Below are positions 1 through 64,000 of a stretch of 64,000 nt of DNA, piece after piece. Every line of letters begins with the position of its first letter. Position 1 is the stretch's first letter. A model generated the notes under the pieces. The model did not search any database. It was given only the letters and a program-made list of their open reading frames with translations, and was not told the origin of the DNA. The stretch is taken from NCBI GenBank assembly GCA_965207265.1, contig OZ242279.1, positions 4,174,145 through 4,238,144 of the forward strand. Reading direction: 5' to 3'. Both the position numbers and the translations under genes were made by a program. This DNA comes from Vicinamibacterales bacterium. GTDB lineage: Bacteria; Acidobacteriota; Vicinamibacteria; Vicinamibacterales; UBA8438.

Positions 1-2
1 CC

Positions 3-1043
3 GGCAACGCCTACACGACCGAGGACGTCACGGTCTTCTTCGAGACGGTGCCGGCGCAGTATCTGCCGCTCGTGCTCTGGCTCGAGGCGGATCGGATGGC
101 CACGCTCCGCATCAGCCAGCGCACGCTCGATTCGGAGCGCGAGGTGGTCAAGGAGGAGCGCCGCTGGCGGTACGAGAACCAGCCGTTCGGTCTGCTGTCC
201 GAGATCCTCTACGACGAGGCGTTCACCACCCATCCCTACAAGCACCAGACGATCGGTTCGATGGAGGACATCGAGGCGGCGTCGATCGAGGACGTGCAGG
301 AATTCTTCGACACCTACTACGTCCCGGAGAACGCCACCCTGACCCTCGTCGGCGACTTCGAGACGGACTACGCGCTGCAGATGGTCGAGCACTACTTCGG
401 CCGGGTGCCGAAGGCGAAGAAGCCGGTGCCGCGCAACCTGCCGCGCGAGCCCCCCGTGACCCAAAGCCGCCGGCTGACGGTGGAGGCCGACAACTGGCCG
501 CTGCCGGCCGTTGTCGTCGCCCATCCCATCACCTACGACGGGCATCCGGACGCCTATCCGCTGCACATCCTGTCGAAGATCCTGTCGGACGGGCAGAGCG
601 CCCGGATTCACCGCGGCCTGGTGTACGAGCAGCAGGTGGCAGTCTCCGCCTTCGGACAGGGCGTGATCATCGAGGATCCGAACCTCTTCTACGCGGTGGC
701 CCTGGTGCAGCCGGGACGCACGCCGGAAGCGGTCGCGGCGGCCTTGATCGCCGAGCTCGACCGCGCCAAGGCCGAGCCGCCGGGCGACGGCGAGCTGCAG
801 CGCGCCAAGAACCAGTTCGCGCGCGACTACGTGATCGGCCGCATCAGCATCGAGCAGAAGGGGATGCACCTCGCCCACGCGCAGGTCATCCACGACGACG
901 TGACGACGGCCGATGCCGAGTTCGACATCTTCATGAACGTGTCGCGCGAGGACGTGCAGCGGGTCGCCCGCACCTATCTGCGCGACGACAACCGGCTGGT
1001 GCTGACCATCCTGCCGCGCGGTTCGCGGCGGGCGGGGGAGTGA
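3..1043 (+). CDS. M16 (pitrilysin/insulinase) family peptidase, C-terminal portion; the 5' end lies outside the window
   Basis: The frame is open from nt 3 (GNAYTTEDVTVFFETV...) and continues into track ORF 48..1043. The 'EREVVKEERRWRYENQPFG' and 'FFDTYYVPENATL' blocks are typical of M16 middle/C domains. Its stop overlaps the start of a second M16 gene. Confidence 0.8.
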   Translation, partial: GNAYTTEDVTVFFETVPAQYLPLVLWLEADRMATLRISQRTLDSEREVVKEERRWRYENQPFGLLSEILYDEAFTTHPYKHQTIGSMEDIEAASIEDVQEFFDTYYVPENATLTLVGDFETDYALQMVEHYFGRVPKAKKPVPRNLPREPPVTQSRRLTVEADNWPLPAVVVAHPITYDGHPDAYPLHILSKILSDGQSARIHRGLVYEQQVAVSAFGQGVIIEDPNLFYAVALVQPGRTPEAVAAALIAELDRAKAEPPGDGELQRAKNQFARDYVIGRISIEQKGMHLAHAQVIHDDVTTADAEFDIFMNVSREDVQRVARTYLRDDNRLVLTILPRGSRRAGE

Positions 1044-2563
1044 CGGTGGTGGGGAGGCATGTCATGAGGAGGCCGCTTGCGGTGCGCGTCGGCGTGCTGG
1101 TGCTGGCGGCGGTCGTGGGCGGTCCGTGGCTCGCCTCTCCGGCGTCCGCCCAGCGAATCGACTGGCCGAGCGAACAGCCGCCGCCGCCGCTCCTGAGACG
1201 CCACGTCGATTTTCCGGACTACGAGATCCGGTCCCTGGACAACGGCCTGCGGGTCGTCTACGTCGGTCATCACGAGCAGCCCGCAGTGAACGTGCGGATG
1301 ATCCTGCGCGCCGGCGCCGCGTCCGATCCGCCCGGCCAGCCCGGCGTCGCCTCGCTCGTCGGTCAGCTCCTCGATCAGGGGACGACGACGCGCACCGCCC
1401 AGGAGATAGCCGGCGGCATCGACAGCATCGGCGGCGCGCTGAGCGTGGGCACGGCCCGCGATCTCGGCTTCGTCGACGTCCTCGTGATGAAGGACAGCTT
1501 CGACTTCGCCCTCGATCTGCTCGCCGACGTGGCGCGGCGCCCGGCCTTCGCGCCGGACGAGATAGAACGGCAGCGCAACCAGGTGCTGTCGAGTCTGCGG
1601 GTCAGCTACGACGATCCGGCGTACGTCGCCAACGTCGTCTTCAACCGGCTGGTCTACGGCTTCCATCCCTACGGCATGCCCCAGGGCGGCACGCCGCGGT
1701 CCGTCCGCACCATAACCCGCAGCGACCTGGTGGCGTTCCACCGCACGCACTATCTGCCCAACAACGCCGTGCTGGCCGTGGTGGGGGACGTCACCGCGGA
1801 GGAAGCGTTCACCGGGGTCGAGCGCGCCCTCGGCGACTGGCGGCGCGGTCCGCTCGCGCCGGCGGCGACCGCCGATAACATCCCGTCGCCGACGCGGCGC
1901 CTCGTCGTGGTCAACCAGCCGGGAGCCGTGCAGACCGTCATTCACGCCGGTCACGCCGCCCTGCCGCGCGCGCACCCCGACTACCTGGCGTTCGACGTGG
2001 CGATCAAGATCCTGGGCGGCGAGGGGGGCAACCGCCTCGGCAGCGTGCTGCGCACCGAGCGGTCGCTGACCTACGCCGCCTCCGCGGACATCGCGGGGCG
2101 GCAGATCGCGGGCGACTTCATGGCCAAGACCGACACCCGGTCGCCCGCCACCGCCGAGGCATTGCGCCTGACCGTGGACGAGATCGCCCGCCTGCGGCGC
2201 GAGCGCGTGCGCGAGCGCGAGCTGCGAAGCGCGCAGGATTACCTGGCCGGCAGCTTCCCGATTACCATCGAGACGCCGAACGCCATCGCCGCCCAGGTGC
2301 TCGAGGCCATCCTCTACGGCCTCGACCTGGATGGGCTCGAGGACTACCCGGAGCGGGTGAACGCCGTCACCGTGCGCGACATCGAGCGCGTGGCCGAGAC
2401 CTGGCTACAGCCCGCCAACCTGTCGATGGTGCTGGTGGGCGACGCCTCGGTCTTCCTGCGCGACCTCCCCGGCGTCGGCTTCGACCGGATCGAGGTGGTT
2501 CCGCTGGCCGATCTCGACCTGGCGGCGGCGGATTTTCGCCGCGCCTCCCGGTTCCGCCGCTGA
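1040..2563 (+). CDS. M16 family peptidase-like protein, probably the non-catalytic partner subunit, exported
   Basis: It has an N-terminal signal-like segment (RRPLAVRVGVLVLAAVVGGPWLASPASAQ). The M16 fold signature is present, but the position of HxxEH reads 'GVASLVGQLLDQGT', so there is no zinc motif. There is a 4-nt overlap with the upstream M16 gene. The true start may be the internal Met at about 1064. Confidence 0.75.
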   Translation: MTVVGRHVMRRPLAVRVGVLVLAAVVGGPWLASPASAQRIDWPSEQPPPPLLRRHVDFPDYEIRSLDNGLRVVYVGHHEQPAVNVRMILRAGAASDPPGQPGVASLVGQLLDQGTTTRTAQEIAGGIDSIGGALSVGTARDLGFVDVLVMKDSFDFALDLLADVARRPAFAPDEIERQRNQVLSSLRVSYDDPAYVANVVFNRLVYGFHPYGMPQGGTPRSVRTITRSDLVAFHRTHYLPNNAVLAVVGDVTAEEAFTGVERALGDWRRGPLAPAATADNIPSPTRRLVVVNQPGAVQTVIHAGHAALPRAHPDYLAFDVAIKILGGEGGNRLGSVLRTERSLTYAASADIAGRQIAGDFMAKTDTRSPATAEALRLTVDEIARLRRERVRERELRSAQDYLAGSFPITIETPNAIAAQVLEAILYGLDLDGLEDYPERVNAVTVRDIERVAETWLQPANLSMVLVGDASVFLRDLPGVGFDRIEVVPLADLDLAAADFRRASRFRR

Positions 2564-2597
2564 AGGTTTCGTGACGTCTGCCCCAGGGTCCGAATAG

Positions 2598-3782
2598 TTG
2601 GCCAGGATCCTGATCTCCTGCGGGGAGCCGTCCGGCGACCTCTATGCCGGTGCGCTGACCGCCGCGCTGCGCGATCTGGATGCAGGCGCCCGTGTCTTCG
2701 GCCTGGGCGGGGACCACCTGCGTGACGGCGGGGCGGAGCTCGTGGCTCACTACCGGGGGCTGGCCGCTACCGGCCTCTCCGAGGCGCTCGCGGTGCTGCC
2801 CCGTTCGTACGCCGTATACCGGGAGCTGGTGTCGCGCGCCCGCGCAGAGCGTCCGGACGTGTTCGTCGCGGTCGACTTTCCGGAGATCAACTTCAGGGTC
2901 GCGGCCGCGGTGCGCCGGCTCGGCATCCCGGTCGTGTACTACATCGGACCGCAGCTCTGGGCGTGGCGGCGGCGGCGCATCCAGACGATGCGGCGCCTCG
3001 TCGATCTTGCGCTGGTCATCTTCCCGTTCGAGGAGGCGCTGTACCGCGAGGCGCGCATTCCGGTGGAGTTCGTCGGCCACCCGTTGCTGGAGCTGTCGAG
3101 CGCGACGGAGGGCAGGGCGGACTTTCTCCGGTCGCTGGAGCTCGACCCGGCGGTGCCCACGATTGCGTTGCTGCCGGGCAGCCGGCCGAACGAGCTGCGG
3201 GCGATTCTGCCGGATGTCGTGCGTGCCGCGGGTCTCGTGCGCAAGAGGATCCCGGCGGCGCAGTTCGTCGTGGCGCGCGCCCCGAACCTGGACGACGCTC
3301 TGTTGGCCCCGGTCGGCCCTCTGGTCGAATCCGGCGCGGCGGTGGTGGTCGAGGGACGCACGGACGACGTCCTGGCCGCCGCCGACGTCGTGGTCACCGC
3401 GTCCGGCACGGCGACGGTCCAGACCGCCATTCACCGGCGGCCGATGGTGATCGTGTACCGGTTGTCGGCCCTGACCTACCGCATCGTCAAGACCTTCTCG
3501 CACGTGCGGCACGCGGGCATGGCCAACCTGATCGCCGGCGAACCGGTCGTGCCGGAGCTGATTCAGGACGCTTTCACCCCGGCCGCGGTGGCGGACGAGG
3601 TCGTCTCGTTTCTCACGGACTCCGCACGGGCCGAGCGGACCCGGACGGCGCTGGGGCAAGTGCGCGCGCGCCTCGGGTCGGCGGGAGCGAGCCGACGGAC
3701 GGCCGAGCGCATCCTGTCGGTTGCGGGGCGCGGTCCCGGATCCGGGTGCTTGCCCGGTGACGGCGCCGAGTCGTTACAATGA
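2598..3782 (+). CDS. lpxB: Lipid-A-disaccharide synthase
   Basis: It has the N-terminal 'ILISCGEPSGDLYAG' motif and a 'LLPGSRxxEL' block. At about 390 aa its length is typical for LpxB. The start codon is TTG. Confidence 0.85.
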   Translation: MARILISCGEPSGDLYAGALTAALRDLDAGARVFGLGGDHLRDGGAELVAHYRGLAATGLSEALAVLPRSYAVYRELVSRARAERPDVFVAVDFPEINFRVAAAVRRLGIPVVYYIGPQLWAWRRRRIQTMRRLVDLALVIFPFEEALYREARIPVEFVGHPLLELSSATEGRADFLRSLELDPAVPTIALLPGSRPNELRAILPDVVRAAGLVRKRIPAAQFVVARAPNLDDALLAPVGPLVESGAAVVVEGRTDDVLAAADVVVTASGTATVQTAIHRRPMVIVYRLSALTYRIVKTFSHVRHAGMANLIAGEPVVPELIQDAFTPAAVADEVVSFLTDSARAERTRTALGQVRARLGSAGASRRTAERILSVAGRGPGSGCLPGDGAESLQ

Positions 3783-3854
3783 TTCGCTGACCGGGATCCC
3801 GACAGGGAGGGGTTCACCTGGTCCGCAGGATACCGACGATTTTGCGGGGGAGGC

Positions 3855-6800
3855 GTGACTGAATTGGCGATGCGTGCAGCAGCGAAAACGAGCCGACCGA
3901 TCCTGCTCGCTCTTCTGCTGGCCGGCTGGGCGGCGTCCGCCGCCGGTCAGGCGAACACCGGCGGTCTCGGCGGCGTGGTGCGCGACGAATCGGGAGCCGT
4001 GCTGCCGGGCGCGACCATCGTGGCGACGCACGTCGACACCGGCTTCTCGGTCGAGCGCGTCACGGATGCGGACGGGCGCTTCTTCATGGCGTCGCTGCCG
4101 ATCGGCGCCTGGGAGATTACGGCCGAGCTGCCCGGGTTCCGGCGCGTCGTCCGGACCGGCGTGTTTCTGGACATCGGCCGCGAGCTCGACCTGCCGTTCG
4201 AGCTTGCGCTCGGGGCGCTGAGCGAAGAGGTGACGGTGACGGCCGACGTACCGCTGCTGCAGACGAACAACGCCGAGATCAGCGACGTCATCGCCGGCCA
4301 CGAGGTCGAGCAGATTCCCCTGAACGGGCGGCAGTTCCTGCAGCTCGCGCAGCTCAGCGACGCGGTCGTGATCCCGCCCGGCGGCACCCGCGGCGCGGCG
4401 CTGCAGCAGGCCGGTCCGCTGCCCAACATCGGCGGCCAGCGCGCCGGCCACAACATCTACCTGCTCGACGGCGTCAAGGTGACCGACGAGCTGTTCAACA
4501 ACCTGGTGATCAACCCGTCGGTCGATTCCATCCAGGAGTTCAAGATCCAGAAGTCGATGTACCCGCCGGAGTTCGGCGGCAAGGCGTCGGCCCTGATCAA
4601 CGTCGCCACCAAGGCGGGCACGAACCAGTACCACGGCAGCGCGTTCACTTTCGTCCGCGACGAGCGATTCGACGCGCACAACTTTTTCGCCCCGCGCGAC
4701 GAGCCGGTGCCGCCGCTCGACCAGGGCCAGTTCGGCGGAACGTTCGGCGGTCCCATCGTCCGGGATCGAACGTTCGCGTTCCTCAGCTACGAAGGGCAGC
4801 GCAGCACGCGCTCGCTGACGAAGACCTTCTCGGTGCCGTCGGCGGCGGTCCGCGGCGGCGACTTCACGGGACTCGACCCGCTCTGCGATCCGCTGACCCG
4901 CGACGCCGCCACCGGAGCGTGCGGGTCCCCGTTCGCGGGCAACCGGATCCCCTCCGGCCGCATCGATCCGATCGCCGCCGCCTTCCTGGAGCAGGTGCCG
5001 CTGCCGAACGCGGGCGGCGAGGTGCAGAACCTGACGTCGGTCGAGCGGTCCGAGTCCGACGTCGATCAGTTCAGCGCCCGCCTGGATCACCGCGTCGGCG
5101 CGAGCGACCAGATGTTCCTGCGGTTCAGCACGTTCGACGCCCACGATCTGCAGCCGTTCGGGACCAGCGTGCAGCAGGAGGCGCTGATCCCGGGCTTCGG
5201 GCGCACGCTCTCGACCCGCACGCGCAACCTTGCCGCAAGCTACACGCGCACGATCGGGACGGCGATGCTCAACGAGACGCGCTTCGGCTGGATGAGCGTC
5301 GACGGCGGCCAGGAGAGCCTGCGCCGCGGCATCGACTTCGCGCAGTCGACCGGGCTGCTCGGGGTCACCCGCGATCCGCGCGACGTCGGCTACCCGCAGA
5401 TCGACACCGCCGGGCTCTACAGCGCGATGGGCGACCCGACCAGCTTCGTGTTCCGGCGCAACGAGCACTTCGAGCTCTACAACAACTTCCTGATCGACCG
5501 CGGCGCCCACCACCTGAAGGTCGGCGGCTACTGGTTCCACCTGCGGTTCCGGCCCGAGAACCCGGATACGGCGCGCGGCCGCTTCCGCTACACCGGCCGT
5601 TTCAGCGGGAATCCGTTCGCCGACTTCCTCCTCGGCTACCCGGTCGAGGCGCGCTCGGGCATCGGCGGCCGCGGCAGCGAGGACGCGCGGACCAACTGGC
5701 TGCACCTGTACGCGCAGGACGACTGGCGGGTCAACGACGATCTCACCGTCAACATCGGGTTGCGCTACGAGATCAACCAGCACATGCGCGATGTCGACAA
5801 CCGCCTGTCGACGATCGACGTGTCGGTGCCCGGGGGGCGCTACGTCATCGCCAGCGACGCGGCCGGCAACATCTCGCCCGCCGCGAACGAGCTGCTGCCG
5901 CTGATCCCGATCCCGTGGGTGACCTCGGCCGAGGCCGGCTGGGACCGCAGCCTGCTGCGGCCCAGCAAGACGCGCTTCGCGCCGCGACTCGGATTCGCCT
6001 GGCTCGCGGACGACGCCGGAAGCACGGTCGTCCGCGGCGGCTACGGCATCTTCCTCAACCAGTGGGCCTACAGCGTCCAGACGGCGTTCGCGCGCAACCT
6101 GCCGTTCTTCTTCCTCAAGCAGGTCGATGTCCCTGCGGGGCAGTTCGTGCCGGCCTGGGACACCCGGTCCATCCTGGCCGCGGACCCGACCGGCAGCATC
6201 GGCGGGTCCATCATGGACTACGACTTCCAGGTCGAGTACACGCAGACGTGGAGCGGCGGCGTGCAGACCGAGATCCGGCCCGGCACCGCGTTCGAGATGT
6301 TCTACATGGGGTCGTACACGATCGGCGCCGACAACTCGACGGTGCACAACGTGCCGGTGCCCGGCCCCGGCTCGATCAGCGGGCGGCGCGCCATACCGCA
6401 GCTCGCCGGGATTCGCGCGATCCGCTTCGACGGCAAGTCGATCTACCACGCGGTGACCTTCAAGACCGTTCGTCGCCTGCGCAACGACTTCGCGTTCGAC
6501 GTCGCCTACACGCTCTCGCAGTCGAAGGACGACGCGTCGAGCCCCGGCGCGACCGCTTTCGAGTCGAACCTGCCGCAGGACGTGCGCAACATCTTTCCCG
6601 GCGAGAACGCGCTGTCGAGCTTCGATCACCGCCACCAGCTCGTCGGCAGCGCCACCTACGAGCTTCCGTTCCAGCGCGACGCCGGCGGCTGGCGGGAAGG
6701 GCTGCTCGGCCACTGGCGCCTCAACGGCATCGTCACCGTGCAGTCCGGCGCGCCGTTCACCGTGAACCTCACCGACGACCGCGCCAACATCGGGGCCGGA

Positions 6801-7151
6801 CCGGCGCAACGTCCGGACATGCTGCGCGACCCGAACGTGCCGCGCGGCGAGCGCACCGTCGAGCGCTGGTTCGACACCGGCGCGTTCGCCCTACAGGCGC
6901 CCTTCTCCTACGGCAGCGCCCCCCGCAACCCCGTCTTCGCCCCCGGCTACGCCAACGTGGACATGGCCCTGGCCAAGAACTGGCCGCTGGACAACGGCAG
7001 CCGGCTGGAGTTCCGCTGGGAGGTCTTCAACGTCCTCAATCGCGCCAACTTCGACCTGCCGAACCGCTTCTTCGGGTCCCCCAACTTCGGCCGCATCTTC
7101 AGCGCGCTGAACGCGCGGGAGATGCAGTTCGGCCTGCGCTTCGTGTTCTGA
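3855..7151 (+). CDS. TonB-dependent outer-membrane receptor with N-terminal carboxypeptidase-regulatory-like domain
   Basis: A signal peptide (PILLALLLAGWAASAAGQ) is followed by a CarboxypepD_reg-like block 'GVVRDESGAVLPGATIVATHVDTGFSVERVTDADGRFFMASLPIGAWEI'. The plug-like 'NGRQFLQLAQL..' block and the C-terminal beta-barrel ending '...MQFGLRFVF' (terminal Phe) are also present. The start could instead be the Met at 3870. Confidence 0.85.
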   Translation: MTELAMRAAAKTSRPILLALLLAGWAASAAGQANTGGLGGVVRDESGAVLPGATIVATHVDTGFSVERVTDADGRFFMASLPIGAWEITAELPGFRRVVRTGVFLDIGRELDLPFELALGALSEEVTVTADVPLLQTNNAEISDVIAGHEVEQIPLNGRQFLQLAQLSDAVVIPPGGTRGAALQQAGPLPNIGGQRAGHNIYLLDGVKVTDELFNNLVINPSVDSIQEFKIQKSMYPPEFGGKASALINVATKAGTNQYHGSAFTFVRDERFDAHNFFAPRDEPVPPLDQGQFGGTFGGPIVRDRTFAFLSYEGQRSTRSLTKTFSVPSAAVRGGDFTGLDPLCDPLTRDAATGACGSPFAGNRIPSGRIDPIAAAFLEQVPLPNAGGEVQNLTSVERSESDVDQFSARLDHRVGASDQMFLRFSTFDAHDLQPFGTSVQQEALIPGFGRTLSTRTRNLAASYTRTIGTAMLNETRFGWMSVDGGQESLRRGIDFAQSTGLLGVTRDPRDVGYPQIDTAGLYSAMGDPTSFVFRRNEHFELYNNFLIDRGAHHLKVGGYWFHLRFRPENPDTARGRFRYTGRFSGNPFADFLLGYPVEARSGIGGRGSEDARTNWLHLYAQDDWRVNDDLTVNIGLRYEINQHMRDVDNRLSTIDVSVPGGRYVIASDAAGNISPAANELLPLIPIPWVTSAEAGWDRSLLRPSKTRFAPRLGFAWLADDAGSTVVRGGYGIFLNQWAYSVQTAFARNLPFFFLKQVDVPAGQFVPAWDTRSILAADPTGSIGGSIMDYDFQVEYTQTWSGGVQTEIRPGTAFEMFYMGSYTIGADNSTVHNVPVPGPGSISGRRAIPQLAGIRAIRFDGKSIYHAVTFKTVRRLRNDFAFDVAYTLSQSKDDASSPGATAFESNLPQDVRNIFPGENALSSFDHRHQLVGSATYELPFQRDAGGWREGLLGHWRLNGIVTVQSGAPFTVNLTDDRANIGAGPAQRPDMLRDPNVPRGERTVERWFDTGAFALQAPFSYGSAPRNPVFAPGYANVDMALAKNWPLDNGSRLEFRWEVFNVLNRANFDLPNRFFGSPNFGRIFSALNAREMQFGLRFVF

Positions 7152-7183
7152 GCTTCGGCCGGCGCGCCGCCAGGGAGTGGAGC

Positions 7184-8272
7184 ATGAACGCCGACGACGT
7201 GAAGACGTTCGCGCGGGAAGCCGGGTTCGACCTGTGCGGCATCGCGCCGGCGAAGGCCTTTCCGGAGCTCCGGTTCCTCGACGACTGGCTCGAGCGCGGC
7301 TACGCAGGCGAGATGCGGTACCTGGCTCGAAACGCGCGGCGGCGATCCGACGTGCGCGAGGTGGTGCCGTCGGCGCTCTCCGTCATCTCGCTGGGCACGC
7401 TCTACAACACCGACCGCCCCTACTCGACCGAGGTGAACGATCCGGACGCCGCGCTCATCTCGCGCTACGCCTGGGGCGAGGACTACCACGACGTCGTCGG
7501 CCGGCGTACCGAGGCCCTGCTCGAGCGGATGCGAGCGGCGACCGGCGAGCCTTTCGCGGCTCGCTGCTACGTCGATACCGGGCCGGTACAGGAACGCGTG
7601 TACGCGCAGCACGCCGGACTCGGCTGGATCGGCAAGAACACCTGCCTCATCAACCCGGAGCAGGGGTCGTGGTTCTTCCTGGCGGAGATCATCACGAGCC
7701 TGCCCCTCGAGCCCGACGCGCCGCAACTCGACCAGTGCGGCACGTGCACGCTGTGTCTCGAGGCGTGTCCGACCGGTGCGTTTCCCGAGCCGCGCGTGCT
7801 CGACGCCACGCGCTGCCTGTCGTATCTGACCATCGAGATCCGCGGGGCGATTCCGGAAGGTCGGCGGCCCGACGTCGGTACGCGCGTCTACGGTTGCGAC
7901 ATCTGCCAGGAAGTCTGTCCCTACAACGCGGCGCCGCTGCGATCGGACGACCCGGCGTGGCAACCGGCGCCGGAGCTGGACCAGCCCCGGTTGTCGGCGC
8001 TCTGGAGGCAGTCCGACGAGAGCCTGGAGTCGTTGCTCGGGCGCAGCGCCATGTCGCGGGCCAGGCTGAAGGGACTTCGACGCAACGTGGCCGTCGCGCT
8101 CGGCAACAGCTCCACGGTGGCGTCGGCTGCGGCGCTCGCCGAGCCTGTTTCCGCCGCGACGCCGTCGCGAGGAGACCCCATCGTGACGGAGCACGTCGGC
8201 TGGGCGCGCCGGCGCCTCGCCCCGCAGTCGTCGGCCCGGGCGGCGGAAACCGGCGACGACGAGTCCGGCTGA
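7184..8272 (+). CDS. queG: Epoxyqueuosine reductase
   Basis: This is the in-frame tail of track ORF 4919..8272, starting at ATG 7184 (MNADDVKTFAREAGFDLCGIAP...). It has two ferredoxin-type Cys clusters, 'CGTCTLCLEACPTGA' and 'CDICQEVCPYN', plus 'CLSYLTIE'. Confidence 0.85.
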   Translation: MNADDVKTFAREAGFDLCGIAPAKAFPELRFLDDWLERGYAGEMRYLARNARRRSDVREVVPSALSVISLGTLYNTDRPYSTEVNDPDAALISRYAWGEDYHDVVGRRTEALLERMRAATGEPFAARCYVDTGPVQERVYAQHAGLGWIGKNTCLINPEQGSWFFLAEIITSLPLEPDAPQLDQCGTCTLCLEACPTGAFPEPRVLDATRCLSYLTIEIRGAIPEGRRPDVGTRVYGCDICQEVCPYNAAPLRSDDPAWQPAPELDQPRLSALWRQSDESLESLLGRSAMSRARLKGLRRNVAVALGNSSTVASAAALAEPVSAATPSRGDPIVTEHVGWARRRLAPQSSARAAETGDDESG

Positions 8273-8333
8273 ATCCGCTGCCACGCCGCCGGTCGTGAGA
8301 GAATAGACACCGCACTCGACTCCGGCGCTCGCG

Positions 8334-8906
8334 ATGAACCAACCCGAGAAGTCCTTTCCCTCGCTCGCCCCGTCCCTGCTGGTCTCGATGCCGCAGCTCG
8401 ACGATCCGAACTTCCAGCGGAGCGTCATCCTGCTCTGCGAGCACGGTGAGGGCGGCGCGTTCGGCCTCGTCCTCAACCAGCGCACGACGACCCCGGCGTC
8501 CGAGGTCGTCCGGCTGACTCCCCCGGTGTCTTCCGGCAGCAACCTGGAGCTCTGGATCGGCGGACCGGTGGAGCCCGAACGCGGTTGGATCCTGATGGGC
8601 GCCGAGCCCGGCGAGGTCGAGTCGGTCCGCGTATGCGACGGGATCTTCCTCTCCACGTCGCCGCGACTCCTGCGGCGGCTTCTGGAATCGCCGCCGCCGC
8701 CGCGCACGCGTCTGCTCACCGGCTACGCGGGGTGGGCGGCCGGACAGCTCGACGCGGAGCTCGCCGCGTCGAGCTGGCTGCACGCCGACGTCGACCTGGA
8801 CATCGTCTTCGACACGCGCCCCGACGACATGTGGGAAGCGGTGATCCGTCGCATGGGGGCCGATCCGTCGTGCCTGCAGCAGGGCGGCACCGGCGCCGTG
8901 CACTGA
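8334..8906 (+). CDS. yqgE: YqgE/AlgH family (UPF0301) protein
   Basis: 'LLVSMPQLDDPNFQRSVILLCEHGEGGAFGLVLNQ' is the hallmark N-terminal block of this family, and the 190-aa size fits. Confidence 0.8.
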   Translation: MNQPEKSFPSLAPSLLVSMPQLDDPNFQRSVILLCEHGEGGAFGLVLNQRTTTPASEVVRLTPPVSSGSNLELWIGGPVEPERGWILMGAEPGEVESVRVCDGIFLSTSPRLLRRLLESPPPPRTRLLTGYAGWAAGQLDAELAASSWLHADVDLDIVFDTRPDDMWEAVIRRMGADPSCLQQGGTGAVH

Positions 8907-8984
8907 CGAGAGTCGCCACCGGCAGCCCGCGGTGGAACCCCGCGTCGCACCGAGAGTGGGTCTCAGAGCCTCTCAGCACTCGTC

Positions 8985-9036
8985 GATGTAGAAAAACATA
9001 TCTCTATGGTGAGCAGATACGTTATTCTGTCTCATA
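8985..9036 (+). promoter_or_regulatory. AT-rich putative promoter/operator region of the hipBA module
   Basis: This is the only strongly AT-rich stretch in the first 59 kb (gatgtagaaaaacatatctctatggtgagcagatacgttattctgtctcataatg). It lies immediately upstream of the hipB-like ATG and contains TATAAT-like hexamers (tatggt, cataat). No clean operator palindrome was seen. Confidence 0.35.
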
Positions 9037-9639
9037 ATGGGTGCGTCAATTGAACACCTCGCCGGTTCGTTGCGCAACGCCCGTCACGCCAAGGGGCTCA
9101 GTCAGCGCGAGTTGAGCGTCGATTCCGCCGTACCGCAAGGGCACATCTCCAAGATTGAGAACGGTGCCGTCGATCTCCGGGTGTCGAGTCTGGTCGCGCT
9201 CGCCCGCGCGCTGGATCTGGAGTTGATGCTCGTGCCTCGCGGCTCCGTTGCCGCGGTGCGCTCGGTCGCCGCCGGTCCCGAGACTGCTGCTGCGCACGGA
9301 ACGGCCGCTCGCCGGGCTCGGCGTGAGTTGGCCCGTCTGCAGGACGCGGTGGATCATCTGCCGGGCAGCCTGTCGTCTGGAACCGAATTAACGGAGCTTC
9401 GGCGCCTGGTACGCGACTTGCGCCGCTTTAGACCTGCCGTCCTCGACCTCCCGACCATTCTGCGAGCTTCGCATGCGGTCAGGGGCTTGGCGAGCGACCC
9501 GCGCTCTCGCGACGGCGTGCGGCGGTCATCTCTGCAACTTCGCAGACTGCGCGATGCACTCGCGCATGGCCCAACCGCGGGTGACAGCGTCTCGTCCGTG
9601 CGCCCAGCCTACACGCTCGACGACGACGACGATGAGTGA
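9037..9639 (+). CDS. XRE-family HTH antitoxin (HipB-like) with long C-terminal extension
   Basis: The N-terminal 70 aa form a Cro/C1-type HTH ('GLSQRELSVDSAVPQGHISKIENGAVDLRVSSLVALARALDLEL'). Its stop overlaps the ATG of hipA (ATGAGTGA, 8-nt overlap). A further 130 aa of Arg/Leu-rich tail ends in 'LDDDDDE'. Confidence 0.75.
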   Translation: MGASIEHLAGSLRNARHAKGLSQRELSVDSAVPQGHISKIENGAVDLRVSSLVALARALDLELMLVPRGSVAAVRSVAAGPETAAAHGTAARRARRELARLQDAVDHLPGSLSSGTELTELRRLVRDLRRFRPAVLDLPTILRASHAVRGLASDPRSRDGVRRSSLQLRRLRDALAHGPTAGDSVSSVRPAYTLDDDDDE

Positions 9640-10864
9640 TGTCCGGGTTCTCGATGTCCTGCTCCATGGTGAGCCCGTCGGCACGCTCACCCATATCGAC
9701 GGCGAGCGGACGATCTTCGGCTTCGCAGATGCCTATGTTGGGAACGACAGCCGCCCTGCCCTCGGACTCGGCTTCAAGGATCGATTCGGAGAACTGATCA
9801 CCGAATTCAGGCCGACCCGGACGCGTCTGCTGCCCTTCTTTTCGAATCTGCTCCCGGAAGGGCACATGCGCGCCTATCTTGCCGACCGCGCGGGCGTGAA
9901 TCCCGCACGCGAGTTCTTCCTGCTCTGGGTGCTCGGCATGGATCTACCCGGTGCGGTCACGATTCAAGCGGCCGATGGAGGCGCGTGGCCGCCTCTATCT
10001 CACATGCACGCCGACGTGGATGAGAGCGGGAACGATCGCCGCCAACATGCCCTGCGCTTCTCGCTGGCCGGCGTTCAACTGAAGTTCTCGGCGCTGAACG
10101 AGCCGAGGGGAGGACTGACCATCCCGGCCCGGGGCATCGGTGGTTCATGGATAGTCAAGCTTCCGTCGCGCGAATTCGAGGGGCTCCCGGAGAACGAATT
10201 CTCGATGATGACGCTGGCTCGGTTGATCGGAATGGACGCGCCGGCGACACGACTCGTAGACATCGACGCGATCGGAAATCTGCCGGAAGGTGTCAGGGCC
10301 CTCGGCAGAGAAGCGCTCGCCGTCGAGCGCTTCGACCGGCTTCCCGACGGAGCCGCCATTCACATGGAGGACTTCGCGCAATTATTCGGCGTCTATCCCG
10401 AGCAGAAGTACGAGAACGCGAGCGCTCGCAGCATTGCCCGGGTCCTTGGCGTGGAGTGCCAAGACCTCGACATAGCGGAGTTCATCCGTCGCCTGACCTT
10501 CAACGCGCTGATTGGCAATGCCGACATGCACCTGAAGAACTGGTCATTGCTCTACCCCGATCGGCGTCGCGCGGCCCTGGCGCCGGCGTACGACCTGGTT
10601 GCGACGGTTGCCTATATCCCGGACGACACGGCGGCGTTGAAGTTCAGTCGGACCAGGTTGTTCTCCGAGTTCTCGGAGGATGAACTCTCCCATCTCGCCG
10701 CCAAGGCCTTGCTTCCGGAACGGCTGGTTCTCGACACGGCCCGCGAAACCGTCGCGCTGTTTCACCAGCACTGGCGCGCCGAGAAGACGCACCTTCCGAT
10801 GCGAGCCAACGTAGTCCGAGCCGTTGAGGAGCATCTGAAAACGATCCCCTTGGCCGTTTCTTGA
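9632..10864 (+). CDS. hipA: Type II toxin HipA-family serine/threonine kinase
   Basis: This is the in-frame part of track ORF 9473..10864, starting at ATG 9632 (MSDVRVLDVLLHGEPVGTL...). This N-terminal coupling domain, the 'SLAGVQLKFS' block and the catalytic-loop-like 'GNADMHLKNWSLLY' are characteristic of HipA. Confidence 0.85.
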   Translation: MSDVRVLDVLLHGEPVGTLTHIDGERTIFGFADAYVGNDSRPALGLGFKDRFGELITEFRPTRTRLLPFFSNLLPEGHMRAYLADRAGVNPAREFFLLWVLGMDLPGAVTIQAADGGAWPPLSHMHADVDESGNDRRQHALRFSLAGVQLKFSALNEPRGGLTIPARGIGGSWIVKLPSREFEGLPENEFSMMTLARLIGMDAPATRLVDIDAIGNLPEGVRALGREALAVERFDRLPDGAAIHMEDFAQLFGVYPEQKYENASARSIARVLGVECQDLDIAEFIRRLTFNALIGNADMHLKNWSLLYPDRRRAALAPAYDLVATVAYIPDDTAALKFSRTRLFSEFSEDELSHLAAKALLPERLVLDTARETVALFHQHWRAEKTHLPMRANVVRAVEEHLKTIPLAVS

Positions 10865-10873
10865 TCGGAGCAT

Positions 10874-11866
10874 TCAGTCCTTCAGGCAGCCGTTGAACCA
10901 GTCGAGCGCCATCTCGCCCGACTCCTCGAACGCCTCGCGGTAGATGTCGTAGTGCGTGATGTCCGGGATGACGCGATACTCGGCGCGGGCGCCGTTCTCC
11001 CTGGCGCGGGCGACGGCCAGCTCGCCGGCCCGGTGGCGGTCGAAAAGCTCCTCGTGCTCGGCGTCGATGACCAGCAGCGGGATGTCGATGCGGCCGGCGT
11101 CGTCGACCGGACGGTACTCGACGACCTTGTCGAGGTGCGCCCAGCCGTTCAGGTTGGGCGCCTTGTCGGTGCCCTGCGGAAGCGGCGCGATCTCGCCGCG
11201 GGCGCGCCGGATCGCCTGCTCCCGCGCGTACCGCTCGATGTCGATGCCGGTGTCCTTCCACGACGTGCGCGCGAGGTCGAGCGAGTCGGCGGCGGCCACC
11301 TGGCCGACCGCGCACGCGGCCCGCGGCTCGTTGGCGGCGACCCAGATGGCGTGGGCGCCGGAGTAGCTCGATCCCCAGTAGCCCAGCCGGTCTAAATCGA
11401 CGTTGGTCTCGCCTTCCAGGAAATCGAAGGCCCGCCGGATGTCGAGCGTCTGGTCGATGGGATCGACGACGCGCCGGATCTCCCGTGCGAAGACGTGCAC
11501 TTCGCCGTTGACGCCACGCTCCGGCATGTCGCCGATGACCACGAGCTTGCCGTCGCTCTCGCCCCAGCCGCGGTAGTCGAACGCGAGCACCACGAAGCCA
11601 TCGGCAGCGAAGCGAACCGCGTTGCGGGCCAGACCGGCCTTCGTGCCGCCCCAACCGTGGCTCATGACGATGGCGGGTAGCCGGGCGTCGCCCGCCTCGG
11701 CCGGTCGGTAGAGGTCGCCCGCCATGCGCGTGCCTTCGCTCCAGATATCGACGGCCTTGTGCAGCACGCCGTCGGGTAGTGCGGGACGGCGCTGCGCGTC
11801 CGCCGCGGACGGCAGGATCAGCAGGAGCGAGACCGACGACAACAGAACGGTACGCAGGATGCTCAT
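10874..11866 (-). CDS. Exported alpha/beta hydrolase (dienelactone-hydrolase/CocE-like)
   Basis: It has a signal peptide (MSILRTVLLSSVSLLLILPSAADAQ), 'VMSHGWGGTK', 'FDYRGWGESDG' and a nucleophile elbow 'GSSYSG'. Confidence 0.7.
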   Translation of the reverse strand: MSILRTVLLSSVSLLLILPSAADAQRRPALPDGVLHKAVDIWSEGTRMAGDLYRPAEAGDARLPAIVMSHGWGGTKAGLARNAVRFAADGFVVLAFDYRGWGESDGKLVVIGDMPERGVNGEVHVFAREIRRVVDPIDQTLDIRRAFDFLEGETNVDLDRLGYWGSSYSGAHAIWVAANEPRAACAVGQVAAADSLDLARTSWKDTGIDIERYAREQAIRRARGEIAPLPQGTDKAPNLNGWAHLDKVVEYRPVDDAGRIDIPLLVIDAEHEELFDRHRAGELAVARARENGARAEYRVIPDITHYDIYREAFEESGEMALDWFNGCLKD

Positions 11867-11900
11867 GGCAGTCTCCCCGGTTGGATACGCGAGGGTGCGG

Positions 11901-13136
11901 CTACTGCGGTTCGTAACGGTAGACGACGCCGTCCCGCATCACGAAGCGGACCCGCCGCAGCGCGGCGACATCTTCGAGCGGATTGCCCTCGACGGCGACC
12001 AGGTCCGCGGTGAATCCAGGCGCCACGCGGCCGATCTCGTCGCCGAGGCCGAGCGAGCGCGCCGCGCGCGAGGTGGCCGAGACGATGGCGTCCATCGGGT
12101 TCTGGCCGCCCTCGTCGATGCGGACGACCAGCTCCTCGGCGTTGCGGCCGTGCGCGCCGGCGGTGGCGTCGGTCCCGAACACGATCTGCACGTCCCGGTT
12201 GCGGAGGGTCTCGCGGAACCGGCGCATCCCGATGCGGCGGGCCTGGCTCATCCGCGCGAAGCCCTCCGGCGTGTAGTTGCCGATGCCGATGAAGCGCTCG
12301 CGGTTGTCCGCGTAGTTGTCCCAGAGCAGCCCGAGGTGGAAGCCGAGGAAGGTCCCGTGGTCGGCGAACAGGGCGAGGGTCTCGTCGTCGTAGCGGTTAC
12401 CGTGCTCGACCGAGCTGCACCCGGCGCGGATGACCGAGCTGACGACCTCGGAGCCGTAGGCGTGCACCGCGACCCGGAGTCCCTGCGCCCGGCCTTCGCC
12501 GCAGGCCGCCTCGATCTGCTCGTCGCTCAGCGCCCGCACCCCGCCATCGCGGATGCTGCTGGAGGCGAAGACCTTGATCACGTCGGCACCGTCCGCCTTG
12601 AGCTGCCGGACGGCGGCGCGAATGGCGTCCGCGTCGCCGGTGGCGCCGGTCACCGCACGCAGCGAGGTCAGCACGCGGGGACCGGGCACGTCGCCGCGGT
12701 CGATCGCATCCCGCAGGTCGGCGTCGAGCGGGTGGCCGAGGCTTTGCACCGTCGTGAACCCTGCCATCAGGGTGCGGTAGGCGTTACCTACCGCGTGCAG
12801 CATCGTCTGAGCGGGGGTCTCCGTGCTTCCCGCCTGATGCAGCCGGCCGCCGGCCTCGAAGTGCGACGTCAGGTGGACGTGCGTGTCGATCAGGCCGGGC
12901 ATGACCGTGAGCTCGGAGAGGTCGTAGTCCACGGCGCCGCGCAGGCCGTCCACGCGCGTGATCTCCGAGCCGTTCACGAAGAGGCGCGCGTTCGACCGGG
13001 TGTCGCCCGTGCCGTCGATCAGGAGCCCGGCGCGGATGGTGACGGGCGCCTCCTCCTGGGCGAGGCCGATGCCGGTCGCGGCAATCGCGAGCACGACGGC
13101 TGCGAGTAGCGGGCGCATGGCGCGGCGTGGAGGCAT
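11901..13136 (-). CDS. Exported metal-dependent amidohydrolase family protein
   Basis: It has a signal peptide and 'MPGLIDTHVHLTSH' (an HxH metal motif). The later 'VAVHAYG' and 'FGTDA' blocks are typical of the amidohydrolase superfamily. Confidence 0.75.
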   Translation of the reverse strand: MPPRRAMRPLLAAVVLAIAATGIGLAQEEAPVTIRAGLLIDGTGDTRSNARLFVNGSEITRVDGLRGAVDYDLSELTVMPGLIDTHVHLTSHFEAGGRLHQAGSTETPAQTMLHAVGNAYRTLMAGFTTVQSLGHPLDADLRDAIDRGDVPGPRVLTSLRAVTGATGDADAIRAAVRQLKADGADVIKVFASSSIRDGGVRALSDEQIEAACGEGRAQGLRVAVHAYGSEVVSSVIRAGCSSVEHGNRYDDETLALFADHGTFLGFHLGLLWDNYADNRERFIGIGNYTPEGFARMSQARRIGMRRFRETLRNRDVQIVFGTDATAGAHGRNAEELVVRIDEGGQNPMDAIVSATSRAARSLGLGDEIGRVAPGFTADLVAVEGNPLEDVAALRRVRFVMRDGVVYRYEPQ

Positions 13137-13148
13137 GACGGGGTCCTT

Positions 13149-14213
13149 TCAGGATGAGGTGTGCATCTTGCGCGGCGCGCGGTGCGTGACCCGGGTGCGC
13201 TTCTTGTCTTCGAGTCGCGCGAGCTCGTCGCGCCGTCGAACCAGTTGCGCCCGCTCGTCGTCGAGGCGCAGGTAGTGCGTCAGGCGGATCGCGGGCAGGC
13301 GGCCGGCGTCGACGGCTGCGCGGACCGCGCAGCCCGGTTCCTGCCGGTGGAGGCAGTCCCGGAACCGGCAGTCGGCGGCGAGCGCGTCGATCTCGGTGAA
13401 CGCATCCTCGAGAGCGCGGTCGCTGTCCCAGAGCTGCAGCTCGCGCATGCCCGGCGTATCGATGATGATGCCGCCGCCCGGGGCCGCGATCAACTCGCGG
13501 TGGATCGTGGTGTGCCGGCCCCGGCTGTCGGCGGCGCGGACCGCCTGCGTCTTCTGCCGCGCCTCGCCGAGCAGGTGGTTGATGATGGTCGACTTGCCGA
13601 CCCCGGACGAGCCGAGCAGGGCCACCGTCCGGCCCGGTGTCAGATAGACGGCGAGGTCGTCGAGCCCCTGGCCGGACTTGCAGCAGGTCGCGTGGACCGG
13701 GACGTCCGGCGCTGCCGCGCGCACCGTCGCCATGCACGACGCCACGTTCTCTTCGAGGTCGGCCTTGTTCAGCACCACGACCGGCCGCGCCCCGCTGTCG
13801 GCCGCCGCCACCAGGTAGCGTTCGATGCGGCGCGGGCTGAAGTCGCCGTCGAGCCCGGCCACCACCAGCACGACGTCGATGTTGGCGGCCACCACCTGCT
13901 TCGCGGTCGGGTCGCCGGCGGCCTTGCGGGCGAAGCTGCTCCGGCGGGGCAGGATGGCGCGAATGGTGCCCGCGCCATCGTGGCGGTTGACGGTGACCGC
14001 CACCCAGTCGCCCACCGCCGGGAGGTCGTCCTGACCGGCCGCCCGGTGCCGGAGCCGCCCGGCCGCCTGGGCCACCAGCTCGCCCCCGGAGGTAAGCACG
14101 CGATAGAAGTGGTTGTGCTCGATCCCGACCCGCGCCGGGACGAGGCCGCCGTCTCCGAGCGCATCGAAGGCCGCCGCGAAGCCGTCGTCCCAGCCCATCT
14201 CTCCGAGTGTCAT
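13149..14213 (-). CDS. rsgA: Ribosome small-subunit-dependent GTPase A
   Basis: It has a circularly permuted GTPase layout ('VLNKADL' before 'GSSGVGKSTIINHLLG') and the C-terminal zinc knuckle 'CRFRDCLHRQEPGCAV'. Confidence 0.85.
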   Translation of the reverse strand: MTLGEMGWDDGFAAAFDALGDGGLVPARVGIEHNHFYRVLTSGGELVAQAAGRLRHRAAGQDDLPAVGDWVAVTVNRHDGAGTIRAILPRRSSFARKAAGDPTAKQVVAANIDVVLVVAGLDGDFSPRRIERYLVAAADSGARPVVVLNKADLEENVASCMATVRAAAPDVPVHATCCKSGQGLDDLAVYLTPGRTVALLGSSGVGKSTIINHLLGEARQKTQAVRAADSRGRHTTIHRELIAAPGGGIIIDTPGMRELQLWDSDRALEDAFTEIDALAADCRFRDCLHRQEPGCAVRAAVDAGRLPAIRLTHYLRLDDERAQLVRRRDELARLEDKKRTRVTHRAPRKMHTSS

Positions 14214-14226
14214 GCGTGTCGCTTTC

Positions 14227-15324
14227 TCATGCGCCGGGCGCCGCGTCCCACAGCAGCGGCTCGCGCGCGTTCTCCGGTTCGGACCGGGGCCGCAGGCCGT
14301 GCACCCCGACGCCGAGCAGCCTGACGGGTCGCCGTCCGGCGTCCGTACGGTCGAGCAGCGCCCGCGCCCGGCGCGTGATGTCCGCCGCGTCGACGGTGGC
14401 GACCGGCCGGGTGTCGCTGCGGGTGACTGTCTTGAAGTCGTGGTAGCGCACCTTGAGGGTCACGGTCCGGGCCGCGACCTCGGCCTGCTGCAGCCAGTCG
14501 GCGGTCCCGGCCGCCATGCGGTCGATCTCCGCGCGAATCCTGTCGATCTCCCGGAGATCCTCGGCGTAGGTGTGCTCGGAGCTGCGCGACTTCCGCTCGC
14601 GGTCGCTGACCACCGGCCGCTCGTCGATCCCCTGCGCGAGCCGCTTCAGCCAGTCCGCCTGGCGTCCGACGAGGCCGTGCAGGGTCTCGTCGTCGACGGT
14701 CCGGACATCGACGAGCTGCTCGATTCCGGCCGCCCGCAGCCGCCGCGCGGTCACCGGTCCGACGCCCCACAGGGCGTCGACCGCCAGCTTCTGCAGGAAG
14801 CTCTCCATCCTCTCCGGGGCCACCACCGTCAGTCCGTCGGGCTTGCGCCAGGCAGAGGCAATCTTGGCCAGGAACTTGTTCGGGGCGGCGCCGGCCGAGG
14901 CGGTCAGACCGGTCTCTTCCAGGATGCGCGCCTTGAGACGCTTCGCGACGGTGGTGGCGAGCGGCTCTCCCCAGGCGTTCTCCGTTACGTCGAGGTAGGC
15001 CTCGTCGAGCGACAGCGGCTCGACGGCCGGCGTGACCGAACGGAAGAGGTCGAACACCTGCTGCGAGACCGCGCGGTACTTGTGGAAGTCGGGGGGCACG
15101 ATCTTCAGCTCCGGGCAGAGCCGCACCGCCTTGGCCATCGACAGCGCCGAGCGCACCCCGAACTCGCGCGCCTCGTAGCTTGCCGCGGCCACCACGCCGC
15201 GGCCCTCGGGACGGCCGCCGACCGCCACCGGCAACCCGCGCAACTCGGGCCGGTCGCGCTGCTCGACCGACGCGTAGAACGCGTCCATGTCGACGTGGAT
15301 GATCCGGCGCGCGGGCAGGGTCAC
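14227..15324 (-). CDS. dinB: DNA polymerase IV (Y-family)
   Basis: It has the 'IIHVDMDAFYASVEQRDRPELRGLPVAVGG' N-terminus and 'SLDEAYLDVT'. The 365-aa length fits. Confidence 0.9.
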   Translation of the reverse strand: MTLPARRIIHVDMDAFYASVEQRDRPELRGLPVAVGGRPEGRGVVAAASYEAREFGVRSALSMAKAVRLCPELKIVPPDFHKYRAVSQQVFDLFRSVTPAVEPLSLDEAYLDVTENAWGEPLATTVAKRLKARILEETGLTASAGAAPNKFLAKIASAWRKPDGLTVVAPERMESFLQKLAVDALWGVGPVTARRLRAAGIEQLVDVRTVDDETLHGLVGRQADWLKRLAQGIDERPVVSDRERKSRSSEHTYAEDLREIDRIRAEIDRMAAGTADWLQQAEVAARTVTLKVRYHDFKTVTRSDTRPVATVDAADITRRARALLDRTDAGRRPVRLLGVGVHGLRPRSEPENAREPLLWDAAPGA

Positions 15325-15351
15325 GGCGGAAGTCTACTACCATGGAAGGCC

Positions 15352-17256
<1,905 letters not shown>

Positions 17257-17299
17257 GCGGACGGTGGAGCATGCCGTTGCGCCGCCACAGGTCAGAGGG

Positions 17300-18952
17300 T
17301 CAGGGCCGGTCGCTGGTGCCTGCGGCGGCCGGGACGTCGCGCAGGCGTTCCTGCACGGTGCCGGGAATGCCGAGCTTCGTGTCGGCGCCGAGCTCGGCCA
17401 GCAGGGCGGCCGTTTCCGGCCAGCTCTGGAACTGGAACGACTGCTTCGAGCCCTCGGCCATCCGGTAGGCGGTGCGCCCGCGGAAGTCCCGCGCGTCGAT
17501 GTCGGCGCCGTGCGCGACGAGGTACTCCACCACCTCGTTCAGGCCGCGAAACGCGGCGCCGTGGAGCGCCGTGAAGTCGGCCTCGTTCACCGCGTTGACG
17601 TCGGCGCCTCCCTCCACCAGAATCCGCACCGCTTCTTCGGCCATCGGGGACCGGGTGCCGCGCGGTACGCGCGGCGTGTAGGTGGCCCGGCCGAGGCCCG
17701 CCGCGGCCATGAGCGGCGTCGTGCCGTCGTCGGTCGTCAGGTGCTGATTCGCTCCTGCCGCCAGCAGGGTACGGAGGATCACAGCCGAGCTCGAGGTGTA
17801 GGCCGCACCGTAGTTGAACACGCGTCCCGAGCCGTTCATGTCCGTCGCCGCGACCCACAGGGGCGTGGCCCCGCGCAGGTCGCCGGTGCCGGGGGAGAAG
17901 GGCTCGAACGCGCCCTTCTTCGGGTAGCCGACGTAGAACGAGAACATCGCCGAGCTCGTGATCCGTGCGTTCGGGTCGGCGCCTCCGGCGAGCAGCGCCT
18001 CGACGAGCGCCAGCCGGCGCGGGCCGTCGGTCTCGCCACCGAGCCGCCGATAGGGACGATAGTCCCCTTGCCGCAGGTACCAGTCGCGCAGCCACATCTC
18101 GACGGTGCCCGCCGCTGCGTGCAGCGCGCTGACGCCGCCCAGCGTGCCGTTCGGATCCGCCCCCTCGTCGAGCAGGAACAGCGCGAAGGCATCCTCGCCG
18201 CGGACGATGGCGTACGGCAGGACGTGCGTGCCGTCGGCGCTCGGCGCGTTGACGTCGACGCCGGCCGCCAGGAGCGTCCGGGCCGTCCCGATGTCTCCGT
18301 TGCGCGCCGCGAGCATCAGCGGCGTGAAGCCCTTCGCGGTCGAGACCGTCGGGTCGGCGCCGGCGTCGATCAGGATGCGCACCACTTCCGGATGCGGTCT
18401 CGCCACCGCCCACATCAGCGCCGTGCTCCCGTTCCGGGTCACCGCGGCGTCGATGTCCGCCCCTTGCGCGATGAGTGCGCGGACCACGCCGGCGTGACCG
18501 GTTCGGGCGGCCGTCATCAGCGGGGCGAGGCCGCTGGCCTCCGCGGCGTTGACGTCGGCGCCGGCCGCGAGCAGCGTCTCGACCATCGAGAGGCTCGTGT
18601 TCTCGACCGCGCGCGCCAGCGGCGTCACACCGTGGTCGTCGCTTGCATTCGCGTCGGCGCCGGCCGCGAGCAGACGTTCCGCCAACTCCAGGTCGTCCCA
18701 GTGGGCGGCAAAGAGGAGCGCGGTCGCGCCGTCGGCCCGAGCCGCGTTGACGTCGACGCCCTCGGAAAGAAGGGCGCGCACCGCCTCGCGGTCCTGGTTC
18801 GCGGCGGCGGTCACGAGGCGGAGGCCGTCGTCGGCCGTCGTCGTCACGCCGGCGGTGCAGATCGCGAGGAGGAGACCGAGTCCATAGCGTGTGAGACGGG
18901 CCGCGACGCGCATACACATCGAGTATAGTGCACGCCCGAATGCTGGACCCAC
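17300..18952 (-). CDS. Exported ankyrin-repeat protein (paralog 1 of 3)
   Basis: It has a hydrophobic leader (RLTRYGLGLLLAICTAG) and more than 10 repeats of the 'G-TPL--A---G----V--LL--GAD-N' type. The start is GTG at 18952 or an internal Met at about 18913. Confidence 0.8.
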   Translation of the reverse strand: MGPAFGRALYSMCMRVAARLTRYGLGLLLAICTAGVTTTADDGLRLVTAAANQDREAVRALLSEGVDVNAARADGATALLFAAHWDDLELAERLLAAGADANASDDHGVTPLARAVENTSLSMVETLLAAGADVNAAEASGLAPLMTAARTGHAGVVRALIAQGADIDAAVTRNGSTALMWAVARPHPEVVRILIDAGADPTVSTAKGFTPLMLAARNGDIGTARTLLAAGVDVNAPSADGTHVLPYAIVRGEDAFALFLLDEGADPNGTLGGVSALHAAAGTVEMWLRDWYLRQGDYRPYRRLGGETDGPRRLALVEALLAGGADPNARITSSAMFSFYVGYPKKGAFEPFSPGTGDLRGATPLWVAATDMNGSGRVFNYGAAYTSSSAVILRTLLAAGANQHLTTDDGTTPLMAAAGLGRATYTPRVPRGTRSPMAEEAVRILVEGGADVNAVNEADFTALHGAAFRGLNEVVEYLVAHGADIDARDFRGRTAYRMAEGSKQSFQFQSWPETAALLAELGADTKLGIPGTVQERLRDVPAAAGTSDRP

Positions 18953-18992
18953 ACCGAGATGCTGAGGCCACGGGGCTGAGGCTTGGCCGGCG

Positions 18993-21101
18993 CTACCCCT
19001 CCTGCTCGGTGGCCGGGTTCCCCTCGACCATGAACCGCTCGAACCACAGCCTGAGATAGAGCTGCACGCGCAGGAAGTTGGTCGGCGGCAGGCTGCGGCT
19101 GTGCCAGCCGTCGGTCAGCCGGATCATCCCGGTCGGCACCTTGCGCAGCTTCAGCGCCCGGTAGTACTGCTCGGTCTGCTCCATGGGCGTCCGCAGGTCG
19201 CGCTCGCCGGTCATCAGCAGGGTCGGGGTGGTGACGTTGCCGACGTACATCAGCGTGGAACGCCGCAGGTGCTCCTCGGGGTCTTCCCAGGGAAGCTTCT
19301 CGAAGTTGCGGTACCAGCCCGACCCGTCGGTGGTGCCGACGAAGCTCAGCCAGTTGGTGACCGGCGCCTTGACCACCGCCGCGGTGAAGCGGCCGGTCCG
19401 CCCGACGATCCACGACGTCAGCACGCCCCCGCCGCTGCCGCCGTAGACGAACAGGTTGCGCTCGTCGATGTAGCCGCGCGAGAGCACCTCGTCGACCCCG
19501 GCCATCAGGTCGTCGTAGTCCTTGCCCGGGTAGGCGTTCTTGATCTCGTTGCCGAACACGCTGCCGTAACCGCTGCTGCCGCGCGGGTTCGTGTAGAGCA
19601 CCACGTAGCCGTTCGCCGCGTGATCCTGGTTCTTGAAGTCGAAGCCGGCGTTGTACATCGAATGCGGTCCGCCGTGGATGCGGAGGATGAGCGGGTACTT
19701 CCGGTCCGGATCGAAATCCGGAGGCGTGACGATCCAGCCCTGGATGTCGAGGCCGTCGGGAGACTCGTACCAGACCTCCTCGACCTCGCCCAGGCGGACG
19801 TCGGCGAGCAGCCCGGCGTTGGTCCGGTGCAGCGTGCGCAGCGCGTCGGGAGCTTCCACGTCGAAGGCGACCAGATCGCCGGGGACGTGGTAGCTGGAGA
19901 CGACGCCGACGGCGACGCCGTTCTTGCTGACCGAGGAGACCGAGAGCATGTGGTTGCCGCTGCTGACCGGGCGGACCTCGCCGTCCACCGACGCGAAGTG
20001 GAGGTTGCTCGTTCCCCTGAGCTGCGCGTTCAGGTAGACGCCGCTGCCGTCGGCGGCCCAGCCCACGATGCCGGGGCGCCGGCCCATCTCGGTGGCGATG
20101 ACGCGGGAGCCGGAACCGTCGGCGGCCATCACGTACAGACCCTCTTCGCGGTAGGTGTCCGTCGTGTGGTCCATGCCGGTATAGGCGATGGCGCGGCCGT
20201 CGGGGGAGGGGAAGGCGTTGGCGTCCGGGCCTTCCCGGCCGGTCAGGGCGGTAATCTCGCGGGTCGCCAGGTCCACCCGGTACACCTCGGATTCCCGCCA
20301 GGCGTACTCGGCGTCCGGTTCGCGGAGGCCGGAGAAGACGATGGCGTCGCCGTCGGGCGCGAACCGCGGGTTGTCGTGGTGGAAGTCGCCGCCGGTCACC
20401 TGCCGCGGCGTTCCGCCGTCGGCGCCGACCACGAAGATGTGACGGTGTCCGGCCGGGACGAATCCCGATCCGTCGCGCCGGTAGTTGAGCCGCGTCACGA
20501 TCCGGGCCGGGGCCGTCCACGCTGCGCCGTCCGGCGCCCGGGGCATGTCGATGCTCCACTCCGGGTCCGGAGTGGGAGCGACCACCGCGCGGAAGGCGAG
20601 CGAACCGCTGTCGGGCGCCCACCGGATCTGCGACGGCGGGTTCTCCAGCCGGGTGATCCGGCTTTCTGCGCCCTCGGCGTCCATCCAGCGGACGAAGATC
20701 TGGGCCCCGCCGGACTCGGCGGATCGCGTGAACGCGATGCGGGTTCCGTCGGGCGACCAGCGGGCGCCGCCGCCTTCGGTCAGGAAACGGTTCCGCGAGC
20801 CGTCCGCGCCGATGACCCACAGCTCGGTTCGGATGCGATCGGCCACTGCGTCGACGAAACGCCGCTCGTAGACGACGGTCGCGCCGTCCGGCGAGATCTG
20901 CGGATCGTTGACGGTCTCCCACGAGAGATAGTCCTCGAGCTCCAGGTGGCGTTTGCCGGCGTCCGGGCCGGTCGCGGTGACCGCCGACTGGCCCGTCGCG
21001 GTGGCTGCTGCGAGCAGGAACGCGAGCAGCAGGCAGCCGCCGAGCCGCAGCGTGTCGAAGTGCCGCCGGTGTCCGGGTCGGAGCGTGCTCCGGATGGTCA
21101 T
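18993..21101 (-). CDS. Exported S9 family peptidase (prolyl oligopeptidase/acylaminoacyl peptidase-like)
   Basis: This is the in-frame part of track ORF 18993..21926, starting at ATG 21101 (MTIRSTL...LGGCLLLAFLLAAATATGQ signal). An N-terminal beta-propeller region (WSPDG, FSPDG repeats) is followed by a C-terminal hydrolase with 'YGGSGGG' (GxSxG). Confidence 0.85.
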   Translation of the reverse strand: MTIRSTLRPGHRRHFDTLRLGGCLLLAFLLAAATATGQSAVTATGPDAGKRHLELEDYLSWETVNDPQISPDGATVVYERRFVDAVADRIRTELWVIGADGSRNRFLTEGGGARWSPDGTRIAFTRSAESGGAQIFVRWMDAEGAESRITRLENPPSQIRWAPDSGSLAFRAVVAPTPDPEWSIDMPRAPDGAAWTAPARIVTRLNYRRDGSGFVPAGHRHIFVVGADGGTPRQVTGGDFHHDNPRFAPDGDAIVFSGLREPDAEYAWRESEVYRVDLATREITALTGREGPDANAFPSPDGRAIAYTGMDHTTDTYREEGLYVMAADGSGSRVIATEMGRRPGIVGWAADGSGVYLNAQLRGTSNLHFASVDGEVRPVSSGNHMLSVSSVSKNGVAVGVVSSYHVPGDLVAFDVEAPDALRTLHRTNAGLLADVRLGEVEEVWYESPDGLDIQGWIVTPPDFDPDRKYPLILRIHGGPHSMYNAGFDFKNQDHAANGYVVLYTNPRGSSGYGSVFGNEIKNAYPGKDYDDLMAGVDEVLSRGYIDERNLFVYGGSGGGVLTSWIVGRTGRFTAAVVKAPVTNWLSFVGTTDGSGWYRNFEKLPWEDPEEHLRRSTLMYVGNVTTPTLLMTGERDLRTPMEQTEQYYRALKLRKVPTGMIRLTDGWHSRSLPPTNFLRVQLYLRLWFERFMVEGNPATEQEG

Positions 21102-21214
21102 GGTCTTCACCTCCCGCCGCACGGTGGGATTGCCAACGATGCGGCAACGGCAATCGGAGAAACTGAGAGCGAGACGAGACATCGTCCGGTGCAACTCGAG
21201 GAATGAACCGCCGG

Positions 21215-21976
21215 CTACTGGCGCGGCCGGATCACGATGCGCGCGAGGGTCTGCGAATCGGGCGGGAGCTCCTCGTCGCCGGCCGGCATCCCGCTGACCG
21301 AGAGCATGTAGGCGATGACGTCGGCGTACTCCTCGTCGGTGAAGGAGGCCGGGTTGTCCTCGGGCATCGTCAGCCGCGTGTACTCGTAGAGGGAGGCGAG
21401 CGAACGTCCGTCCCACTCGCGGAGGAATCTCGCCCGCGCCAGCGGGGGAGTGGAGCGCATGTCGGGATCGTCCGGCGCGCCGTTCAGGCGGCGGCCGTGA
21501 CAGAAGCCGCAGCCCCCGGAGTACGCCAGCCGGCCCCGCGCCGCCTGCGCCGCGGTGAAGACGCCGTCCCACACCGACGCCGTAGACACCGCGTCCGCGG
21601 ACGCGTCCGCCAGCGCGGCCACCTCGCCGGTCGTGACGCCTCCGAAGTCGTTCGTCCAGGCGTTGCGGACGTAGCTCGCCAGCGACGAGGTCTCGGCCGC
21701 GGTCAGGGTGGGGAACGGCGGCATGTTTCCCGAGCCGTCGCGCAGGATCCCGACAATCCGTGCGGCGTCCGCGAGCCGGTCGTTGCCGCTCAGGGCCGGA
21801 AACGTCGGGGGGCTGCCTTCGCCGGTAGCGCCGTGGCACCGCGCGCAGCGCGCCTCGTAGAGCTGCTCTCCCTGCTCGAAGCGCGCCGCGTCGTCGACCT
21901 GCGCGGCGCCGGCGTTCATGGCGCACGCGAGGAGAACCCAGCCGAGTATCAGACCACCGACCACGAAGTTCCGCAT
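21215..21976 (-). CDS. Exported dihaem c-type cytochrome
   Basis: The start is taken at Met27 of track ORF 21215..22054 (MRNFVVGGLILGWVLLACAMNAGAA signal). There are two CxxCH motifs: 'CARCH' (about nt 21832-21846) and 'CGFCH' (about nt 21497-21511). Each is followed by a distal Met-containing segment ('NMPPF', 'LTMPED'). Confidence 0.8.
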   Translation of the reverse strand: MRNFVVGGLILGWVLLACAMNAGAAQVDDAARFEQGEQLYEARCARCHGATGEGSPPTFPALSGNDRLADAARIVGILRDGSGNMPPFPTLTAAETSSLASYVRNAWTNDFGGVTTGEVAALADASADAVSTASVWDGVFTAAQAARGRLAYSGGCGFCHGRRLNGAPDDPDMRSTPPLARARFLREWDGRSLASLYEYTRLTMPEDNPASFTDEEYADVIAYMLSVSGMPAGDEELPPDSQTLARIVIRPRQ

Positions 21977-22010
21977 CGGACTGACTCCCTCGTCTTGTCG
22001 GCGCCGGCGA

Positions 22011-22697
22011 TCAGGACCAGATATCGGCATCCGAGAGCTCCACATCCTGCACAAGCTCGGCGCGCATCGTCGTGTCGGCCTTCACTTCCCCGTCGAAGCG
22101 GAAGGGAACGTAGCCCTGCCCCGACACGAACAAGCGGTACTCGCCGGCCGGAACCCGCAGTTGCGCCACGCCGTGCTCGTCGGTGACGGCCCGGTAGGGG
22201 TGCGCAACCACCCGTGCGCCCTCCACCGGGGCCCGGCTTTCCGCGTCCGCGGCGACAACCGTCACGAGGCAGGCCGGGGCGGATACGATACGGACGCGGA
22301 ACGAGGCGCTCCCGGCGGTGTGCACGACAGCCGTATCGCCTGTCTGCGCTGCGGCCTGCCACGTGTACAGGCCGTCGGTGTCCGGAGCCACCAGGGCGAC
22401 TTCGGCGTGGTACAGCGCGTCGGTGCCGGGCCACGGATTGTCGCCGAGCGTGGTCGTCGCCCGTTTCGAGCCGTCGTGGTCGTGCACCTCGACCGTCCAG
22501 CCGGCCGTCCTGCACTTGGCGGAGCACGAAACCCCGAGCCTGACGGCGAAGCGCGTCCCGCGTTCGACGGCCGGCGGCGTGTCCCAGACGACTACGCGCG
22601 TGGCGTGCGGCTCGTCGTTGCGAACCTCGGCCTCGCCCGGTGACGCCGCGTCGCGGCTCACGTCGAGCGTGCCCTGCGTGTCCTCCTGCCGAGCCAT
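22011..22697 (-). CDS. Hypothetical small subunit-like protein with C-terminal carboxypeptidase-regulatory-like beta-sandwich; no signal peptide
   Basis: The start is taken at Met44 of track ORF 22011..22826 (MARQEDTQG...), 13 nt after the stop of the flavoprotein gene. The C-terminal 'VVAADAESRAPVEGARVVAHPYRAVTDEHGVAQLRVPAGEYRLFVSGQGYVPF' resembles CarboxypepD_reg. I recognise no family for the N-terminal half. Confidence 0.55.
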   Translation of the reverse strand: MARQEDTQGTLDVSRDAASPGEAEVRNDEPHATRVVVWDTPPAVERGTRFAVRLGVSCSAKCRTAGWTVEVHDHDGSKRATTTLGDNPWPGTDALYHAEVALVAPDTDGLYTWQAAAQTGDTAVVHTAGSASFRVRIVSAPACLVTVVAADAESRAPVEGARVVAHPYRAVTDEHGVAQLRVPAGEYRLFVSGQGYVPFRFDGEVKADTTMRAELVQDVELSDADIWS

Positions 22698-22710
22698 CGT
22701 CGGGATGCGG

Positions 22711-24810
22711 CTATCCCTCTGTCTCGGAGGGCTTGTCCGCGGCATGCGTGCCGGCGATGTAGCCGTGGACGTGGCCCTTGCCGAGGCCGTGCTTGTTGAA
22801 CCCGCCGACCGCCTCGCCGCCGGCATAGAGGCCCGGAATGACCTCTCCCTGCATGTCCACGACCTGCTGGCGCCCGTCGACCCGCAGGCCGCCGTAGGAG
22901 TCGTGCCAGATCACCATGATCGAGAGCGCATGGAACGGCGGCCGGTCTATGCGGAACATCGGGGCATCCGCGTGGCGCTCGAACTCGGGATCGGCGCCGG
23001 CGTCCACGCAACCGTTCCACTTGGCCACGGTTTCGGCCAGGTAGCGCAGCGGCACCCGCTGGAACTCGTGGCCGGCCGCGATCTTCTCGGCCAGCTCCTC
23101 GATGGTGTCGGCCTGGAAGGAGTAGCCGTTGTCGGCCACGTACGGGTAGCGGAGCTCCCATCCGGTGCGCTCCACCGCCTCCTGGTCGAAGACGGCCCAC
23201 AGCGGCCCCGAGTAGTAGTCCGGCGCCTTCGACCCCTCGTTCATGGCCAGCGCCGCGTCGAGGCCGTGGTCGTAGTCGTACGACTCCCGGATCCACTTCT
23301 TCTCGCAGTTGCGCCAGTCGAGCGGCTTGTGTTCCAGCCCCTGGCCGGGGGCGGCGCCGTCGCCCGGGTAGCGGCTGCCGCCCGGCCGGGCCGGCAGGCG
23401 GACCTCGTTGAAGAAGCGCTTGCCGACCTGGTTCACTGCGATGAACTCCTCGAAGCCGGCGCTGCCGACGTTGACCCCCGCGGAGCGGCGGAAGCCGAAC
23501 GTCGGGTGCCCGGGCATCATGGTCGTATAGGCGTCCTTGGTGCCGAGCCGGGTCGAGATGTGGAACGTCGTGGGATACGACAGGTTCTGGTGCATCCCCG
23601 CCAGGTTGGCGCCCACCCGCAGGCCGGCGACGAGCGCGCTGGCGTCCTGGCCGTGGGGGCCCTGCAGGGCGACGCCGCTGGTCGGGAAGGCGGGCTCCCG
23701 CATGGCGGGGTAGAACATGCTGCGGACCTGCGGGTTGCCGGCGTGGCCGCCGCTGGCCAGGATGATGCCCCGGCGGGCACGGATGGTCACCGTCTCGCGC
23801 CGCTCGTCGACGTTGCCGTTCTGCCAGAAGCTCTGCAGCAGGTCGCCGGTCTCGGGGTGGTGCCGCGGCGAGTAGTGGGCCCGGATGCCTACCACCCGGC
23901 CCGCGAACGGCTGCTCGCGGATGAGGTCGGTGAACCGGCGGTGCAGCATGAACTCGACGCCCTTCTCCCGCGCCGAGAACTCCAGGCAACGGGAGAGGGC
24001 CGCGCCGTTGCTCACCGCGTTGGGCCCGACCAGGCGGCGCGCGTCGTTCATCTGCTGCGGCGCGAACGCGCTCGTGCGCTCGGGATCGGCAACGCCCGCA
24101 TCCTCCGCCGTGATCGTGCCCGCCTTGATGTCCGTCTTGTCGCCGAGCATCAGGAAGCAGCGCGCCCCCCGCGCGCGCGACAGGCCGCCGCCGCCGTGCG
24201 TGCCGCTGACGCGCGTGAACCGGACGTAGTTGTCCATCATGAACTGCCGCGTGGCCGGGCAGTTCTCCGCCCACGCGCGGGCGAGCTCCCGCTCGTTGTA
24301 GCGGTAGGGGCTCTGGCCCTTGGGGTCGACCACCGACCAGTCGGTGATGTCCGTGAACAGGAGGTCGACGCTGTCGTCGAGCTCTTCCGGCTCCTCGGCG
24401 GGATCGACCGTGATCAATCCCTCCTTGTCCTTCTCGCCCTTCCTGTCCCGCTGCTGGACCGGGTCGCCGCCGCCGAGCGAGACGAAGGCCCCGCTGTGCA
24501 GCATCCGGCCGCCGAGGTCGAAGTTCTGATCCACCACCAGCACGCTGGCGCCGAGATCCCGCGCGCGGATGGCCGCGGTCAGGCCGGCGCAACCGCCGCC
24601 CGCGATGACCACGTCCACCTCGTAGTCCCAGGTCACGTCCTCGGCGCCCGAGGCCGAGTCCTGCGCCTGAGCCGGGCCCGGCGTCAGCAGCGCGCCGGCG
24701 CCCAGACCGGCCGCGGCTCCCGTCCTGACGAAGTCCCGCCGGCTGACACCTTGCTCGTTCTCGTGCTCGAGATGTGGATCGTCGCCGTCGTTGATGCGCT
24801 GCTTCGCCAT
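22711..24810 (-). CDS. Tat-exported FAD-dependent oxidoreductase (FAD_binding_2 / fumarate-reductase-flavoprotein-like)
   Basis: It has a twin-arginine leader 'VSRRDFVRTGAAAGLGAGALL..AQAQ', a dinucleotide fold 'VDVVIAGGGCAGLTAAIRARDLGASVLVVDQ' and the C-terminal 'IPGLYAGGEAVGG' block. Confidence 0.8.
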   Translation of the reverse strand: MAKQRINDGDDPHLEHENEQGVSRRDFVRTGAAAGLGAGALLTPGPAQAQDSASGAEDVTWDYEVDVVIAGGGCAGLTAAIRARDLGASVLVVDQNFDLGGRMLHSGAFVSLGGGDPVQQRDRKGEKDKEGLITVDPAEEPEELDDSVDLLFTDITDWSVVDPKGQSPYRYNERELARAWAENCPATRQFMMDNYVRFTRVSGTHGGGGLSRARGARCFLMLGDKTDIKAGTITAEDAGVADPERTSAFAPQQMNDARRLVGPNAVSNGAALSRCLEFSAREKGVEFMLHRRFTDLIREQPFAGRVVGIRAHYSPRHHPETGDLLQSFWQNGNVDERRETVTIRARRGIILASGGHAGNPQVRSMFYPAMREPAFPTSGVALQGPHGQDASALVAGLRVGANLAGMHQNLSYPTTFHISTRLGTKDAYTTMMPGHPTFGFRRSAGVNVGSAGFEEFIAVNQVGKRFFNEVRLPARPGGSRYPGDGAAPGQGLEHKPLDWRNCEKKWIRESYDYDHGLDAALAMNEGSKAPDYYSGPLWAVFDQEAVERTGWELRYPYVADNGYSFQADTIEELAEKIAAGHEFQRVPLRYLAETVAKWNGCVDAGADPEFERHADAPMFRIDRPPFHALSIMVIWHDSYGGLRVDGRQQVVDMQGEVIPGLYAGGEAVGGFNKHGLGKGHVHGYIAGTHAADKPSETEG

Positions 24811-24910
24811 CTCTGTTCTCCCCTCAACATCGACTTCGCGCGCGCTTCGCTCGCGGGTATCGCCCGACGCCAGCGGTTCACGATACCACCGGCCGGAGCA
24901 GCGCCGCCAC

Positions 24911-24940
24911 GAAAAACGCCTTGCCGGCCAGGCCGTTTCG
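24911..24940 (-). terminator. Intrinsic-terminator-like hairpin downstream of the DUF481 gene
   Basis: The minus strand reads cgaaacGGCCTGGccggcAAGGCGttttt. This is a GC-rich stem with one mismatch and a 5-nt loop, followed by T5. It lies about 100 nt after the stop at 25038. Confidence 0.5.
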
Positions 24941-25037
24941 TCGGTGCCGGGACCCGGTTGCGTCCGGTCGGCGTCCGTCCCGCGCTAGCGGCCGCGGTTT
25001 GGCCGGCGCTCTGTTCTCGGCGGCTCTGCCCTCCACC

Positions 25038-26009
25038 TCAGAAGCTGATCACGAGCGCGGTCCGGAGGATCGCGTCCAGCCCGGCCTTGCGGATCCGACC
25101 CGTACCGAAATCGAGTACCGTTCCACCCGCCACGGCCGTTTCGAACACTTCGTCCCCGGTGGCCGGCGTACCGTCGGGGTCGCGCAGCATGACGTGCGCA
25201 CGGATGACGGCATCCTCCAGCGCCGGCCGATGCTCATACAGATGCTGGAGGCTGATCCGCAACGACAGGTGCTCGTTGATGGCGACGCCGACCGCGTTGG
25301 TAACGTTCAGGGAGTAGTCGGAGGCCGACAGGAGATTCACGTTCAGCGCCAGGTCGCTGTCCAACTCCAGTGCGGCGCCAAGCCGGTGGTGATAGTCGCT
25401 GTCCAGACGGAAGCCTCCGAACCGGTCGTCCTTCGCGGCGTCCGGTTCGATTTCCTCCCGCGCCGTGTAGCTGATCCCGTAGCCGGTGGAGAACGACAGC
25501 TCATCCGTGTCGGCCCAGACGTTGCCGACGCCGCCGAATGCGATGTACCGGTTTCGGATGCCGGCGTCGTTGTTGCGATCCCAACTCGTGCCCGTATTCC
25601 AGAAGAACCGGTCGCTGATGTTCACCTCGAGGCGTCCCTCGACGAAGTACTGCTCGACATCCGGTGTGCCTTCAGCCCGGGCGACAGCCGTCTCGAACTC
25701 GTCCGGCAGCTCGCCGGGTAGAAAGCGCAGCCCCGGTTCGACGACGAGAAATCCGTCGCCGCTCGTGCGCGCGCGGACACCGTCCACGCGCAACCGCCCC
25801 CGCGCCGCGGTCCAGTTGCGGCGCAGGGTGTTCTTGAATCCGAGCGTCTGGGTATCGGCATTCCCACCGGCCCGAACGACACTCAGTTCCGTCGCGTTCG
25901 ACCAGCCGTTCTCTTCCTCGGCCGTGTCGGGTTCCTGTGCGCCGCCGCCGGCCACCATCGTCGCCAGCCAGGCCAGCAGCAGCGGTACCGTCCGCCAATC
26001 CGTTCGCAT
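25038..26009 (-). CDS. DUF481 (YdiY-like) outer-membrane beta-barrel protein
   Basis: The start is taken at Met36 of track ORF 25038..26114 (MRTDWRTVPLLLAWLATMVAGGGAQ signal). The 'VGVAINEHLSLRISLQHLYEHRP' block closely resembles the E. coli YdiY 'LNVAINEHFGLKVAYNVTWNSEP' block. The protein has alternating beta-strand character and ends in Phe. Confidence 0.7.
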   Translation of the reverse strand: MRTDWRTVPLLLAWLATMVAGGGAQEPDTAEEENGWSNATELSVVRAGGNADTQTLGFKNTLRRNWTAARGRLRVDGVRARTSGDGFLVVEPGLRFLPGELPDEFETAVARAEGTPDVEQYFVEGRLEVNISDRFFWNTGTSWDRNNDAGIRNRYIAFGGVGNVWADTDELSFSTGYGISYTAREEIEPDAAKDDRFGGFRLDSDYHHRLGAALELDSDLALNVNLLSASDYSLNVTNAVGVAINEHLSLRISLQHLYEHRPALEDAVIRAHVMLRDPDGTPATGDEVFETAVAGGTVLDFGTGRIRKAGLDAILRTALVISF

Positions 26010-26180
26010 TCGGGTCTTACTCCACGCGGTTGCTGAAGCTGCGGGAACCGGACGCGCTTCGCGCCTGATGCCGGACCGGGTGCGCCCCCGCACGGCGCAA
26101 CGGCCAGGAGCCATGCGCAGGGCGTAGTCCCGCCGATGCCGAAAGGCGGCGCTGGGAGCGCCGCCGCACCGCCGGCCCCT

Positions 26181-26873
26181 CTAGTTGGCGTGGCGGGCCA
26201 GTGTCTGACGCCAGAGCCCCACGGGCTCGCGGGCGCCGCCGCCGTCCTCGAAGACGATCCGACGTGTCTCGAGGCGCGAGCCGTAGAAGCGCTCGTTCGC
26301 GTCCACGTCCTGGCGGATGGTGCTGCCGTTGATCGTGATACCCGCGAACACGCCCCGCGCTCGCGAGTAGCTGAGGATCTGGGCGCTCAACTGGAGGTCG
26401 GTCGCCGCCGCGGCGCTGCGGCCCACCGGCCCGGCGGCCAATCCGGCGTCGACGCCTATGGAGAACTGGTTGCTGACGAGGTTGTCGAGCCCCTCCTGGA
26501 CCATGATGACCAGGATGATGTCGCTGCGCTGGACCCCGATCTGCAATCCGAAGCTCCCGCCCGTGAGGGTGAGGAAGGCCGGGGCCGACCAACTGTCGCC
26601 ACTGCGCGCGCTCAGGACGCCCCTGCCGCGCATGCCGCCGAAGCCGAAACCGGCGCGCGTGGTTCCGGGAAACACCGCAATGCCCTGGGCACGTTCCAGG
26701 ATGGCGTCCGGGATGGCGCTGTCGTCGGCGGCCATGATCGCGTCGAGCACCGCGGCCGAGCGCGTGATGCGCTCGGCCTCTTCCACGCCGTCGTCCTGGG
26801 CGGCGGCGCGGGATATCTGAAGTACGACGACTGCGATCATCAACGCCACGGTTGCAAGGAGCTTCCTGATCAT
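26181..26873 (-). CDS. Exported SYLF (Ysc84/DUF500) lipid-binding domain protein
   Basis: It has a signal peptide plus 'AQGIAVFPGTTRAGFGFGGMRGRGVLSAR...WSAPAFLTLTGGSFGLQIG' and 'GVFAGITINGSTI', which are typical of the SYLF domain. Confidence 0.7.
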   Translation of the reverse strand: MIRKLLATVALMIAVVVLQISRAAAQDDGVEEAERITRSAAVLDAIMAADDSAIPDAILERAQGIAVFPGTTRAGFGFGGMRGRGVLSARSGDSWSAPAFLTLTGGSFGLQIGVQRSDIILVIMVQEGLDNLVSNQFSIGVDAGLAAGPVGRSAAAATDLQLSAQILSYSRARGVFAGITINGSTIRQDVDANERFYGSRLETRRIVFEDGGGAREPVGLWRQTLARHAN

Positions 26874-26946
26874 TACCCGAATGGTAACATCGCCGGTCTT
26901 GCCACCCGCGGGCTTGCGAGGCTTGCGAGCGCCACCGTGCTTCGCG

Positions 26947-28740
26947 TTACCACGTCGGCAGCTCGGGGATCGCGATTCCGGTCGGGCTGTACTCGAGCGG
27001 TTCTCCCGCTTCCGCCGCCAGCAGGCTCAGCAGAAACGGATAGAGGGCTTCCATGCGGAACGACTTCGACGCGGGTTCCCAGGCGATCCCTTCTCCCTTC
27101 GCGAAGCCCGCCGCCGCCAGCGGTTCCTCGAGAGCGGCGACGTCGGTCACGACATGCAGGGTGACGTCGCTGTCGCCGTGTCCGTCCGTGACGAACGGCG
27201 GCTGGTGATCCCCGAAGATCAGCGCTATGAACCCGGGTTCGATGCGCTCTCGAAACGCTTCGAGCAGCAGCTCCCATTCGTAGGCGACGGTCACGAAGTA
27301 GTCCCGCTGCCAGCCCTGGGGAACCGTCAGCGCAAGCTCCACGTAGTCGGGCCGGGTCTCGATGAACGAGGGTTGCGGTTCTTCCAGCTCTTCGACGTCT
27401 TCCGTAATGCGGGGCGGGGGTTGCCAGGGGAAGTGCGTGGAAACGGCGAAGAAGTGAAACAGGCGAGGCCGGGGATTCCGGTTCCAGTGGTTCTTGAACG
27501 CGTGGTCCAGCGCCCACTGGTCCGGCACGTGGCCGAATCCGTAGACCAGGCCGTCGTACGAGAAATCCCGCCGGATGATCACGTCGTCGTAGCCGTACAG
27601 GTCCTCCGCCCAGGTGGCGCCCGGTTGAATCGCCAGCGTGTAGTAGCCGTGCCGCTGCAGGTATGAAATCAGGTGGGGATAGCGGTCTGCCATGCGCTTC
27701 CAGGCCCAGTACATCGAGTGGCTGCCGATCCGGATCCCGCTCAGCGCCGACGCGGTGCTCATCCAGGACCCGCCGCCGTGCACCGGAGCGGTCGCGAAGC
27801 GCGTGAACAACGGAAGCCGCAGCGCGTTCAGCTCGCTTCGCACCCGGCGCATCAGCTCCCGCCGTGCGACGCCGTAGTCTTCGTCGGCCCACAGCACCGC
27901 GCCGTAGGACTCGACTTCGAAGAGATAGATGTCGGGGCGGCGCACCGGAGCCGTCTCGGCCAGGCGATCCGCCGCCTGCACGATGGAGCCGTTCAGCGCC
28001 TCGATGGTGGCCGCCACGGCCTGTGACCGCTCCCAGTTGTAGTACGCGTGCTTCGCCTGGAGCTGCACGATCGGATCGTCCCGCGGGACGCCGAACCAGA
28101 AGAGCGACAGCAGGCAGTAGACGTTGGCCATTGCGCACGCGACGGCCGTGCGCCGCGGGCGGAGGCCGGCGGCCCAGCGCCAGACGGTATCCAGATAGCG
28201 CGCCACCAGCAGTCCGCACCCGGCCACCGCGGCCAACAGGACGACGACGGTCAGGATGTCCGCCGGACCCCATGCATCCCGCACGAAAATCCAGGCGCTG
28301 TCGAGCATGAGCACGTCGTCGAGCAGCGTGCCGGGCCGGCCGAAGAGGTCCTGGATAAAGCCGCTGTAGGACATGAACGCCAGCAGCCCGGCGTAGGCGA
28401 GCCATGCGAGCGGCAGCGCGGTCCGGCGCCACCCGCCGGCGAAGCGGCCGGCGAGAACCAGTGACGAGAAGATGAGGATCCAGTCGGCGCTGACCCGGAA
28501 GATGTCCTTGTTGTGGCGCCGGACGAACAACTGCAGGACGTACTCGTACGTGCTGCGTCCGATCCCCGGCCATCCCCAGTCGTAGTCCCCGCGCGGATGA
28601 CCCAGGGGAAAGAAGGGCGAGAAGTTGTTCTCGTCCGAAACGAGGAGATAGAGGGGGACGAAGAGCAGCAGATTGAGCGCCAGGAACCCGGCCGCGATCA
28701 ATGCGCCCGTCGGGAGCCGTCGGTACATCCACGAGGGCAC
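26947..28740 (-). CDS. Polytopic membrane protein with C-terminal alkaline-phosphatase-superfamily (sulfatase / LTA-synthase / phosphoglycerol-transferase-like) domain
   Basis: About 5 N-terminal TM segments are followed by 'PDIYLFEVESYG' and a late 'IFGDHQPP', consistent with the sulfatase-fold metal and nucleophile regions. The exact family is uncertain. Confidence 0.6.
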   Translation of the reverse strand: MPSWMYRRLPTGALIAAGFLALNLLLFVPLYLLVSDENNFSPFFPLGHPRGDYDWGWPGIGRSTYEYVLQLFVRRHNKDIFRVSADWILIFSSLVLAGRFAGGWRRTALPLAWLAYAGLLAFMSYSGFIQDLFGRPGTLLDDVLMLDSAWIFVRDAWGPADILTVVVLLAAVAGCGLLVARYLDTVWRWAAGLRPRRTAVACAMANVYCLLSLFWFGVPRDDPIVQLQAKHAYYNWERSQAVAATIEALNGSIVQAADRLAETAPVRRPDIYLFEVESYGAVLWADEDYGVARRELMRRVRSELNALRLPLFTRFATAPVHGGGSWMSTASALSGIRIGSHSMYWAWKRMADRYPHLISYLQRHGYYTLAIQPGATWAEDLYGYDDVIIRRDFSYDGLVYGFGHVPDQWALDHAFKNHWNRNPRPRLFHFFAVSTHFPWQPPPRITEDVEELEEPQPSFIETRPDYVELALTVPQGWQRDYFVTVAYEWELLLEAFRERIEPGFIALIFGDHQPPFVTDGHGDSDVTLHVVTDVAALEEPLAAAGFAKGEGIAWEPASKSFRMEALYPFLLSLLAAEAGEPLEYSPTGIAIPELPTW

Positions 28741-28927
28741 GCGGAGCGTCAGGTGGACTTCAGGAATGGAGGGCCTCCCGCAAGCTGCAGTCGAAGCTCA
28801 CGACTATACATCGCGGCGGTGAACCGTACGGACGACGTAGTGTCGGGATTCCGCCCCGTTTGACCCGCGGGTGCAAGCCGCCCGTCGCGGTTGCTTCTCG
28901 CTCAAGATTCCGTCCGCATCGTCCTCT

Positions 28928-30949
28928 TCATTCACTCGACGCCGGGGCCCGCTCCCAGACGTAGGGCCGTCCCGTCACGTGCCGCTCGAACCAGTCGAGC
29001 TCGACGTTCATCTTGAAGAGCTGGTGCCGGAGTTCGCGCCAACCGTGTCCCTCCCGCGGCGCGACGTAGAGGTGCGTGGGCACGTCGAGGCTCTTGAGCG
29101 CGCGATGCATCTCGACCGACTGCGGCATCGGCACGCGCAGGTCGTCCTCGCCGACCAGGAAGATCGTCGGCGTGGTCACGTTCGACACGTGCTTCAGCGG
29201 CGAGTGCTCCCAGTAGAGGTCGGTCGGGGCGTCGACCTGCCAGGGCGTTCCCCCGAACCACGGCGTGCGCTGGCTGCGCGTATCGCTCTGCGCGTACATG
29301 GAGATCCAGTTGGCCGCGCCCGCTCCGGAGGCCGCCGCCTGGAAGCGGTTGGTGTAGGTGATCACCTTGTTCGTCATGTGACCGCCGCCGCTCCAGCCCA
29401 TCTTCGCCATCCGCTCGCCGTCGACCAGGCCGGCCGCGATCAGGTGGTCGGCGCCCGCGATCACGTCCAGGTGGGCGTTCTTGAAGTAGCCGCCGACCAT
29501 GTCCCGCAGGAACGCATCGCCGTAGCCGGTGCTGCCGCGATAGTTGGGCTGCAGGACGAAGTAGCCGCGGGCCGCCAGCACCTGTATGGAGTTGCGCGGC
29601 GCTCCGAAGCCGAACTTGTCGGAGGCCTGAGGCCCCCCGTGGGTCTGTATGACCAGCGGGTACCGCCGGCCTTCCTCGTAGTCGAGGGGATAGAAGAGCA
29701 GGCCTTCCACCGTGACCCCGTCAGCGCCCGTCCACTGCGCCTTCTCCTGCCGCGGCAGCCGGAAGTCGCGCAGGTAGTCGAAGACTCGCGTCACGCGCGT
29801 CGGCGCCGCGCCGGCGCCGGTGTCCAGCAGCCAGACGTCTCCCGGGTTGTGCGGCCGGCGCAGGGTCAGGACGTGTTGGCCGGCCGCCGTCTCGAGGTTC
29901 CAGGCTCCTATCGAGTGGCGGCCGTCGGTGAGCTGTTCGGCCTCGCCCGTCGCCGCGTCCAGCCGGAACAGCTCGCTGTGCACTCCCATGTTCACGACCG
30001 CGAAGACCGCATCCCCGTCGGCCGACCAGGCCGCGTCGCTGAGCTCGTAGGGCAGATCGGGGGCCAGGACCGTGGCCGGACCCCCTTCGGCGGGGACCAC
30101 GAAGACGTTGCTGTTGTAGTACTTCTCGAACCGCTGGTTCGCGCGCGACAGAAACAGCACCCGGGAGCCGTCCGGGGACACCTGCGCTCCCGACTCCGGC
30201 ACGGCGTTGGCGGTCAGCCGGCGCGGATTGCTCCCGTCCGCTCCCATCACCCAGACCTCGCTCGCGTCGCGGTACTCGAGCACCGGATTCGGGGCGCGAT
30301 GCAGGGCGATCCGCGTGCCGTCGCGCGACAGGTCGTAGTCGATGACGGAGTAGTCGCCTTCGGTCACCCGCGCCGTTGCGCCGGTCGCTACGGTGACCGT
30401 CCACAGGTGACGGTGCTGGAAGTTCTCTTCGAAGGCGTAGACGTCGTCCTGCTCGGCCTCGCGGGCCTGCTCCTCCGCCGACTTCTCGTCGGCGGCGAGA
30501 AAGTGGATGCTTCTGCCGTCGGGCGACCACGCGATGCTCGAGACCGCCGTCGGGTGATGGGTCAACTGGCGCGCTTCGCCCCCCTGGTTGCTCAGCACGT
30601 GGATCTGCGCGGTGTCCGCCGCCCCGCGCGCCGCCAGAAACGCCACCAGGTCGCCATCCGGTGACCAGCGGGGATTCGACTCCCCATCCTCCCCGCGGGT
30701 CAGTTGCACGGTGTTGCTACCGTCCGCGTCGGCCCGCCAGATGTGGCTGAGCGCCCGGTTCGCCTCCCAGTCGGCCTCGGCGAGCACGTACAGCACGTGA
30801 CGGCCATCGGGCGACAACTGCGGATCGCTCAGGCGAGGCACTTCGAGCAGATCGACCAGCGTCATGGCTCGCTGTGCCTGCCCCTCCGCCGCGCCGCCGA
30901 GGAGCAGGCACACCACTGACAGCGCCGTGAGGATTCGCAGTCGAGTCAT
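28928..30949 (-). CDS. Exported S9 family peptidase (second paralog)
   Basis: This is the in-frame part of track ORF 28928..31135, starting at ATG 30949 (MTRLRILTALSVVCLLLGGAAEGQA). It has propeller repeats ('LSPDGRHV', 'WSPDGDLV', 'WSPDGRSI', 'VSPDGSRV') and a hydrolase domain with 'GWSGGGHM' (GxSxG). Confidence 0.85.
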   Translation of the reverse strand: MTRLRILTALSVVCLLLGGAAEGQAQRAMTLVDLLEVPRLSDPQLSPDGRHVLYVLAEADWEANRALSHIWRADADGSNTVQLTRGEDGESNPRWSPDGDLVAFLAARGAADTAQIHVLSNQGGEARQLTHHPTAVSSIAWSPDGRSIHFLAADEKSAEEQAREAEQDDVYAFEENFQHRHLWTVTVATGATARVTEGDYSVIDYDLSRDGTRIALHRAPNPVLEYRDASEVWVMGADGSNPRRLTANAVPESGAQVSPDGSRVLFLSRANQRFEKYYNSNVFVVPAEGGPATVLAPDLPYELSDAAWSADGDAVFAVVNMGVHSELFRLDAATGEAEQLTDGRHSIGAWNLETAAGQHVLTLRRPHNPGDVWLLDTGAGAAPTRVTRVFDYLRDFRLPRQEKAQWTGADGVTVEGLLFYPLDYEEGRRYPLVIQTHGGPQASDKFGFGAPRNSIQVLAARGYFVLQPNYRGSTGYGDAFLRDMVGGYFKNAHLDVIAGADHLIAAGLVDGERMAKMGWSGGGHMTNKVITYTNRFQAAASGAGAANWISMYAQSDTRSQRTPWFGGTPWQVDAPTDLYWEHSPLKHVSNVTTPTIFLVGEDDLRVPMPQSVEMHRALKSLDVPTHLYVAPREGHGWRELRHQLFKMNVELDWFERHVTGRPYVWERAPASSE

Positions 30950-31107
30950 CGCGCACGTCCTTTCGGAACCACCGCTACCGCCGACCATCAATGCCGACCC
31001 ATAATAGCGGTCCCGGGCCGGAAGTTCCCGTGCGCGGACGGGTCTCGGACATCCGGTCCCGCGGGCGACGGGAATCGCGTGACGACTCAGGAGCCGAGGA
31101 GGCCGCC

Positions 31108-31533
31108 ATGCTGAAGTGGAAGCTGATCGCAGCATTCGGTTTGTCGTGCGGGGTCGCCGGCGTCGGCTGGGGACTCGCCCAGCAGCCGCGCGAGCCCGGC
31201 TTCTTCGAGTTGCGCATCTACAAGACGCTGCCGGGAAAACGGGACGCGCTGGCGGCCCGTTTCGGAGACTACACCACCGGGATCTACGAGCGGCACGGGA
31301 TACGCAACGTCGGTTACTGGCTCGCGACCTCGGGCGATGACGCCGACCGCACGTTCGTGTACATGCGGGGATACCCTTCGCGGCAAGCGCGGGACGAGCG
31401 ACTCGCCAACGCGCACGCCGACCCGGAGTTCCATGAGGTCGTGAGGGCGACGGAGCGCAACCCCGACACCCGACTCATCGAGTCGGTGCAGTCCGTGGAC
31501 CTCGTACCGACGGAGTACTCCGCCGTCAGGTAG
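31108..31533 (+). CDS. NIPSNAP family protein with N-terminal hydrophobic leader
   Basis: The ATG at 31108 follows an SD-like GAGGAGG. 'FFELRIYKTLPGKRDALAARF' and 'FVYMRGYPSRQARDE' fit the NIPSNAP dimeric alpha/beta barrel. Confidence 0.65.
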   Translation: MLKWKLIAAFGLSCGVAGVGWGLAQQPREPGFFELRIYKTLPGKRDALAARFGDYTTGIYERHGIRNVGYWLATSGDDADRTFVYMRGYPSRQARDERLANAHADPEFHEVVRATERNPDTRLIESVQSVDLVPTEYSAVR

Positions 31534-31544
31534 TGAGGCCGGCT

Positions 31545-31565
31545 CGGGAACAAGTGGAGTTCCCG
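31545..31565. terminator. Hairpin between convergent genes (possible bidirectional terminator)
   Basis: CGGGAAC-aagtgga-GTTCCCG is a perfect 7-bp stem with a 7-nt loop. It sits in the 38-nt gap between the NIPSNAP stop and the VOC-gene stop. There is no U-tract. Confidence 0.3.
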
Positions 31566-31571
31566 TGCTCC

Positions 31572-31958
31572 TCAGCCGATGCGCTGGTGAAAGTAGTAGC
31601 AGAGCCCGTCCGGTGCCACCACGAAGAAGACCTGATACTTATTCCCATCGCGCTCGTCCACGCGCCAGTTGGCCGTCTTCACCCCGTTGGCCTGCATCTC
31701 GTCGCGAGCCCGGTGGATGTCGCTGACCAGAATGGCGGCGCCCTCCTGGCTCGGGTCGCCGCCGTTGACCGCGAAGCCGATTCGGACGCCGTCCCGCGCC
31801 ATGATGATGGTGGGAACCGGGTAGCTGCGACGCTCGACCTCCACGAGGCCGAAGCTGGCGGCGTACCATGCTGCCGCCCGATCGATGTCCTCGACGGGCA
31901 ACGCCAGGACATCGTCGGCGAACGGGAACGCCGCTTCGTAGAGCTTGGACGAGGCCAC
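31572..31958 (-). CDS. VOC (glyoxalase/bleomycin-resistance/dioxygenase) family protein
   Basis: At 128 aa, it has 'LPVEDIDRAAAWYAASFGL' and a C-terminal 'VVAPDGLCYYF', as expected for the paired beta-alpha-beta-beta-beta modules of VOC proteins. Confidence 0.7.
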   Translation of the reverse strand: MASSKLYEAAFPFADDVLALPVEDIDRAAAWYAASFGLVEVERRSYPVPTIIMARDGVRIGFAVNGGDPSQEGAAILVSDIHRARDEMQANGVKTANWRVDERDGNKYQVFFVVAPDGLCYYFHQRIG

Positions 31959-32011
31959 GTCGTCGTTTGTCCGCTATCGGTCGTGACGGCGCGGCCCTTC
32001 CTCGGTGGCTT

Positions 32012-33343
32012 CTACACGCCCGACAGTAGCGGCAGGCGCCCGGTGCTGTCGCCGAACTGCTCCACGCGCACGCCGAACTTGGCCATCAGGCTGAGCGACA
32101 GGTTCGCCAGCGGCGTGCCCTTCGGATACACGAGGTGGCGGTTGCCCTGCAGGCCGCGCTCCGGCCCGCCGACCACGACCACCGGCACGTCGTAGTTGTT
32201 GTGGATGTTGCCGTCGCTCATGCCGCTGCCGTAGAGGACCACGGTGCCGTCGAGCAGCGTGCCGTCGCCGTCGGGGATCGACTGCAGTCGGTCCAGGTAG
32301 TAGGCCAGCGTGTCCACGTGGTAGGTGTTCAGCTTCGTGAAGTCCTGCATCTTGTCCGGGTTGTTGCCGTGGTGCGACATCGAGTGGTGCGCCTCGGGCA
32401 ACCCGATCTCGTTGTAGGACCGGTTGATGTTCTCGCGCGCCATCATGAACGAGGTGACGCGGGTGATGTCGGCCTGGAACGCCAGCACCTGCAGGTCGAA
32501 CATCAGCTCGGCGTACTCGCGGAAGGTCTCCGGCACGCCGACGGGGCGCTCGGGGACCGCGAAGTCGGTGTTGGTCGACTCCGCCCGCGCGATGCGCCGC
32601 TCGACGTCGCGGATGGAGTCGAGGTACTCGCCGAGCTTGGTGCGGTCGTGTCCGCCGAGGCGGCTCGACAGCGCCGCGATCTCGCGCGTCAGGCCGTCGA
32701 GGATGCTGCGGTCCTCTTCCACGCGCAACTGCCGCTCCTCGGCGGTGTCGCCGGTGCCGAACAGCCGCTCGAACACGAACCGGGGGTTCGTCTCGGCCGG
32801 CAGCGGCATGGTCGGCGTCTTCCACGACAGCGAGTTCATGTAGGCGCAGGCGTAGCCGTGGTCGCAGGCGCCGACGACGTCGTTGCGGTCGACGGAGACC
32901 TCCAACGACGGCAGCTTCGAGTCGCGGCAGATCAACTCGGCGATCATCTGGTCGACCGTCGTGCCCGCCTCCACGTCGGCTCCCTCGGTCTGCTTCGGGT
33001 GCACCGAGCTCATGAACGCGGGGGCGGCGCGCGGATGCTGTCCGCCGGTGTCCCCCTGGTCGGTGGCCGGGTAGTTGTCGAGCCCGCTCAGGATGAGCGT
33101 CCGGCTCCGGAACGGTTCCAACGGTTGCTGAATGGGCGACAGCTCGAAACCGACGCCCTCGGTCGGGGGCGTCCAGTCCCACATGTTCATGCCGTTGCCG
33201 ACGTAGACGGCCGCGAACCGCGGCGTCCCCGGCGCGCGGGCCGACATCGCCGGCACCATCGCGTCGAGCAGCGGGAGGGCGAGCGTCGCGCCCATGCCGC
33301 GCAGGAAGGTTCGTCTCGGCAGCGCCTGCTTCGTGATCAGCAT
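32012..33343 (-). CDS. DUF1552 domain protein (Tat-like leader)
   Basis: The start is taken at Met17 of track ORF 32012..33391. 'LPRRTFLRGMGATLALPLLDAM' is the family-typical N-terminus. It lies downstream of a DUF1592-type gene, the canonical pairing. Confidence 0.75.
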   Translation of the reverse strand: MLITKQALPRRTFLRGMGATLALPLLDAMVPAMSARAPGTPRFAAVYVGNGMNMWDWTPPTEGVGFELSPIQQPLEPFRSRTLILSGLDNYPATDQGDTGGQHPRAAPAFMSSVHPKQTEGADVEAGTTVDQMIAELICRDSKLPSLEVSVDRNDVVGACDHGYACAYMNSLSWKTPTMPLPAETNPRFVFERLFGTGDTAEERQLRVEEDRSILDGLTREIAALSSRLGGHDRTKLGEYLDSIRDVERRIARAESTNTDFAVPERPVGVPETFREYAELMFDLQVLAFQADITRVTSFMMARENINRSYNEIGLPEAHHSMSHHGNNPDKMQDFTKLNTYHVDTLAYYLDRLQSIPDGDGTLLDGTVVLYGSGMSDGNIHNNYDVPVVVVGGPERGLQGNRHLVYPKGTPLANLSLSLMAKFGVRVEQFGDSTGRLPLLSGV

Positions 33344-33466
33344 TGCGTCTCTCCCCCGGATCCTGCGCCAGATTATCATGGTCCCGCCCACAGGCGGGAG
33401 AGCGGATGATCCGCCGGCGCCGGCCCCGGGACGTATCCCCGAAGACGAACCCGATCACTTCCATCG

Positions 33467-35956
33467 TCACTGCGCCATCCGCATCCGGAACGGCGTGCTC
33501 TCGACGACGCCGCGCACCAGCGCTGCGAAACGGTGGTCCTCGTCCGCCGCGTTACGCATGATCTGCCGCACGGTGGGCATGTCGGTCGCTTCGAGCCCGC
33601 GCCCGAGGGCGTAGGTCAGGAGCCGGTCGACCGCCGTCGTCAGGAAATCGTCCGCGTGGCTCAGCAGCAGCGCGCGGAGCTCGGCCGGACCGTCGAACGT
33701 CGTGCCGTCGGGGAACTCCGCCGACGCGTCGATCGGCAGCCCGGACGCGTAGATGTCGCGCCACTCGCCGATCGCGTCGAAGTTCTCGAGCGCGAAGCCC
33801 AACTGGTCCATCTGGGCGTGGCAGGCCGCGCAGACCGGGTTCGCCCGGTGGGCCGCCATCTGCTCGCGCATCGGGAGCACCTTGCGCGGGTCGCGCTCCT
33901 CGACCAGGTCCGGGACGTCGGGCGGCGGCGGGGGCGGCGGCGTGCCCAGGAGGTTTTCCAGGATCCACTTGCCGCGGATGACCGGCGACGTGCGGTTCGA
34001 GCGCGACGTGCCGGTGAGGATCGAGCCCTGCCCGAGCAGCCCGCGGCGCACGCTGTCGGGCGGCAGCGCCACGCGCCGGAAGCGCTCGCCGTGAACGCCG
34101 GGAATGCCGTAGTGCCGGGCGAGCCGCTCGTTCAGGAACGTGTAGTCGGCGTCGAGCAGGTCGAGCACGCTGCGGTTCTCGCGGACGATGCTCTCGAAGA
34201 ACAGCTTCGTCTCCTGCTCGAAGGCCTGCCGCAGGTTGTCGTCGAAGTGGAACAGCAGCTCAGGGCTCGGCTGGAACCCCGCCACGTTGCGGATGTGCAG
34301 CCACTGGCCGGCGAAGTTGTCGACCAGCGCCTGCGAGCGCGGGTCGGCCAGCATCCGCTGCACCTGCCCCGGCAGCACGTCCGGGTCGTGCAGCTTCTCC
34401 GCGACGGCCAGCTCCAGCAGCTCGTCGTCCGGGAGGCTGCTCCAGAGGAAGAACGAGAGGCGCGAGGCCAGCTCCAGGTCCGATATGGGGTAGGGCGTGC
34501 CGGGCTCGACCGAGGCCGGCTGGTCCTCGAACCGGAACAGGAAGCGCGGGCTGACCAGGATGCCGCGCACGGCCAGCTCGATGCCCGCCTCGAAGCCGCC
34601 CCGCGCCGCCCCGTCGCGGTACAGGCCGAGCGGGATCCGGAGGTCGGCGTCGCTCACCGGGCGCCGCCAGGCGCGCCGCGCCAGCGTCGAGACGATGGTG
34701 CGCGCGCAGGGCTCCTCGTCCGCCGCGGCGGCCGGCGTGCAGACGAACAGCCTGCGGCGGCTGGGCGAGTCTCCTACGGTGACGGTGTCGGGAAGCGGCC
34801 CGGTGATCGCCACGCTGGAGACGACCGGCTCGCCGTTCGGGGCCCGGTACGGGTCCCGGCGCAGGTCCGGGTCGAACAGGTCCTCGACGTAGGCCGAGGT
34901 CCTGGCGGTGAAGTAGACCTGCACGAGGCGCGAGCCGGCGGACACCGGCGCCTCGAACCGCATGCTCTCCAGGATCAACCGGTTGCGCTCGTTGCCGCGC
35001 AGGCCCGGCGGGCGCTGCACGATGCCGGTCCAGACCCGCTCGCCGTCGATGCTCACGTGGAGCTCGTGCGGCTCGCCGGTGACGCCTTCGAAACCGCCGG
35101 CGACGCCGCTTTCCTTCGGCCGCATCTGGAACGCGTATTCGCCGTCGGCGGGAAAGTAGTAGCGGAAGGCGGTGCCGCCGCGCGATCCGAACGGCAGCGC
35201 ATCGCCGATGCGCGTGCCCTGATCGCGGTCGGTCGGTACGAAGAAGGTCTCCGGCGCGGGCGTTCCCCGCGGCCGGCCGAGCGCCATCTCCGCGATCCGT
35301 GCGGCGGCGCCCAGGTAGCGCTCGGTGAGCGCCGACGACAGGGTCAGCGCGTCGGCGTTGTTGTCGAAGCCGTACGCCGCGTTGTCGGCGGGCAGCAGCG
35401 CCGTATCGACATCCACCGCCAGCAGATCGCGGACCGCGTTGGCGTACTCCGTGCGGTTCAGGCGGTGCAGGGTGGGCCGCCCGGGATCGGGGTTCGCCAG
35501 CGCCGCGCGGTCGAGCTCGGTCGCGAGCCAACTCACCACGGCGTCGTAGGTGGCACTGTCGGGCCGCGGCCGCCCCGCCGGCGGCATCGCCCCGGTCCGC
35601 AGCTTGCGGATCACCGCTTCCCAGACCTCCGGCTGCTCGCCCGCCCGCGTCATGTCCAGGACGTCGAGAGCGAGTCCGGCCGTCAGCGTGCGCCGGTTGT
35701 GGCAGGCGAAGCAGTAGCGCTGCAGGACGGCGCGGGGAGCAGGTCCGCTCGGCGCCGCGCGCGGGGCGGTCTCCGGCCGCGTCCCGGCACCTGCCGCCGC
35801 CGGTGCTCCGGCGCTCTGCTCCGTGGCGTTCCGGGCCTGCGGCGCAGCACTCGGCGCCGCGTCGCCGGCGATGACGGCGAAACCGACCGCCGCGCTCAGT
35901 GCGAGCGCCAGCCGCCGCATCCGACGCGTCGACGTCACTGCCTTCTGGCCCGTCAT
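33467..35956 (-). CDS. DUF1592/DUF1588/DUF1585/DUF1587/DUF1595-type multidomain protein with cytochrome-c-like CxxCH motifs
   Basis: This is the in-frame part of track ORF 33467..37018, starting at ATG 35956. The ATGA overlaps the ankyrin-gene stop. The N-terminal 'LQRYCFACHN' and a later 'NPVCAACHAQMDQLGFALENFDAIGEWR' are hallmark blocks of this family. Confidence 0.75.
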   Translation of the reverse strand: MTGQKAVTSTRRMRRLALALSAAVGFAVIAGDAAPSAAPQARNATEQSAGAPAAAGAGTRPETAPRAAPSGPAPRAVLQRYCFACHNRRTLTAGLALDVLDMTRAGEQPEVWEAVIRKLRTGAMPPAGRPRPDSATYDAVVSWLATELDRAALANPDPGRPTLHRLNRTEYANAVRDLLAVDVDTALLPADNAAYGFDNNADALTLSSALTERYLGAAARIAEMALGRPRGTPAPETFFVPTDRDQGTRIGDALPFGSRGGTAFRYYFPADGEYAFQMRPKESGVAGGFEGVTGEPHELHVSIDGERVWTGIVQRPPGLRGNERNRLILESMRFEAPVSAGSRLVQVYFTARTSAYVEDLFDPDLRRDPYRAPNGEPVVSSVAITGPLPDTVTVGDSPSRRRLFVCTPAAAADEEPCARTIVSTLARRAWRRPVSDADLRIPLGLYRDGAARGGFEAGIELAVRGILVSPRFLFRFEDQPASVEPGTPYPISDLELASRLSFFLWSSLPDDELLELAVAEKLHDPDVLPGQVQRMLADPRSQALVDNFAGQWLHIRNVAGFQPSPELLFHFDDNLRQAFEQETKLFFESIVRENRSVLDLLDADYTFLNERLARHYGIPGVHGERFRRVALPPDSVRRGLLGQGSILTGTSRSNRTSPVIRGKWILENLLGTPPPPPPPDVPDLVEERDPRKVLPMREQMAAHRANPVCAACHAQMDQLGFALENFDAIGEWRDIYASGLPIDASAEFPDGTTFDGPAELRALLLSHADDFLTTAVDRLLTYALGRGLEATDMPTVRQIMRNAADEDHRFAALVRGVVESTPFRMRMAQ

Positions 35957-37536
35957 CGCTTCAGCGCCTCCTCCGGGATGGCCGCTGCGCAGGGCGCCGG
36001 ACACTCGATCTCCCTGGCTCCCAGCTCCCGCAGCAGCACGGCGGTGTGGGGATGCGCGGCGAACGAGTTGCCGTACTCCACGCCGTCGGCGACCCGCAGC
36101 GGCGTCCGGCCGTCCAGGGCCACCACGTCCAGTTCGGCGCCCTGGTCGAACAGGTACTGCACCACGCTGTTGGCGCCGCGATACGCCGCCGCGTGCATCG
36201 CCGTCTCGCCGACGTCGCTGACCGCGTTGACGTCCGCGCCCAGTTCCTCGACGATCAGCTTGACCGCCTCCAATACCTGCGCCTCGCTGGCGCGGTCCTG
36301 GTTCGACGCCCAGGAGATGCCCGCCGCCGCCATCAGCGGCGTGATGCCGTCCTCGGTGTCGATCGTCGGGTCGCCGCCGTACTCCAGCAACAGGCGCAGC
36401 ACCTCGACGTCGGCGGACTTGGCCGCCAGCATGAATGCGGTGGCGCCGGTCATGTGCCGGCGGTACCGCGCCCCCGACCAGCGCGGCTCCTCCATCGAGT
36501 TGCGCCCGTTGACGTCCGCGCCGTAGGCGAGAAGCGAGCGCAGGACGCGCAGCCGGTCCAGGTTCACCACGATGAACTGGTCGCTGATGTGCCAGTTCGC
36601 CACGTGCACCGCCGCCTGCAGCGGCCGGCCGAAGATGTTGCCGCGGACGATGCCCTCGTTCTCGCGCTCGCTGTAGCCGAGCTTGCGTATCGTGAGCGGT
36701 ATCGACTCGGCGCGCATGCCCTGCACGGTCAGCCGCGTGGAGCCGCCCTCGGCGTTGGGGTCGGCGCCCGCGGCGAGGAGCAGGTCCACGAGGTCTTCGT
36801 GGCCGTTGACGACCGCCACGAGCAGGGGAGTCGCGCCGTCGGGACGCGACTCGTTCACGTCCGCGCCGGCCGCGAGCAGCGCCCGGACGGCCCCGATGCT
36901 GCCTTTGCGCACGGCGAACAGGAGCGGCGTCGCGCCGCTGTTGGAGCGCGCGCGGATATCCGCGCCGAGGTCGATCAACGACTCGACTACCGGCACGTGT
37001 CCCTCTGCTCCCGCCCACATGAGGGCCGACTGGCCGTTCCAGTTCTCCTGCGCGTCGACGTCGGCGCCGGCGGCCGCCAGCACCTGCACCGCATCGACCT
37101 GCCCGCTCCTTGCCGCCAGCATCAGCGGCGTCTCGCCTGCGTTGACCGCCTGCAGCGGGTCGTTGGGATCGACGCCGGCCGCCAGGAGCTGCGAAACGAT
37201 CTCGGCGTTGCCGTTGCGGGCCGCGAGGGAAAGCGGGGTGACGCCGTAGTCGTTGGCCGCGTCGACATCGGCCCCGGCGCGGATCAGGGCTGCGGCGGTC
37301 TCCGCGTCGTTGCGATACGCGGCCCAGTGCAGGGCGGTGGCCCCGTCGCCCTGCGCCGCGTCGATGTCCGCATGCCGCGCGAGCAGAGTCCGCACCGCCG
37401 CGGCGTCGCCGCGCTGCACCGCATCCGCGAGCGCGGCCTCCTGGGCCGCGGCGCCGGGAGCGGCTGCAACGAGCAGAACGCCGGCAAGAAGCGCGTACGG
37501 CAGCCGTCGTCGGAGCGCAACATCCACCCGCATCAT
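35953..37536 (-). CDS. Exported ankyrin-repeat protein (paralog 2 of 3)
   Basis: The start is taken at the MM pair (37536/37533) preceding the signal-like 'RRRLPYALLAGVLLVAAAPGAAAQ'. It is collinear with the other two ankyrin proteins, for example 'GDGATALHWAAYRNDAETAAALIRAGADVDAANDYGVTPL'. Confidence 0.8.
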   Translation of the reverse strand: MMRVDVALRRRLPYALLAGVLLVAAAPGAAAQEAALADAVQRGDAAAVRTLLARHADIDAAQGDGATALHWAAYRNDAETAAALIRAGADVDAANDYGVTPLSLAARNGNAEIVSQLLAAGVDPNDPLQAVNAGETPLMLAARSGQVDAVQVLAAAGADVDAQENWNGQSALMWAGAEGHVPVVESLIDLGADIRARSNSGATPLLFAVRKGSIGAVRALLAAGADVNESRPDGATPLLVAVVNGHEDLVDLLLAAGADPNAEGGSTRLTVQGMRAESIPLTIRKLGYSERENEGIVRGNIFGRPLQAAVHVANWHISDQFIVVNLDRLRVLRSLLAYGADVNGRNSMEEPRWSGARYRRHMTGATAFMLAAKSADVEVLRLLLEYGGDPTIDTEDGITPLMAAAGISWASNQDRASEAQVLEAVKLIVEELGADVNAVSDVGETAMHAAAYRGANSVVQYLFDQGAELDVVALDGRTPLRVADGVEYGNSFAAHPHTAVLLRELGAREIECPAPCAAAIPEEALKR

Positions 37537-37589
37537 GTCTTCCCGATGGACGCCCATACTACTACGCGGCGCCGCTTCCGGCACCGCTC

Positions 37590-37853
37590 TTGCTCCCGAT
37601 TCGGTGGTACGATGCCGGCGGCCGGCCGAGCGGTGTCCTGTTTCACCCGGTTGTCCTCGCGGACCTGTTGGAATGCCGTGCGATGCTCGCACGCCACGAG
37701 GCCGTGCAGCCGCGTGATGCGATCCACGCTGCCGTCATGCTTCGCACGGGCGTCCGGAGGATCGTCAGCTACGACCGGCACTTCGACGAGATTCCCGGCA
37801 TCGATCGCCTCACGCCCGACGAAGCGGCGCCGAGCCGGGAGTCTGTGCCGTAG
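37590..37853 (+). pseudogene. Probable remnant of a PIN-domain (VapC-like) toxin gene, N-terminally truncated, no antitoxin
   Basis: The 87-aa ORF ends in '...PRDAIHAAVMLRTGVRRIVSYDRHFDEIPGIDRL', matching the C-terminal D-x-(I/L)-x-A-A...T-x-D-x-x-F block of PIN domains. The first about 45 aa of a normal PIN, including the N-terminal Asp, are absent. Confidence 0.4.
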
Positions 37854-37955
37854 GCACGGCGTAGACTCCCATGCGGGCCTGGTTGGGCGAAATCGGAGGC
37901 TGCGGCGCGATCGCAGCGATCTCGTTCGGCGACGATTCTCGGGCGGGGGCACCAC

Positions 37956-38729
37956 ATGACGATTGCCACGTGGAACGTCAACGGGTTGCGGGCCCGGCTG
38001 GATTTCGTGCGGCACTGGCTCGACGCGCGCCGGCCCGACCTGGTCGGCATCCAGGAGCTGAAGCTGACCGACGACGAGTTCCCGCGGCAGGCGTTCGAGG
38101 ACGCCGGCTACCGCGCCGAGCCGTACGGCCAGAAGGCGTGGAACGGCGTGGCGATCCTGTCGCGCGAACCGGTCCGGGCGGTGTGCCGCGGACTGCCGGG
38201 GCAGGAGGATCTGGGCGCGCGCCTCCTCACCGCCGAGGCCGGCGACCTGTCTTTCACAACCGTCTACTGCCCGAACGGCAAGTCCGTCGACCACGCCGAC
38301 TATCCCCGCAAGCTGGCCTGGTTCGAGAGCCTGCGGCGGCACTTCGCCGAGCAACACGATCCGCGGCGGCCGACGGTGCTGTGCGGCGACTTCAACGTCG
38401 TGCCGGGGGCCCTCGACAGTTGGGACGAAGCGGCGCTCGAAGGACGCATCTTTCACACCGACGCCGAGCGGGCGCGCTTCCGCGGACTGCTCGACTGGGG
38501 GTTCACCGACCTGTTCCGCCACCACCGGCCCGACACGCGGGCGTTCTCCTGGTGGGACTACCGCGGCGGCGCCTTCCATCGGAACCTGGGCCTGCGCATC
38601 GACCTGCTGCTCGGCACCGCGGGCGTGGTGTCCCGCCTGCGGCGCGTCGAGATCGATCGCGACTACCGCAAGAAGAAGGACGGGTTGATCGCATCCGATC
38701 ACGCCCCGGTCATCGCCGAGCTGGCGTGA
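37956..38729 (+). CDS. xthA: Exodeoxyribonuclease III
   Basis: It has '[15 protein letters not shown]', 'DLVGIQELK' and the C-terminal 'ASDHAPV', all canonical for the ExoIII/APE1 family. Confidence 0.9.
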
Positions 38730-38736
38730 GCTCGTC

Positions 38737-41277
38737 GTGTCAGCCCCCCTGCTCGACCTGCTGCCGGCCGGTGAAGCGACCAGCGACGAGCTGCTGGACC
38801 GCTTTCTCGACTACGTCGACCGGCTGGGCCTGACCCTCTATCCCGCCCAGGAGGAGGCGATCCTGGCGCTGCTCGACGACCGGCACGTCATCCTGAACAC
38901 GCCGACCGGCTCGGGCAAGTCGCTGGCCGCGTTCGCCCTGCACTTCGCGTCGCTCGCCCGCGGGCGGCGCTCGGTCTACACCTGCCCCATCAAGGCGCTG
39001 GTCAACGAGAAGTGGATGGCGCTGTGCCGCGAGTTCGGTCCCGACAACGTGGGCCTGGCCACCGGCGACGCCACCGTCAACCGCGACGCCCCGCTGCTGT
39101 GCTGCACGGCCGAGATCCTGGCCAACATGGCGCTGCGCGAAGGGGAGCAGGCCCCGGTGGACGACGTCGTGATGGACGAGTTCCATTGGTACGCCGACCG
39201 GGACCGCGGCGTGGCGTGGCAGACGCCGCTGCTGACCCTGCCGCAGACGCGCTTCCTGCTGATGTCGGCGACGCTCGGCGACGTGACGTTCTTCGAGCAG
39301 GAGCTCACGCGGCGCACCGGCCGGGAGACGGTGACCGTCACGTCGAGCGAGCGGCCGGTGCCGCTGGAGTACGCCTACTCCGAGGACCCGCTCGCACACG
39401 CCGTGGAACGGCTGGTGGAGGCGGATCGGGTGCCGGTCTACGTGGTGCATTTCACCCAGAAGGACGCCGCCGCGAGCGCCCAGAGCTTCACCAGCCTGCA
39501 GATCGCGACGCGCCCCGAGAAGCAGGCCCTGGCCAAGGCCATCGGGGACGTGCGCTTCTCGACGCCCTACGGTCCCCGCGTCCGGACCTGGCTGAAGCAC
39601 GGCATCGGGATCCACCACGCGGGCCTGCTGCCGCGCTACCGCGTGCTCGCCGAGCAGCTCGCGCAGAGGGGCCTGCTCAAGGTCATCTGCGGCACCGACA
39701 CCTTGGGGGTCGGCGTCAACGTGCCGATTCGCACGGTGCTCTTCAGCCGCCTCTCGAAGTACGACGGGGAGAAGACGGCGGTGCTCTCGGCCCGCGACTT
39801 CCACCAGATCTCCGGCCGCGCCGGGCGCAAGGGCTTCGACGAGCGCGGCTACGTCGTGGCGCAGGCCCCCGAGCACGTCATCGAGAACCGGCGGCTGGCC
39901 GCCAAGGCGAAGGCGGGGAAGAAGGTGGTCAAGCGGCAGCCGCCGCGCAACTTCGCGCCCTGGGACCGGGCCACGTTCGAACGGCTCGTGCGCGCGCGCC
40001 CCGAGCGCCTCAAGTCGCGCTTCACCGTCTCGCACGGCATGCTGCTCAACGTGCTGTCGCGCCGCGGCGACGGCTGCCTGGCGATGCGGCAGCTCGTGCG
40101 CGACAGCCACGAATCCGAGGCCGCGAAGCGCATGCACCGGCGCCGCGCCTGGCAGCTCTTCCGCTCGCTGGTGGCGCGCGGGGTCGTCGAGATCGTGCCC
40201 CGCACGGCCGACGGCTCGCGGGTGCGGGTCGACGTCGATCTGCAGGACGACTTCTCGATGGACCAGGCGCTGTCGCTCTATCTCATCGAGACCATCCCGT
40301 TGCTCGATCCCGACGCCGAGTCCCACGGGCTCGATCTGCTCACCCTCGTCGAGAGCATCCTGGAGAACCCGGACGCCATCCTGCGCCGGCAGCTCGACAA
40401 GCTGAAGGGCGAGGCGGTGGCCGAGATGAAGGCGGCCGGCATGGACTACGAGGAGCGCATGGAGGAACTCGAGAAGCTCGAGCATCCCAAGCCGCTCGCC
40501 GACTTCGTCTACGAGACCTTCAACGACTTCGCCGACCGCCACCCGTGGGTCGGCGAGGAGAACGTGCGGCCCAAGTCGATTGCGCGGGAGATGTTCGAGA
40601 CCTATCTCTCGTTCTCCGACTACGTCCGCGAGTACGGCCTCGAACGCATGGAGGGGCTGCTGCTGCGGCACCTCTCCGGCGTCTACAAGGCGCTCCGGCA
40701 GACGGTGCCCGACGGCATGAAGACCGACGAGGTCGTGGAGATGGAGCTCTATCTCCGCGACCTGGTGCGCCGGGTGGACTCGAGTCTGCTGGAGGAATGG
40801 GAGCGGATGCGCGATCCCGACTTCCAGTCTGCCGGCGAGCCCGAGCCGGCGGTGCCCGGCCGCGACGAGCCGGTCGACGTGACGCGCGACGCGCGCGCCT
40901 TCACCGCCGCGATCCGCACGCGTGTGTTCGTCCTGCTGCGCGCCTGGTCGATCGGCGACGACGAGGCGGCGCTCGAGGTCCTCGATGTTGAGAGCGACTG
41001 CGACGGGCAGGACTGGACCGCCGAGCGGCTGGCGCGGGCGCGAGAGGCGTTCACGGGGGAGAACGGCGGCCTGCGCCTGGATCCCGAGGGCCGCAACCGG
41101 CGGCACACGTACACCGAGCCGTCCGACGACGGCGCGACGTGGCGGGTCGAGCAGATGCTGGTGGACGTGGAGGGGCACAACGACTGGGTGGCGGAGTTCG
41201 AGGTCGACCTGGCCGCCTCGCGCGCCGCGGCCGAGCCGGTCATCCGCTTGCTGCGCCTGGAGCACCTGACGTCTTAG
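38737..41277 (+). CDS. Ski2-like DEAD/DEAH-box helicase with C-terminal DUF3516-type region
   Basis: It has Walker A 'NTPTGSGKS', 'MDEFH' (motif II), 'MSATL' and 'HHAGLLP'. The long C-terminal extension is as in DUF3516 helicases. It starts 8 nt after the xthA stop. Confidence 0.8.
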
Positions 41278-41375
41278 CCGGGCGGTGAAGTAGTCTGGTC
41301 GCGTATTCCGCCGCCGGGAGATGCTGGTGCCGCGGCCGCTCCGAGTCGTGCAGGCTGGGAGAAGGAGAGAGCGTC

Positions 41376-42437
41376 ATGCGTGGATTGCGTCGCGGAGTCG
41401 TGATTGTGCTGGCGGCGGCCGGAATCGTTGCCTGGCCGGGCGCGTTGCAGGCACAGGAAGGGCCGGAAGCCGGGCGTGGCTACCCGGCCGGGGAGTGGCC
41501 GTTGGTTGGGGGTGACTGGTCGAGCTCGCGTTACTCGAGCCTGGACGACATCACTCTCGATACGGTCGACCGGCTCGGCGGGGCCTGGGCGACGCCGCTG
41601 CCCGGCGGCGCGGCCTCGCGGGCGACGCCGGTCATGCGAGACGGCATCCTGTATCTGACCGCCGGGGCCAACGTATTCGCGATCGATGCCCGGACCGGCG
41701 AGACGCTTTGGCGCTGGCAGCCGCCGCCCGACGAGCCGCTGATGGTTCCGTCCTGGCAGGGCGTCGGGCTGGGGGATGGACTGGTCTTCGTCGGTCTGCG
41801 GAGCGCCCACGTGATTCCCAGCCCGCTGCTCGGCACGAGCGGTCCGCTGACGACAGCCGGAGGCCTGATGTTCCGCGGATCGCCGGGCGGCCAGGTCGAG
41901 GCCTACGACGCCCGGACCGGCGAGCGCGTGTGGGCGTTCCAGACCACCCCGGCAGGGGCGCGGGTGCGGCCGGGCCCCGCCGCCGCCTACGAGCTGAACG
42001 ATGAGCAGTTCATCGCGATTCCGATGGGCCGCGAGCTGTGGGCGTTTGCGCTCGACGGGGCTGTCGCCGCGCGGGGCGAGGTGCCGGCGGATCCGTGGGC
42101 CGACCTCGAGCCGTCCGGCCCCGCGCCGCGCGCCACCGACGCCATCGAGACCGCGACCCTAATGGAGAATCCCTCCTGGTCGGTGGGCGGCCGGCGCTAC
42201 GCCATCGACGAGCACGCCTTCAATCCGGTGCGCGCCCGGGTCACGGCCGGCGCGCGCGTCCGGTTCGTCAACAACGGCGAGCTGGCACACACCGTGGCCG
42301 CGCGCGACGGGAGCTGGACCACCGGCGCGCTCCAGCCGGCAACATGGGAGGTCGTGGCCTTCGACGAGCCCGGCACGTTCCGGTACCACTGCACGGAGCA
42401 TCCATGGGCGGTAGGCGAGATCACGGTCGAGCCCTGA
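41376..42437 (+). CDS. Internally deleted paralog of the PQQ-propeller/cupredoxin fusion proteins (intact ORF, possibly degenerate)
   Basis: It has a signal peptide. Residues 1 to about 145 align with the N-terminus of the 687-aa paralogs at 53554 and 55703. Residues about 150-353 align with their last 205 residues. About 334 central residues are missing, and the junction is near nt 41800-41835. Confidence 0.65.
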   Translation: MRGLRRGVVIVLAAAGIVAWPGALQAQEGPEAGRGYPAGEWPLVGGDWSSSRYSSLDDITLDTVDRLGGAWATPLPGGAASRATPVMRDGILYLTAGANVFAIDARTGETLWRWQPPPDEPLMVPSWQGVGLGDGLVFVGLRSAHVIPSPLLGTSGPLTTAGGLMFRGSPGGQVEAYDARTGERVWAFQTTPAGARVRPGPAAAYELNDEQFIAIPMGRELWAFALDGAVAARGEVPADPWADLEPSGPAPRATDAIETATLMENPSWSVGGRRYAIDEHAFNPVRARVTAGARVRFVNNGELAHTVAARDGSWTTGALQPATWEVVAFDEPGTFRYHCTEHPWAVGEITVEP

Positions 42438-42480
42438 GGCGGAGCAGGGGCGACAATCGAACCGCCAACATCAGCGTACC

Positions 42481-44034
42481 GTGGCCATGACCAGACGCAG
42501 GCTGCCTGTCGGCATGCAGACCTTCCGCGAGGTTCGGAAAGCAGAGTGCTACTACGTCGACAAGACCGCCTATCTCCGGCGGTTGGTCGGTGAAGGGAAG
42601 CACTATTTTCTGTCGCGCCCGCGGCGCTTCGGCAAGAGCCTGCTCCTGGACACGATCAAGGAGCTGTTCGAGGGCAACCAGTCGCTGTTCGAGGGGCTCG
42701 AGATTCATGACAACTGGGACTGGTCCGCGCGCCATCCCGTCCTGCGGCTCGACTTCGGCGCCGGGAGCTATCAGGAATCGGGCGGGCTTCACGAGGACGT
42801 GACGGCGCAGTTGGACGATGCCGCGGAGACGGCGGGTGTCGAGTCGCGCTACGACACTGCGCCGGTCCGCTTTCGTCATCTGATCCGCGCGCTGCAGAGG
42901 CAGGCCGGGCACCCTGTAGTGGTGCTGATCGACGAGTACGACAAGCCGATCCTGGACGCGCTCGAGACACCGGAGATGGCCCGGGCCAATCGCGACTATC
43001 TGCGGGGCCTGTATGCCGCAATCAAGTCGAGCGACGCGCACGTCCGGTTTACTTTCCTGACGGGCGTCAGCAAGTTCTCCAAGGTGAGTCTCTTCTCCGG
43101 TCTCAACAACCTCAAGGACATCACCCTGGACCCTCGTTACTCGGGCATCTGCGGCTACACCGACGCCGACCTCGACACCGTGTTCGCGCCGGAGCTGCCG
43201 GGGCTGGACCGCGACCGCATCCGCGAGTGGTACAACGGCTACGGCTGGCTCGGCGAGGAGCGGGTCTACAACCCGTACGACATTCTGCCGCTGTTCGACA
43301 CCCGCAGGTTCGACGCGTGGTGGTTCGAGACCGGCACGCCGACGTTCCTGGTCGAGACGCTGTGCAAGCGCCACGTCAGCTCTCCGACGCTGGGCGAGCT
43401 GACGGCGAGCAGCGACCTGCTGTCGACTTTCGACCTGGACGCCATCGCGACCGAGGCGCTGCTGTTCCAGACCGGCTATCTGACCATCCGGGACGTGGAG
43501 AACCTGGGCGGCGAGTTTCTGTATCGACTCGGCTATCCCAACCGGGAAGTGCGGGTCAGCCTGAACCGGAGCCTGCTGCGTCACCTGGTGCAGGACGCGT
43601 CGCGGCAGACGGCCAACGGCGTCCGTCTGTACCGGCTCCTGGAGGCGAACGACTTCGCGGGGCTCGAGGCGCTCTTCCAGGCGTTCTTCGCGAGCATTCC
43701 CTACGAGTGGTACACCAACAACGACATTGCCAGCTACGAGGGCTACTACGCCAGCGTGTTCTATTCGTACTTCGCGGCCCTGGGGCTGGACGTCACGGTC
43801 GAGGACAGCAGCAGCCACGGTCGGCTGGACATGGCGGTGCGCTTCAACGACGCCGTCGACCTGTTCGAGTTCAAGGTGGTCGAGATGGTCCCGGAGGGTG
43901 CGGCGATGGCGCAGTTGAAGGAGAAGCGCTACGCGGACAAGTACCGCGCCCTGGGCCGGCCGATTCACCTCGTGGCCGTCGAGTTCAGCAGGGACGCGCG
44001 GAATGTGACCGCGTTCGAGGTGGAGCGCGCGTGA
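42481..44034 (+). CDS. AAA-ATPase-like (PF09820-type) protein with C-terminal PD-(D/E)XK nuclease-like domain (PDDEXK_9-type)
   Basis: It has 'LPVGMQTFREVRKAECYYVDKTAYL...YFLSRPRRFGKSLLLDT' (the family hallmark) and the C-terminal 'GRLDMAV....DLFEFKV' (a D...ExK motif). Confidence 0.75.
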   Translation: MAMTRRRLPVGMQTFREVRKAECYYVDKTAYLRRLVGEGKHYFLSRPRRFGKSLLLDTIKELFEGNQSLFEGLEIHDNWDWSARHPVLRLDFGAGSYQESGGLHEDVTAQLDDAAETAGVESRYDTAPVRFRHLIRALQRQAGHPVVVLIDEYDKPILDALETPEMARANRDYLRGLYAAIKSSDAHVRFTFLTGVSKFSKVSLFSGLNNLKDITLDPRYSGICGYTDADLDTVFAPELPGLDRDRIREWYNGYGWLGEERVYNPYDILPLFDTRRFDAWWFETGTPTFLVETLCKRHVSSPTLGELTASSDLLSTFDLDAIATEALLFQTGYLTIRDVENLGGEFLYRLGYPNREVRVSLNRSLLRHLVQDASRQTANGVRLYRLLEANDFAGLEALFQAFFASIPYEWYTNNDIASYEGYYASVFYSYFAALGLDVTVEDSSSHGRLDMAVRFNDAVDLFEFKVVEMVPEGAAMAQLKEKRYADKYRALGRPIHLVAVEFSRDARNVTAFEVERA

Positions 44035-44079
44035 GATTGCGGATCGACCACCGCCCCCTGGGACACCGCTGCCCCCGAC

Positions 44080-46440
44080 TCAGTCGCCCCCGAGGGCGAT
44101 GACCGGATCCAGACGCGCGGCCCGTCGTGCCGGCACCAGCGTGGCGGGGACTGCGCCTGCCAGCACCAGGAGCGCGGCTCCGGCGAAGGTCAGCGGATCG
44201 TAGGGGCTCACGCCGTAGAGCAGACCGGCGAGACCGCGACCCACCACTGCGGCCGACGCCAGGCCGGCAAGGAGGCCCACGGTCGTCATGACGACACCCC
44301 CGACCGCGACCAGCCGGACGAGTCGCGCCGGGGAGGCGCCGACGGCGGCGCGGATGGACAGTTCGTGCCGGCGCTCGGCCACGGCGCGCCCGAGGGCGCC
44401 GAACAGCCCGACCATCGACACGGCCAGCGCCAGCGCCGCCACCGCCGCCGCGGGCACCAGTTGGAGACGGCGGCCGGCGATCGAGTCGGCGACGTGATCC
44501 TCCAGCGTACGCACCTCGGGAAGCGGCAGCGTCGGATCGAGCCGGGCGATGAGCGTCCGCAGAGCCGGGATGAGCGCCGAGGGGCTGCCGCTGCTGCGGA
44601 CCACGAGGTATGACATCCCCATCGGGCGCTGCGGCCACGGCACGTAGATCGAGGCGTCTCGATCGGCGGCGAGCCCGCGATACTTCATGTCGCCGACCAC
44701 GCCGAGCACGGCGGTGTCGCGGGTCAGCGCCATCCGTTCCACGGCCCACCCCATCGATTTGCCGATCGCGCTGTCGTCCCGGAAGATGAACCGCGCTGCA
44801 GAGACGCTCAGGATCACGTTCGGTATCACCGCCCGTTCGTCCTCGATCCGGAAGCGACGGCCGTCCTCCAGCGACGTTCCGAGCGCTTCGAAGAACCCGG
44901 ACGTGACGGCGCCCCAGGAGAGAACCATCCGATCGTCGCGCGTGTCGCTGCGCATCCAGAGATTGATCGAGATCGGAGCGTCAGCGGGCGGTAGCATGCT
45001 GCCGACCCCCGCCGCGGTCACCGTGGGCAGTGCCCGCACTTCGTCCAGGAGCCGATTCACGAAGTCCGCTAGCGCGCGGTCATCCGGAAATGGAGTGTCG
45101 TCCAGCATCAGTCGGGCAGTGACGACCCGGCCGGCGTCGTACCCGCCATCATCGGCCAAGAGCGCACCGACGCTGCGCGTCAGCAGTCCGGCGGCGGCGA
45201 GAAGCACGACAGCCAGCGCGATCTGTCCCGCCACCAGGCTCGCCCGCAGACGCCGAGCCGCGGGAGAGACGGCCCGGCCGGCGCCGGCGATCAACTCGCT
45301 GCCCCGGCTGCGGAGCGCCCCCGCCACGGATGCGCCGCCGCAGGCCAGCGCGACGAGCATCGTCACCATCGAGGCAGCCGCCAGGGGCGGCAGGTCGAGG
45401 CCCATCTCCGGCACGCGGGGAAGCACGGTCGCCGCCCGAGCCTTGAACAGCTCGATTCCCACCGCGGCCAGGGCCAGACCGATCGTCAGCCCCGCCGCGG
45501 CCAGGACCAGACCCTCGACCACGGCCATGCGCAGGACCTGCATCGTCCCGGCGCCGAGCGCCCTTCTGAGCGCGAACTCCCGCCGACGGGCGACCGAGCG
45601 ACCAATCAGCATCGTGATCGCGCTCAGGCAGGCGACGACCAGGACGAGCCCCGCCGCAGCCTGCGCCACCAGCAGCGCCGGCCGGCGATCACCCCTCAAT
45701 ACGTCATCGAGACGGCTCGTCACCGCGCTCCAGTCGTCGCCGCGCAACTCCCGGCTGATGCGTTCCGCTTCCTGCCTGAGCTGCACCAGCGTCGCGCCGG
45801 AACGGAGACGAGCGATGAGATCGAACCGCCCCTCGGACGGGTCCCGTCCCGGCGGCGAAGCGGTCCAGACGTCGACGGTGCCGGACGGCAACCCGAAATC
45901 GTCCGACATCACCGCCACGACCTCCAGCAGCTCGTCCCCGACCGAGAGCATTTGCCCGACCACGTCGCGTCCGCCGGCGAGCTCTCCCGCCAGCCGCCCG
46001 CTGATCACCGCGCCGCCATCCCCCGGCGTCGGGCGCGGCAAGCGACCTCGGGCCGCACCGACCCCGAGCACGTCGAAGAAGTTCTCGCTGACCAGAGCCG
46101 TCGCGGTGATCCGGGCCGGACCGTTCCCACGGACGCGGCGCTCGCGCTGCTGGACCCCGGCCAGATCGGCGCTGCGGAGTCGATCCGACCAGTCGCGGTA
46201 CCGGGCAGGTCGGACGCCGCCGCTCCGGTCGCCGCCGTGGGTCAGCTCGATCGTGGCGAGACGGTCGGGCGCGGGGTACGGCAGGGGTCGCCACAGCACC
46301 GTGTAGGCAACGGCAAAGACCGCGGCGTTGAGCCCGACGCCGAGAGCCAGCGTCCCCACGATGGTCGTGGTCAGCCCAGGTTGCCGACCGAGGGACCGCA
46401 GTGCCCCCCGGAGGTGCTGAAGAGCATCCATCTCGATCAT
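44080..46440 (-). CDS. Duplicated FtsX/MacB-type ABC permease without adjacent ATPase (ADOP-like orphan permease)
   Basis: The start is taken at Met53 of track ORF 44080..46596 (MIEMDALQHLRGALRSLGRQPGLTTTIVGTLALGVG...). It has two MacB-PCD/FtsX halves and ends '...RAARLDPVIALGGD'. Confidence 0.75.
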   Translation of the reverse strand: MIEMDALQHLRGALRSLGRQPGLTTTIVGTLALGVGLNAAVFAVAYTVLWRPLPYPAPDRLATIELTHGGDRSGGVRPARYRDWSDRLRSADLAGVQQRERRVRGNGPARITATALVSENFFDVLGVGAARGRLPRPTPGDGGAVISGRLAGELAGGRDVVGQMLSVGDELLEVVAVMSDDFGLPSGTVDVWTASPPGRDPSEGRFDLIARLRSGATLVQLRQEAERISRELRGDDWSAVTSRLDDVLRGDRRPALLVAQAAAGLVLVVACLSAITMLIGRSVARRREFALRRALGAGTMQVLRMAVVEGLVLAAAGLTIGLALAAVGIELFKARAATVLPRVPEMGLDLPPLAAASMVTMLVALACGGASVAGALRSRGSELIAGAGRAVSPAARRLRASLVAGQIALAVVLLAAAGLLTRSVGALLADDGGYDAGRVVTARLMLDDTPFPDDRALADFVNRLLDEVRALPTVTAAGVGSMLPPADAPISINLWMRSDTRDDRMVLSWGAVTSGFFEALGTSLEDGRRFRIEDERAVIPNVILSVSAARFIFRDDSAIGKSMGWAVERMALTRDTAVLGVVGDMKYRGLAADRDASIYVPWPQRPMGMSYLVVRSSGSPSALIPALRTLIARLDPTLPLPEVRTLEDHVADSIAGRRLQLVPAAAVAALALAVSMVGLFGALGRAVAERRHELSIRAAVGASPARLVRLVAVGGVVMTTVGLLAGLASAAVVGRGLAGLLYGVSPYDPLTFAGAALLVLAGAVPATLVPARRAARLDPVIALGGD

Positions 46441-46537
46441 TCGACACCGTTGACGGCGGAACGGCTCGACGCCGGGTATCGCTCGGGCCGAGCACATGGC
46501 CGGTTTCGTCCCGCGACGACGGGAGCGATGTGATTGA

Positions 46538-48721
46538 ATGGAGCCCATCATGCCTGGACTCTTCAGATCGCAGACGTTCATCCCTTGCGTCGCCATGGCT
46601 GCCTTGCTGCTGACCGCCGCCGCCGCACCGGCGCAACGGCTGACCGGAACCGAGAACGGCGAGTGGCGTTACCTCGGCGGCGACGCCGGCCACACCCGCT
46701 CGTCGGCCCTGGACCAGATCGACGGCGACAACTTCTCCGACCTGGAGGTGGCCTGGATCTGGCGGGGCGACAACTTCGGGCCCAACATCGACTACTTCAA
46801 CCGCTCGACGCCGATCTACGTGGACGGCGTCGTCTATACGGTGTCCTCGCCGCGGCGGCAGGTGGTGGCGATCGATCCCGCCACCGGCGAGACGCTCTGG
46901 ACCTTTCGCGAGCCCGAGAGCGTCCGGCACCTGCGCTCGCCACGCCAGGCCTACGGCAAGGGGGTGGCCTACGCCGAGGTGAACGGCCGCGGGGTGATCT
47001 TCGTTACCAGTCCCGCCTTCTTCCTCTGGGCGCTCGACGCCGAGACCGGCCGTCCCCTGGAGAACTGGGGCCGCCCGATCCCGCTCGACGGCTTTCCGCA
47101 GTCCGGCGGCCTCGACCTGATCCCGCCGCTCGTCGAGGACTGGGGACGCTGGCTCGACCGCGCCGCCAGCTACGACCCGGGCTACGGCATTCCGCGGGAG
47201 CTGGGCATGGTCACCGCCTCGGCGCCGCCCATCGTGGTGAACGGGGTGGTCGTCGTGCTCGTCGGGCACCAGCCCAGCTACGGGCAGACCCGCATCGAGA
47301 ACGTCCCCGGCGACGTCATGGGCTTCGACGCCGCGACCGGCGAGTTCCTCTGGAAGTTCCACATGATCCCCCGCCCCGGCGAGTTCGGGCACGAGACGTG
47401 GCACAACGAAGCCTGGCAGTGGTCGGGCGACATGTCGACGTGGGCGCCGGCCTCCGCCGACCCGGAACTGGGGCTCGTCTACCTCGTCACGAACGCCTCG
47501 ACCGTGCAGAGCTACGCCGGCCACCGGCCGGGCGACAACCTGTTCGGCGGCTGCGTCCTCGCGCTCGACGTCAGGACGGGAGAGCGGCGCTGGCACTTCC
47601 AGATCCACCGTAGCGACCAGTGGAACTACGACCTGCCGACCGCACCGATCCTGATGGACCTGACGGTGGACGGCGAGCGCATCCCGGCGCTGATCCAGAA
47701 CACCAAGCAGGGGCTCGTATTCGCCTTCAACCGCGAGACCGGCGAGCCGATCTGGCCGATCGAGGAGCGGGAGGTCATCCAGACCGAGGTGCCCGGCAAC
47801 TACACCTCGCCCCGCCAGGCTTATCCGACCCGGCCCGAGCCGGTCGACCCCATCGTGCTGACGGGGCTGACCGAGGAGTTCGTCATCGACTACACCCCGG
47901 AATTGAAGCAGGAGGCGCTGGCGATCCTGGAGCACTACCGGGTCGGGGGGCTCTACGTCCCGGCGCTGCCCGAGAACCATCACAACGATTTCTACAACAA
48001 CGTCGGCTGCCTCGGCGGCGGCAACATCATTCCCCACCCGCCGGTCGCCGACCCGAGCACCGGGATGATGTTCAACTCGCACCGCCGGAGCTGCAACGCC
48101 CCGTCGTTCATGCGAGCCACCGGCGGTGTCGACACGGACAACCCCGACTACGCGCGGCCCGGCCCCGGGGGCGCCACGCCCAATTCGACGCCCACCACCG
48201 GCACGACCGTCGCCGCGTGGCTTCCGGGCGGGTTCCGCCGCCCCACCCCCGAGCAGGAGCCGTTCGTTTCGGTGAGCGGCCTGCCGAGAATCGACGGCCT
48301 GCGGCTCTACAAGCCGCTGGACAACCAGCTCACCGCGTACCGGATGAACACCGGGGAGAAGGCGTGGTCGCTGCCGGTCGGCGAGACGGCGCAGGTGATC
48401 CGCGAGCATCCGCGGCTGGCCGGTGTGGACATCCCGAACGCGGGAGGCGCCGGCTTCTCGATCCAGTTGGTGACCGGCGACCTGCTGGTGCAGACCCGCG
48501 CGCTCAGCGAGGGGACGCGGCAGATCGTGCCGGACGCGCCGCTGCTGCTGCACGGCCGCGACAAGTACACCGGCGAGATCCTCGGCAGCGTCGAGCTCCC
48601 TGCGCCCGGGCAGTACGGCATGATGACCTACCTGCACGAGGGGAAGCAGTACATCGTGGTGCAGATCGGGAGCATTCAGACCGGCTTTCCCGGTTCGCTC
48701 GTGGCCTACGCGCTGCCGTAG
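46538..48721 (+). CDS. Exported PQQ-dependent dehydrogenase-like eight-bladed propeller protein
   Basis: It has a signal peptide, 'GEWRYLGGDAGHTRSSALDQIDGDNFSDLEVAW', 'ALDAETGRP', 'IPRPGEFGHETW' and 'DNLFGGCVLALDVRTGERRWHFQIHRSDQWNYD'. These are quinoprotein dehydrogenase motifs. Confidence 0.75.
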   Translation: MEPIMPGLFRSQTFIPCVAMAALLLTAAAAPAQRLTGTENGEWRYLGGDAGHTRSSALDQIDGDNFSDLEVAWIWRGDNFGPNIDYFNRSTPIYVDGVVYTVSSPRRQVVAIDPATGETLWTFREPESVRHLRSPRQAYGKGVAYAEVNGRGVIFVTSPAFFLWALDAETGRPLENWGRPIPLDGFPQSGGLDLIPPLVEDWGRWLDRAASYDPGYGIPRELGMVTASAPPIVVNGVVVVLVGHQPSYGQTRIENVPGDVMGFDAATGEFLWKFHMIPRPGEFGHETWHNEAWQWSGDMSTWAPASADPELGLVYLVTNASTVQSYAGHRPGDNLFGGCVLALDVRTGERRWHFQIHRSDQWNYDLPTAPILMDLTVDGERIPALIQNTKQGLVFAFNRETGEPIWPIEEREVIQTEVPGNYTSPRQAYPTRPEPVDPIVLTGLTEEFVIDYTPELKQEALAILEHYRVGGLYVPALPENHHNDFYNNVGCLGGGNIIPHPPVADPSTGMMFNSHRRSCNAPSFMRATGGVDTDNPDYARPGPGGATPNSTPTTGTTVAAWLPGGFRRPTPEQEPFVSVSGLPRIDGLRLYKPLDNQLTAYRMNTGEKAWSLPVGETAQVIREHPRLAGVDIPNAGGAGFSIQLVTGDLLVQTRALSEGTRQIVPDAPLLLHGRDKYTGEILGSVELPAPGQYGMMTYLHEGKQYIVVQIGSIQTGFPGSLVAYALP

Positions 48722-48726
48722 GCGCG

Positions 48727-49140
48727 TTACTCGCGCAAGCCGGAAACGACGAACGCGCCGGGAATACGTTCGTCGAGTGTGGCGAGTCGGGCTCCGTGTG
48801 TCTTCGCCAAGTCCAACAGGTGGGCGTCGGTGGTGCTTGACGCCTGACGACACCACTCCGGGAACCGGATGGCCGACTGGTCGTCGGGCAGGAAGGCATG
48901 GTGCGCGCCGAGACCGCGCAGCATGCCTGCCAGCACGTCGCCCGCCGCCTCGACCGTCACGCGTCCGGCCGTCCGTTGAACCGACACGCGGACGAACCCA
49001 AGCTCCGGGATCGGCGATGTGAGCAACCTGGAGGTCCTCTGTTTGGTCGTAGCGGCGATCCACCTGGCGGTTTGCTCGTGGGCCACATGATCGGACCACC
49101 CCCATGCGACGAGGATGTTGACGTCCAGGAGGTACCTCAT
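48727..49140 (-). CDS. vapC: PIN-domain toxin
   Basis: It has 'MRYLLDVNILVAW' (N-terminal Asp) and the C-terminal 'TTDAHLLDLAKTHGARLATLDERI'. There is a 4-nt ATGA overlap with the upstream antitoxin gene. Confidence 0.8.
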   Translation of the reverse strand: MRYLLDVNILVAWGWSDHVAHEQTARWIAATTKQRTSRLLTSPIPELGFVRVSVQRTAGRVTVEAAGDVLAGMLRGLGAHHAFLPDDQSAIRFPEWCRQASSTTDAHLLDLAKTHGARLATLDERIPGAFVVSGLRE

Positions 49141-49379
49141 GGGAAGTCGGCGAGCAGCTCCCGCACCGTTTCCGTCGTGAGGGGGGGCTGGTCATCCAGG
49201 GCGGCGAAGATCATCGTCCCTGTGTGCGGGCAGCGCACGAGCCTTGGCGGGCTGGGCGCGGGCATGGCGAGACGCGCCCGGCGCCGGAGGTACTCCGAGA
49301 CGCTGACGCCCTCGTTGCTGGCGCGCGTCCGTATCAGGCGTGCTTCCTCGTCACTGACCTTGAAGGAGATCGTCGTCAC
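49137..49379 (-). CDS. vapB: Ribbon-helix-helix (CopG-like) antitoxin
   Basis: 'TTISFKVSDEEARLIRTRASNEGVSVSEYLRRRA' is an RHH fold pattern. The start is taken at GTG 49379, although the track ORF extends to 49448. Its stop overlaps the vapC ATG. Confidence 0.65.
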   Translation of the reverse strand: MTTISFKVSDEEARLIRTRASNEGVSVSEYLRRRARLAMPAPSPPRLVRCPHTGTMIFAALDDQPPLTTETVRELLADFP

Positions 49380-49490
49380 GACGGGTAATACCGTATTACC
49401 CCGCCTCCCACCTGTCAACGACAAAGGCGATCCCCGGGCGTTCCGCATCGACTACGGACTGGTCGTAGCCGCGCGTGGCCAGGCCGCGCC

Positions 49491-51239
49491 TCAGGGCAGC
49501 CGGAAGACCCAGAGCATGTTGCCGCGCGGCGGCTGTTGGATCTCCGGCGTGACCATCCGGTAGTTGACGCCGCCCCCGGCCGCGATGGCGACGTACTGCA
49601 CGCCGTCGTGCATGTAGCTCACCGGGAAGCCGCCGGCGCTGGAGTTGAGGATCCGCTCCCAGAGGATGTCGCCGGTCTCCGCGTCGAACGCCCGGAAGCG
49701 GCGCGCATCGTCGGTCACGAACACCAGTCCGCCGCCGGTCGTCAGCACCGAGCCGCCGATGCCGGCCCGCTGCCGATGGACCCACCGCGTTCCGCCGGTC
49801 GCCATGTCCATCGCCGTGAGCATGCCGACCTGCCCGTCGACGTCCGGGGCCACCTCGCGGGTGGCCCGCGCCGACCCGTGGTGGAAACCCGGGCGGTTGC
49901 GGAACTCGTTCAGCGTCAGGGTCATGCAGACGTTGTTGGTGGGCGCGTACAGGGCGTTGGTGCCCGGGTGGTAGGCGGTCGCGTTCCAGTTGATGCCGCC
50001 GGTCAGGCTCGGGCAGACGAAGACCGGCTCGCCGACCTGCGGGAACTTGAGATCCTCGTTGAGGAGCACGCGGCGGCTCTCGGCATCGACGTCGGCCACC
50101 ACGTTCTGCCGGTTCGTCGGCTCGGCCCAGAGAAACGCCCCGGTGGCGGCGTCGAGCGCCCAGACGATGCCGGTCTTGCCCGGGATGCCGGTCACGATCT
50201 TGCGGCGCGAGCCGGGGATGATCCCGCCGTTCAGCCACTCGACCGCGTCGGGGTCCGGCGACACCTCGGTCTCGACCACGAGCCGGGCGTAGGGATGATC
50301 GAGGTCCCATTCGTCGTTCGGGGTGTGCTGGAAGTACCAGACTATCTCGCCCGTGTCGGCGTCGAGGGCGAGGGTGGAGTTCGTATAGAGGACGTCCCCG
50401 TCACCGGTGCCGCGCTGCACCGAGCCCCACGGAATCGGCACCCCGACGCCGGCGTAGATCAGGTTCAGCTCGGGGTCGTAGCTCGGCGCGTTCCACGAGG
50501 AGCCGCCGCGCCGCAGCTCGTCGGGGATGTCGCCCCACGAGTCGTAGCCGAACTCGCCTTCACGGGGAATCGTGTAGGTGCGCCATACCTCCTCGCCGGT
50601 CCCGGCGTCGTGGGCCGAGATCCAGCAGCGCGTGTTGAGGTAGTAGCAGCCCGACATCCCGGCCACGACGCGACCCTTGATGACCTGCGGCCCGCCGGAA
50701 TAGTGCTGGCCGACCTCCCAGTCGCCGACCGTGACATCCCACACCACCTCGCCGGTGCGCGCGTCGAGGGCCACCAGGTGGGCGTCGTGGGTGCCGATGA
50801 ACAGCTTGTCCTCGTAGAGCGTCCCGTTGCGGTTGGCGCAGGCCAGCGTGGCGCCGTGCTCGACCCGCGGCCGGCGGTACTCCCACAGGCGCGTGCCGTC
50901 GCGCACGTCGAGCGCCTCGACGTAATCGCACGCCTGCACCAGGAACATGACGCCGTCGTGGACCAGCGGCGTGGTCTCCTGCAGGCCCTCGGCCATTGTC
51001 CAGGCCCAGGCCAGGCGCAGGTCGCCCACGTTGGTCGTGTCGATCTGGTCGAGGGGGCTGTGGCCCCAGTGGTTGTAGGTACGCCGCCACATCGGCCAGT
51101 CGCTTGCCGGCGGCTCGACGAGCATCTGCTCGGTCACCGGGGTGTACTCGTCGATGGGGGATTGCGCCGAGACGACCGCTCCCGCGAGCAGAAGGCACGC
51201 CGCGATCAGGCCGGGAATGGTTCGGAGAAGCTGTCGCAT
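49491..51239 (-). CDS. Exported PQQ-dependent dehydrogenase, methanol/ethanol family-like
   Basis: It has a signal peptide, 'DWPMWRRTYNHWGHSPLDQIDTTNVGDLRLAW', 'LVALDARTGEVVWD', 'LALDADTGEIVWYFQHTPNDEWDLD' and 'FRAFDAETGDILWE'. Confidence 0.8.
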   Translation of the reverse strand: MRQLLRTIPGLIAACLLLAGAVVSAQSPIDEYTPVTEQMLVEPPASDWPMWRRTYNHWGHSPLDQIDTTNVGDLRLAWAWTMAEGLQETTPLVHDGVMFLVQACDYVEALDVRDGTRLWEYRRPRVEHGATLACANRNGTLYEDKLFIGTHDAHLVALDARTGEVVWDVTVGDWEVGQHYSGGPQVIKGRVVAGMSGCYYLNTRCWISAHDAGTGEEVWRTYTIPREGEFGYDSWGDIPDELRRGGSSWNAPSYDPELNLIYAGVGVPIPWGSVQRGTGDGDVLYTNSTLALDADTGEIVWYFQHTPNDEWDLDHPYARLVVETEVSPDPDAVEWLNGGIIPGSRRKIVTGIPGKTGIVWALDAATGAFLWAEPTNRQNVVADVDAESRRVLLNEDLKFPQVGEPVFVCPSLTGGINWNATAYHPGTNALYAPTNNVCMTLTLNEFRNRPGFHHGSARATREVAPDVDGQVGMLTAMDMATGGTRWVHRQRAGIGGSVLTTGGGLVFVTDDARRFRAFDAETGDILWERILNSSAGGFPVSYMHDGVQYVAIAAGGGVNYRMVTPEIQQPPRGNMLWVFRLP

Positions 51240-51276
51240 CGGTCGGTTCCTCTCGTCAGTCAGTGGGCCTGCCGCG

Positions 51277-51519
51277 TCAGTGGGCCTGTCCGATCAGCTC
51301 GATCATGTTGGTGGCGCCATCCGCCGTCGACCGGACGAGAGACGCAATGGAGCCGCCGACCGGCTCCGCCCAGTTCTCCTCCAGCGTTCCGTTGCCGGTG
51401 TCGCCCATGTAGTGGCCGGTCATCCATGCGAGGTCGGCGATCGTCGCCGCCGGACCCTGGGCGAACGCCGGTGTGGAAACCACGAGAACGAATCCGAGAC
51501 CGAGCAGCAGACCTCGCAT
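51277..51519 (-). CDS. Small exported hypothetical protein (80 aa), possibly a truncated domain
   Basis: The start is taken at Met45 of track ORF 51277..51651 (MRGLLLGLGFVLVVSTPAFAQ signal). The mature part 'ADLAWMTGHYMGD..GTLEENWAEP.GGS' looks like the first half of a lipocalin-like DUF, but I cannot name it securely. Confidence 0.45.
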   Translation of the reverse strand: MRGLLLGLGFVLVVSTPAFAQGPAATIADLAWMTGHYMGDTGNGTLEENWAEPVGGSIASLVRSTADGATNMIELIGQAH

Positions 51520-51662
51520 GACACGACTCCCTTCGGACGTCAGGACCGATGCGCGAGGGGTAGTGTAACCGTTGCTGCCGGGGCGCGAGCGAGGGGTTGG
51601 ACGTGCCGTCCGGCGTGACCGTGAGTACGCCGTGATCGGGCTGCCTTCCACTTGGTTCGCCG

Positions 51663-52172
51663 TTGTATCGTGGTGTACGGCCGATGACCATGAACGAGTG
51701 GGCCAGGAATCAACAGGAACGCCGCCGCCGGTTCGACGACGAGGCGCGGAGCTGCAAGCTCAAGCCGCCCGAGGCCTTCAGTGACGAGCCCGCCCCCCCG
51801 GAGGCGTACCGGAACCTCTGTCCCGATCTCGATCCGGCGCTCACTGGCCGGAGGAGCCATGTGGTCCGTTGGCGCATCGCCCGAAGCTGCTGCGGCTGGG
51901 CGGAGCCGCCCACGACCGAAGAGTTCTACGACGCCTTCCACACGGACACACCCGACCAGCGGCAGAAGAGCATCATCTACATGTGGGGTACCGAAGCCAC
52001 CTTCACGGAGCTCTTCGAAGCCTGGGCGCAGCACGCCTACACGTTCCGCGACCTCGTGCGTGCGCTCCACCTGGCCGACTTCCCGTGGCCGGACCGGATC
52101 GCGGAAATCAACCAGTGGGCCGATCCCCATCACGTCGAGCAGGAGCCAAGTCAGACGCGCATCGCCGAATAG
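51663..52172 (+). CDS. Hypothetical protein
   Basis: This is a 169-aa ORF with the GC3-rich codon usage of the host. I recognise no family. Its 3' end overlaps the convergent flavoprotein gene by about 20 nt. Confidence 0.45.
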   Translation: MYRGVRPMTMNEWARNQQERRRRFDDEARSCKLKPPEAFSDEPAPPEAYRNLCPDLDPALTGRRSHVVRWRIARSCCGWAEPPTTEEFYDAFHTDTPDQRQKSIIYMWGTEATFTELFEAWAQHAYTFRDLVRALHLADFPWPDRIAEINQWADPHHVEQEPSQTRIAE

Positions 52173-53413
52173 ACCGCCATGTGCGCGCCCACGACGCGCT
52201 GCAGCGCGTCCTGATTCGGCTCTCGCGACCACTCGCCCCGCTCCGACGTGCCGCCCAGGACGATGCCGTCGCGGCGCGGCTGCATGTGGATGCCGAGGAG
52301 CCCGCGGGTATCCCCGTCGGGAGGGTCGCCGGCGATACCCCAGTCGACTTCCTGCTGGGGCACGAGCACGGTGAGCTGGCCCTTCAGCGGCAACAGCTCG
52401 TCGTCGCCGAACAGGTCGCGCGCGCCCAGCCCGCTGCAGTTGACGACGAGCGGCTCGCTCAGCTCCACCAGCTCGCGCACCTCGGTGAACTTGCGGATCT
52501 CGATGCGCCCGCCGAAGTCGATGAAGTCGTGAACCAGTGCATCCAGGTAGATGGACGGCTCGATGCGCATTTGGTTGCGCCGGATGGCGTAGCGGCTGGG
52601 AAAGGGGTGCTCCCCGGGTTCCAGCGTGAGCTGGCCGGAGCGCAGATGGGCGGGAAGCAGCGGCTCTCGATCCTCCTCGCCATCGTCCTCGGCGGCGCCC
52701 GGGGGCGAGTCGCTGAGAGCGTAGCGATCGATCCAGGAAACGCCGAATCTGGTCCCCGCCAGCAACTGCAGCTCGCGGTAGGAAGTCTCGACCGCTTCGC
52801 GGAACTGGGCATCCCAGGCAGGTGTCCTGAGGTCGCCGTCGACCAGCCCCGCGGTGGGGGTGAAGCCTGCGAACGACATGTTCGAGGTCGTGTTCGGCGG
52901 CACCGACATGGCGTAGATGGTCACCGCGAACCCGCGCCGCTGCAACTGGCGCGCGGCGGTGAGGCCCACGGCACCGCAACCGATGACCGCCGCCCGGCGG
53001 CTGTCGTGGTCGAGGGCCATTTCGGCCGCCATCCGGCCCGTGCCCCAGGAGAGCGACATGCCGGAGCCGCCGTGGCCGTAATTCTGGATCACCGTGGTGC
53101 CGTCGAGCCGGTCGGCGCGCAATACGAAGCCGGAGGGGCGGTGCGGGCGCAACCCGACCGTGGTGCGGATGATCCGGTCCCATTCGGCGCGTACGGGTGC
53201 GAGCCGCAGAGGCGGCCGCCGCATCGGCGTCGGCGCGGTCGGCGCCGGAGCCGACCGTGCCGAGCAGCCGCCCAGGCCGGCGCCCACGAGGCCCATGCCG
53301 CCCATCTTCAGGAGCGTTCTTCGGTCCACTGTGCCTCCGGGTTCAGTCGCGCCGGGTGTCATGGCGGTCTCGTTACGGACACCCATCTTGGATCGTCCAT
53401 CCATGGCGGGCAA
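52151..53413 (-). CDS. Tat/lipoprotein-type exported FAD-dependent oxidoreductase, D-amino-acid-oxidase (DAO) family, circularly permuted
   Basis: The leader 'DRRTLLKMGGMGLVGAGLGGC' is followed by 'GLRPHRPSGFVLR...TVIQNYGHGGSGMSLSWGTG', which is normally the C-terminal DAO signature. Only after that comes the Rossmann 'AAVIGCGAVGLTAARQLQRRGFAVTIYA'. The TTG start at 53413 is uncertain; alternatives include the internal Met of 'MTPGA' at about 53362. Confidence 0.75.
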   Translation of the reverse strand: MPAMDGRSKMGVRNETAMTPGATEPGGTVDRRTLLKMGGMGLVGAGLGGCSARSAPAPTAPTPMRRPPLRLAPVRAEWDRIIRTTVGLRPHRPSGFVLRADRLDGTTVIQNYGHGGSGMSLSWGTGRMAAEMALDHDSRRAAVIGCGAVGLTAARQLQRRGFAVTIYAMSVPPNTTSNMSFAGFTPTAGLVDGDLRTPAWDAQFREAVETSYRELQLLAGTRFGVSWIDRYALSDSPPGAAEDDGEEDREPLLPAHLRSGQLTLEPGEHPFPSRYAIRRNQMRIEPSIYLDALVHDFIDFGGRIEIRKFTEVRELVELSEPLVVNCSGLGARDLFGDDELLPLKGQLTVLVPQQEVDWGIAGDPPDGDTRGLLGIHMQPRRDGIVLGGTSERGEWSREPNQDALQRVVGAHMAVYSAMRV

Positions 53414-53436
53414 CTCCGCTCGGTTGGCGGGCCCGG

Positions 53437-53465
53437 GTTCGGCAGAATGTTGGGGGCTGCCGAAC
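53437..53465. promoter_or_regulatory. Perfect 9-bp inverted repeat in a divergent promoter region (candidate operator)
   Basis: GTTCGGCAG-N11-CTGCCGAAC lies in the 140-nt gap between the divergently transcribed DAO-like gene (start 53413) and PQQ-cupredoxin copy A (start 53554). Confidence 0.35.
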
Positions 53466-53553
53466 TCTGTGGTTGAATGGAACGCGTCACAAACGCAGCA
53501 GCCCGCGCGCTGCCGTAGCGCCGCGCTGCCGGAGACCGGAAAAGGAGGGCGCC

Positions 53554-55617
53554 ATGCCTCGACGTCATCGCTCGCTCGTCGTCACGGTCGCGTCGGTGAT
53601 CGCGCTCGCGGTGTTCTCCGGCGGCCTCGCCGGGCAGGAGCCCGAGCCGGGACGCGGCTATCCGTCGACCGACTGGCCCTTTGCCGGCGGCAACTGGGCC
53701 AGCTCGCGCTACTCCACGCTGGACGACATCGCGGCCGACACGGTGGATCGCCTCGGCGCTGCGTGGGTGGCGCCGCTCCCCGGCGGCGCGGCGTCGCGCT
53801 CGACCCCGGTGGTGCAGGACGGCGCCATCTACCTGACCGGCGGCGCCAACGTCTTCGCCTTCGACGCGCGAACGGGAGACCTCGTCTGGCGCTGGCAGCC
53901 GGACCCCGATGCCGGGCGGGTGGTGTCGTGGCAGGGCGTCGTCGTGGCCGGCGACCTGGTCGTCTTCGGCACGCGCAGCGGAGAGGTGATCGCGCTCGGC
54001 CGGGACAACGGCGAGCTGGTGTGGGCGACGCGCGTCGGGAGCCCGGAGCAGACCCGGGGCGAGGTGGTGACGACCGCGCCGATGTACGCGCGCGGCAAGG
54101 TGTTCGTGGGCCTGGCCAACGGCGACATCGGCGGACAGGGCCGCGTGCTGGCCCTCGACGCGGCGACGGGCGAAGTGGAGTGGATCTTCTTCGTCGTGCC
54201 GCGGCCGGGCGAGTTCGGCCACGAGACCTGGCCGCAGGACAGCGACTCGTGGGAGTACGGCGGCGGCGGCGTCTGGCTGGTCGGCACCGTCGATCCCGAC
54301 CTGGGGATGGTCTACTTCTCGACCGGCAACCCGGTGCCGATGTTCGGGGGCGAGCTGCGCGAGGGGGATAACCTGTTCACCGCTTCGGTCCTCGCGCTCG
54401 ACATGGAGACCGGCGAGCGGCGCTGGCACTACCAGGTGGTGCGCCACGACGTCTGGGACGCCGACATCGCCACGCCGCTGCTGCTGTACGACACGACGGT
54501 CGACGGCGAGCCGGTGAAGGCGGTGGCCGCGATGCGCGCCGACGGCTATCTGTTCCTGTTCAACCGCGAGACCGGCGAGCACCTGCTGCCCGTCGAGGAG
54601 CGCGAGGTGCCGCAGGACCCGCACCAGCTCACGGTGCCGACCCAGCCGTTCCCGGTGCAGACCGAGAGCATCCTCTTCGAGTGCTCGTACTGGCGCGACC
54701 GGGTGCCGCCGCCGTTCGAGCTCAGTTGCAGCAGCTACACGCCCCCGTCGGTCGACGAGCAGACGGTGGTGGCGCCGGGGTTGCCGATCCCGCGGGTGCG
54801 GGTCACGCCGATGGCGTTCTCGCCGCAGACCGGCTACATCTACGCGCAGGGGCGCGCGCACGTCGGCCGCGCCCGCCGCTTCACGGATCCGTTCGTCTGG
54901 AACACTACCCAGTTCCACCTGACCCTGCCCGACGCCGTCGGCATCCTGGCCGCCGTCGACCCCCGCACCGGCCGCGTGGTGTGGCGGAAGGAGATGCCGG
55001 CCGCGTTCCTCGGCGTCAGCGGTCCGCTCGTGACCGCGGGCGGCCTGCTGTTCCGCGGCTCGCCCGGCGGACAGGTGGAGGCCTACGACGTCCGGACCGG
55101 CGACCGCCGCTGGGCCTTCCGGACGAGCGAGGAGGGGTCGCGGCTGCGTCCCGGCCCGGCCTCGACCTACGAGCTGGACGGCAGGCAGTACATCGCCGTC
55201 CCGATGGGGCCCGCGCTCTGGGCGTTCGCGCTCGACGGCGAGGTGCCGGCCCGCGGCGAGCCGTCTCCGGATCCGCCGGTGGACGATCAGCCCGCCGGCC
55301 CCGCCCCGCGCGAGACCGCCGAGATCGAGACGGCGACGCTGCTGGAGAACCCGCGCGGCGCGGTCGGCGGCCGGCGCTACGCCTTCGACGAGTACAACTT
55401 CAACCCGATCCGCGCGCGGGTCAGCGCGGGCACGCGCGTCCGGTTCACCAACAACGGCGAGATCTCCCACACCGTGGCCGCGCGCGACGGAAGCTGGAGC
55501 GCCGGCACGCTGAACCCGGGCCTGTGGGGCTTCGTCACGTTCGACGAGCCGGGGACGTTCCTCTACCACTGCGAGGACCATCCCTGGATGGTGGGGGAGA
55601 TCACGGTCGATCCGTGA
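53554..55617 (+). CDS. Exported PQQ-dependent dehydrogenase-like propeller fused to a C-terminal amicyanin-like type-1 copper domain (copy A)
   Basis: This is the in-frame part of track ORF 53197..55617, starting at ATG 53554 after AAAGGAGGG. It has a signal peptide and propeller motifs ('GGNWASSRYSTLDDIAADTVDRLGAAW', 'VPRPGEFGHETW', 'LALDMETGERRWHYQVVRHDVWDAD'). The C-terminal approx. 100 aa carry 'ISHTVAARDG' and 'FLYHCEDHPWMVGEITV'. Confidence 0.8.
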   Translation: MPRRHRSLVVTVASVIALAVFSGGLAGQEPEPGRGYPSTDWPFAGGNWASSRYSTLDDIAADTVDRLGAAWVAPLPGGAASRSTPVVQDGAIYLTGGANVFAFDARTGDLVWRWQPDPDAGRVVSWQGVVVAGDLVVFGTRSGEVIALGRDNGELVWATRVGSPEQTRGEVVTTAPMYARGKVFVGLANGDIGGQGRVLALDAATGEVEWIFFVVPRPGEFGHETWPQDSDSWEYGGGGVWLVGTVDPDLGMVYFSTGNPVPMFGGELREGDNLFTASVLALDMETGERRWHYQVVRHDVWDADIATPLLLYDTTVDGEPVKAVAAMRADGYLFLFNRETGEHLLPVEEREVPQDPHQLTVPTQPFPVQTESILFECSYWRDRVPPPFELSCSSYTPPSVDEQTVVAPGLPIPRVRVTPMAFSPQTGYIYAQGRAHVGRARRFTDPFVWNTTQFHLTLPDAVGILAAVDPRTGRVVWRKEMPAAFLGVSGPLVTAGGLLFRGSPGGQVEAYDVRTGDRRWAFRTSEEGSRLRPGPASTYELDGRQYIAVPMGPALWAFALDGEVPARGEPSPDPPVDDQPAGPAPRETAEIETATLLENPRGAVGGRRYAFDEYNFNPIRARVSAGTRVRFTNNGEISHTVAARDGSWSAGTLNPGLWGFVTFDEPGTFLYHCEDHPWMVGEITVDP

Positions 55618-55702
55618 ACCGTCGGGCCTGGGAATGAAGGGAGTTGCTCGCCGGGGCGCCCTGACCGCCCTGCGACTGGAGACCGGAGAAGAGGAGGGTG
55701 CC

Positions 55703-57766
55703 ATGCCTCGACGTCATCGCTCGCTCGTCGTCACGGTCGCGTCGGCGGTCACGCTCGCGGCCCTCGTGGTCGGCCTCGCCGGACAAGGGCCAGAGCCGGG
55801 TCGCGGCTATCCCTCGACCGACTGGCCCTTCACCGGCGGCAACTGGTCCAGTTCGCGCTACTCGACGCTGGACGAGATCGCCGTCGACACGCTCGATCGC
55901 CTCGGCGCCGCGTGGGTGACGCCGCTCCCCGGCGGCGCGGCGTCGCGCTCGACCCCGGTGGTGCAGGATGGCGCCATCTACCTGACGGGCGGCGCCAACG
56001 TGTTCGCCTTCGACGCGCGCACGGGCGATCTCATCTGGCGCTGGCAGCCCGATCCCGACGCAGGGCGGGTGGTGTCGTGGCAGGGCGTGGTCGTGGCCGG
56101 CGACCTGGTCGTCTTCGGGACGCGCAGCGGGGAGGTGCTCGCGCTCGGCCGCGACAGCGGCGAGCTGGTGTGGGCGACGCGCGTCGGTAGCCCGGAGCAG
56201 ACCCGGGGCGAGGTGGTGACGACCGCGCCGATGTACGCGCGCGGCAAGGTGTTCGTCGGCCTCGCGAACGGCGACATCGGCGGGCAGGGCCGCGTGCTGG
56301 CCCTCGACGCGGCGACCGGCGAGGTGGCGTGGACCTTCTTCGTGGTGCCACGGCCGGGCGAGTTCGGCCACGAGACCTGGCCGCAAGACAGCGACTCGTG
56401 GGAGTACGGCGGCGGCGGCGTCTGGCTGGTCGGCACGGTCGATCCCGACCTGGGGATGGTCTACTTCTCGACGGGCAACCCGGTGCCGATGTTCGGGGGC
56501 GAGCTGCGCGAGGGGGACAACCTGTTCACCGCCTCCGTACTCGCGCTCGACATGGAGACGGGCGAGCTGCGCTGGCACTACCAGGTGGTGCGCCACGACA
56601 TCTGGGACGCCGACATCGCCACGCCGCTGCTGCTGTACGACACGACGGTCGACGGCGAGCCGGTAAAGGCGGTGGCCGCGATGCGGGCCGACGGCTACCT
56701 CTTCCTGTTCAACCGGGAGACGGGCGAGCCGTTGCTGCCCATCGAAGAGCGCGAGGTGCCGCAGGACCCGCACCAGCTCACGGTGCCGACCCAGCCGTTC
56801 CCGACGCAGACCGAGACCATCCTCTTCGAGTGCTCGTACTGGCGCGACCGGGTGCCGCCGCCGTTCCAGCTCAACTGCAGCAGCTACACGCCGCCGTCGG
56901 TGGACGAGCAGACGGTCGTCGCACCCGGGGTGCCCATCCCGCTGGTGCGGGTCACGCCGCTGGCGTTCTCGCCCGATACCGGCTACATCTACGCCCAGGG
57001 CCGCGCGCACGTCGGCCGCGCCCGCCGCTTCGCGGATCCGTTCGTCTGGAACACCGCGCGGTTCCACCTGACGCTGCCCGACGCGGTCGGTGTGCTGGCC
57101 GCCGTCGACACCGCGACCGGCCGCGTGGTCTGGAAGAACGAGATGCCGAGCGCGTTCCTCGGCACTAGCGGTCCCCTCGTCACCGCGGGCGGCCTGCTGT
57201 TCCGCGGCTCGCCCGGCGGACAAGTGGAGGCCTACGACGTCCGGACCGGCGACCGTCGCTGGGCCTTCCGCACGAGCGAGGAGGGGTCGCGGTTGCGTCC
57301 GAGCCCGGCGTCGACGTACGAGCTGGACGGCAGGCAGCACATCGCCATCGCGATGGGGCCCGCGCTCTGGGCATTTGCCCTCGACGGTCCGGTGCCGGCG
57401 CGCGGCGAGCCGTCGCCCGACCCGCCGGTGGACGATCAGCCCGCCGGCCCCGCCCCCCGCGAGACCGACGAGATCGAGACGGCGACCCTGCTCGAGAACC
57501 CGCGCGGCTCGGTCGGCGGCCGGCGCTATGCGTTCGACGAGTACAATTTCAACCCGATCCGCGCGCGGGTCAGCGCGGGCACGCGCGTCCGGTTCACCAA
57601 CAACGGCGAGATCCCCCACACCGTGGCCGCGCGCGACGGAAGCTGGAGTGCCGGCACGCTGAACCCGGGCCTGTGGGGCTTCGTCACGTTCGACGAGCCG
57701 GGGACGTTCCTCTACCACTGCGAGGACCATCCCTGGATGGTGGGGGAGATCACGGTCGATCCGTGA
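55703..57766 (+). CDS. Exported PQQ-dependent dehydrogenase-like propeller fused to a C-terminal amicyanin-like type-1 copper domain (copy B)
   Basis: This is the in-frame part of track ORF 55634..57766, starting at ATG 55703 after GAGGAGGG. It has the same 687-aa length as copy A and the same Cu-ligand pattern ('IPHTVAARDG', 'YHCEDHPWM'). Confidence 0.8.
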   Translation: MPRRHRSLVVTVASAVTLAALVVGLAGQGPEPGRGYPSTDWPFTGGNWSSSRYSTLDEIAVDTLDRLGAAWVTPLPGGAASRSTPVVQDGAIYLTGGANVFAFDARTGDLIWRWQPDPDAGRVVSWQGVVVAGDLVVFGTRSGEVLALGRDSGELVWATRVGSPEQTRGEVVTTAPMYARGKVFVGLANGDIGGQGRVLALDAATGEVAWTFFVVPRPGEFGHETWPQDSDSWEYGGGGVWLVGTVDPDLGMVYFSTGNPVPMFGGELREGDNLFTASVLALDMETGELRWHYQVVRHDIWDADIATPLLLYDTTVDGEPVKAVAAMRADGYLFLFNRETGEPLLPIEEREVPQDPHQLTVPTQPFPTQTETILFECSYWRDRVPPPFQLNCSSYTPPSVDEQTVVAPGVPIPLVRVTPLAFSPDTGYIYAQGRAHVGRARRFADPFVWNTARFHLTLPDAVGVLAAVDTATGRVVWKNEMPSAFLGTSGPLVTAGGLLFRGSPGGQVEAYDVRTGDRRWAFRTSEEGSRLRPSPASTYELDGRQHIAIAMGPALWAFALDGPVPARGEPSPDPPVDDQPAGPAPRETDEIETATLLENPRGSVGGRRYAFDEYNFNPIRARVSAGTRVRFTNNGEIPHTVAARDGSWSAGTLNPGLWGFVTFDEPGTFLYHCEDHPWMVGEITVDP

Positions 57767-57789
57767 CGCCTGTCTGGAGGACGAAGAGC

Positions 57790-59217
57790 GTGAGTGCGAA
57801 GAAGCTGGGCGGGTCGATGCTTTCGGCGGCGCTGCTGTTGGCCACACTAGGCCTCGGCGCCGGCGCCCAGGACACGCGGCTGCTCGACGCGGCCCGGGCG
57901 GCGGACTCGATGCGGGTGATGGCCCTTCTCGACCAGGGTGTCGCGGCGAATACCCGGCAGGCGGATGGCGCGACCGCCCTGCACTGGGCTGCCCACTGGG
58001 ACGATGCAACGATGGCGGACGCCCTCCTCGGGGCCGGCGCCGACGTAGACGCGGCGAACGACTTCGGCGCCACGCCGCTCTGGCTGGCCTGCCTCAACGG
58101 CAGCGAGACGATGGTCGCGGCCCTGCTGGCGGCCGGCGCCGACGCGAACGCCGCGCTGCCTTCGGGAGAGACGGTGCTGATGACCGCGTCCCACACCGGG
58201 TCGGCCAAAGCGGTGCGCCTGCTCGCGTCCCACGGGGCGGACCTGAACGCCCGGGAGCACACGCGGGGGCAGACGGCGCTGATGTGGGCGGTGGCCCAGC
58301 AGCATCCCGACGTGGTGGAGAGGCTGGTCGCGCTCGGGGCCGACGTCCATGCCCGCTCGGCCCCCCAGCCCCGGCGCATCCACACGCGGACCGCCGGGTT
58401 CAACCCGAGCGGGGTGATCGACACCGTGCTGGGCAGCAACACGCCGATCCTGTTCGCGGCCCGGCAGGGCAACCTCGAAGCCGCCAGGCACCTCGTGGCC
58501 GGGGGCGCCGACGTGAACGACACGGCGGCGACGGGCACCAGCGCACTCGTCGTCGCGGCGCACAGCGGCCATACGGCGCTCGCCCTGTTCCTGCTCGAGC
58601 AGGGCGCCGACCCGAATGCGGCCGAGGCCGGCTACTCCGCCCTGCACGCCGCCACGCTGCGCGGCGACGAGACGCTGACGGCGGCGCTGCTCGCGCGCGG
58701 CGCGGATCCGAATGCACCGGTGGTCCGTGGCAGCCAGGGCCGGCGCAACAGTCCCGACTACGTGCTGGATCACGATGTGGTCGGCGCCACCGCCTTCTGG
58801 CTGGCCGCACACTTCGCCGAGCCCGGCATCATGCGGGCGCTGGCCGACGGTGGAGCCGACCCGCAGATCGTGCTGGAGGACGGCAGGACGCCGCTGCTGG
58901 CGGCGGCAGCCGCCCGCCGCCGCCGGGAACCGGGACTGGCCCCGAACCCCGTTGAGGACGAACGGCTCGTGCTGGAAGCGGCGCGGACGGCGATCGAAGC
59001 GGGGGGCGAGGTCAACGCGGCGGATGCGGCCGGGAACACGGCGTTGCACACCGCTGCTCGGAGACGCCTCGACACAGTCGTCCAACTGCTGGCCGACAGC
59101 GGCGCCGACCTGCACGCCGTGAACGACAACGGGCAGACGCCGTTGGAGGTGGCCCGCGGGCGCGCTGGCCGCGACAACAGCACCGTCGAGCTGCTGCGCC
59201 GCCTCGGGGACGGCTAG
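57790..59217 (+). CDS. Exported ankyrin-repeat protein (paralog 3 of 3)
   Basis: A GTG start at 57790 (after GGAGGA) or ATG at 57817 is followed by the signal-like 'MLSAALLLATLGLGAGAQ'. It is collinear with the two other ankyrin proteins ('ADGATALHWAAHWDDATMADALLGAGADVDAANDFGATPL'). Confidence 0.8.
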   Translation: MSAKKLGGSMLSAALLLATLGLGAGAQDTRLLDAARAADSMRVMALLDQGVAANTRQADGATALHWAAHWDDATMADALLGAGADVDAANDFGATPLWLACLNGSETMVAALLAAGADANAALPSGETVLMTASHTGSAKAVRLLASHGADLNAREHTRGQTALMWAVAQQHPDVVERLVALGADVHARSAPQPRRIHTRTAGFNPSGVIDTVLGSNTPILFAARQGNLEAARHLVAGGADVNDTAATGTSALVVAAHSGHTALALFLLEQGADPNAAEAGYSALHAATLRGDETLTAALLARGADPNAPVVRGSQGRRNSPDYVLDHDVVGATAFWLAAHFAEPGIMRALADGGADPQIVLEDGRTPLLAAAAARRRREPGLAPNPVEDERLVLEAARTAIEAGGEVNAADAAGNTALHTAARRRLDTVVQLLADSGADLHAVNDNGQTPLEVARGRAGRDNSTVELLRRLGDG

Positions 59218-59847
59218 CTCTTCCAGTTCAGGCAGCGTCCCGGTCTCACCTGCCGGCCAGGGAAGCCCTTGAGCGGGCTCGATCTTCGCTATCCGTTCGT
59301 GGTTCTCGGCGAGTTCGCGGTTCACTTGGCCGAACCGCAGGTTCATTCTGTTGCTGAAGCCTTCGAACTGTCCGCCCGGCCACGGATCCGCGGCGAGGCA
59401 AATCCTCGCTTGTACGTTATCCTCCGAACCGTTGGAAGCCGGTCCATCGCATCGACAGTCCGGTTGCGGGATCGACTACGCGAGCGAAAGGAAACAGCAC
59501 GAACAGGTGCCTGCAAGTGAAATGGCGACGACTTGGACGCCGAAGACCCCGCAGGGGTCAGAGGTCCTCTCGCGCCCAACCGCGGCTAGCTGAGCCGTAC
59601 GAGAACACCAGCGTCGCATTCGGGACCCCACGGGTTCGCCGCTCACTGCCGGCCACCTACGGTGCCAGAGGTGCTCGGTTCCGGCGTCGTGGTGCAGCAC
59701 GACGGGCGTCGCATACCGACGCTCACGTCCCTTGACGCTGAAATCGAGGATCACATTGACATGGGGTTGTGGCATTACTTGGAGCCAGCCGATCCGGCGA
59801 AGCGCCACGCGACCAGCATGCAAGTGTGGCCCGGTAGGTAGGCCTAT

Positions 59848-62800
59848 ATGGTCGAAATCCGCGTTCGTGCACGCACCCTCGACATGCTCGGCCGCCAACA
59901 GATCGCCGGTGTGCCTACCGCAATCAGCGAGCTCTTCAAGAACTCCCACGACGCATACGCCCACAATGTGGAAGTGGATTTCTTTCGCCGTTCTGGGTTG
60001 TTCGTCCTGCGAGACGATGGGATTGGCATGTCGTATCGAGATTTTGTGGAACGATGGTTGACGCTCGGCACCGAGAGCAAGCTGAGCGCTAACCTCGGAG
60101 GCGTCTCTCAGCCACCTTCCGACCCTAGCCAAGCCAGCCGTCCAATCATGGGCGAGAAGGGGATCGGTCGCTTAGCGATCGCTGCGATTGGGCCCCAGGT
60201 GCTCGTCCTTACGCGTGCTAAGGCATCCGAAGAAGCCGACCATCTCGTTGCCGCCTTCATTCACTGGGGCGCATTTAGTCTCCCTGGCGTCGACCTGAGT
60301 GCCATCCAGATTCCCGTTCGGCTGTTGTCGGGGGGCACGTTGCCGTCAGCCGACGAAGTCTCCAGCATGGTCGCGGAGGTGCGAGAGAATATCACGGGTG
60401 TGGCTGTTGGCCTGCCGTCTTCGCTACCGGCTCGAATTCTAGCAGACCTCGACCGCTTTGATGTCGTTGTAGATGAGCTGTACGAGCGGCTTCCAGCCGG
60501 GCCGACGCTACGCGACAAGAAGTACGGAACACATTTTATCATTCTGCCGACAGAAGAGATACTGCCCGACGACATCGATGGGCGTGGAAGCGACGACATC
60601 GCTCCACCACTGATCAAGGTGTTGGTCGGGTTTGCGAACACGATGACCCCTGGGCATCCGCCTGCTACAATACAGGCCCGGTTCCGTGATCACTTGCGTG
60701 ATGGTATAGTCCATGAACGGATAGCGGGCTCCGCGTTCTTCACGCCCGACGAGTTCCAAAAGGCCGACCATCACGTCTTAGGCGAGTTCGACGAGTTTGG
60801 CCAATTTCGGGGAACCGTCCAGGTCTACGGCGCGGAAGCCGTCGACTATCTCTTGCCGTGGCCGGAGGCAGGTGGTCATCCCCTCCTATGTGGTCCACTG
60901 AAGATTAGTTTTGCCTATGTGCAGGGTGAAGCGCGAGCAACGAAGCTGCCTCCAGAAGATCATGCCCGACTAGTCGCGAAGCTCAACCGCATTGGCGGCT
61001 TGTACATATACCGCGATGGGATCCGAATCCTCCCGTATGGGAACTCAGACTATGACTTCCTGAACATTGAACAGCGACGCACAAAGAGCGCATCGTATTA
61101 TTTTTTTTCGTATCGTCGCATTTTCGGCGTGATCGACATCACCCGTGACGCCAACCCGAACCTCGTTGAGAAGGCGGGACGCGAAGGCTTTCGCGAAAAC
61201 CGCGCTTATCGTCAACTTAAGCGTCTGCTTGAGAATTTCTTCGTGCAGTTGGCAGCAGAATTCTTTCGTGAGGGGGGGTTGCGCGCCGAAGAGTTCGTCA
61301 AGACGCGGGATGATCTGGAGCGCAAGGAACTCCTGCGTCGCCGTCGTGCTACACAGGTCCGGGTCCGTCGCGCCGAGTTCGCAAAACACTTGGACGCCTT
61401 TTTTGAGGCTGCGAACGCCCGCGAACCGGAAAGGGCAGTCGGAAGCCTCTTGGAAGCGGCCAGCGAGAGATTTGCGGGGCTCGCGTCGTCGGAAGGCGAA
61501 GATGATGTCGCGCGAATGCTCCTGGACCTAGAGCAGGAAGTCACCGGTGCGCTGGCCAACATCGATGCGAAGTACAAGGCACGGCAGCCCAGGGGGTTCG
61601 GTTTGACGCGCGCCTTGCAGCGCGACTGGGACGCTTATCGGGCGGAACGCAAGCGGCTCGAAGGGCAGGTCTTTCATCCAGCGGCTGCACGTTTGGCTGA
61701 CCTTGTCGCGCAGCACGCTGTGCGCATGCGGGTGCGGTTGGACCACCGCCGACGCGTACAGCGTGCGGTAGAGAAGGTTAGCGAGGTTCACCGCAAACGG
61801 GCCCGTTCCCTGCAGCGGGAGACGCTGGAAGAGATGGAGCGGGTACAGGCACGTGTTGTCTCCGGGATACGGGACGGACTGATTGTCGTGGAGTCTGCGG
61901 TCCGTGAAACGGTCAGCGAGTTAGAACGGACGGACACGAGTTCGTTGGATGCGAGCAGCTATGAACTATTGCGCCGTACTCTTGAGGACCGGATTGCCGT
62001 GGCGGTAGACGGCGAGGTGCGCAATATAGTGAAGTTGAGGGAACAACTACAAAGCGTGGGCACCAGGGAGGGTTTGGAGCAGGCCGAAATGACAGATGCT
62101 CTTGAGGAGGAGCTGGAAGCGTTGCGTGAGCGGGACACTGCGGGACTGCAGTTGGCGCAGGTTGGGATGGCGCTCGGCGTCGTGCACCACGAATTTGCGA
62201 GTACAATTCAAGGAGTAAGGAACGGGCTCCGACGGCTCAAACCGTGGGCTGATGCTAACGAGAAGCTTCGTGTGCTTTATGGAGATATTCGTTCGCACTT
62301 CGAGCACCTCGACGGCTATCTTACGCTGTTTACTCCGTTGGATAGGCGGTTGCAGCGTCGCCGCGTGCGAATGAGAGGGGAGGAGATTCTCCAGTTCCTC
62401 ATGGATCTCTTCGGTGAACGCCTAAAGCGGCATGCCACGGAGTTGAGCGCGACCGTGGCCTTCCGTGAGAGGACCATTGTAGGATTCCGCTCCTCATTCT
62501 ACCCATGCTTTGTGAACCTGGTGGACAATGCGATCTTCTGGGTTACAAGTGGAAGCCCTGCGCGAAGACGCGAAATCATCCTGGACGCCGATGGTGACGC
62601 CCTTACGGTAACGGACAGTGGACCGGGCATCGGTCCCCGTGACGCAGAGGCTGTCTTTGAAATGGGCTTTACACGGCGGCCCGGTGGGAGAGGCATGGGG
62701 TTGTATATCTCTCGTCAGGCACTGCGTCATGTAGGATACGACGTCACATTGGATGCATTCGAGAATAGTCGGGGAGCACGGTTCCGCGTCTCGGCATGGA

Positions 62801-62865
62801 AGGAGGCACGTGAGGGCGGGAGCGATGGAGGTCGTACGCAGAGGGAGGTGAAGGGTCGTGAATGA
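59848..62865 (+). CDS. Cytoplasmic hybrid GHKL protein: N-terminal MORC/Hsp90/MutL-type ATPase (HATPase_c_3-like), coiled coil, and C-terminal histidine kinase core (DHp H-box plus HATPase_c)
   Basis: N-terminal Bergerat motifs are 'ISELFKNSHDAYA' (E28/N32/D35), 'DDGIGM' (aa 56-61) and 'GEKGIGRLA' (aa 102-110). A Glu/Arg-rich helical region spans about aa 480-770. The H-box 'GVVHHEFASTI' has H780/H781 at nt 62185-62190. The N-box is 'NLVDNAIFW' (N890), G1 is 'DSGPGIG' (D923) and G2 is 'GGRGMGLYISR'. No hydrophobic TM segment is seen. Confidence 0.8.
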   Translation: MVEIRVRARTLDMLGRQQIAGVPTAISELFKNSHDAYAHNVEVDFFRRSGLFVLRDDGIGMSYRDFVERWLTLGTESKLSANLGGVSQPPSDPSQASRPIMGEKGIGRLAIAAIGPQVLVLTRAKASEEADHLVAAFIHWGAFSLPGVDLSAIQIPVRLLSGGTLPSADEVSSMVAEVRENITGVAVGLPSSLPARILADLDRFDVVVDELYERLPAGPTLRDKKYGTHFIILPTEEILPDDIDGRGSDDIAPPLIKVLVGFANTMTPGHPPATIQARFRDHLRDGIVHERIAGSAFFTPDEFQKADHHVLGEFDEFGQFRGTVQVYGAEAVDYLLPWPEAGGHPLLCGPLKISFAYVQGEARATKLPPEDHARLVAKLNRIGGLYIYRDGIRILPYGNSDYDFLNIEQRRTKSASYYFFSYRRIFGVIDITRDANPNLVEKAGREGFRENRAYRQLKRLLENFFVQLAAEFFREGGLRAEEFVKTRDDLERKELLRRRRATQVRVRRAEFAKHLDAFFEAANAREPERAVGSLLEAASERFAGLASSEGEDDVARMLLDLEQEVTGALANIDAKYKARQPRGFGLTRALQRDWDAYRAERKRLEGQVFHPAAARLADLVAQHAVRMRVRLDHRRRVQRAVEKVSEVHRKRARSLQRETLEEMERVQARVVSGIRDGLIVVESAVRETVSELERTDTSSLDASSYELLRRTLEDRIAVAVDGEVRNIVKLREQLQSVGTREGLEQAEMTDALEEELEALRERDTAGLQLAQVGMALGVVHHEFASTIQGVRNGLRRLKPWADANEKLRVLYGDIRSHFEHLDGYLTLFTPLDRRLQRRRVRMRGEEILQFLMDLFGERLKRHATELSATVAFRERTIVGFRSSFYPCFVNLVDNAIFWVTSGSPARRREIILDADGDALTVTDSGPGIGPRDAEAVFEMGFTRRPGGRGMGLYISRQALRHVGYDVTLDAFENSRGARFRVSAWKEAREGGSDGGRTQREVKGRE

Positions 62866-64000
62866 AGCAGTGACGCCGGCTACGTTTGGGCAGCTCTCGA
62901 AGGAGGTCGTTGAGCGCTTCCTGCAGACGGTGGTGGTTTTGGACGATGGCGCATTCATGGGGCCGGCCCCGGTGCCGGTCGTGCGGGAGCCCGAGGAGAA
63001 CACTCCAATTCGGGAAGAAGGTCCAGAGGATCTAGAGAACGGCGCCGGGGCCCCTGAGGCGGGCGTCCCGAGCGCCAACGCATTGGATGCGGACGCCTTG
63101 ATCAGCGGGTTTGCGGCGCGTGGGCTCGTGTGCGCCGTTCTTGCACCAGGGACCGGTGACGACGGCTCTGAGGTAATCATCGGCATCGCCCGACGGGCCG
63201 ATATTGTGATTGTCGATTGGCAGCTGAGTCAGGAAGCGAGCGGCGAGGTGGCGACGGGGATCATTCGTAGAATCAAAGAGGAGGACGGCGCGGCGGGTGG
63301 GCGGCTTCGCATGCTCGTTGTGTATACGGCCAATCCAGATCTAGAGAGCGTCCGGGCCGAGGTGAGCGGTGTCATCGATGAGTGTGTTCCCAGCGAGCGA
63401 CCGGGTGGGGTTCTCGCGCTGAAGGCAGAAGACACCACGATACTGTTCGTCCGCAAGGGCAGCACAACCGAGGTGGCCGGTAGGATTGGCGAGCCCGATC
63501 TGCCGGGGAGGCTGATCGACGAGTTCGTGGAGATGGGAAACGGCATTCTTGCCAATGTGACTTTCGGCTGCATTGCTGCCATTCGCGAGGAGACGCATCG
63601 CGTCCTTGCACGGTTTCATCGGGGGATGGACGGGCCGTTTGTGACGCACCGAATCCTGCTTGCGACGCCGGACGATGCGGAGGACTACGCGGTGGAGCTC
63701 GTGTGTTCGGAGGTCTTAGCCGTGCTTCGGAGCAGCATGGTCGGTGCGAGGTACGCCGGGAGGGAGGCCATCCAGTTGGCGCTCGGGGAGCGCGAAGCGC
63801 GGGGTGACGAGTTCCGGCTCATGACACAAAAGGACTCTGCGGAGGGAGCAAGGACGATCACGGCCGAGGACTTCATGAAACTGGTAGACGCGGGGCCGCG
63901 GGGGCTCGCGGAGATTGTCGACAATGGCGGTACAAGCAGTCAACAGCGGAGACTTTACGAGCGCGTCCACCTGCTCTTGTTTCCGGACGTGGCGGCAGGC
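62858..64000 (+). CDS. Receiver (REC)-domain protein with unrecognised C-terminal region; 3' end lies outside the window
   Basis: It is not in the ORF track because there is no stop in the window. My translation from GTG 62858 is open for 381 codons to nt 64000. An in-frame stop lies at 62849, the SD GGAGG is at 62844-62848, and there is an 8-nt overlap with the kinase stop. REC landmarks are 'VVVLDDG' (D29/D30), 'IVIVDWQL' (D120), 'MLVVYTANP' (Thr) and 'ILFVRKG' (Lys). Confidence 0.7.
   Translation, partial: MNEAVTPATFGQLSKEVVERFLQTVVVLDDGAFMGPAPVPVVREPEENTPIREEGPEDLENGAGAPEAGVPSANALDADALISGFAARGLVCAVLAPGTGDDGSEVIIGIARRADIVIVDWQLSQEASGEVATGIIRRIKEEDGAAGGRLRMLVVYTANPDLESVRAEVSGVIDECVPSERPGGVLALKAEDTTILFVRKGSTTEVAGRIGEPDLPGRLIDEFVEMGNGILANVTFGCIAAIREETHRVLARFHRGMDGPFVTHRILLATPDDAEDYAVELVCSEVLAVLRSSMVGARYAGREAIQLALGEREARGDEFRLMTQKDSAEGARTITAEDFMKLVDAGPRGLAEIVDNGGTSSQQRRLYERVHLLLFPDVAAG

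Follow-up and report, generated by a model that had tools for sequence, protein, structure and literature searches.

Tandem genes for PQQ-dehydrogenase-type proteins carrying a C-terminal amicyanin-like cupredoxin domain in a Vicinamibacterales bacterium

Two adjacent genes of the window (i.e., the whole stretch of 64,000 nucleotides that was analysed) encode proteins in which a Sec-type signal, an 8-bladed propeller of the PQQ alcohol dehydrogenase (PQQ-ADH) type, a Pro/Asp-rich linker and an amicyanin-like cupredoxin follow one another in this order. It is fairly likely that each gene product is a soluble quinoprotein dehydrogenase of the periplasm, whose blue-copper electron acceptor is part of the same chain. 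This reading is supported by invariant catalytic residues, near-invariant His639, Cys673 and His676, and the absence of CxxCH. Counting against it are: (i) the loss of the Cys-Cys loop and the Arg82, Gln127 and Asp191 changes in the pocket; (ii) the sub-cutoff TIGR03075 and TIGR04528 scores; (iii) the variable axial Met and, in some relatives, the complete loss of the copper ligands. The four-part layout announced for both 687-aa proteins in the original prediction is recovered from sequence and Pfam, and is distributed as follows.

53531..53553, + strand: copy A leader with ribosome-binding site, 5' edge of the duplicated unit
53554..55617, + strand: copy A ORF, 687 aa plus stop (ORF, translation, third-position GC)
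53554..53634, + strand: copy A putative Sec-type signal peptide, aa 1-27 (read from sequence)
53662..55233, + strand: copy A propeller, aa ~37-560 (PF01011, PDB matches, Foldseek)
55234..55380, + strand: copy A Pro/Asp-rich linker and first cupredoxin strands, aa 561-609
55381..55614, + strand: copy A cupredoxin, aa 610-687 (PF00127, profile, Foldseek)
55618..55702, + strand: spacer A-B, 85 bp, holding the copy B ribosome-binding site (sequence)
55703..57766, + strand: copy B ORF, 687-aa paralogue plus stop, same four parts as copy A
55703-55783, + strand: copy B signal
~55811-57382, + strand: copy B propeller
57383-57529, + strand: copy B linker
57530-57763, + strand: copy B cupredoxin

The signal of copy A is made of MPRRHRS and 20 hydrophobic residues, with a cleavage inferred between LAG and QEP; it lacks a lipobox Cys, and its twin Arg is not kept among homologues. 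The linker, in which GEPSPDPPVDDQPAGPAPRE occupies residues 568-587 of both copies, is a low-complexity, Pro-rich segment with reduced pLDDT in both models. The full-length model is moderate (pLDDT 72), the cupredoxin domain reaching about 90. Each protein contains only three Cys (377, 392 and 673), and no CxxCH haem motif is present in the sequence of copy A or B.

Judging from sequence and model, the PQQ-dehydrogenase-type propeller of the original prediction is upheld and belongs to the methanol/ethanol type. PF01011 matches copy A with an E-value of 1.7e-81; the top PDB match is the lanthanide-dependent PedH (6zcv), qhADH (1kb0, 1kv9) and XoxF being also retrieved; and the top 30 Foldseek matches of the model are all PQQ dehydrogenases. 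Alignment to PedH and 1kb0 places the putative active site at D191, W241, N259, D302 (base), D304 (lanthanide-type) and R328, six residues kept without exception among the genomic copies (90/90). The pocket for PQQ is of a derived type: compared with every characterised methanol/ethanol-type enzyme in the alignment, it has lost the vicinal Cys-Cys loop, and with reference to MDH Glu55 is replaced by Arg82, Arg109 by Gln127 and the metal ligand Glu177 by Asp191. PQQ binding by the propeller is thus likely but not certain on sequence grounds, since the pocket is non-canonical and devoid of the vicinal disulfide.

The same changes (loop deletion, Glu55 to Arg, Arg109 to Gln, Glu177 to Asp) would fit an «empty» or re-purposed propeller, i.e., a binding or scaffold module without PQQ or with another ligand, the cupredoxin being then the sole redox centre of a tethered blue-copper carrier. 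Such a module would also agree with the best NCBIfam match, TIGR04528 «acido-empty-quinoprotein group A», with the missed TIGR03075 cutoff (310 bits for 480) and with the pqq biosynthesis reported absent from Vicinamibacteria (PMC12124388). It nevertheless appears unlikely: TIGR04528 itself is missed widely (320 bits for 650), a PqqU importer is encoded in Vicinamibacteria and offers a route for PQQ (PMC12124388), the new Arg82 could stand in for the lost Arg109 at the PQQ carboxylate, and the 90/90 invariance of Asp302, Asn259, Asp191, Asp304, Trp241 and Arg328 would be difficult to account for if no active site were present.

The dehydrogenase is probably, from its sequence, of the lanthanide type. 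The Asp-x-Asp motif, a published lanthanide motif (preprint 10.64898/2026.07.10.737718), makes a lanthanide the most likely metal. Lanthanide PQQ ADHs (PedH 6zcv/6zcw, XoxF 4mae/6dam, ExaF) are the best sequence and fold matches, and share with the window proteins the catalytic Asp and a second Asp two residues on («HDVWDAD» against «HDGWDFD»). However, no acceptor is fused to them, separate cytochromes taking this role, and they keep the Cys-Cys disulfide and the Arg109 and Glu177 equivalents that are changed in the window proteins.

For a dehydrogenase with a fused copper acceptor, the following sequence of events can be proposed: (i) PQQ, which Vicinamibacteria reportedly import and do not make, would be bound by the propeller; (ii) a metal, most likely a lanthanide, would be bound as well; (iii) an alcohol, an aldehyde or a sugar would be oxidised with Asp302 as base, giving PQQH2; (iv) the tethered type-1 Cu(II) would re-oxidise PQQH2 in two one-electron steps; (v) Cu(I) would pass its electron to a periplasmic cytochrome or a terminal oxidase. 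The electron transfer from PQQ to copper would be comparable to what type II quinohaemoprotein ADHs achieve with their cytochrome c domain, and methylamine dehydrogenase with amicyanin. In type II quinohaemoprotein ADHs, i.e., ADH IIB and IIG (Pseudomonas putida HK5) and qhEDH (Comamonas testosteroni) (PDB 1kv9, 1yiq, 1kb0), the C-terminal domain takes electrons from PQQH2. These enzymes, like the window proteins, are soluble periplasmic single chains in which a Pro-rich linker joins an 8-bladed PQQ propeller to a small one-electron domain at the C-terminus, and the propellers align over residues ~35-555 (E 1e-66 to 1e-70). The window proteins differ by a cupredoxin in place of cytochrome c, by the lack of CxxCH and of the vicinal Cys-Cys, by the metal-ligand Glu changed to Asp, and by the extra Asp (Asp-x-Asp), which points to lanthanide rather than Ca.

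A cupredoxin or amicyanin match had been expected for the C-terminal domain and is obtained. Pfam PF00127 (Copper-bind) covers aa 615-685 with 23.8 (copy A) and 25.8 bits in full proteins and 30.8 bits for the domain alone, the gathering cutoff being 21.2 bits. The domain family profile compared with the PDB finds amicyanin (E 8.6e-15), whose His53, Cys92, His95 and Met98 are aligned with H639, C673, H676 and M679. As for a non-copper beta-sandwich, the alternative named in the original prediction, it does not emerge: the top 50 PDB matches of the domain-only AlphaFold model in Foldseek are all type-1 copper cupredoxins. The motif «I(S/P)HTVAARDG» contains His639 and «YHCEDHPWM» begins at 671, so that Cys673 lies 34 residues past His639 and the predicted Cys-x2-His-x2-Met spacing holds in both copies. 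The ligand codons are:

H639 55468-55470, C673 55570-55572, H676 55579-55581, M679 55588-55590, + strand: copy A
H639 57617-57619, C673 57719-57721, H676 57728-57730, M679 57737-57739, + strand: copy B

The copper loop of amicyanin («YHCTPHPFM») is nearly the same as that of the window domain, which would serve, as amicyanin does, as the dedicated blue-copper acceptor of a periplasmic quinoprotein. Yet amicyanin, with its 105 aa, exists as a separate protein and its partner bears TTQ, whereas the window domain is fused to a PQQ-type propeller; with 24-30 bits for a TIGR02657 cutoff of 110 bits, this domain is amicyanin-like and not an amicyanin. Its closest solved relative is the C-terminal cupredoxin (residues 338-409, «YICTLHPWM», E 4.7e-24) of the Nitrosopumilus maritimus multicopper oxidase 9cck. 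This oxidase and the Thermus scotoductus NirK (6hbe) also carry a C-terminal type-1 copper domain as built-in electron carrier of a redox enzyme; there, however, the catalytic partner is a copper enzyme to which the tethered domain donates, while in the window proteins the domain is expected to accept from a quinoprotein.

Among the genomic copies, the ligands are conserved in 88/90 (H639), 87/89 (C673) and 89/89 (H676) cases. The axial position is Met in the window copies, Ala in most relatives (68/89 genomic copies, 111/114 clusters) and Ser, Thr, Val or Gln elsewhere. The predicted amicyanin ligand set thus stands for the window, where the four ligands are in register, but its axial Met is not a feature of the family. 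The Ala form, a natural counterpart of the laboratory M98A amicyanin, can still hold copper, since Cu(II) and Cu(I) structures of that variant were deposited (2idq/2ids); the axial residue probably tunes the copper potential.

In some relatives (P0126, P0127, P0129, P0130, P0131, P0156 and P0192, with 32-44% identity) Cys and/or His are lost and the fold is retained, thus a cupredoxin fold can persist copper-free. Together with the frequent axial Ala, this would be compatible with a copper-free linker or docking module, the PQQ electrons going directly to a separate carrier. The probability of this is low, given that His, Cys and His are retained in 87-89 of about 90 copies, that the full set of four ligands is present in the window copies, that dN/dS is 0.13 for the linker plus cupredoxin part, and that M98A amicyanin was crystallised with both copper states. 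An open axial position (of Ala type, perhaps of Met type) might conversely react with O2, NO or nitrite, so that the protein would be an oxidase or reductase in its own right, with PQQH2 as electron source, and not a relay towards the respiratory chain. The closest domain relatives include 9cck and the Nitrosopumilus purple cupredoxin 5fc9, reportedly a type-1 centre whose binding site is open; axial Ala predominates in the family, and no conserved cytochrome or oxidase gene, as candidate downstream acceptor, was found beside the fusion loci. Such a catalytic copper is just as improbable as a copper-free domain: no second metal site and no extra conserved His cluster are seen, the window copies have Met, and relatives with an appended cytochrome c argue for a relay role.

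The PQQ-cupredoxin fusion is not peculiar to the window, being abundant in Vicinamibacterales and Chloroflexota genomes. The Chloroflexota family comprises 103 full-length clusters with a canonical PQQ-ADH (Cys-Cys, NRG, Asp-x-Asp) plus cupredoxin, has Cys-x2-His-Pro-x-Met in 91 of them and haem in none. The Chloroflexota/Thermomicrobiales fusions (e.g., MBV9175216.1, P0146), which are uncharacterised, have the same architecture (~695-715 aa, Asp-x-Asp, no haem) and share only ~35% identity with the window proteins; the canonical Cys-Cys and NRG and the axial Met (91/92) are retained in them, while the window proteins are without the Cys-Cys loop. NCBI names them as methanol/ethanol-family members, while the Vicinamibacterales proteins are only «PQQ-binding-like beta-propeller repeat protein». 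Other relatives have the order PQQ-cupredoxin-cytochrome c or cytochrome c-PQQ-cupredoxin; the former (P0124, P0132) mimic in one polypeptide the methylamine dehydrogenase-amicyanin-cytochrome c551i chain. The copper ligands are retained in 3/8 relatives with haem and 16/19 without, a weak association (p 0.027 including fragments, 0.35 for full-length only). A third family member lies in the window itself:

41376..42437, + strand: ~72%-type paralogue, Pfam PQQ N-terminal fragment plus cupredoxin (BLASTP against copy A)

With reference to the intact orthologue L039, it has undergone an in-frame internal deletion of 1005 bp (junction 41815/41816). Residues ~147-480 are missing, and the active site with them; its cupredoxin remains complete and has an axial Ala.

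The two copies were predicted to be collinear, of equal length and largely different at synonymous sites, and the alignment agrees. It is gapless, with 639/688 identical positions including the stop (92.9%) and 92.5% nucleotide identity. The 154 differing bases (of 2064, 7.5%; 98 in third positions) affect 137 codons, 88 synonymously and 49 nonsynonymously. The Nei-Gojobori values (dN 0.039, dS 0.207, dN/dS 0.19) are similar to those of orthologue comparisons (dN/dS 0.09-0.22): purifying selection acts on both copies, and their supposed maintenance is supported, the duplication recurring in other genomes. In both, the ATG is 7 nt downstream of a GGAGG-type ribosome-binding site, and third-position GC in the copy A frame (0.91) indicates coding. 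The duplicated unit measures 2149 bp, from ~23 nt 5' of the start through the stop codon, the outer flanks being unrelated. Before copy A, GGAGACCGGAAAAGGAGGGCGCC resembles GGAGACCGGAGAAGAGGAGGGTGCC before copy B and similarity fades farther upstream; the megablast match of L001 to the window begins at 53531.

Mis-assembly can occur at repeats in MAGs, the sole ground for regarding the tandem as an assembly artefact, and nothing was found in favour of it. This is extremely improbable: the copies differ at 154/2064 positions, the identical arrangement occurs in three independent Vicinamibacterales MAG assemblies (L001, L003, L004; two at chromosome level), and the B copies of these and of the window form one clade, sister to all A copies and single-copy orthologues. 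The closest genomic relative of copy A is L001 (98%). The duplication is thus real.

No terminator-like site was found on the + strand between copies A and B, nor downstream of the fusion genes before 59332. The next gene is:

57817..59217, + strand: secreted ankyrin-repeat protein, 50 nt downstream of copy B (Pfam Ank families)

Within the 83-98% clade, 28 loci give a match to it, and in 25 of the loci its orthologue directly follows the fusion gene; it is not conserved beside more distant paralogues. It is therefore a conserved neighbour, whose functional link is unproven.

The original prediction knew of no characterised example, and the literature searched likewise gave no published description of a PQQ-cupredoxin fusion. 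The pair goes back to an old tandem duplication, which several species have kept, in a family greatly expanded in Vicinamibacterales. Its fusion design is apparently undescribed, the cupredoxin sitting where known relatives have cytochrome c.

The fusion is encoded twice, head to tail on the same strand, each time by a 687-aa ORF with an ATG start and a GGAGG-type ribosome-binding site upstream:

53554-55617, strand +, copy A
55703-57766, strand +, copy B

The third-position GC of this frame is 0.91, typical of real genes in a window of 70% GC, and all the motifs cited in the original prediction are found in both proteins where it had placed them. A PQQ-type propeller joined to a cupredoxin had been claimed, and both profiles concerned are above cutoff: PF01011 (PQQ dehydrogenase propeller) scores 275.2 and 273.9 bits (cutoff 26.7; E 1e-81), and PF00127 (plastocyanin/azurin copper-binding) matches residues 615-685 with 23.8 and 25.8 bits in the full-length proteins, and with 30.8 bits when the domain is scored by itself (gathering cutoff 21.2).

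A profile of the C-terminal domain, built from 26 family members, was searched against solved structures. The best match is the C-terminal cupredoxin of a Nitrosopumilus multicopper oxidase (9cck, E 4.7e-24); amicyanin (1aac, E 8.6e-15), the purple cupredoxin 5fc9, plastocyanins and pseudoazurins are also matched. The proposed amicyanin ligand spacing stands, since His53/Cys92/His95/Met98 of amicyanin align in register with H639/C673/H676/M679 (numbering common to both copies). The copper loop is 'YHCEDHPWM' vs. 'YHCTPHPFM' in amicyanin, i.e., the same Cys-x2-His-x2-Met spacing. The amicyanin equivalog TIGR02657 gives 24.3 bits with the whole protein and 29.9 with the domain alone, below its cutoff of 110.2. 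In the domain-only model the core has a pLDDT of 82-92 and the first 50 Foldseek PDB matches are all type-1 copper cupredoxins. The outcome that was to refute the original prediction, a non-copper beta-sandwich, was not obtained. A word-index search with the 105-aa C-terminal domain alone yielded only 24 short fragments of these fusions and two small free cupredoxins. Three relatives from outside the window (P0154, P0204 and P0223; 1029-1154 aa) consist of 7-10 cupredoxin domains in a row, of which most have all of His/Cys/His/Met, and were retrieved because each repeat resembles the C-terminal domain of the fusion.

Copies A and B have three Cys each and no CxxCH, hence no haem c site, and neither matches a cytochrome Pfam domain. 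They differ in this from type II quinohaemoprotein alcohol dehydrogenase, whose C-terminal cytochrome c domain with CxxCH is absent here. On sequence grounds the fusion is a probable quinoprotein dehydrogenase that carries its one-electron acceptor in the same chain, with copper in the place of haem.

The closest solved structure for the propeller is the lanthanide-dependent PedH (6zcv, E 1e-63), followed by the quinohaemoprotein alcohol dehydrogenases 1kb0, 1kv9 and 1yiq and by XoxF. The full-length AlphaFold model is only moderate (pLDDT 72, pTM 0.74); its top 30 Foldseek matches are all PQQ dehydrogenases. TIGR03075 (methanol/ethanol family) gives 310.2 bits, below the curated cutoff of 480, and TIGR04528 (acido-empty-quinoprotein group A) 319.9 bits, below 650. 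By these scores the fusion is related to the TIGR03075 subfamily, though outside its curated boundary. The active site was mapped from alignments to PedH, 1kb0 and 1kv9, with the residue numbering and roles of methanol dehydrogenase (MDH).

Active-site residues of MDH and their counterparts in copies A and B
Asp303, catalytic base: D302, kept
Asn261, metal ligand: N259, kept
Trp243, stacks under PQQ: W241, kept
Arg331 (Lys in 1kb0), near the base: R328, kept
Thr159, PQQ hydrogen bond: T173, kept
Ala305 (Asp in XoxF), lanthanide-type Asp: D304 ('HDVWDAD'), Asp present
Cys103-Cys104, vicinal disulfide on PQQ: none, loop deleted
Glu55, PQQ hydrogen bond: R82, changed
Arg109, PQQ hydrogen bond: Q127, changed
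Glu177, metal ligand: D191, changed

The Cys-Cys loop is a gap in the alignments to all three structures, and the CC...NRG motif is found in 0 of 119 family clusters. The mapped positions, kept or changed, are identical in 90/90 full-length copies from 79 genomic loci; the PQQ pocket is thus derived yet strictly constrained, which speaks for a functional active site rather than a degenerate one. With Arg109 lost, its carboxylate contact may be made by Arg82 instead. D302 and D304 ('WDAD') are invariant. A second Asp two residues after the catalytic one is the lanthanide motif, as opposed to the calcium enzymes (10.64898/2026.07.10.737718); with D304 in place, the two-aspartate lanthanide signature is complete in the window proteins. 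Two other cysteines, C377 and C392 (codons 54682-54684 and 54727-54729 in A), do not vary within the Vicinamibacterales family, occur also in most relatives at 38-48% identity and are missing from the aligned relatives bearing the canonical Cys-Cys. They may form a clade-specific disulfide in the loop 'ECSYWRDRVPPPFELSCS'.

A and B align without gaps, with 92.9% identity in protein and 92.5% in DNA. The duplicated unit covers 2149 bp, opening ~23 nt ahead of the start codon and closing with the stop codon. The view that their differences are largely synonymous and that both copies are maintained is supported: 88 of the 137 differing codons are synonymous and dN/dS is 0.19 for a dS of 0.21 (Nei-Gojobori). 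Taken separately, the propeller has a ratio of 0.17 and the linker with the cupredoxin one of 0.13; the signal peptide is the sole segment evolving freely. Tat export, suggested by 'RRHR', was rejected: homologues lack a conserved twin Arg, and the residues that follow do not match the motif.

A word-index search gave 5609 relatives at E <= 1e-10. The best 120 of these are all 65-94% identical and nearly all full-length: 115 have 683-709 aa, three have 726-745 aa, and the two shorter ones (P0023 and P0118) have their C-terminal sequence out of frame. Where named, these 120 are called 'PQQ-binding-like beta-propeller repeat protein' or, wrongly, 'alcohol dehydrogenase (cytochrome c)'. The genomic survey, made on a set of species-representative genomes, kept 79 loci. 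Nearly all of these belong to MAGs of Vicinamibacterales/Vicinamibacteria, a few having no label beyond 'Acidobacteria bacterium' or 'uncultured bacterium'. The nearest locus, on chromosome OZ220736.1, shows 98% protein identity and 96-98.5% DNA identity across the region. Many genomes contain several paralogues, often in tandem, which fits the literature: marine Acidobacteria MAGs are reported to have up to 70 PQQ dehydrogenases of the lanthanide type (PMC11996626), and Vicinamibacteria are reported to encode the PQQ importer PqqU without PQQ synthesis (PMC12124388).

In the genomic copies the ligand trio is kept (H639 in 88/90, C673 in 87/89, H676 in 89/89). The axial M679 is present in both window copies; among 89 genomic copies the axial residue is Met in 21 and Ala in 68, and of the 114 clusters with a Cys-x2-His-Pro loop, 111 have Ala there and 3 have Met. 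Ala being predominant, the Met of the window is a minority state. The structure matches include 2idq/2ids, i.e., the laboratory M98A amicyanin crystallised as Cu(II) and Cu(I), so that a copper site can tolerate Ala.

The tree of the full gene and that of its first 1700 nt both place the B copies of the window and of loci L001 (the nearest relative), L003 and L004 in one clade, sister to all A copies and the single-copy orthologues (L002, L005-L010). The duplication thus predates about ten species-level lineages; the tandem is retained in at least four, and elsewhere the second copy is lost or has moved beyond the 6-kb flank examined. The tree of the last 315 nt, i.e., the cupredoxin, is different: sequences group by Met or Ala type, and A and B of the same genome fall together. 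The segments with a tree distinct from that of the gene remainder are:

55381-55614, strand +, cupredoxin-coding 3' segment of A
57530-57763, strand +, cupredoxin-coding 3' segment of B

A and B share 99% identity in their final ~190 nt, vs. 84-97% elsewhere. The axial codon is only ATG (Met) or GCG (Ala), a change of two steps, and no Val or Thr intermediate was seen at the loci bearing on this pattern (L001-L010, L021, L022, L031 and L073). Such a pattern suggests that the tandem copies undergo gene conversion and that lineages exchange the cupredoxin segment; as the segment is short, it is suggestive only.

An exhaustive search among 50%-identity representatives traced the PQQ-cupredoxin architecture to relatives as distant as 32-49% identity. 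Some of these relatives add a cytochrome c, C-terminal in seven (P0124, P0126, P0129, P0130, P0131, P0132 and P0166) and N-terminal in P0137. Five of these eight have lost copper ligands while retaining the fold, as if haem had replaced copper. The His/Cys/His trio is intact in 3/8 relatives with a haem motif vs. 16/19 without (Fisher's p 0.027; 0.35 when fragments are excluded). A loss of copper ligands where haem is present is thus a suggestive trend whose significance hinges on fragments. Relatives that combine PQQ, an intact copper site and haem look like a single-chain version of the methylamine dehydrogenase-amicyanin-cytochrome c551i relay. The axial residue in the wider relatives is Met, Ala, Ser, Thr or Val.

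A separate large family occurs in Chloroflexota/Thermomicrobiales (e.g., MBV9175216.1), with a fully canonical propeller and a Cys-x2-His-Pro-x-Met loop. Cys-Cys, NRG and Asp-x-Asp are present in 103/103 clusters, the axial Met in 91/92 clusters with a recognisable loop, and no cluster has a haem motif. There is little doubt, from these motifs, that this canonical form joins a PQQ enzyme to a blue-copper site. Since fusions occur in Vicinamibacterales, in distant relatives and in Chloroflexota, the PQQ-cupredoxin design is widespread; these fusions are a large unstudied family and no curiosity of the window.

The surroundings of A and B contain the following genes:

17300-19114, strand -, large ankyrin-repeat protein
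35953-37734, strand -, large ankyrin-repeat protein
41376-42437, strand +, third PQQ-cupredoxin gene (~72% paralogue type, axial Ala) with an in-frame 1005-bp deletion
42415-44034, strand +, predicted AAA-ATPase (PF09820) with a PD-(D/E)XK nuclease domain (PF08011)
46538-48721, strand +, PQQ-propeller protein of 727 aa without cupredoxin
49491-51239, strand -, PQQ-propeller protein of 582 aa without cupredoxin
52142-53530, divergently upstream of copy A, FAD oxidoreductase (DAO family)
57817-59217, strand +, secreted ankyrin-repeat protein with a signal-like N-terminus, 50 nt after copy B
59848-62865, strand +, 1005-aa protein with N-terminal HATPase_c_3, HEF_HK and C-terminal HATPase_c domains

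Five PQQ-propeller genes, A and B included, thus lie within 17 kb. The 727-aa and 582-aa genes sit between the fusion genes in this PQQ-dehydrogenase-rich stretch, and in many related loci the 727-aa gene is directly upstream of a fusion gene. The deletion in the third fusion gene (junction 41815/41816, 2-nt microhomology) removes residues ~147-480, i.e., the whole active site, and leaves in frame the signal peptide, the first blades, the last blade, the linker and the cupredoxin. Its orthologue in OZ220736.1 (locus L039) is intact. The AAA-ATPase gene overlaps the end of the deleted gene by ~20 nt.

The ankyrin gene directly follows a fusion gene in 25 orthologous loci of close relatives; such synteny is no proof of a functional link. 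It must be noted that the 64-kb window holds three large ankyrin-repeat proteins. Between 53.0 and 59.6 kb no promoter-like site was found, and the single + strand terminator-like site is at 59332, after the ankyrin gene; this lends weak support at most to co-transcription. An Rfam scan of the whole window gave no match. The DAO gene has no DNA or protein match in the otherwise collinear nearest genome (L001, 4257-5976), although 24 other related loci have it.

Next to the window fusions, neither a cytochrome c or oxidase gene nor a pqq gene was found, and no conserved cytochrome or oxidase partner was found beside the fusions in the related loci. An apparent 'cytochrome' cluster of neighbours was discarded, as a single ORF (in locus L035) accounts for it and the other 27 have no CxxCH; in that ORF a cytochrome c stretch (CELCH) precedes a conserved ~330-aa domain without assigned function. 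A conserved protein of ~330-420 aa without Pfam match adjoins fusion paralogues in 23 loci (among L040-L078) and has no copy in the window; in L035 its ORF also takes in the cytochrome c stretch upstream. Examples are:

L040, 4757-5836
L049, 3519-4622
L071, 4879-5955

In the last part of the window (60001-64000) the GC content falls from ~0.70 to 0.59-0.61, and the GC skew reaches +0.20 in the last 2 kb. None of the 79 related loci has a counterpart of the gene at 59848-62865, which may thus be acquired DNA.

The fusion is real: its architecture and conservation, the register of its ligands, the lack of haem, the purifying selection and its occurrence in other genomes are all observed. The fused-acceptor interpretation of the original prediction holds to the extent that computation can test it. 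The protein would be exported by Sec and its cofactors inserted in the periplasm, with PQQ plus a lanthanide at the active site. The substrate would be oxidised with Asp302 as the base, PQQH2 would reduce the tethered Cu(II) in two one-electron transfers, and the electrons would then pass from copper to a further acceptor. This direction is thermodynamically reasonable, since PQQ has couples near +90 mV and the potentials of type-1 copper are usually considerably higher. Characterised PQQ dehydrogenases reduce cytochromes c (free or fused), ubiquinone or free blue-copper proteins (e.g., azurin). No description of a PQQ-cupredoxin fusion was found in full-text searches of 8 million openly available papers and preprints.

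A broader proposal is that these 'quino-cuproproteins' form an unrecognised enzyme class and, jointly, that the Met/Ala change in the Vicinamibacterales branch is an adaptive axial switch; taken as a whole it is rather improbable. Under this proposal, (i) a lanthanide-PQQ dehydrogenase would hand its electrons to a covalently tethered type-1 copper; (ii) recombination of the cupredoxin segment would exchange the switch among lineages and homogenise it between tandem copies; (iii) the switch would shift the potential of the copper, or else give a small-molecule co-substrate access to it, in which case the Ala forms would be self-contained oxidases or reductases.

For PQQ dehydrogenases in general, a covalent pairing of PQQ with copper would be a new way of passing electrons on, a compact two-centre system in which to study quinol-to-copper electron transfer, and a candidate haem-free module for direct-electron-transfer biosensors. 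The natural Met/Ala/Ser/Thr/Val axial series is a ready-made experiment in tuning type-1 copper potential. The fusions occur in soil and marine Acidobacteria. In these lanthanide-PQQ-rich organisms they would bear on how carbon oxidation is coupled to respiration in abundant, hard-to-culture bacteria, and also on the demand of Acidobacteria for lanthanides, copper and scavenged PQQ.

Follow-up and report, generated by a model that had tools for sequence, protein, structure and literature searches.

What does a soluble histidine kinase with two GHKL ATPase modules do, when its gene overlaps that of a divergent receiver at the 3' edge of the window (the whole 64,000-nucleotide stretch of DNA analyzed)? 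The original prediction regarded this pair as a candidate two-component conflict or defence system. We assign a probability of about 0.6 to a more specific reading: the window carries the kinase and receiver that form the core of a "two-component-like" module of the HEF_HK/Response_reg_2 family, acquired horizontally and linked to restriction-modification. The features of the locus are as follows.

59228..59847, + strand: conserved non-coding leader, left end of the low-GC block shared with the related locus L082
59848..62865, + strand: soluble dual-GHKL histidine kinase, HEF_HK family, "group 1" architecture, 1005 aa (ORF; Pfam HATPase_c_3, HEF_HK and HATPase_c)
59848..60267, + strand: MORC/paraMORC-type GHKL ATPase domain, aa 1-140, with E28, N32, D56xGxG60 and G102-G107 (Pfam HATPase_c_3, 1e-14)
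60268..61287, + strand: MORC/Hsp90-like middle (transducer) region with family-specific inserts, aa 141-480 (Foldseek)
61288..62157, + strand: long Glu/Arg/Ala-rich coiled-coil linker, aa 481-770 (AF2 helices and composition)
62158..62358, + strand: HEF_HK DHp domain with predicted phospho-acceptor H781 (codon 62188-62190) in the H-E-F motif (Pfam PF19191)
62506..62793, + strand: catalytic ATP-binding (CA) domain with N, G1, F and G2 boxes (Pfam HATPase_c, Foldseek)
62843..62865, + strand: translational coupling site with SD GGGAGG (62843-62848), receiver GTG (62858) and kinase TGA (62863-62865) (sequence reading)
62858..64000, + strand: Response_reg_2-type receiver protein, first 381 of 548 aa in the window, gene end at virtual window position 64504 (Pfam PF19192, 8.4e-29)
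62885..63469, + strand: REC domain, aa 10-204, with D29-D30, phospho-acceptor D120 (63215-63217), T157 and K200 (invariant columns, AF2 fold)
62948-63082, + strand: disordered acidic/Pro-rich loop, receiver aa 31-75 (AF2 pLDDT below 50)
63470..64000, + strand: start of the output region, with a helical domain (aa 215-393) cut by the window edge and a beta-rich domain (aa 394-515) and C-terminal helix beyond it (AF2)

Domain architecture of the kinase

The Pfam search placed HATPase_c_3 at aa 24-138 (1e-14), HEF_HK at aa 771-837 (9.3e-28, full model) and HATPase_c at aa 887-982 (8.8e-15). The motifs E28/N32/D35, D56-D-G-I-G-M61, G102-EKGIGRLA, VVHHEF (778-783), the N-box N890/D893/N894 and the G1 and G2 boxes were all present, and in a 45-sequence alignment every motif position except H780 was invariant. 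Because H781 is invariant and H780 is not, H781-E782-F783, of which all three residues are invariant across the aligned HEF_HK kinases, is the predicted phospho-acceptor motif. PAS, GAF and HAMP domains were absent from the Pfam results, and no TM segment was found (Kyte-Doolittle maximum of 1.31 in a 19-residue window). In the AF2 model the protein was helical from residue 481 to about 803, and residues 481-770 contained 38 Glu and 45 Arg per 290. Two GHKL modules in one soluble polypeptide, a Glu/Arg-rich helical separator of roughly 300 aa and the lack of membrane or conventional input domains had all been predicted and were confirmed. More than 100 full-length homologs were found, with identities of 46-95%.

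The architecture had also been taken as new, which it is not. The Pfam families HEF_HK (PF19191) and Response_reg_2 (PF19192) were defined by Bellieny-Rabelo, Pretorius and Moleleki (2021, Genome Biol Evol, PMC8011034), whose paper had already described a soluble kinase with the dual-GHKL layout, its linkage to the receiver and an association with restriction-modification genes. [quoted passage not shown] Also shared are the neighboring receiver, with its long loop following beta-1 and its C-terminus without assigned family, and the association with C5 methylase and Vsr. Compared with HisKA-type pairs such as HK853-RR468, the DHp and CA core superposes on HK853, CpxA and ZraS (TM-target 0.55-0.63 for the CA domain in Foldseek) and the receiver retains the DD, D, T, K set. 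However, a second GHKL ATPase takes the place of membrane or PAS/GAF/HAMP input, and the receiver is of a divergent family, detected by Response_reg_2 but missed by the canonical Response_reg model.

Residues 130-480 had been described as a region of unrecognized fold. In Foldseek, the N-terminal ~480 aa aligned with the GHKL and transducer parts of MORC2 (9cdh, E = 1.5e-9, 531 aligned columns), MORC3 (6o1e) and the N-terminal and middle domains of Hsp90. The matched MORC2 structure is a complex with DNA. Invariant residues were abundant in the transducer region, including the YIYRDGIRILPYG and NPNLxEKAGREGF motifs. The first ~125 aa matched BbrUII/HgiDII type II restriction enzymes (NCBIfam N-terminal model, 2.5e-18, under the cut-off) and the PADLOC REase_II models. 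The structural matches and the homology to the N-terminal part of type II restriction enzymes with a GHKL domain both support a MORC-like sensor. The MORC/paraMORC and BbrUII/HgiDII proteins also resemble the kinase in being associated with C5 methylases and Vsr in genomes. Their C-terminal modules are nucleases or other domains, whereas the kinase has in this place a coiled coil followed by a full histidine-kinase core and passes its output to a separate receiver protein.

By sequence comparison, the sensor half is also a distant homolog of AbrB from Ambrosia (AbrR-AbrA-AbrB-AbrC-AbrD), an experimentally validated anti-phage system of Pseudomonas aeruginosa (bioRxiv 10.1101/2025.09.30.679545). 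Within the first 399 AbrB residues, which the comparison covered, identity was 30% over the GHKL domain (E = 1e-16) and 31% over kinase residues 338-450 in the middle domain (E = 4e-13). AbrB N40 is equivalent to N32 of the kinase; the AbrB N40A and receiver D60A mutations each abolish phage defence (bioRxiv 10.1101/2025.09.30.679545). In both systems one cassette encodes a methylase, a receiver and a soluble kinase with two GHKL modules, but Ambrosia has an N6 adenine methylase, an XRE regulator, a separate HNH nuclease and a shorter kinase (747 aa versus 1005 aa). Its 209-aa receiver, AbrC, shows no detectable similarity to Response_reg_2 or to the 344-aa output described below.

The receiver and its output region

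As predicted, the receiver gene is translationally coupled to the kinase gene: the two overlap by 8 nt, and the GGGAGG sequence lies 9 nt upstream of the receiver GTG. Across the family a 4-nt overlap of kinase stop and receiver start is commonest. The receiver frame stays open through to nt 64000. Extension past this point, proposed with the original prediction, was possible through locus L001, which is identical to the window across 11,143 nt and holds the entire receiver gene; the resulting 548-aa protein (P0001) is 100% identical to the window part. The AF2 model showed a (beta-alpha)5 fold in the REC domain, which Foldseek matched to the receiver 3jte with a probability of 1.0. The predicted catalytic landmarks were present, with DD29-30, D120 and K200 family-invariant and T157 nearly so. 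The 45-aa insertion after beta-1, regarded at first as atypical, is real but occurs throughout the family, with a median length of about 41 aa (range 11-96).

The more than 170 unmatched residues initially counted after the REC domain are part of a 344-aa C-terminus, composed of the helical and beta-rich domains and modeled mostly with pLDDT above 85. This C-terminus had no match in Pfam, NCBIfam, PADLOC, PDB profiles, Foldseek PDB or BFVD, so the expected lack of a conventional output domain held, and neither a nuclease nor another recognizable effector was found in kinase or receiver. These two results weaken the restriction-modification-linked reading. Invariant residues in the output region were R243 and H264 within the window and G412, C424, C429 and E539 past its edge.

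Such an output could also be regulatory, with the phosphorylated receiver binding DNA through its helical C-terminal domain and switching transcription of the methylase, Vsr or a neighboring restriction gene. Transcriptional control was proposed for Ambrosia, whose expression is infection-induced (bioRxiv 10.1101/2025.09.30.679545), and Bellieny-Rabelo et al. speculated on a signaling cascade that controls restriction-modification (PMC8011034). In the receiver model, the helical domain holds a small beta-hairpin (H295-314, E319-334) that could be a winged helix, and the output region has no recognizable catalytic motif. However, a search of 52 family members turned up no HTH or winged-helix family, even at E <= 1, and Foldseek found no DNA-binding fold. 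A two-domain output of 344 aa with an invariant Cys pair far exceeds the typical size of a DNA-binding output, the compact operon (gaps of 2 nt and -4 nt) leaves little internal regulatory DNA, and AbrC has only the REC fold in common with this receiver. We consider transcriptional regulation unlikely, though the strongest of the alternatives.

Methylase linkage and state of the window copy

The survey of the family covered 81 loci, the window's own and 80 related ones found in Bacteria and in Archaea. Kinase and receiver occurred together in all 81. A C5 cytosine methylase (PF00145) was present in 76, nearly always immediately 5' of the kinase; the order methylase-kinase-receiver on one strand was found in 72 (median gap of 2 nt), and Vsr in 52. 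On one contig, methylase and kinase are fused (P0189). The near-obligate family partner is therefore a C5 cytosine methylase, often plus Vsr, a partner that the original prediction had missed. In Detocs (DtcA/DtcB/DtcC), a cytoplasmic kinase thought to sense infection phosphorylates an output-fused receiver, and the window pair follows the same kinase-to-output-receiver logic. A TPR-type sensor, a receiver protein that acts as a buffer and a purine-nucleoside-phosphorylase-type effector make up Detocs, which is not known to include a methylase, whereas the pair combines a MORC-type ATPase sensor with a single receiver whose output has no family match. Because of the methylase linkage, the system is restriction-modification-like rather than Detocs-like.

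The relatives are flanked by many genes for integrases and transposases and for type I RM, EcoRII-C, GmrSD, AbiEii, Zeta toxin and AAA_15/21, and no further gene is conserved there. As had been anticipated, homologs thus sit in mobile and defence islands and not in housekeeping regulons. Distribution was patchy across both domains; the 2021 paper covered bacteria only (PMC8011034), and the survey adds Archaea and candidate-phyla bacteria. These contexts, the patchiness, the GC content (low relative to the host genome), the methylase linkage and the absent conventional output domain all argue against an ordinary two-component signaling pair of the cytoplasm that responds to nucleotide levels or another metabolic cue and takes no part in genetic conflict. 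The N-terminal ATPase has been suggested as a possible sensor of NTP levels inside the cell, and Pectobacterium homologs are up-regulated in plant infection (PMC8011034); even so, we regard a purely metabolic role as highly improbable.

Several results weaken the restriction-modification-linked reading. Against the PADLOC 2.0 defence models, the receiver matched none and the kinase gave a weak GHKL match to type II restriction enzyme models. Divergence of the methylase target-recognition region did not covary with any kinase or receiver segment. The N-terminal GHKL domain is the slowest-evolving kinase segment (mean pairwise identity of 64%) and the coiled-coil linker the fastest (26%, omega 0.21); a most-conserved sensor half is unlike arms-race sensors. 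Neither methylase nor Vsr was seen in the window or 2 kb past it, and at least two relatives (L025 and L060) have an intact kinase-receiver pair without an adjacent methylase. Finally, the island is IS-ridden.

Both genes lie inside a low-GC island. GC fell from 0.67-0.74 to 0.59-0.61 beyond nt 60000, in agreement with the predicted AT-richer stretch, and a finer scan placed the start of the fall near nt 59150. The block shared with L082 starts at L001 6371/6517 (window 59228/59374), directly 3' of the stop of an ankyrin gene. The leader (GC down to 0.58-0.65) contained no conserved ORF, a long L082 frame being frameshifted in the window, and gave no Rfam match or sigma-70-like promoter.

L082 and L085 are the two closest relatives, with receivers 87-88% identical to that of the window, and L085 occupies the same chromosomal site. 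In both, a methylase and a Vsr fragment lie convergently downstream behind IS insertions, instead of upstream as in the published system; the methylase is of the cognate family (43-49% identical to cluster-2 methylases) and Vsr is truncated. Further genes had been predicted beyond nt 64000: no same-strand gene follows the receiver, but by synteny with these sisters a methylase is expected convergently downstream in the window genome, past the IS debris.

The window copy might instead be a decaying remnant without present function, an orphaned pair in an IS-bombarded island that has lost or been separated from methylase and Vsr. The lack of both partners in the window and the next 2 kb, the truncated Vsr of both sisters and the ISAzo13 and HTH transposase fragments 3' of the window receiver agree with decay, as do the L085 kinase, split by ISAzo13, and the L017 kinase, cut by ISL3. 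However, both window ORFs are full length and retain every family-invariant residue, and the coupling signals are intact. Both genes are under purifying selection, with dN/dS values against L082 of 0.115 (kinase) and 0.238 (receiver) at a dS of about 0.27, averaged over the whole time since the split. Decay is therefore improbable, more so than a regulatory role.

Proposed mechanism

In its canonical form, the module is a tight operon of C5 cytosine methylase, kinase and receiver, often with Vsr. In the dimeric kinase, the MORC-type ATPase and transducer would act as an ATP-driven clamp or sensor on DNA, which would most likely read whether the mark of the partner methylase is present. The signal would run through the ~290-aa coiled coil into the DHp/CA core, leading to autophosphorylation at H781 and transfer of the phosphate to receiver D120. 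Phosphorylation may then free or activate the invariant 344-aa C-terminal module as output, either an effector on DNA or the cell, or a DNA-binding switch. A conflict or defence role remains the best reading of the pair, as first proposed, although with a recognized input fold, a family-typical insertion and a previously described architecture. The pair probably acts as a restriction-like defence module.

Family assignment and domain organization of the pair

The window pair is an additional member of a known, uncharacterised family. The families HEF_HK (PF19191) and Response_reg_2 (PF19192) go back to a purely computational description by Bellieny-Rabelo, Pretorius and Moleleki (Genome Biol Evol 2021, PMC8011034), which covered bacteria only. 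In that study the kinase-receiver linkage was 91.6% over 644 regions, and HATPase_c_3 + HEF_HK + HATPase_c was the dominant kinase architecture (174 of 222 sequences). The kinases were described as soluble and derived from paraMORC ATPases, and the receivers as carrying loop extensions with no known domain after REC; type II R-M genes, C5 methylases and Vsr were enriched near the pairs (PMC8011034). The layout that the original prediction had regarded as new was thus already described, with dedicated Pfam families. The DHp domain, both ATPase domains, the adjacent receiver and the solubility of the kinase place the window pair in this family, on which literature searches found no experimental work.

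Features of the kinase and the receiver
59848-62865, + strand: kinase ORF, 1005 aa
Kinase aa 24-138: HATPase_c_3 (PF13589), Pfam 55 bits, above cut-off
Kinase aa 771-837: HEF_HK DHp (PF19191), Pfam 9.3e-28, 96.9 bits versus a cut-off of 24.1, full model length
Kinase aa 887-982: HATPase_c (PF02518), Pfam 55.5 bits, above cut-off
9 nt 5' of GTG 62858, + strand: SD-type GGGAGG, from the sequence
62858, + strand: receiver start GTG, overlapping the kinase TGA by 8 nt; frame open to the window edge
Receiver aa 21-175: Response_reg_2 (PF19192), Pfam 101.4 bits versus a cut-off of 27
Receiver aa 31-75: disordered loop within the REC domain, AF2 model
Receiver aa 215-393: helical domain, AF2 model
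Receiver aa 394-515: beta-rich domain, AF2 model
Receiver C-terminus: long terminal helix, AF2 model

The kinase motifs named in the original prediction were all present and were invariant across a 45-sequence family alignment, except that the conserved histidine is H781 and not H780. The invariant residues are H781-E782-F783 of the HEF_HK domain and E28, N32, D56xG58xG60 and G102-G107 of the N-terminal ATPase. As had been proposed, the kinase lacks membrane-spanning segments (maximum 19-residue hydropathy 1.31; no transmembrane helix in the AF2 model), and no PAS, GAF or HAMP domain was detected with Pfam. The AF2 model (monomer prediction, pLDDT 77.5) was compared with the PDB using Foldseek. 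MORC2 bound to DNA ranked first (9cdh; E = 1.5e-9 over 531 columns), ahead of MORC3 (6o1e) and Hsp90 N+M; the C-terminal core matched HK853, CpxA and ZraS. The region at aa 130-480, previously assigned an unknown fold, corresponded in this comparison to the MORC/Hsp90 transducer region with inserts, the details of which are provisional because the model is a monomer prediction of this pLDDT. MORC/paraMORC ATPases are marked by a Bergerat fold with a catalytic Glu, a Mg-binding Asn, DxGxG and a lid rich in Gly, to which an S5-like transducer is joined. The kinase has all of these residues, and its N-terminal half is predicted to combine them with such a transducer.

For the receiver, a database protein of 548 aa (P0001) was 100% identical to the partial sequence in the window. 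A 21-kb metagenome contig carrying the same locus (L001), which agrees with the window without a difference across 11,143 nt and reaches 2.5 kb further, placed the end of the gene at virtual position 64504. The receiver was modeled with a pLDDT of 85.4 and a pTM of 0.81. The predicted loop after beta-1 was confirmed; it is no peculiarity of this protein, as the whole family has one (median ~41 aa). The failure of the original prediction to recognize an output domain extended to the complete region of 344 aa. Residues 205-548 of the AF2 model had no credible Foldseek match in the PDB or BFVD, a 52-sequence profile gave none among PDB sequences, and Pfam, run on all 52 members at E <= 1, gave none for this region. 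Likewise, the output region of the full-length protein had no NCBIfam or PADLOC match. It contains the invariant residues R243, H264, G412, C424, C429 and E539 and an invariant Cys-x4-Cys-Asp motif. The receiver family comprised 1,515 representatives at 50% clustering, the best 150 of which had a single uniform length and architecture. No nuclease domain was recognizable in the kinase or the receiver. The pair might also be read as a purely transcriptional regulator, which we consider unlikely.

Gene neighborhood and conservation of the cassette

All ORFs around the receiver were clustered for 81 loci, namely 80 related loci from reference genomes and L001. The loci span many bacterial phyla as well as Methanosarcina, Methanoperedens and Halobacteriota.

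Gene content and spacing in the survey (M, methylase; K, kinase; R, receiver)
Kinase + receiver: 81/81 loci
C5 cytosine methylase (PF00145, 2.9e-53): 76/81 loci
M>K>R> order: 72/81 loci
Methylase-kinase gap: median 2 nt
Kinase-receiver spacing: commonest, 4-nt overlap
Vsr (PF03852): 52/81 loci, positions variable

Beyond M, K, R and Vsr, no gene beside the cassette was conserved in the flanks of the 81 loci. The flanks of the relatives contained integrases, transposases, type I R-M, EcoRII-C, GmrSD, AbiEii, Zeta toxin, AAA_15/21, HNH and PLD. One relative (L084) was located on a plasmid-like element, and another (L086) adjoined a HigB-like (Gp49) toxin, an HTH gene and type I restriction genes. 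That a pair with such neighbors serves ordinary metabolic signalling is highly improbable. No relatives were found in phage among 2.9 million viral contigs, and the plasmid search gave two weak matches in all, one of which was an IS-truncated remnant in Pseudomonas syringae. In this remnant of a kinase-receiver pair, truncated by IS5 on the mobilizable plasmid pPsy0479a (L087, 7730-8735), an 83-aa fragment is annotated as 'ATP-binding protein' and a protein of 268 aa as 'response regulator receiver domain'.

Several variants of the cassette were observed. The protein P0189 (1365 aa, one 24-kb contig) contains C5 DNA_methylase, HATPase_c_3, HEF_HK and HATPase_c in a single chain. It could be a real methylase-kinase fusion or a sequencing artefact, both being possible because the usual gap between the two genes is just 2 nt. 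In L086 (1443-4451) the kinase is divided into a 211-aa HATPase_c_3 ORF and a 738-aa HEF_HK ORF, and in L084 (6848-9992) a 738-aa kinase ORF was called alone, with no contiguous N-terminal GHKL domain. Either true splits or frameshifts may account for these two cases, which possibly represent 'group 2' of PMC8011034. Complete M-K-R cassettes were present in Archaea (L013, L014, L030, L046 and L052, from Methanosarcina, Methanoperedens and Halobacteriota), which widens the range beyond the bacteria-only description of 2021 (PMC8011034). A kinase homolog (P0174) was found in Parcubacteria.

Mean pairwise identity was calculated segment by segment over 63 M>K>R> loci, one example being L074 (5957-7060).

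Mean pairwise identity per segment
Kinase GHKL, aa 1-140: 64%
Kinase second half of the transducer, aa 336-480: 57%
Kinase coiled coil, aa 481-770: 26%
Receiver output domains: 29-30%
Methylase target-recognition region (TRD): 47%
Methylase catalytic core: 44%

The TRD of the methylase is as conserved as its core, which at the sequence level suggests one recognition site common to the family, unlike ordinary R-M. In a partial Mantel test over the 63 loci, TRD divergence showed no positive co-variation with the kinase and receiver segments.

Methylase, insertion elements and selection at the window locus

The window's locus is one of five in the 81-locus survey that lack the methylase. No C5 methylase was present in either the 64 kb of the window or the next 2 kb. 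A tblastn search of the window and L001 for a remnant, using 82 cognate methylases and 64 Vsr, returned chance matches only, the best being at 31.9 kb in an unrelated gene region. In L001 three ORFs come after the receiver: a dubious one of high GC on the minus strand, and two transposase fragments, the first from the C-terminus of an ISAzo13 transposase and the second of HTH type. No further gene lies on the strand of the receiver. The locus was compared with its two closest relatives. The receiver of L082 is 88% identical, and a block of ~5.3 kb, consisting of leader, kinase, receiver and 55 nt beyond, is common to both with 91% nucleotide identity; the flanking genes of L082 are unrelated. 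The receiver of L085 is 87% identical, and this locus occupies the same chromosomal site as that of the window, preceded by DAO, PQQ-dehydrogenase and ankyrin genes. Both relatives have IS elements 3' of the receiver and then, on the opposite strand, the C-terminal fragment of a Vsr and a C5 methylase of 343 aa, the latter 2.7-5 kb downstream. These methylases are 93% identical to each other. To the cognate methylases that lie upstream in other phyla they are 43-49% identical over their full length, much as the kinase itself is to its homologs. The gene order of the sister loci therefore gives a clade layout of K> R> (IS hot spot) <V' <M, where V' is the Vsr fragment. By synteny with L082 and L085, the methylase of the window's genome probably lies just past the sequence examined.

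Between the receiver stop and the Vsr fragment or methylase, three different IS loads occupy one spot (L001, 11648-13688; L082, 11702-13549; L085, 11704-15793). In L001 the load is made up of ISAzo13 and HTH fragments; L082 has an unassigned ORF of 472 aa, suspected to be a transposase; and L085 has DDE_Tnp_1/DUF772 and a DruA/Tnp_DNA_bind gene. The interval looks like an insertion hot spot. In L085 (5076-7510) an ISAzo13 element breaks the kinase ~328 nt into the gene and the methylase is intact. If the kinase side were the damaging one of the two, decay would be expected to run in just this order, with the kinase lost and the methylase kept.

With no methylase in reach and IS fragments next to the receiver, the pair in the window's genome might be taken for a decaying orphan, a reading that is quite improbable given the substitution rates. 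Between the window and L082 (dS ~0.27), the kinase had a dN/dS of 0.115 and the receiver one of 0.238, with every sub-domain below 0.31. All family-invariant residues are retained in both proteins. The low dN/dS and the retained residues thus indicate that both genes are maintained by selection, despite the IS-ridden island.

The AT-rich stretch noticed in the original prediction was recovered as a drop in GC from ~0.70 to ~0.60, starting near nt 59150; the island that holds the window pair is acquired and rich in IS elements. The 620-nt leader 5' of the kinase had no Rfam match and no sigma-70-type promoter. A hidden gene in the leader was rejected, as the long ORF of L082 is frameshifted in the window and its composition is that of random high-GC sequence. 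Upstream, two paralogues of a PQQ-dependent dehydrogenase lie in tandem (53197-55617 and 55634-57766), both ending in a cupredoxin-like tail. L085 has a single copy with ~91% nucleotide identity to both, and the duplication in the window is therefore recent. An ankyrin-repeat protein with at least eight Ank repeats and a hydrophobic N-terminus (57673-59217) abuts the low-GC island; proteins of this kind are not often found in bacteria.

Comparison with defense systems and proposed function

Detocs consists of the kinase DtcA with a TPR sensor, the buffer receiver DtcB, and DtcC, a receiver fused to a PNP-like effector. The window pair is not Detocs: Pfam detected no TPR or PNP domain, no PADLOC model matched the receiver, and the locus has one receiver gene, whereas Detocs has two receivers. 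Ambrosia, experimentally validated in Pseudomonas aeruginosa in a 2025 preprint, comprises an XRE regulator, the N6 methylase AbrA, the HATPase kinase AbrB, the REC protein AbrC and the HNH nuclease AbrD, and its defense is abolished by point mutations in each protein (bioRxiv 10.1101/2025.09.30.679545). The Ambrosia sequences were taken from Table S1 of that preprint, and AbrB was compared over residues 1-399. The kinase matched AbrB twice, with 30% identity in the GHKL domain (E = 1e-16) and 31% in the middle domain (E = 4e-13), and the position of the AbrB N40A mutation corresponds to N32. However, AbrC (a 209-aa receiver) showed no similarity to the Response_reg_2 family, and no XRE, N6 methylase or HNH gene adjoins the window pair. 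The unrelated AbrC and the differing gene set rule out Ambrosia itself; the sensor half of the kinase alone is homologous. Ambrosia is a cousin system from a different family, with sensor-kinase logic in common.

The best-supported reading, with a probability of roughly 60%, is that the pair forms an R-M-linked phosphorelay with a MORC-type DNA sensor, a receiver output module and the methylase as self mark. The ATP-driven MORC-type sensor would detect a cue on DNA, and the signal would pass via the coiled coil to H781. Phosphate would then be transferred from H781 to D120 of the receiver and the output module would be switched on, with the methylase providing the self mark. Of this reading, the anatomy, the conservation, the gene linkage and the genomic context were observed; that the kinase senses DNA, that phosphate is transferred and what kind of output follows are inferred. 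A bolder and doubtful, if possible, proposal is that the M-K-R cassette constitutes a new R-M-like immunity class, phosphorelay-gated restriction. A MORC-type clamp would sense DNA without the conserved 5mC mark, and His-Asp transfer would trigger the 344-aa output, which would be an unprecedented effector or DNA-reader fold; in the window clade the kinase-receiver half would be under selection though physically uncoupled from the methylase.

For the window, the outcome is mainly the correct annotation of a known-family module whose methylase partner is probably just off the examined sequence. The family is widespread in Bacteria, Archaea and candidate-phyla bacteria and is nearly always wired to a DNA cytosine methylase, and its output matches no known fold. 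If phosphorelay-gated restriction is true, MORC-type ATPases would be tied to DNA-methylation surveillance in prokaryotes, in parallel to what MORC proteins do in eukaryotes, and the defense repertoire would gain a new effector domain.
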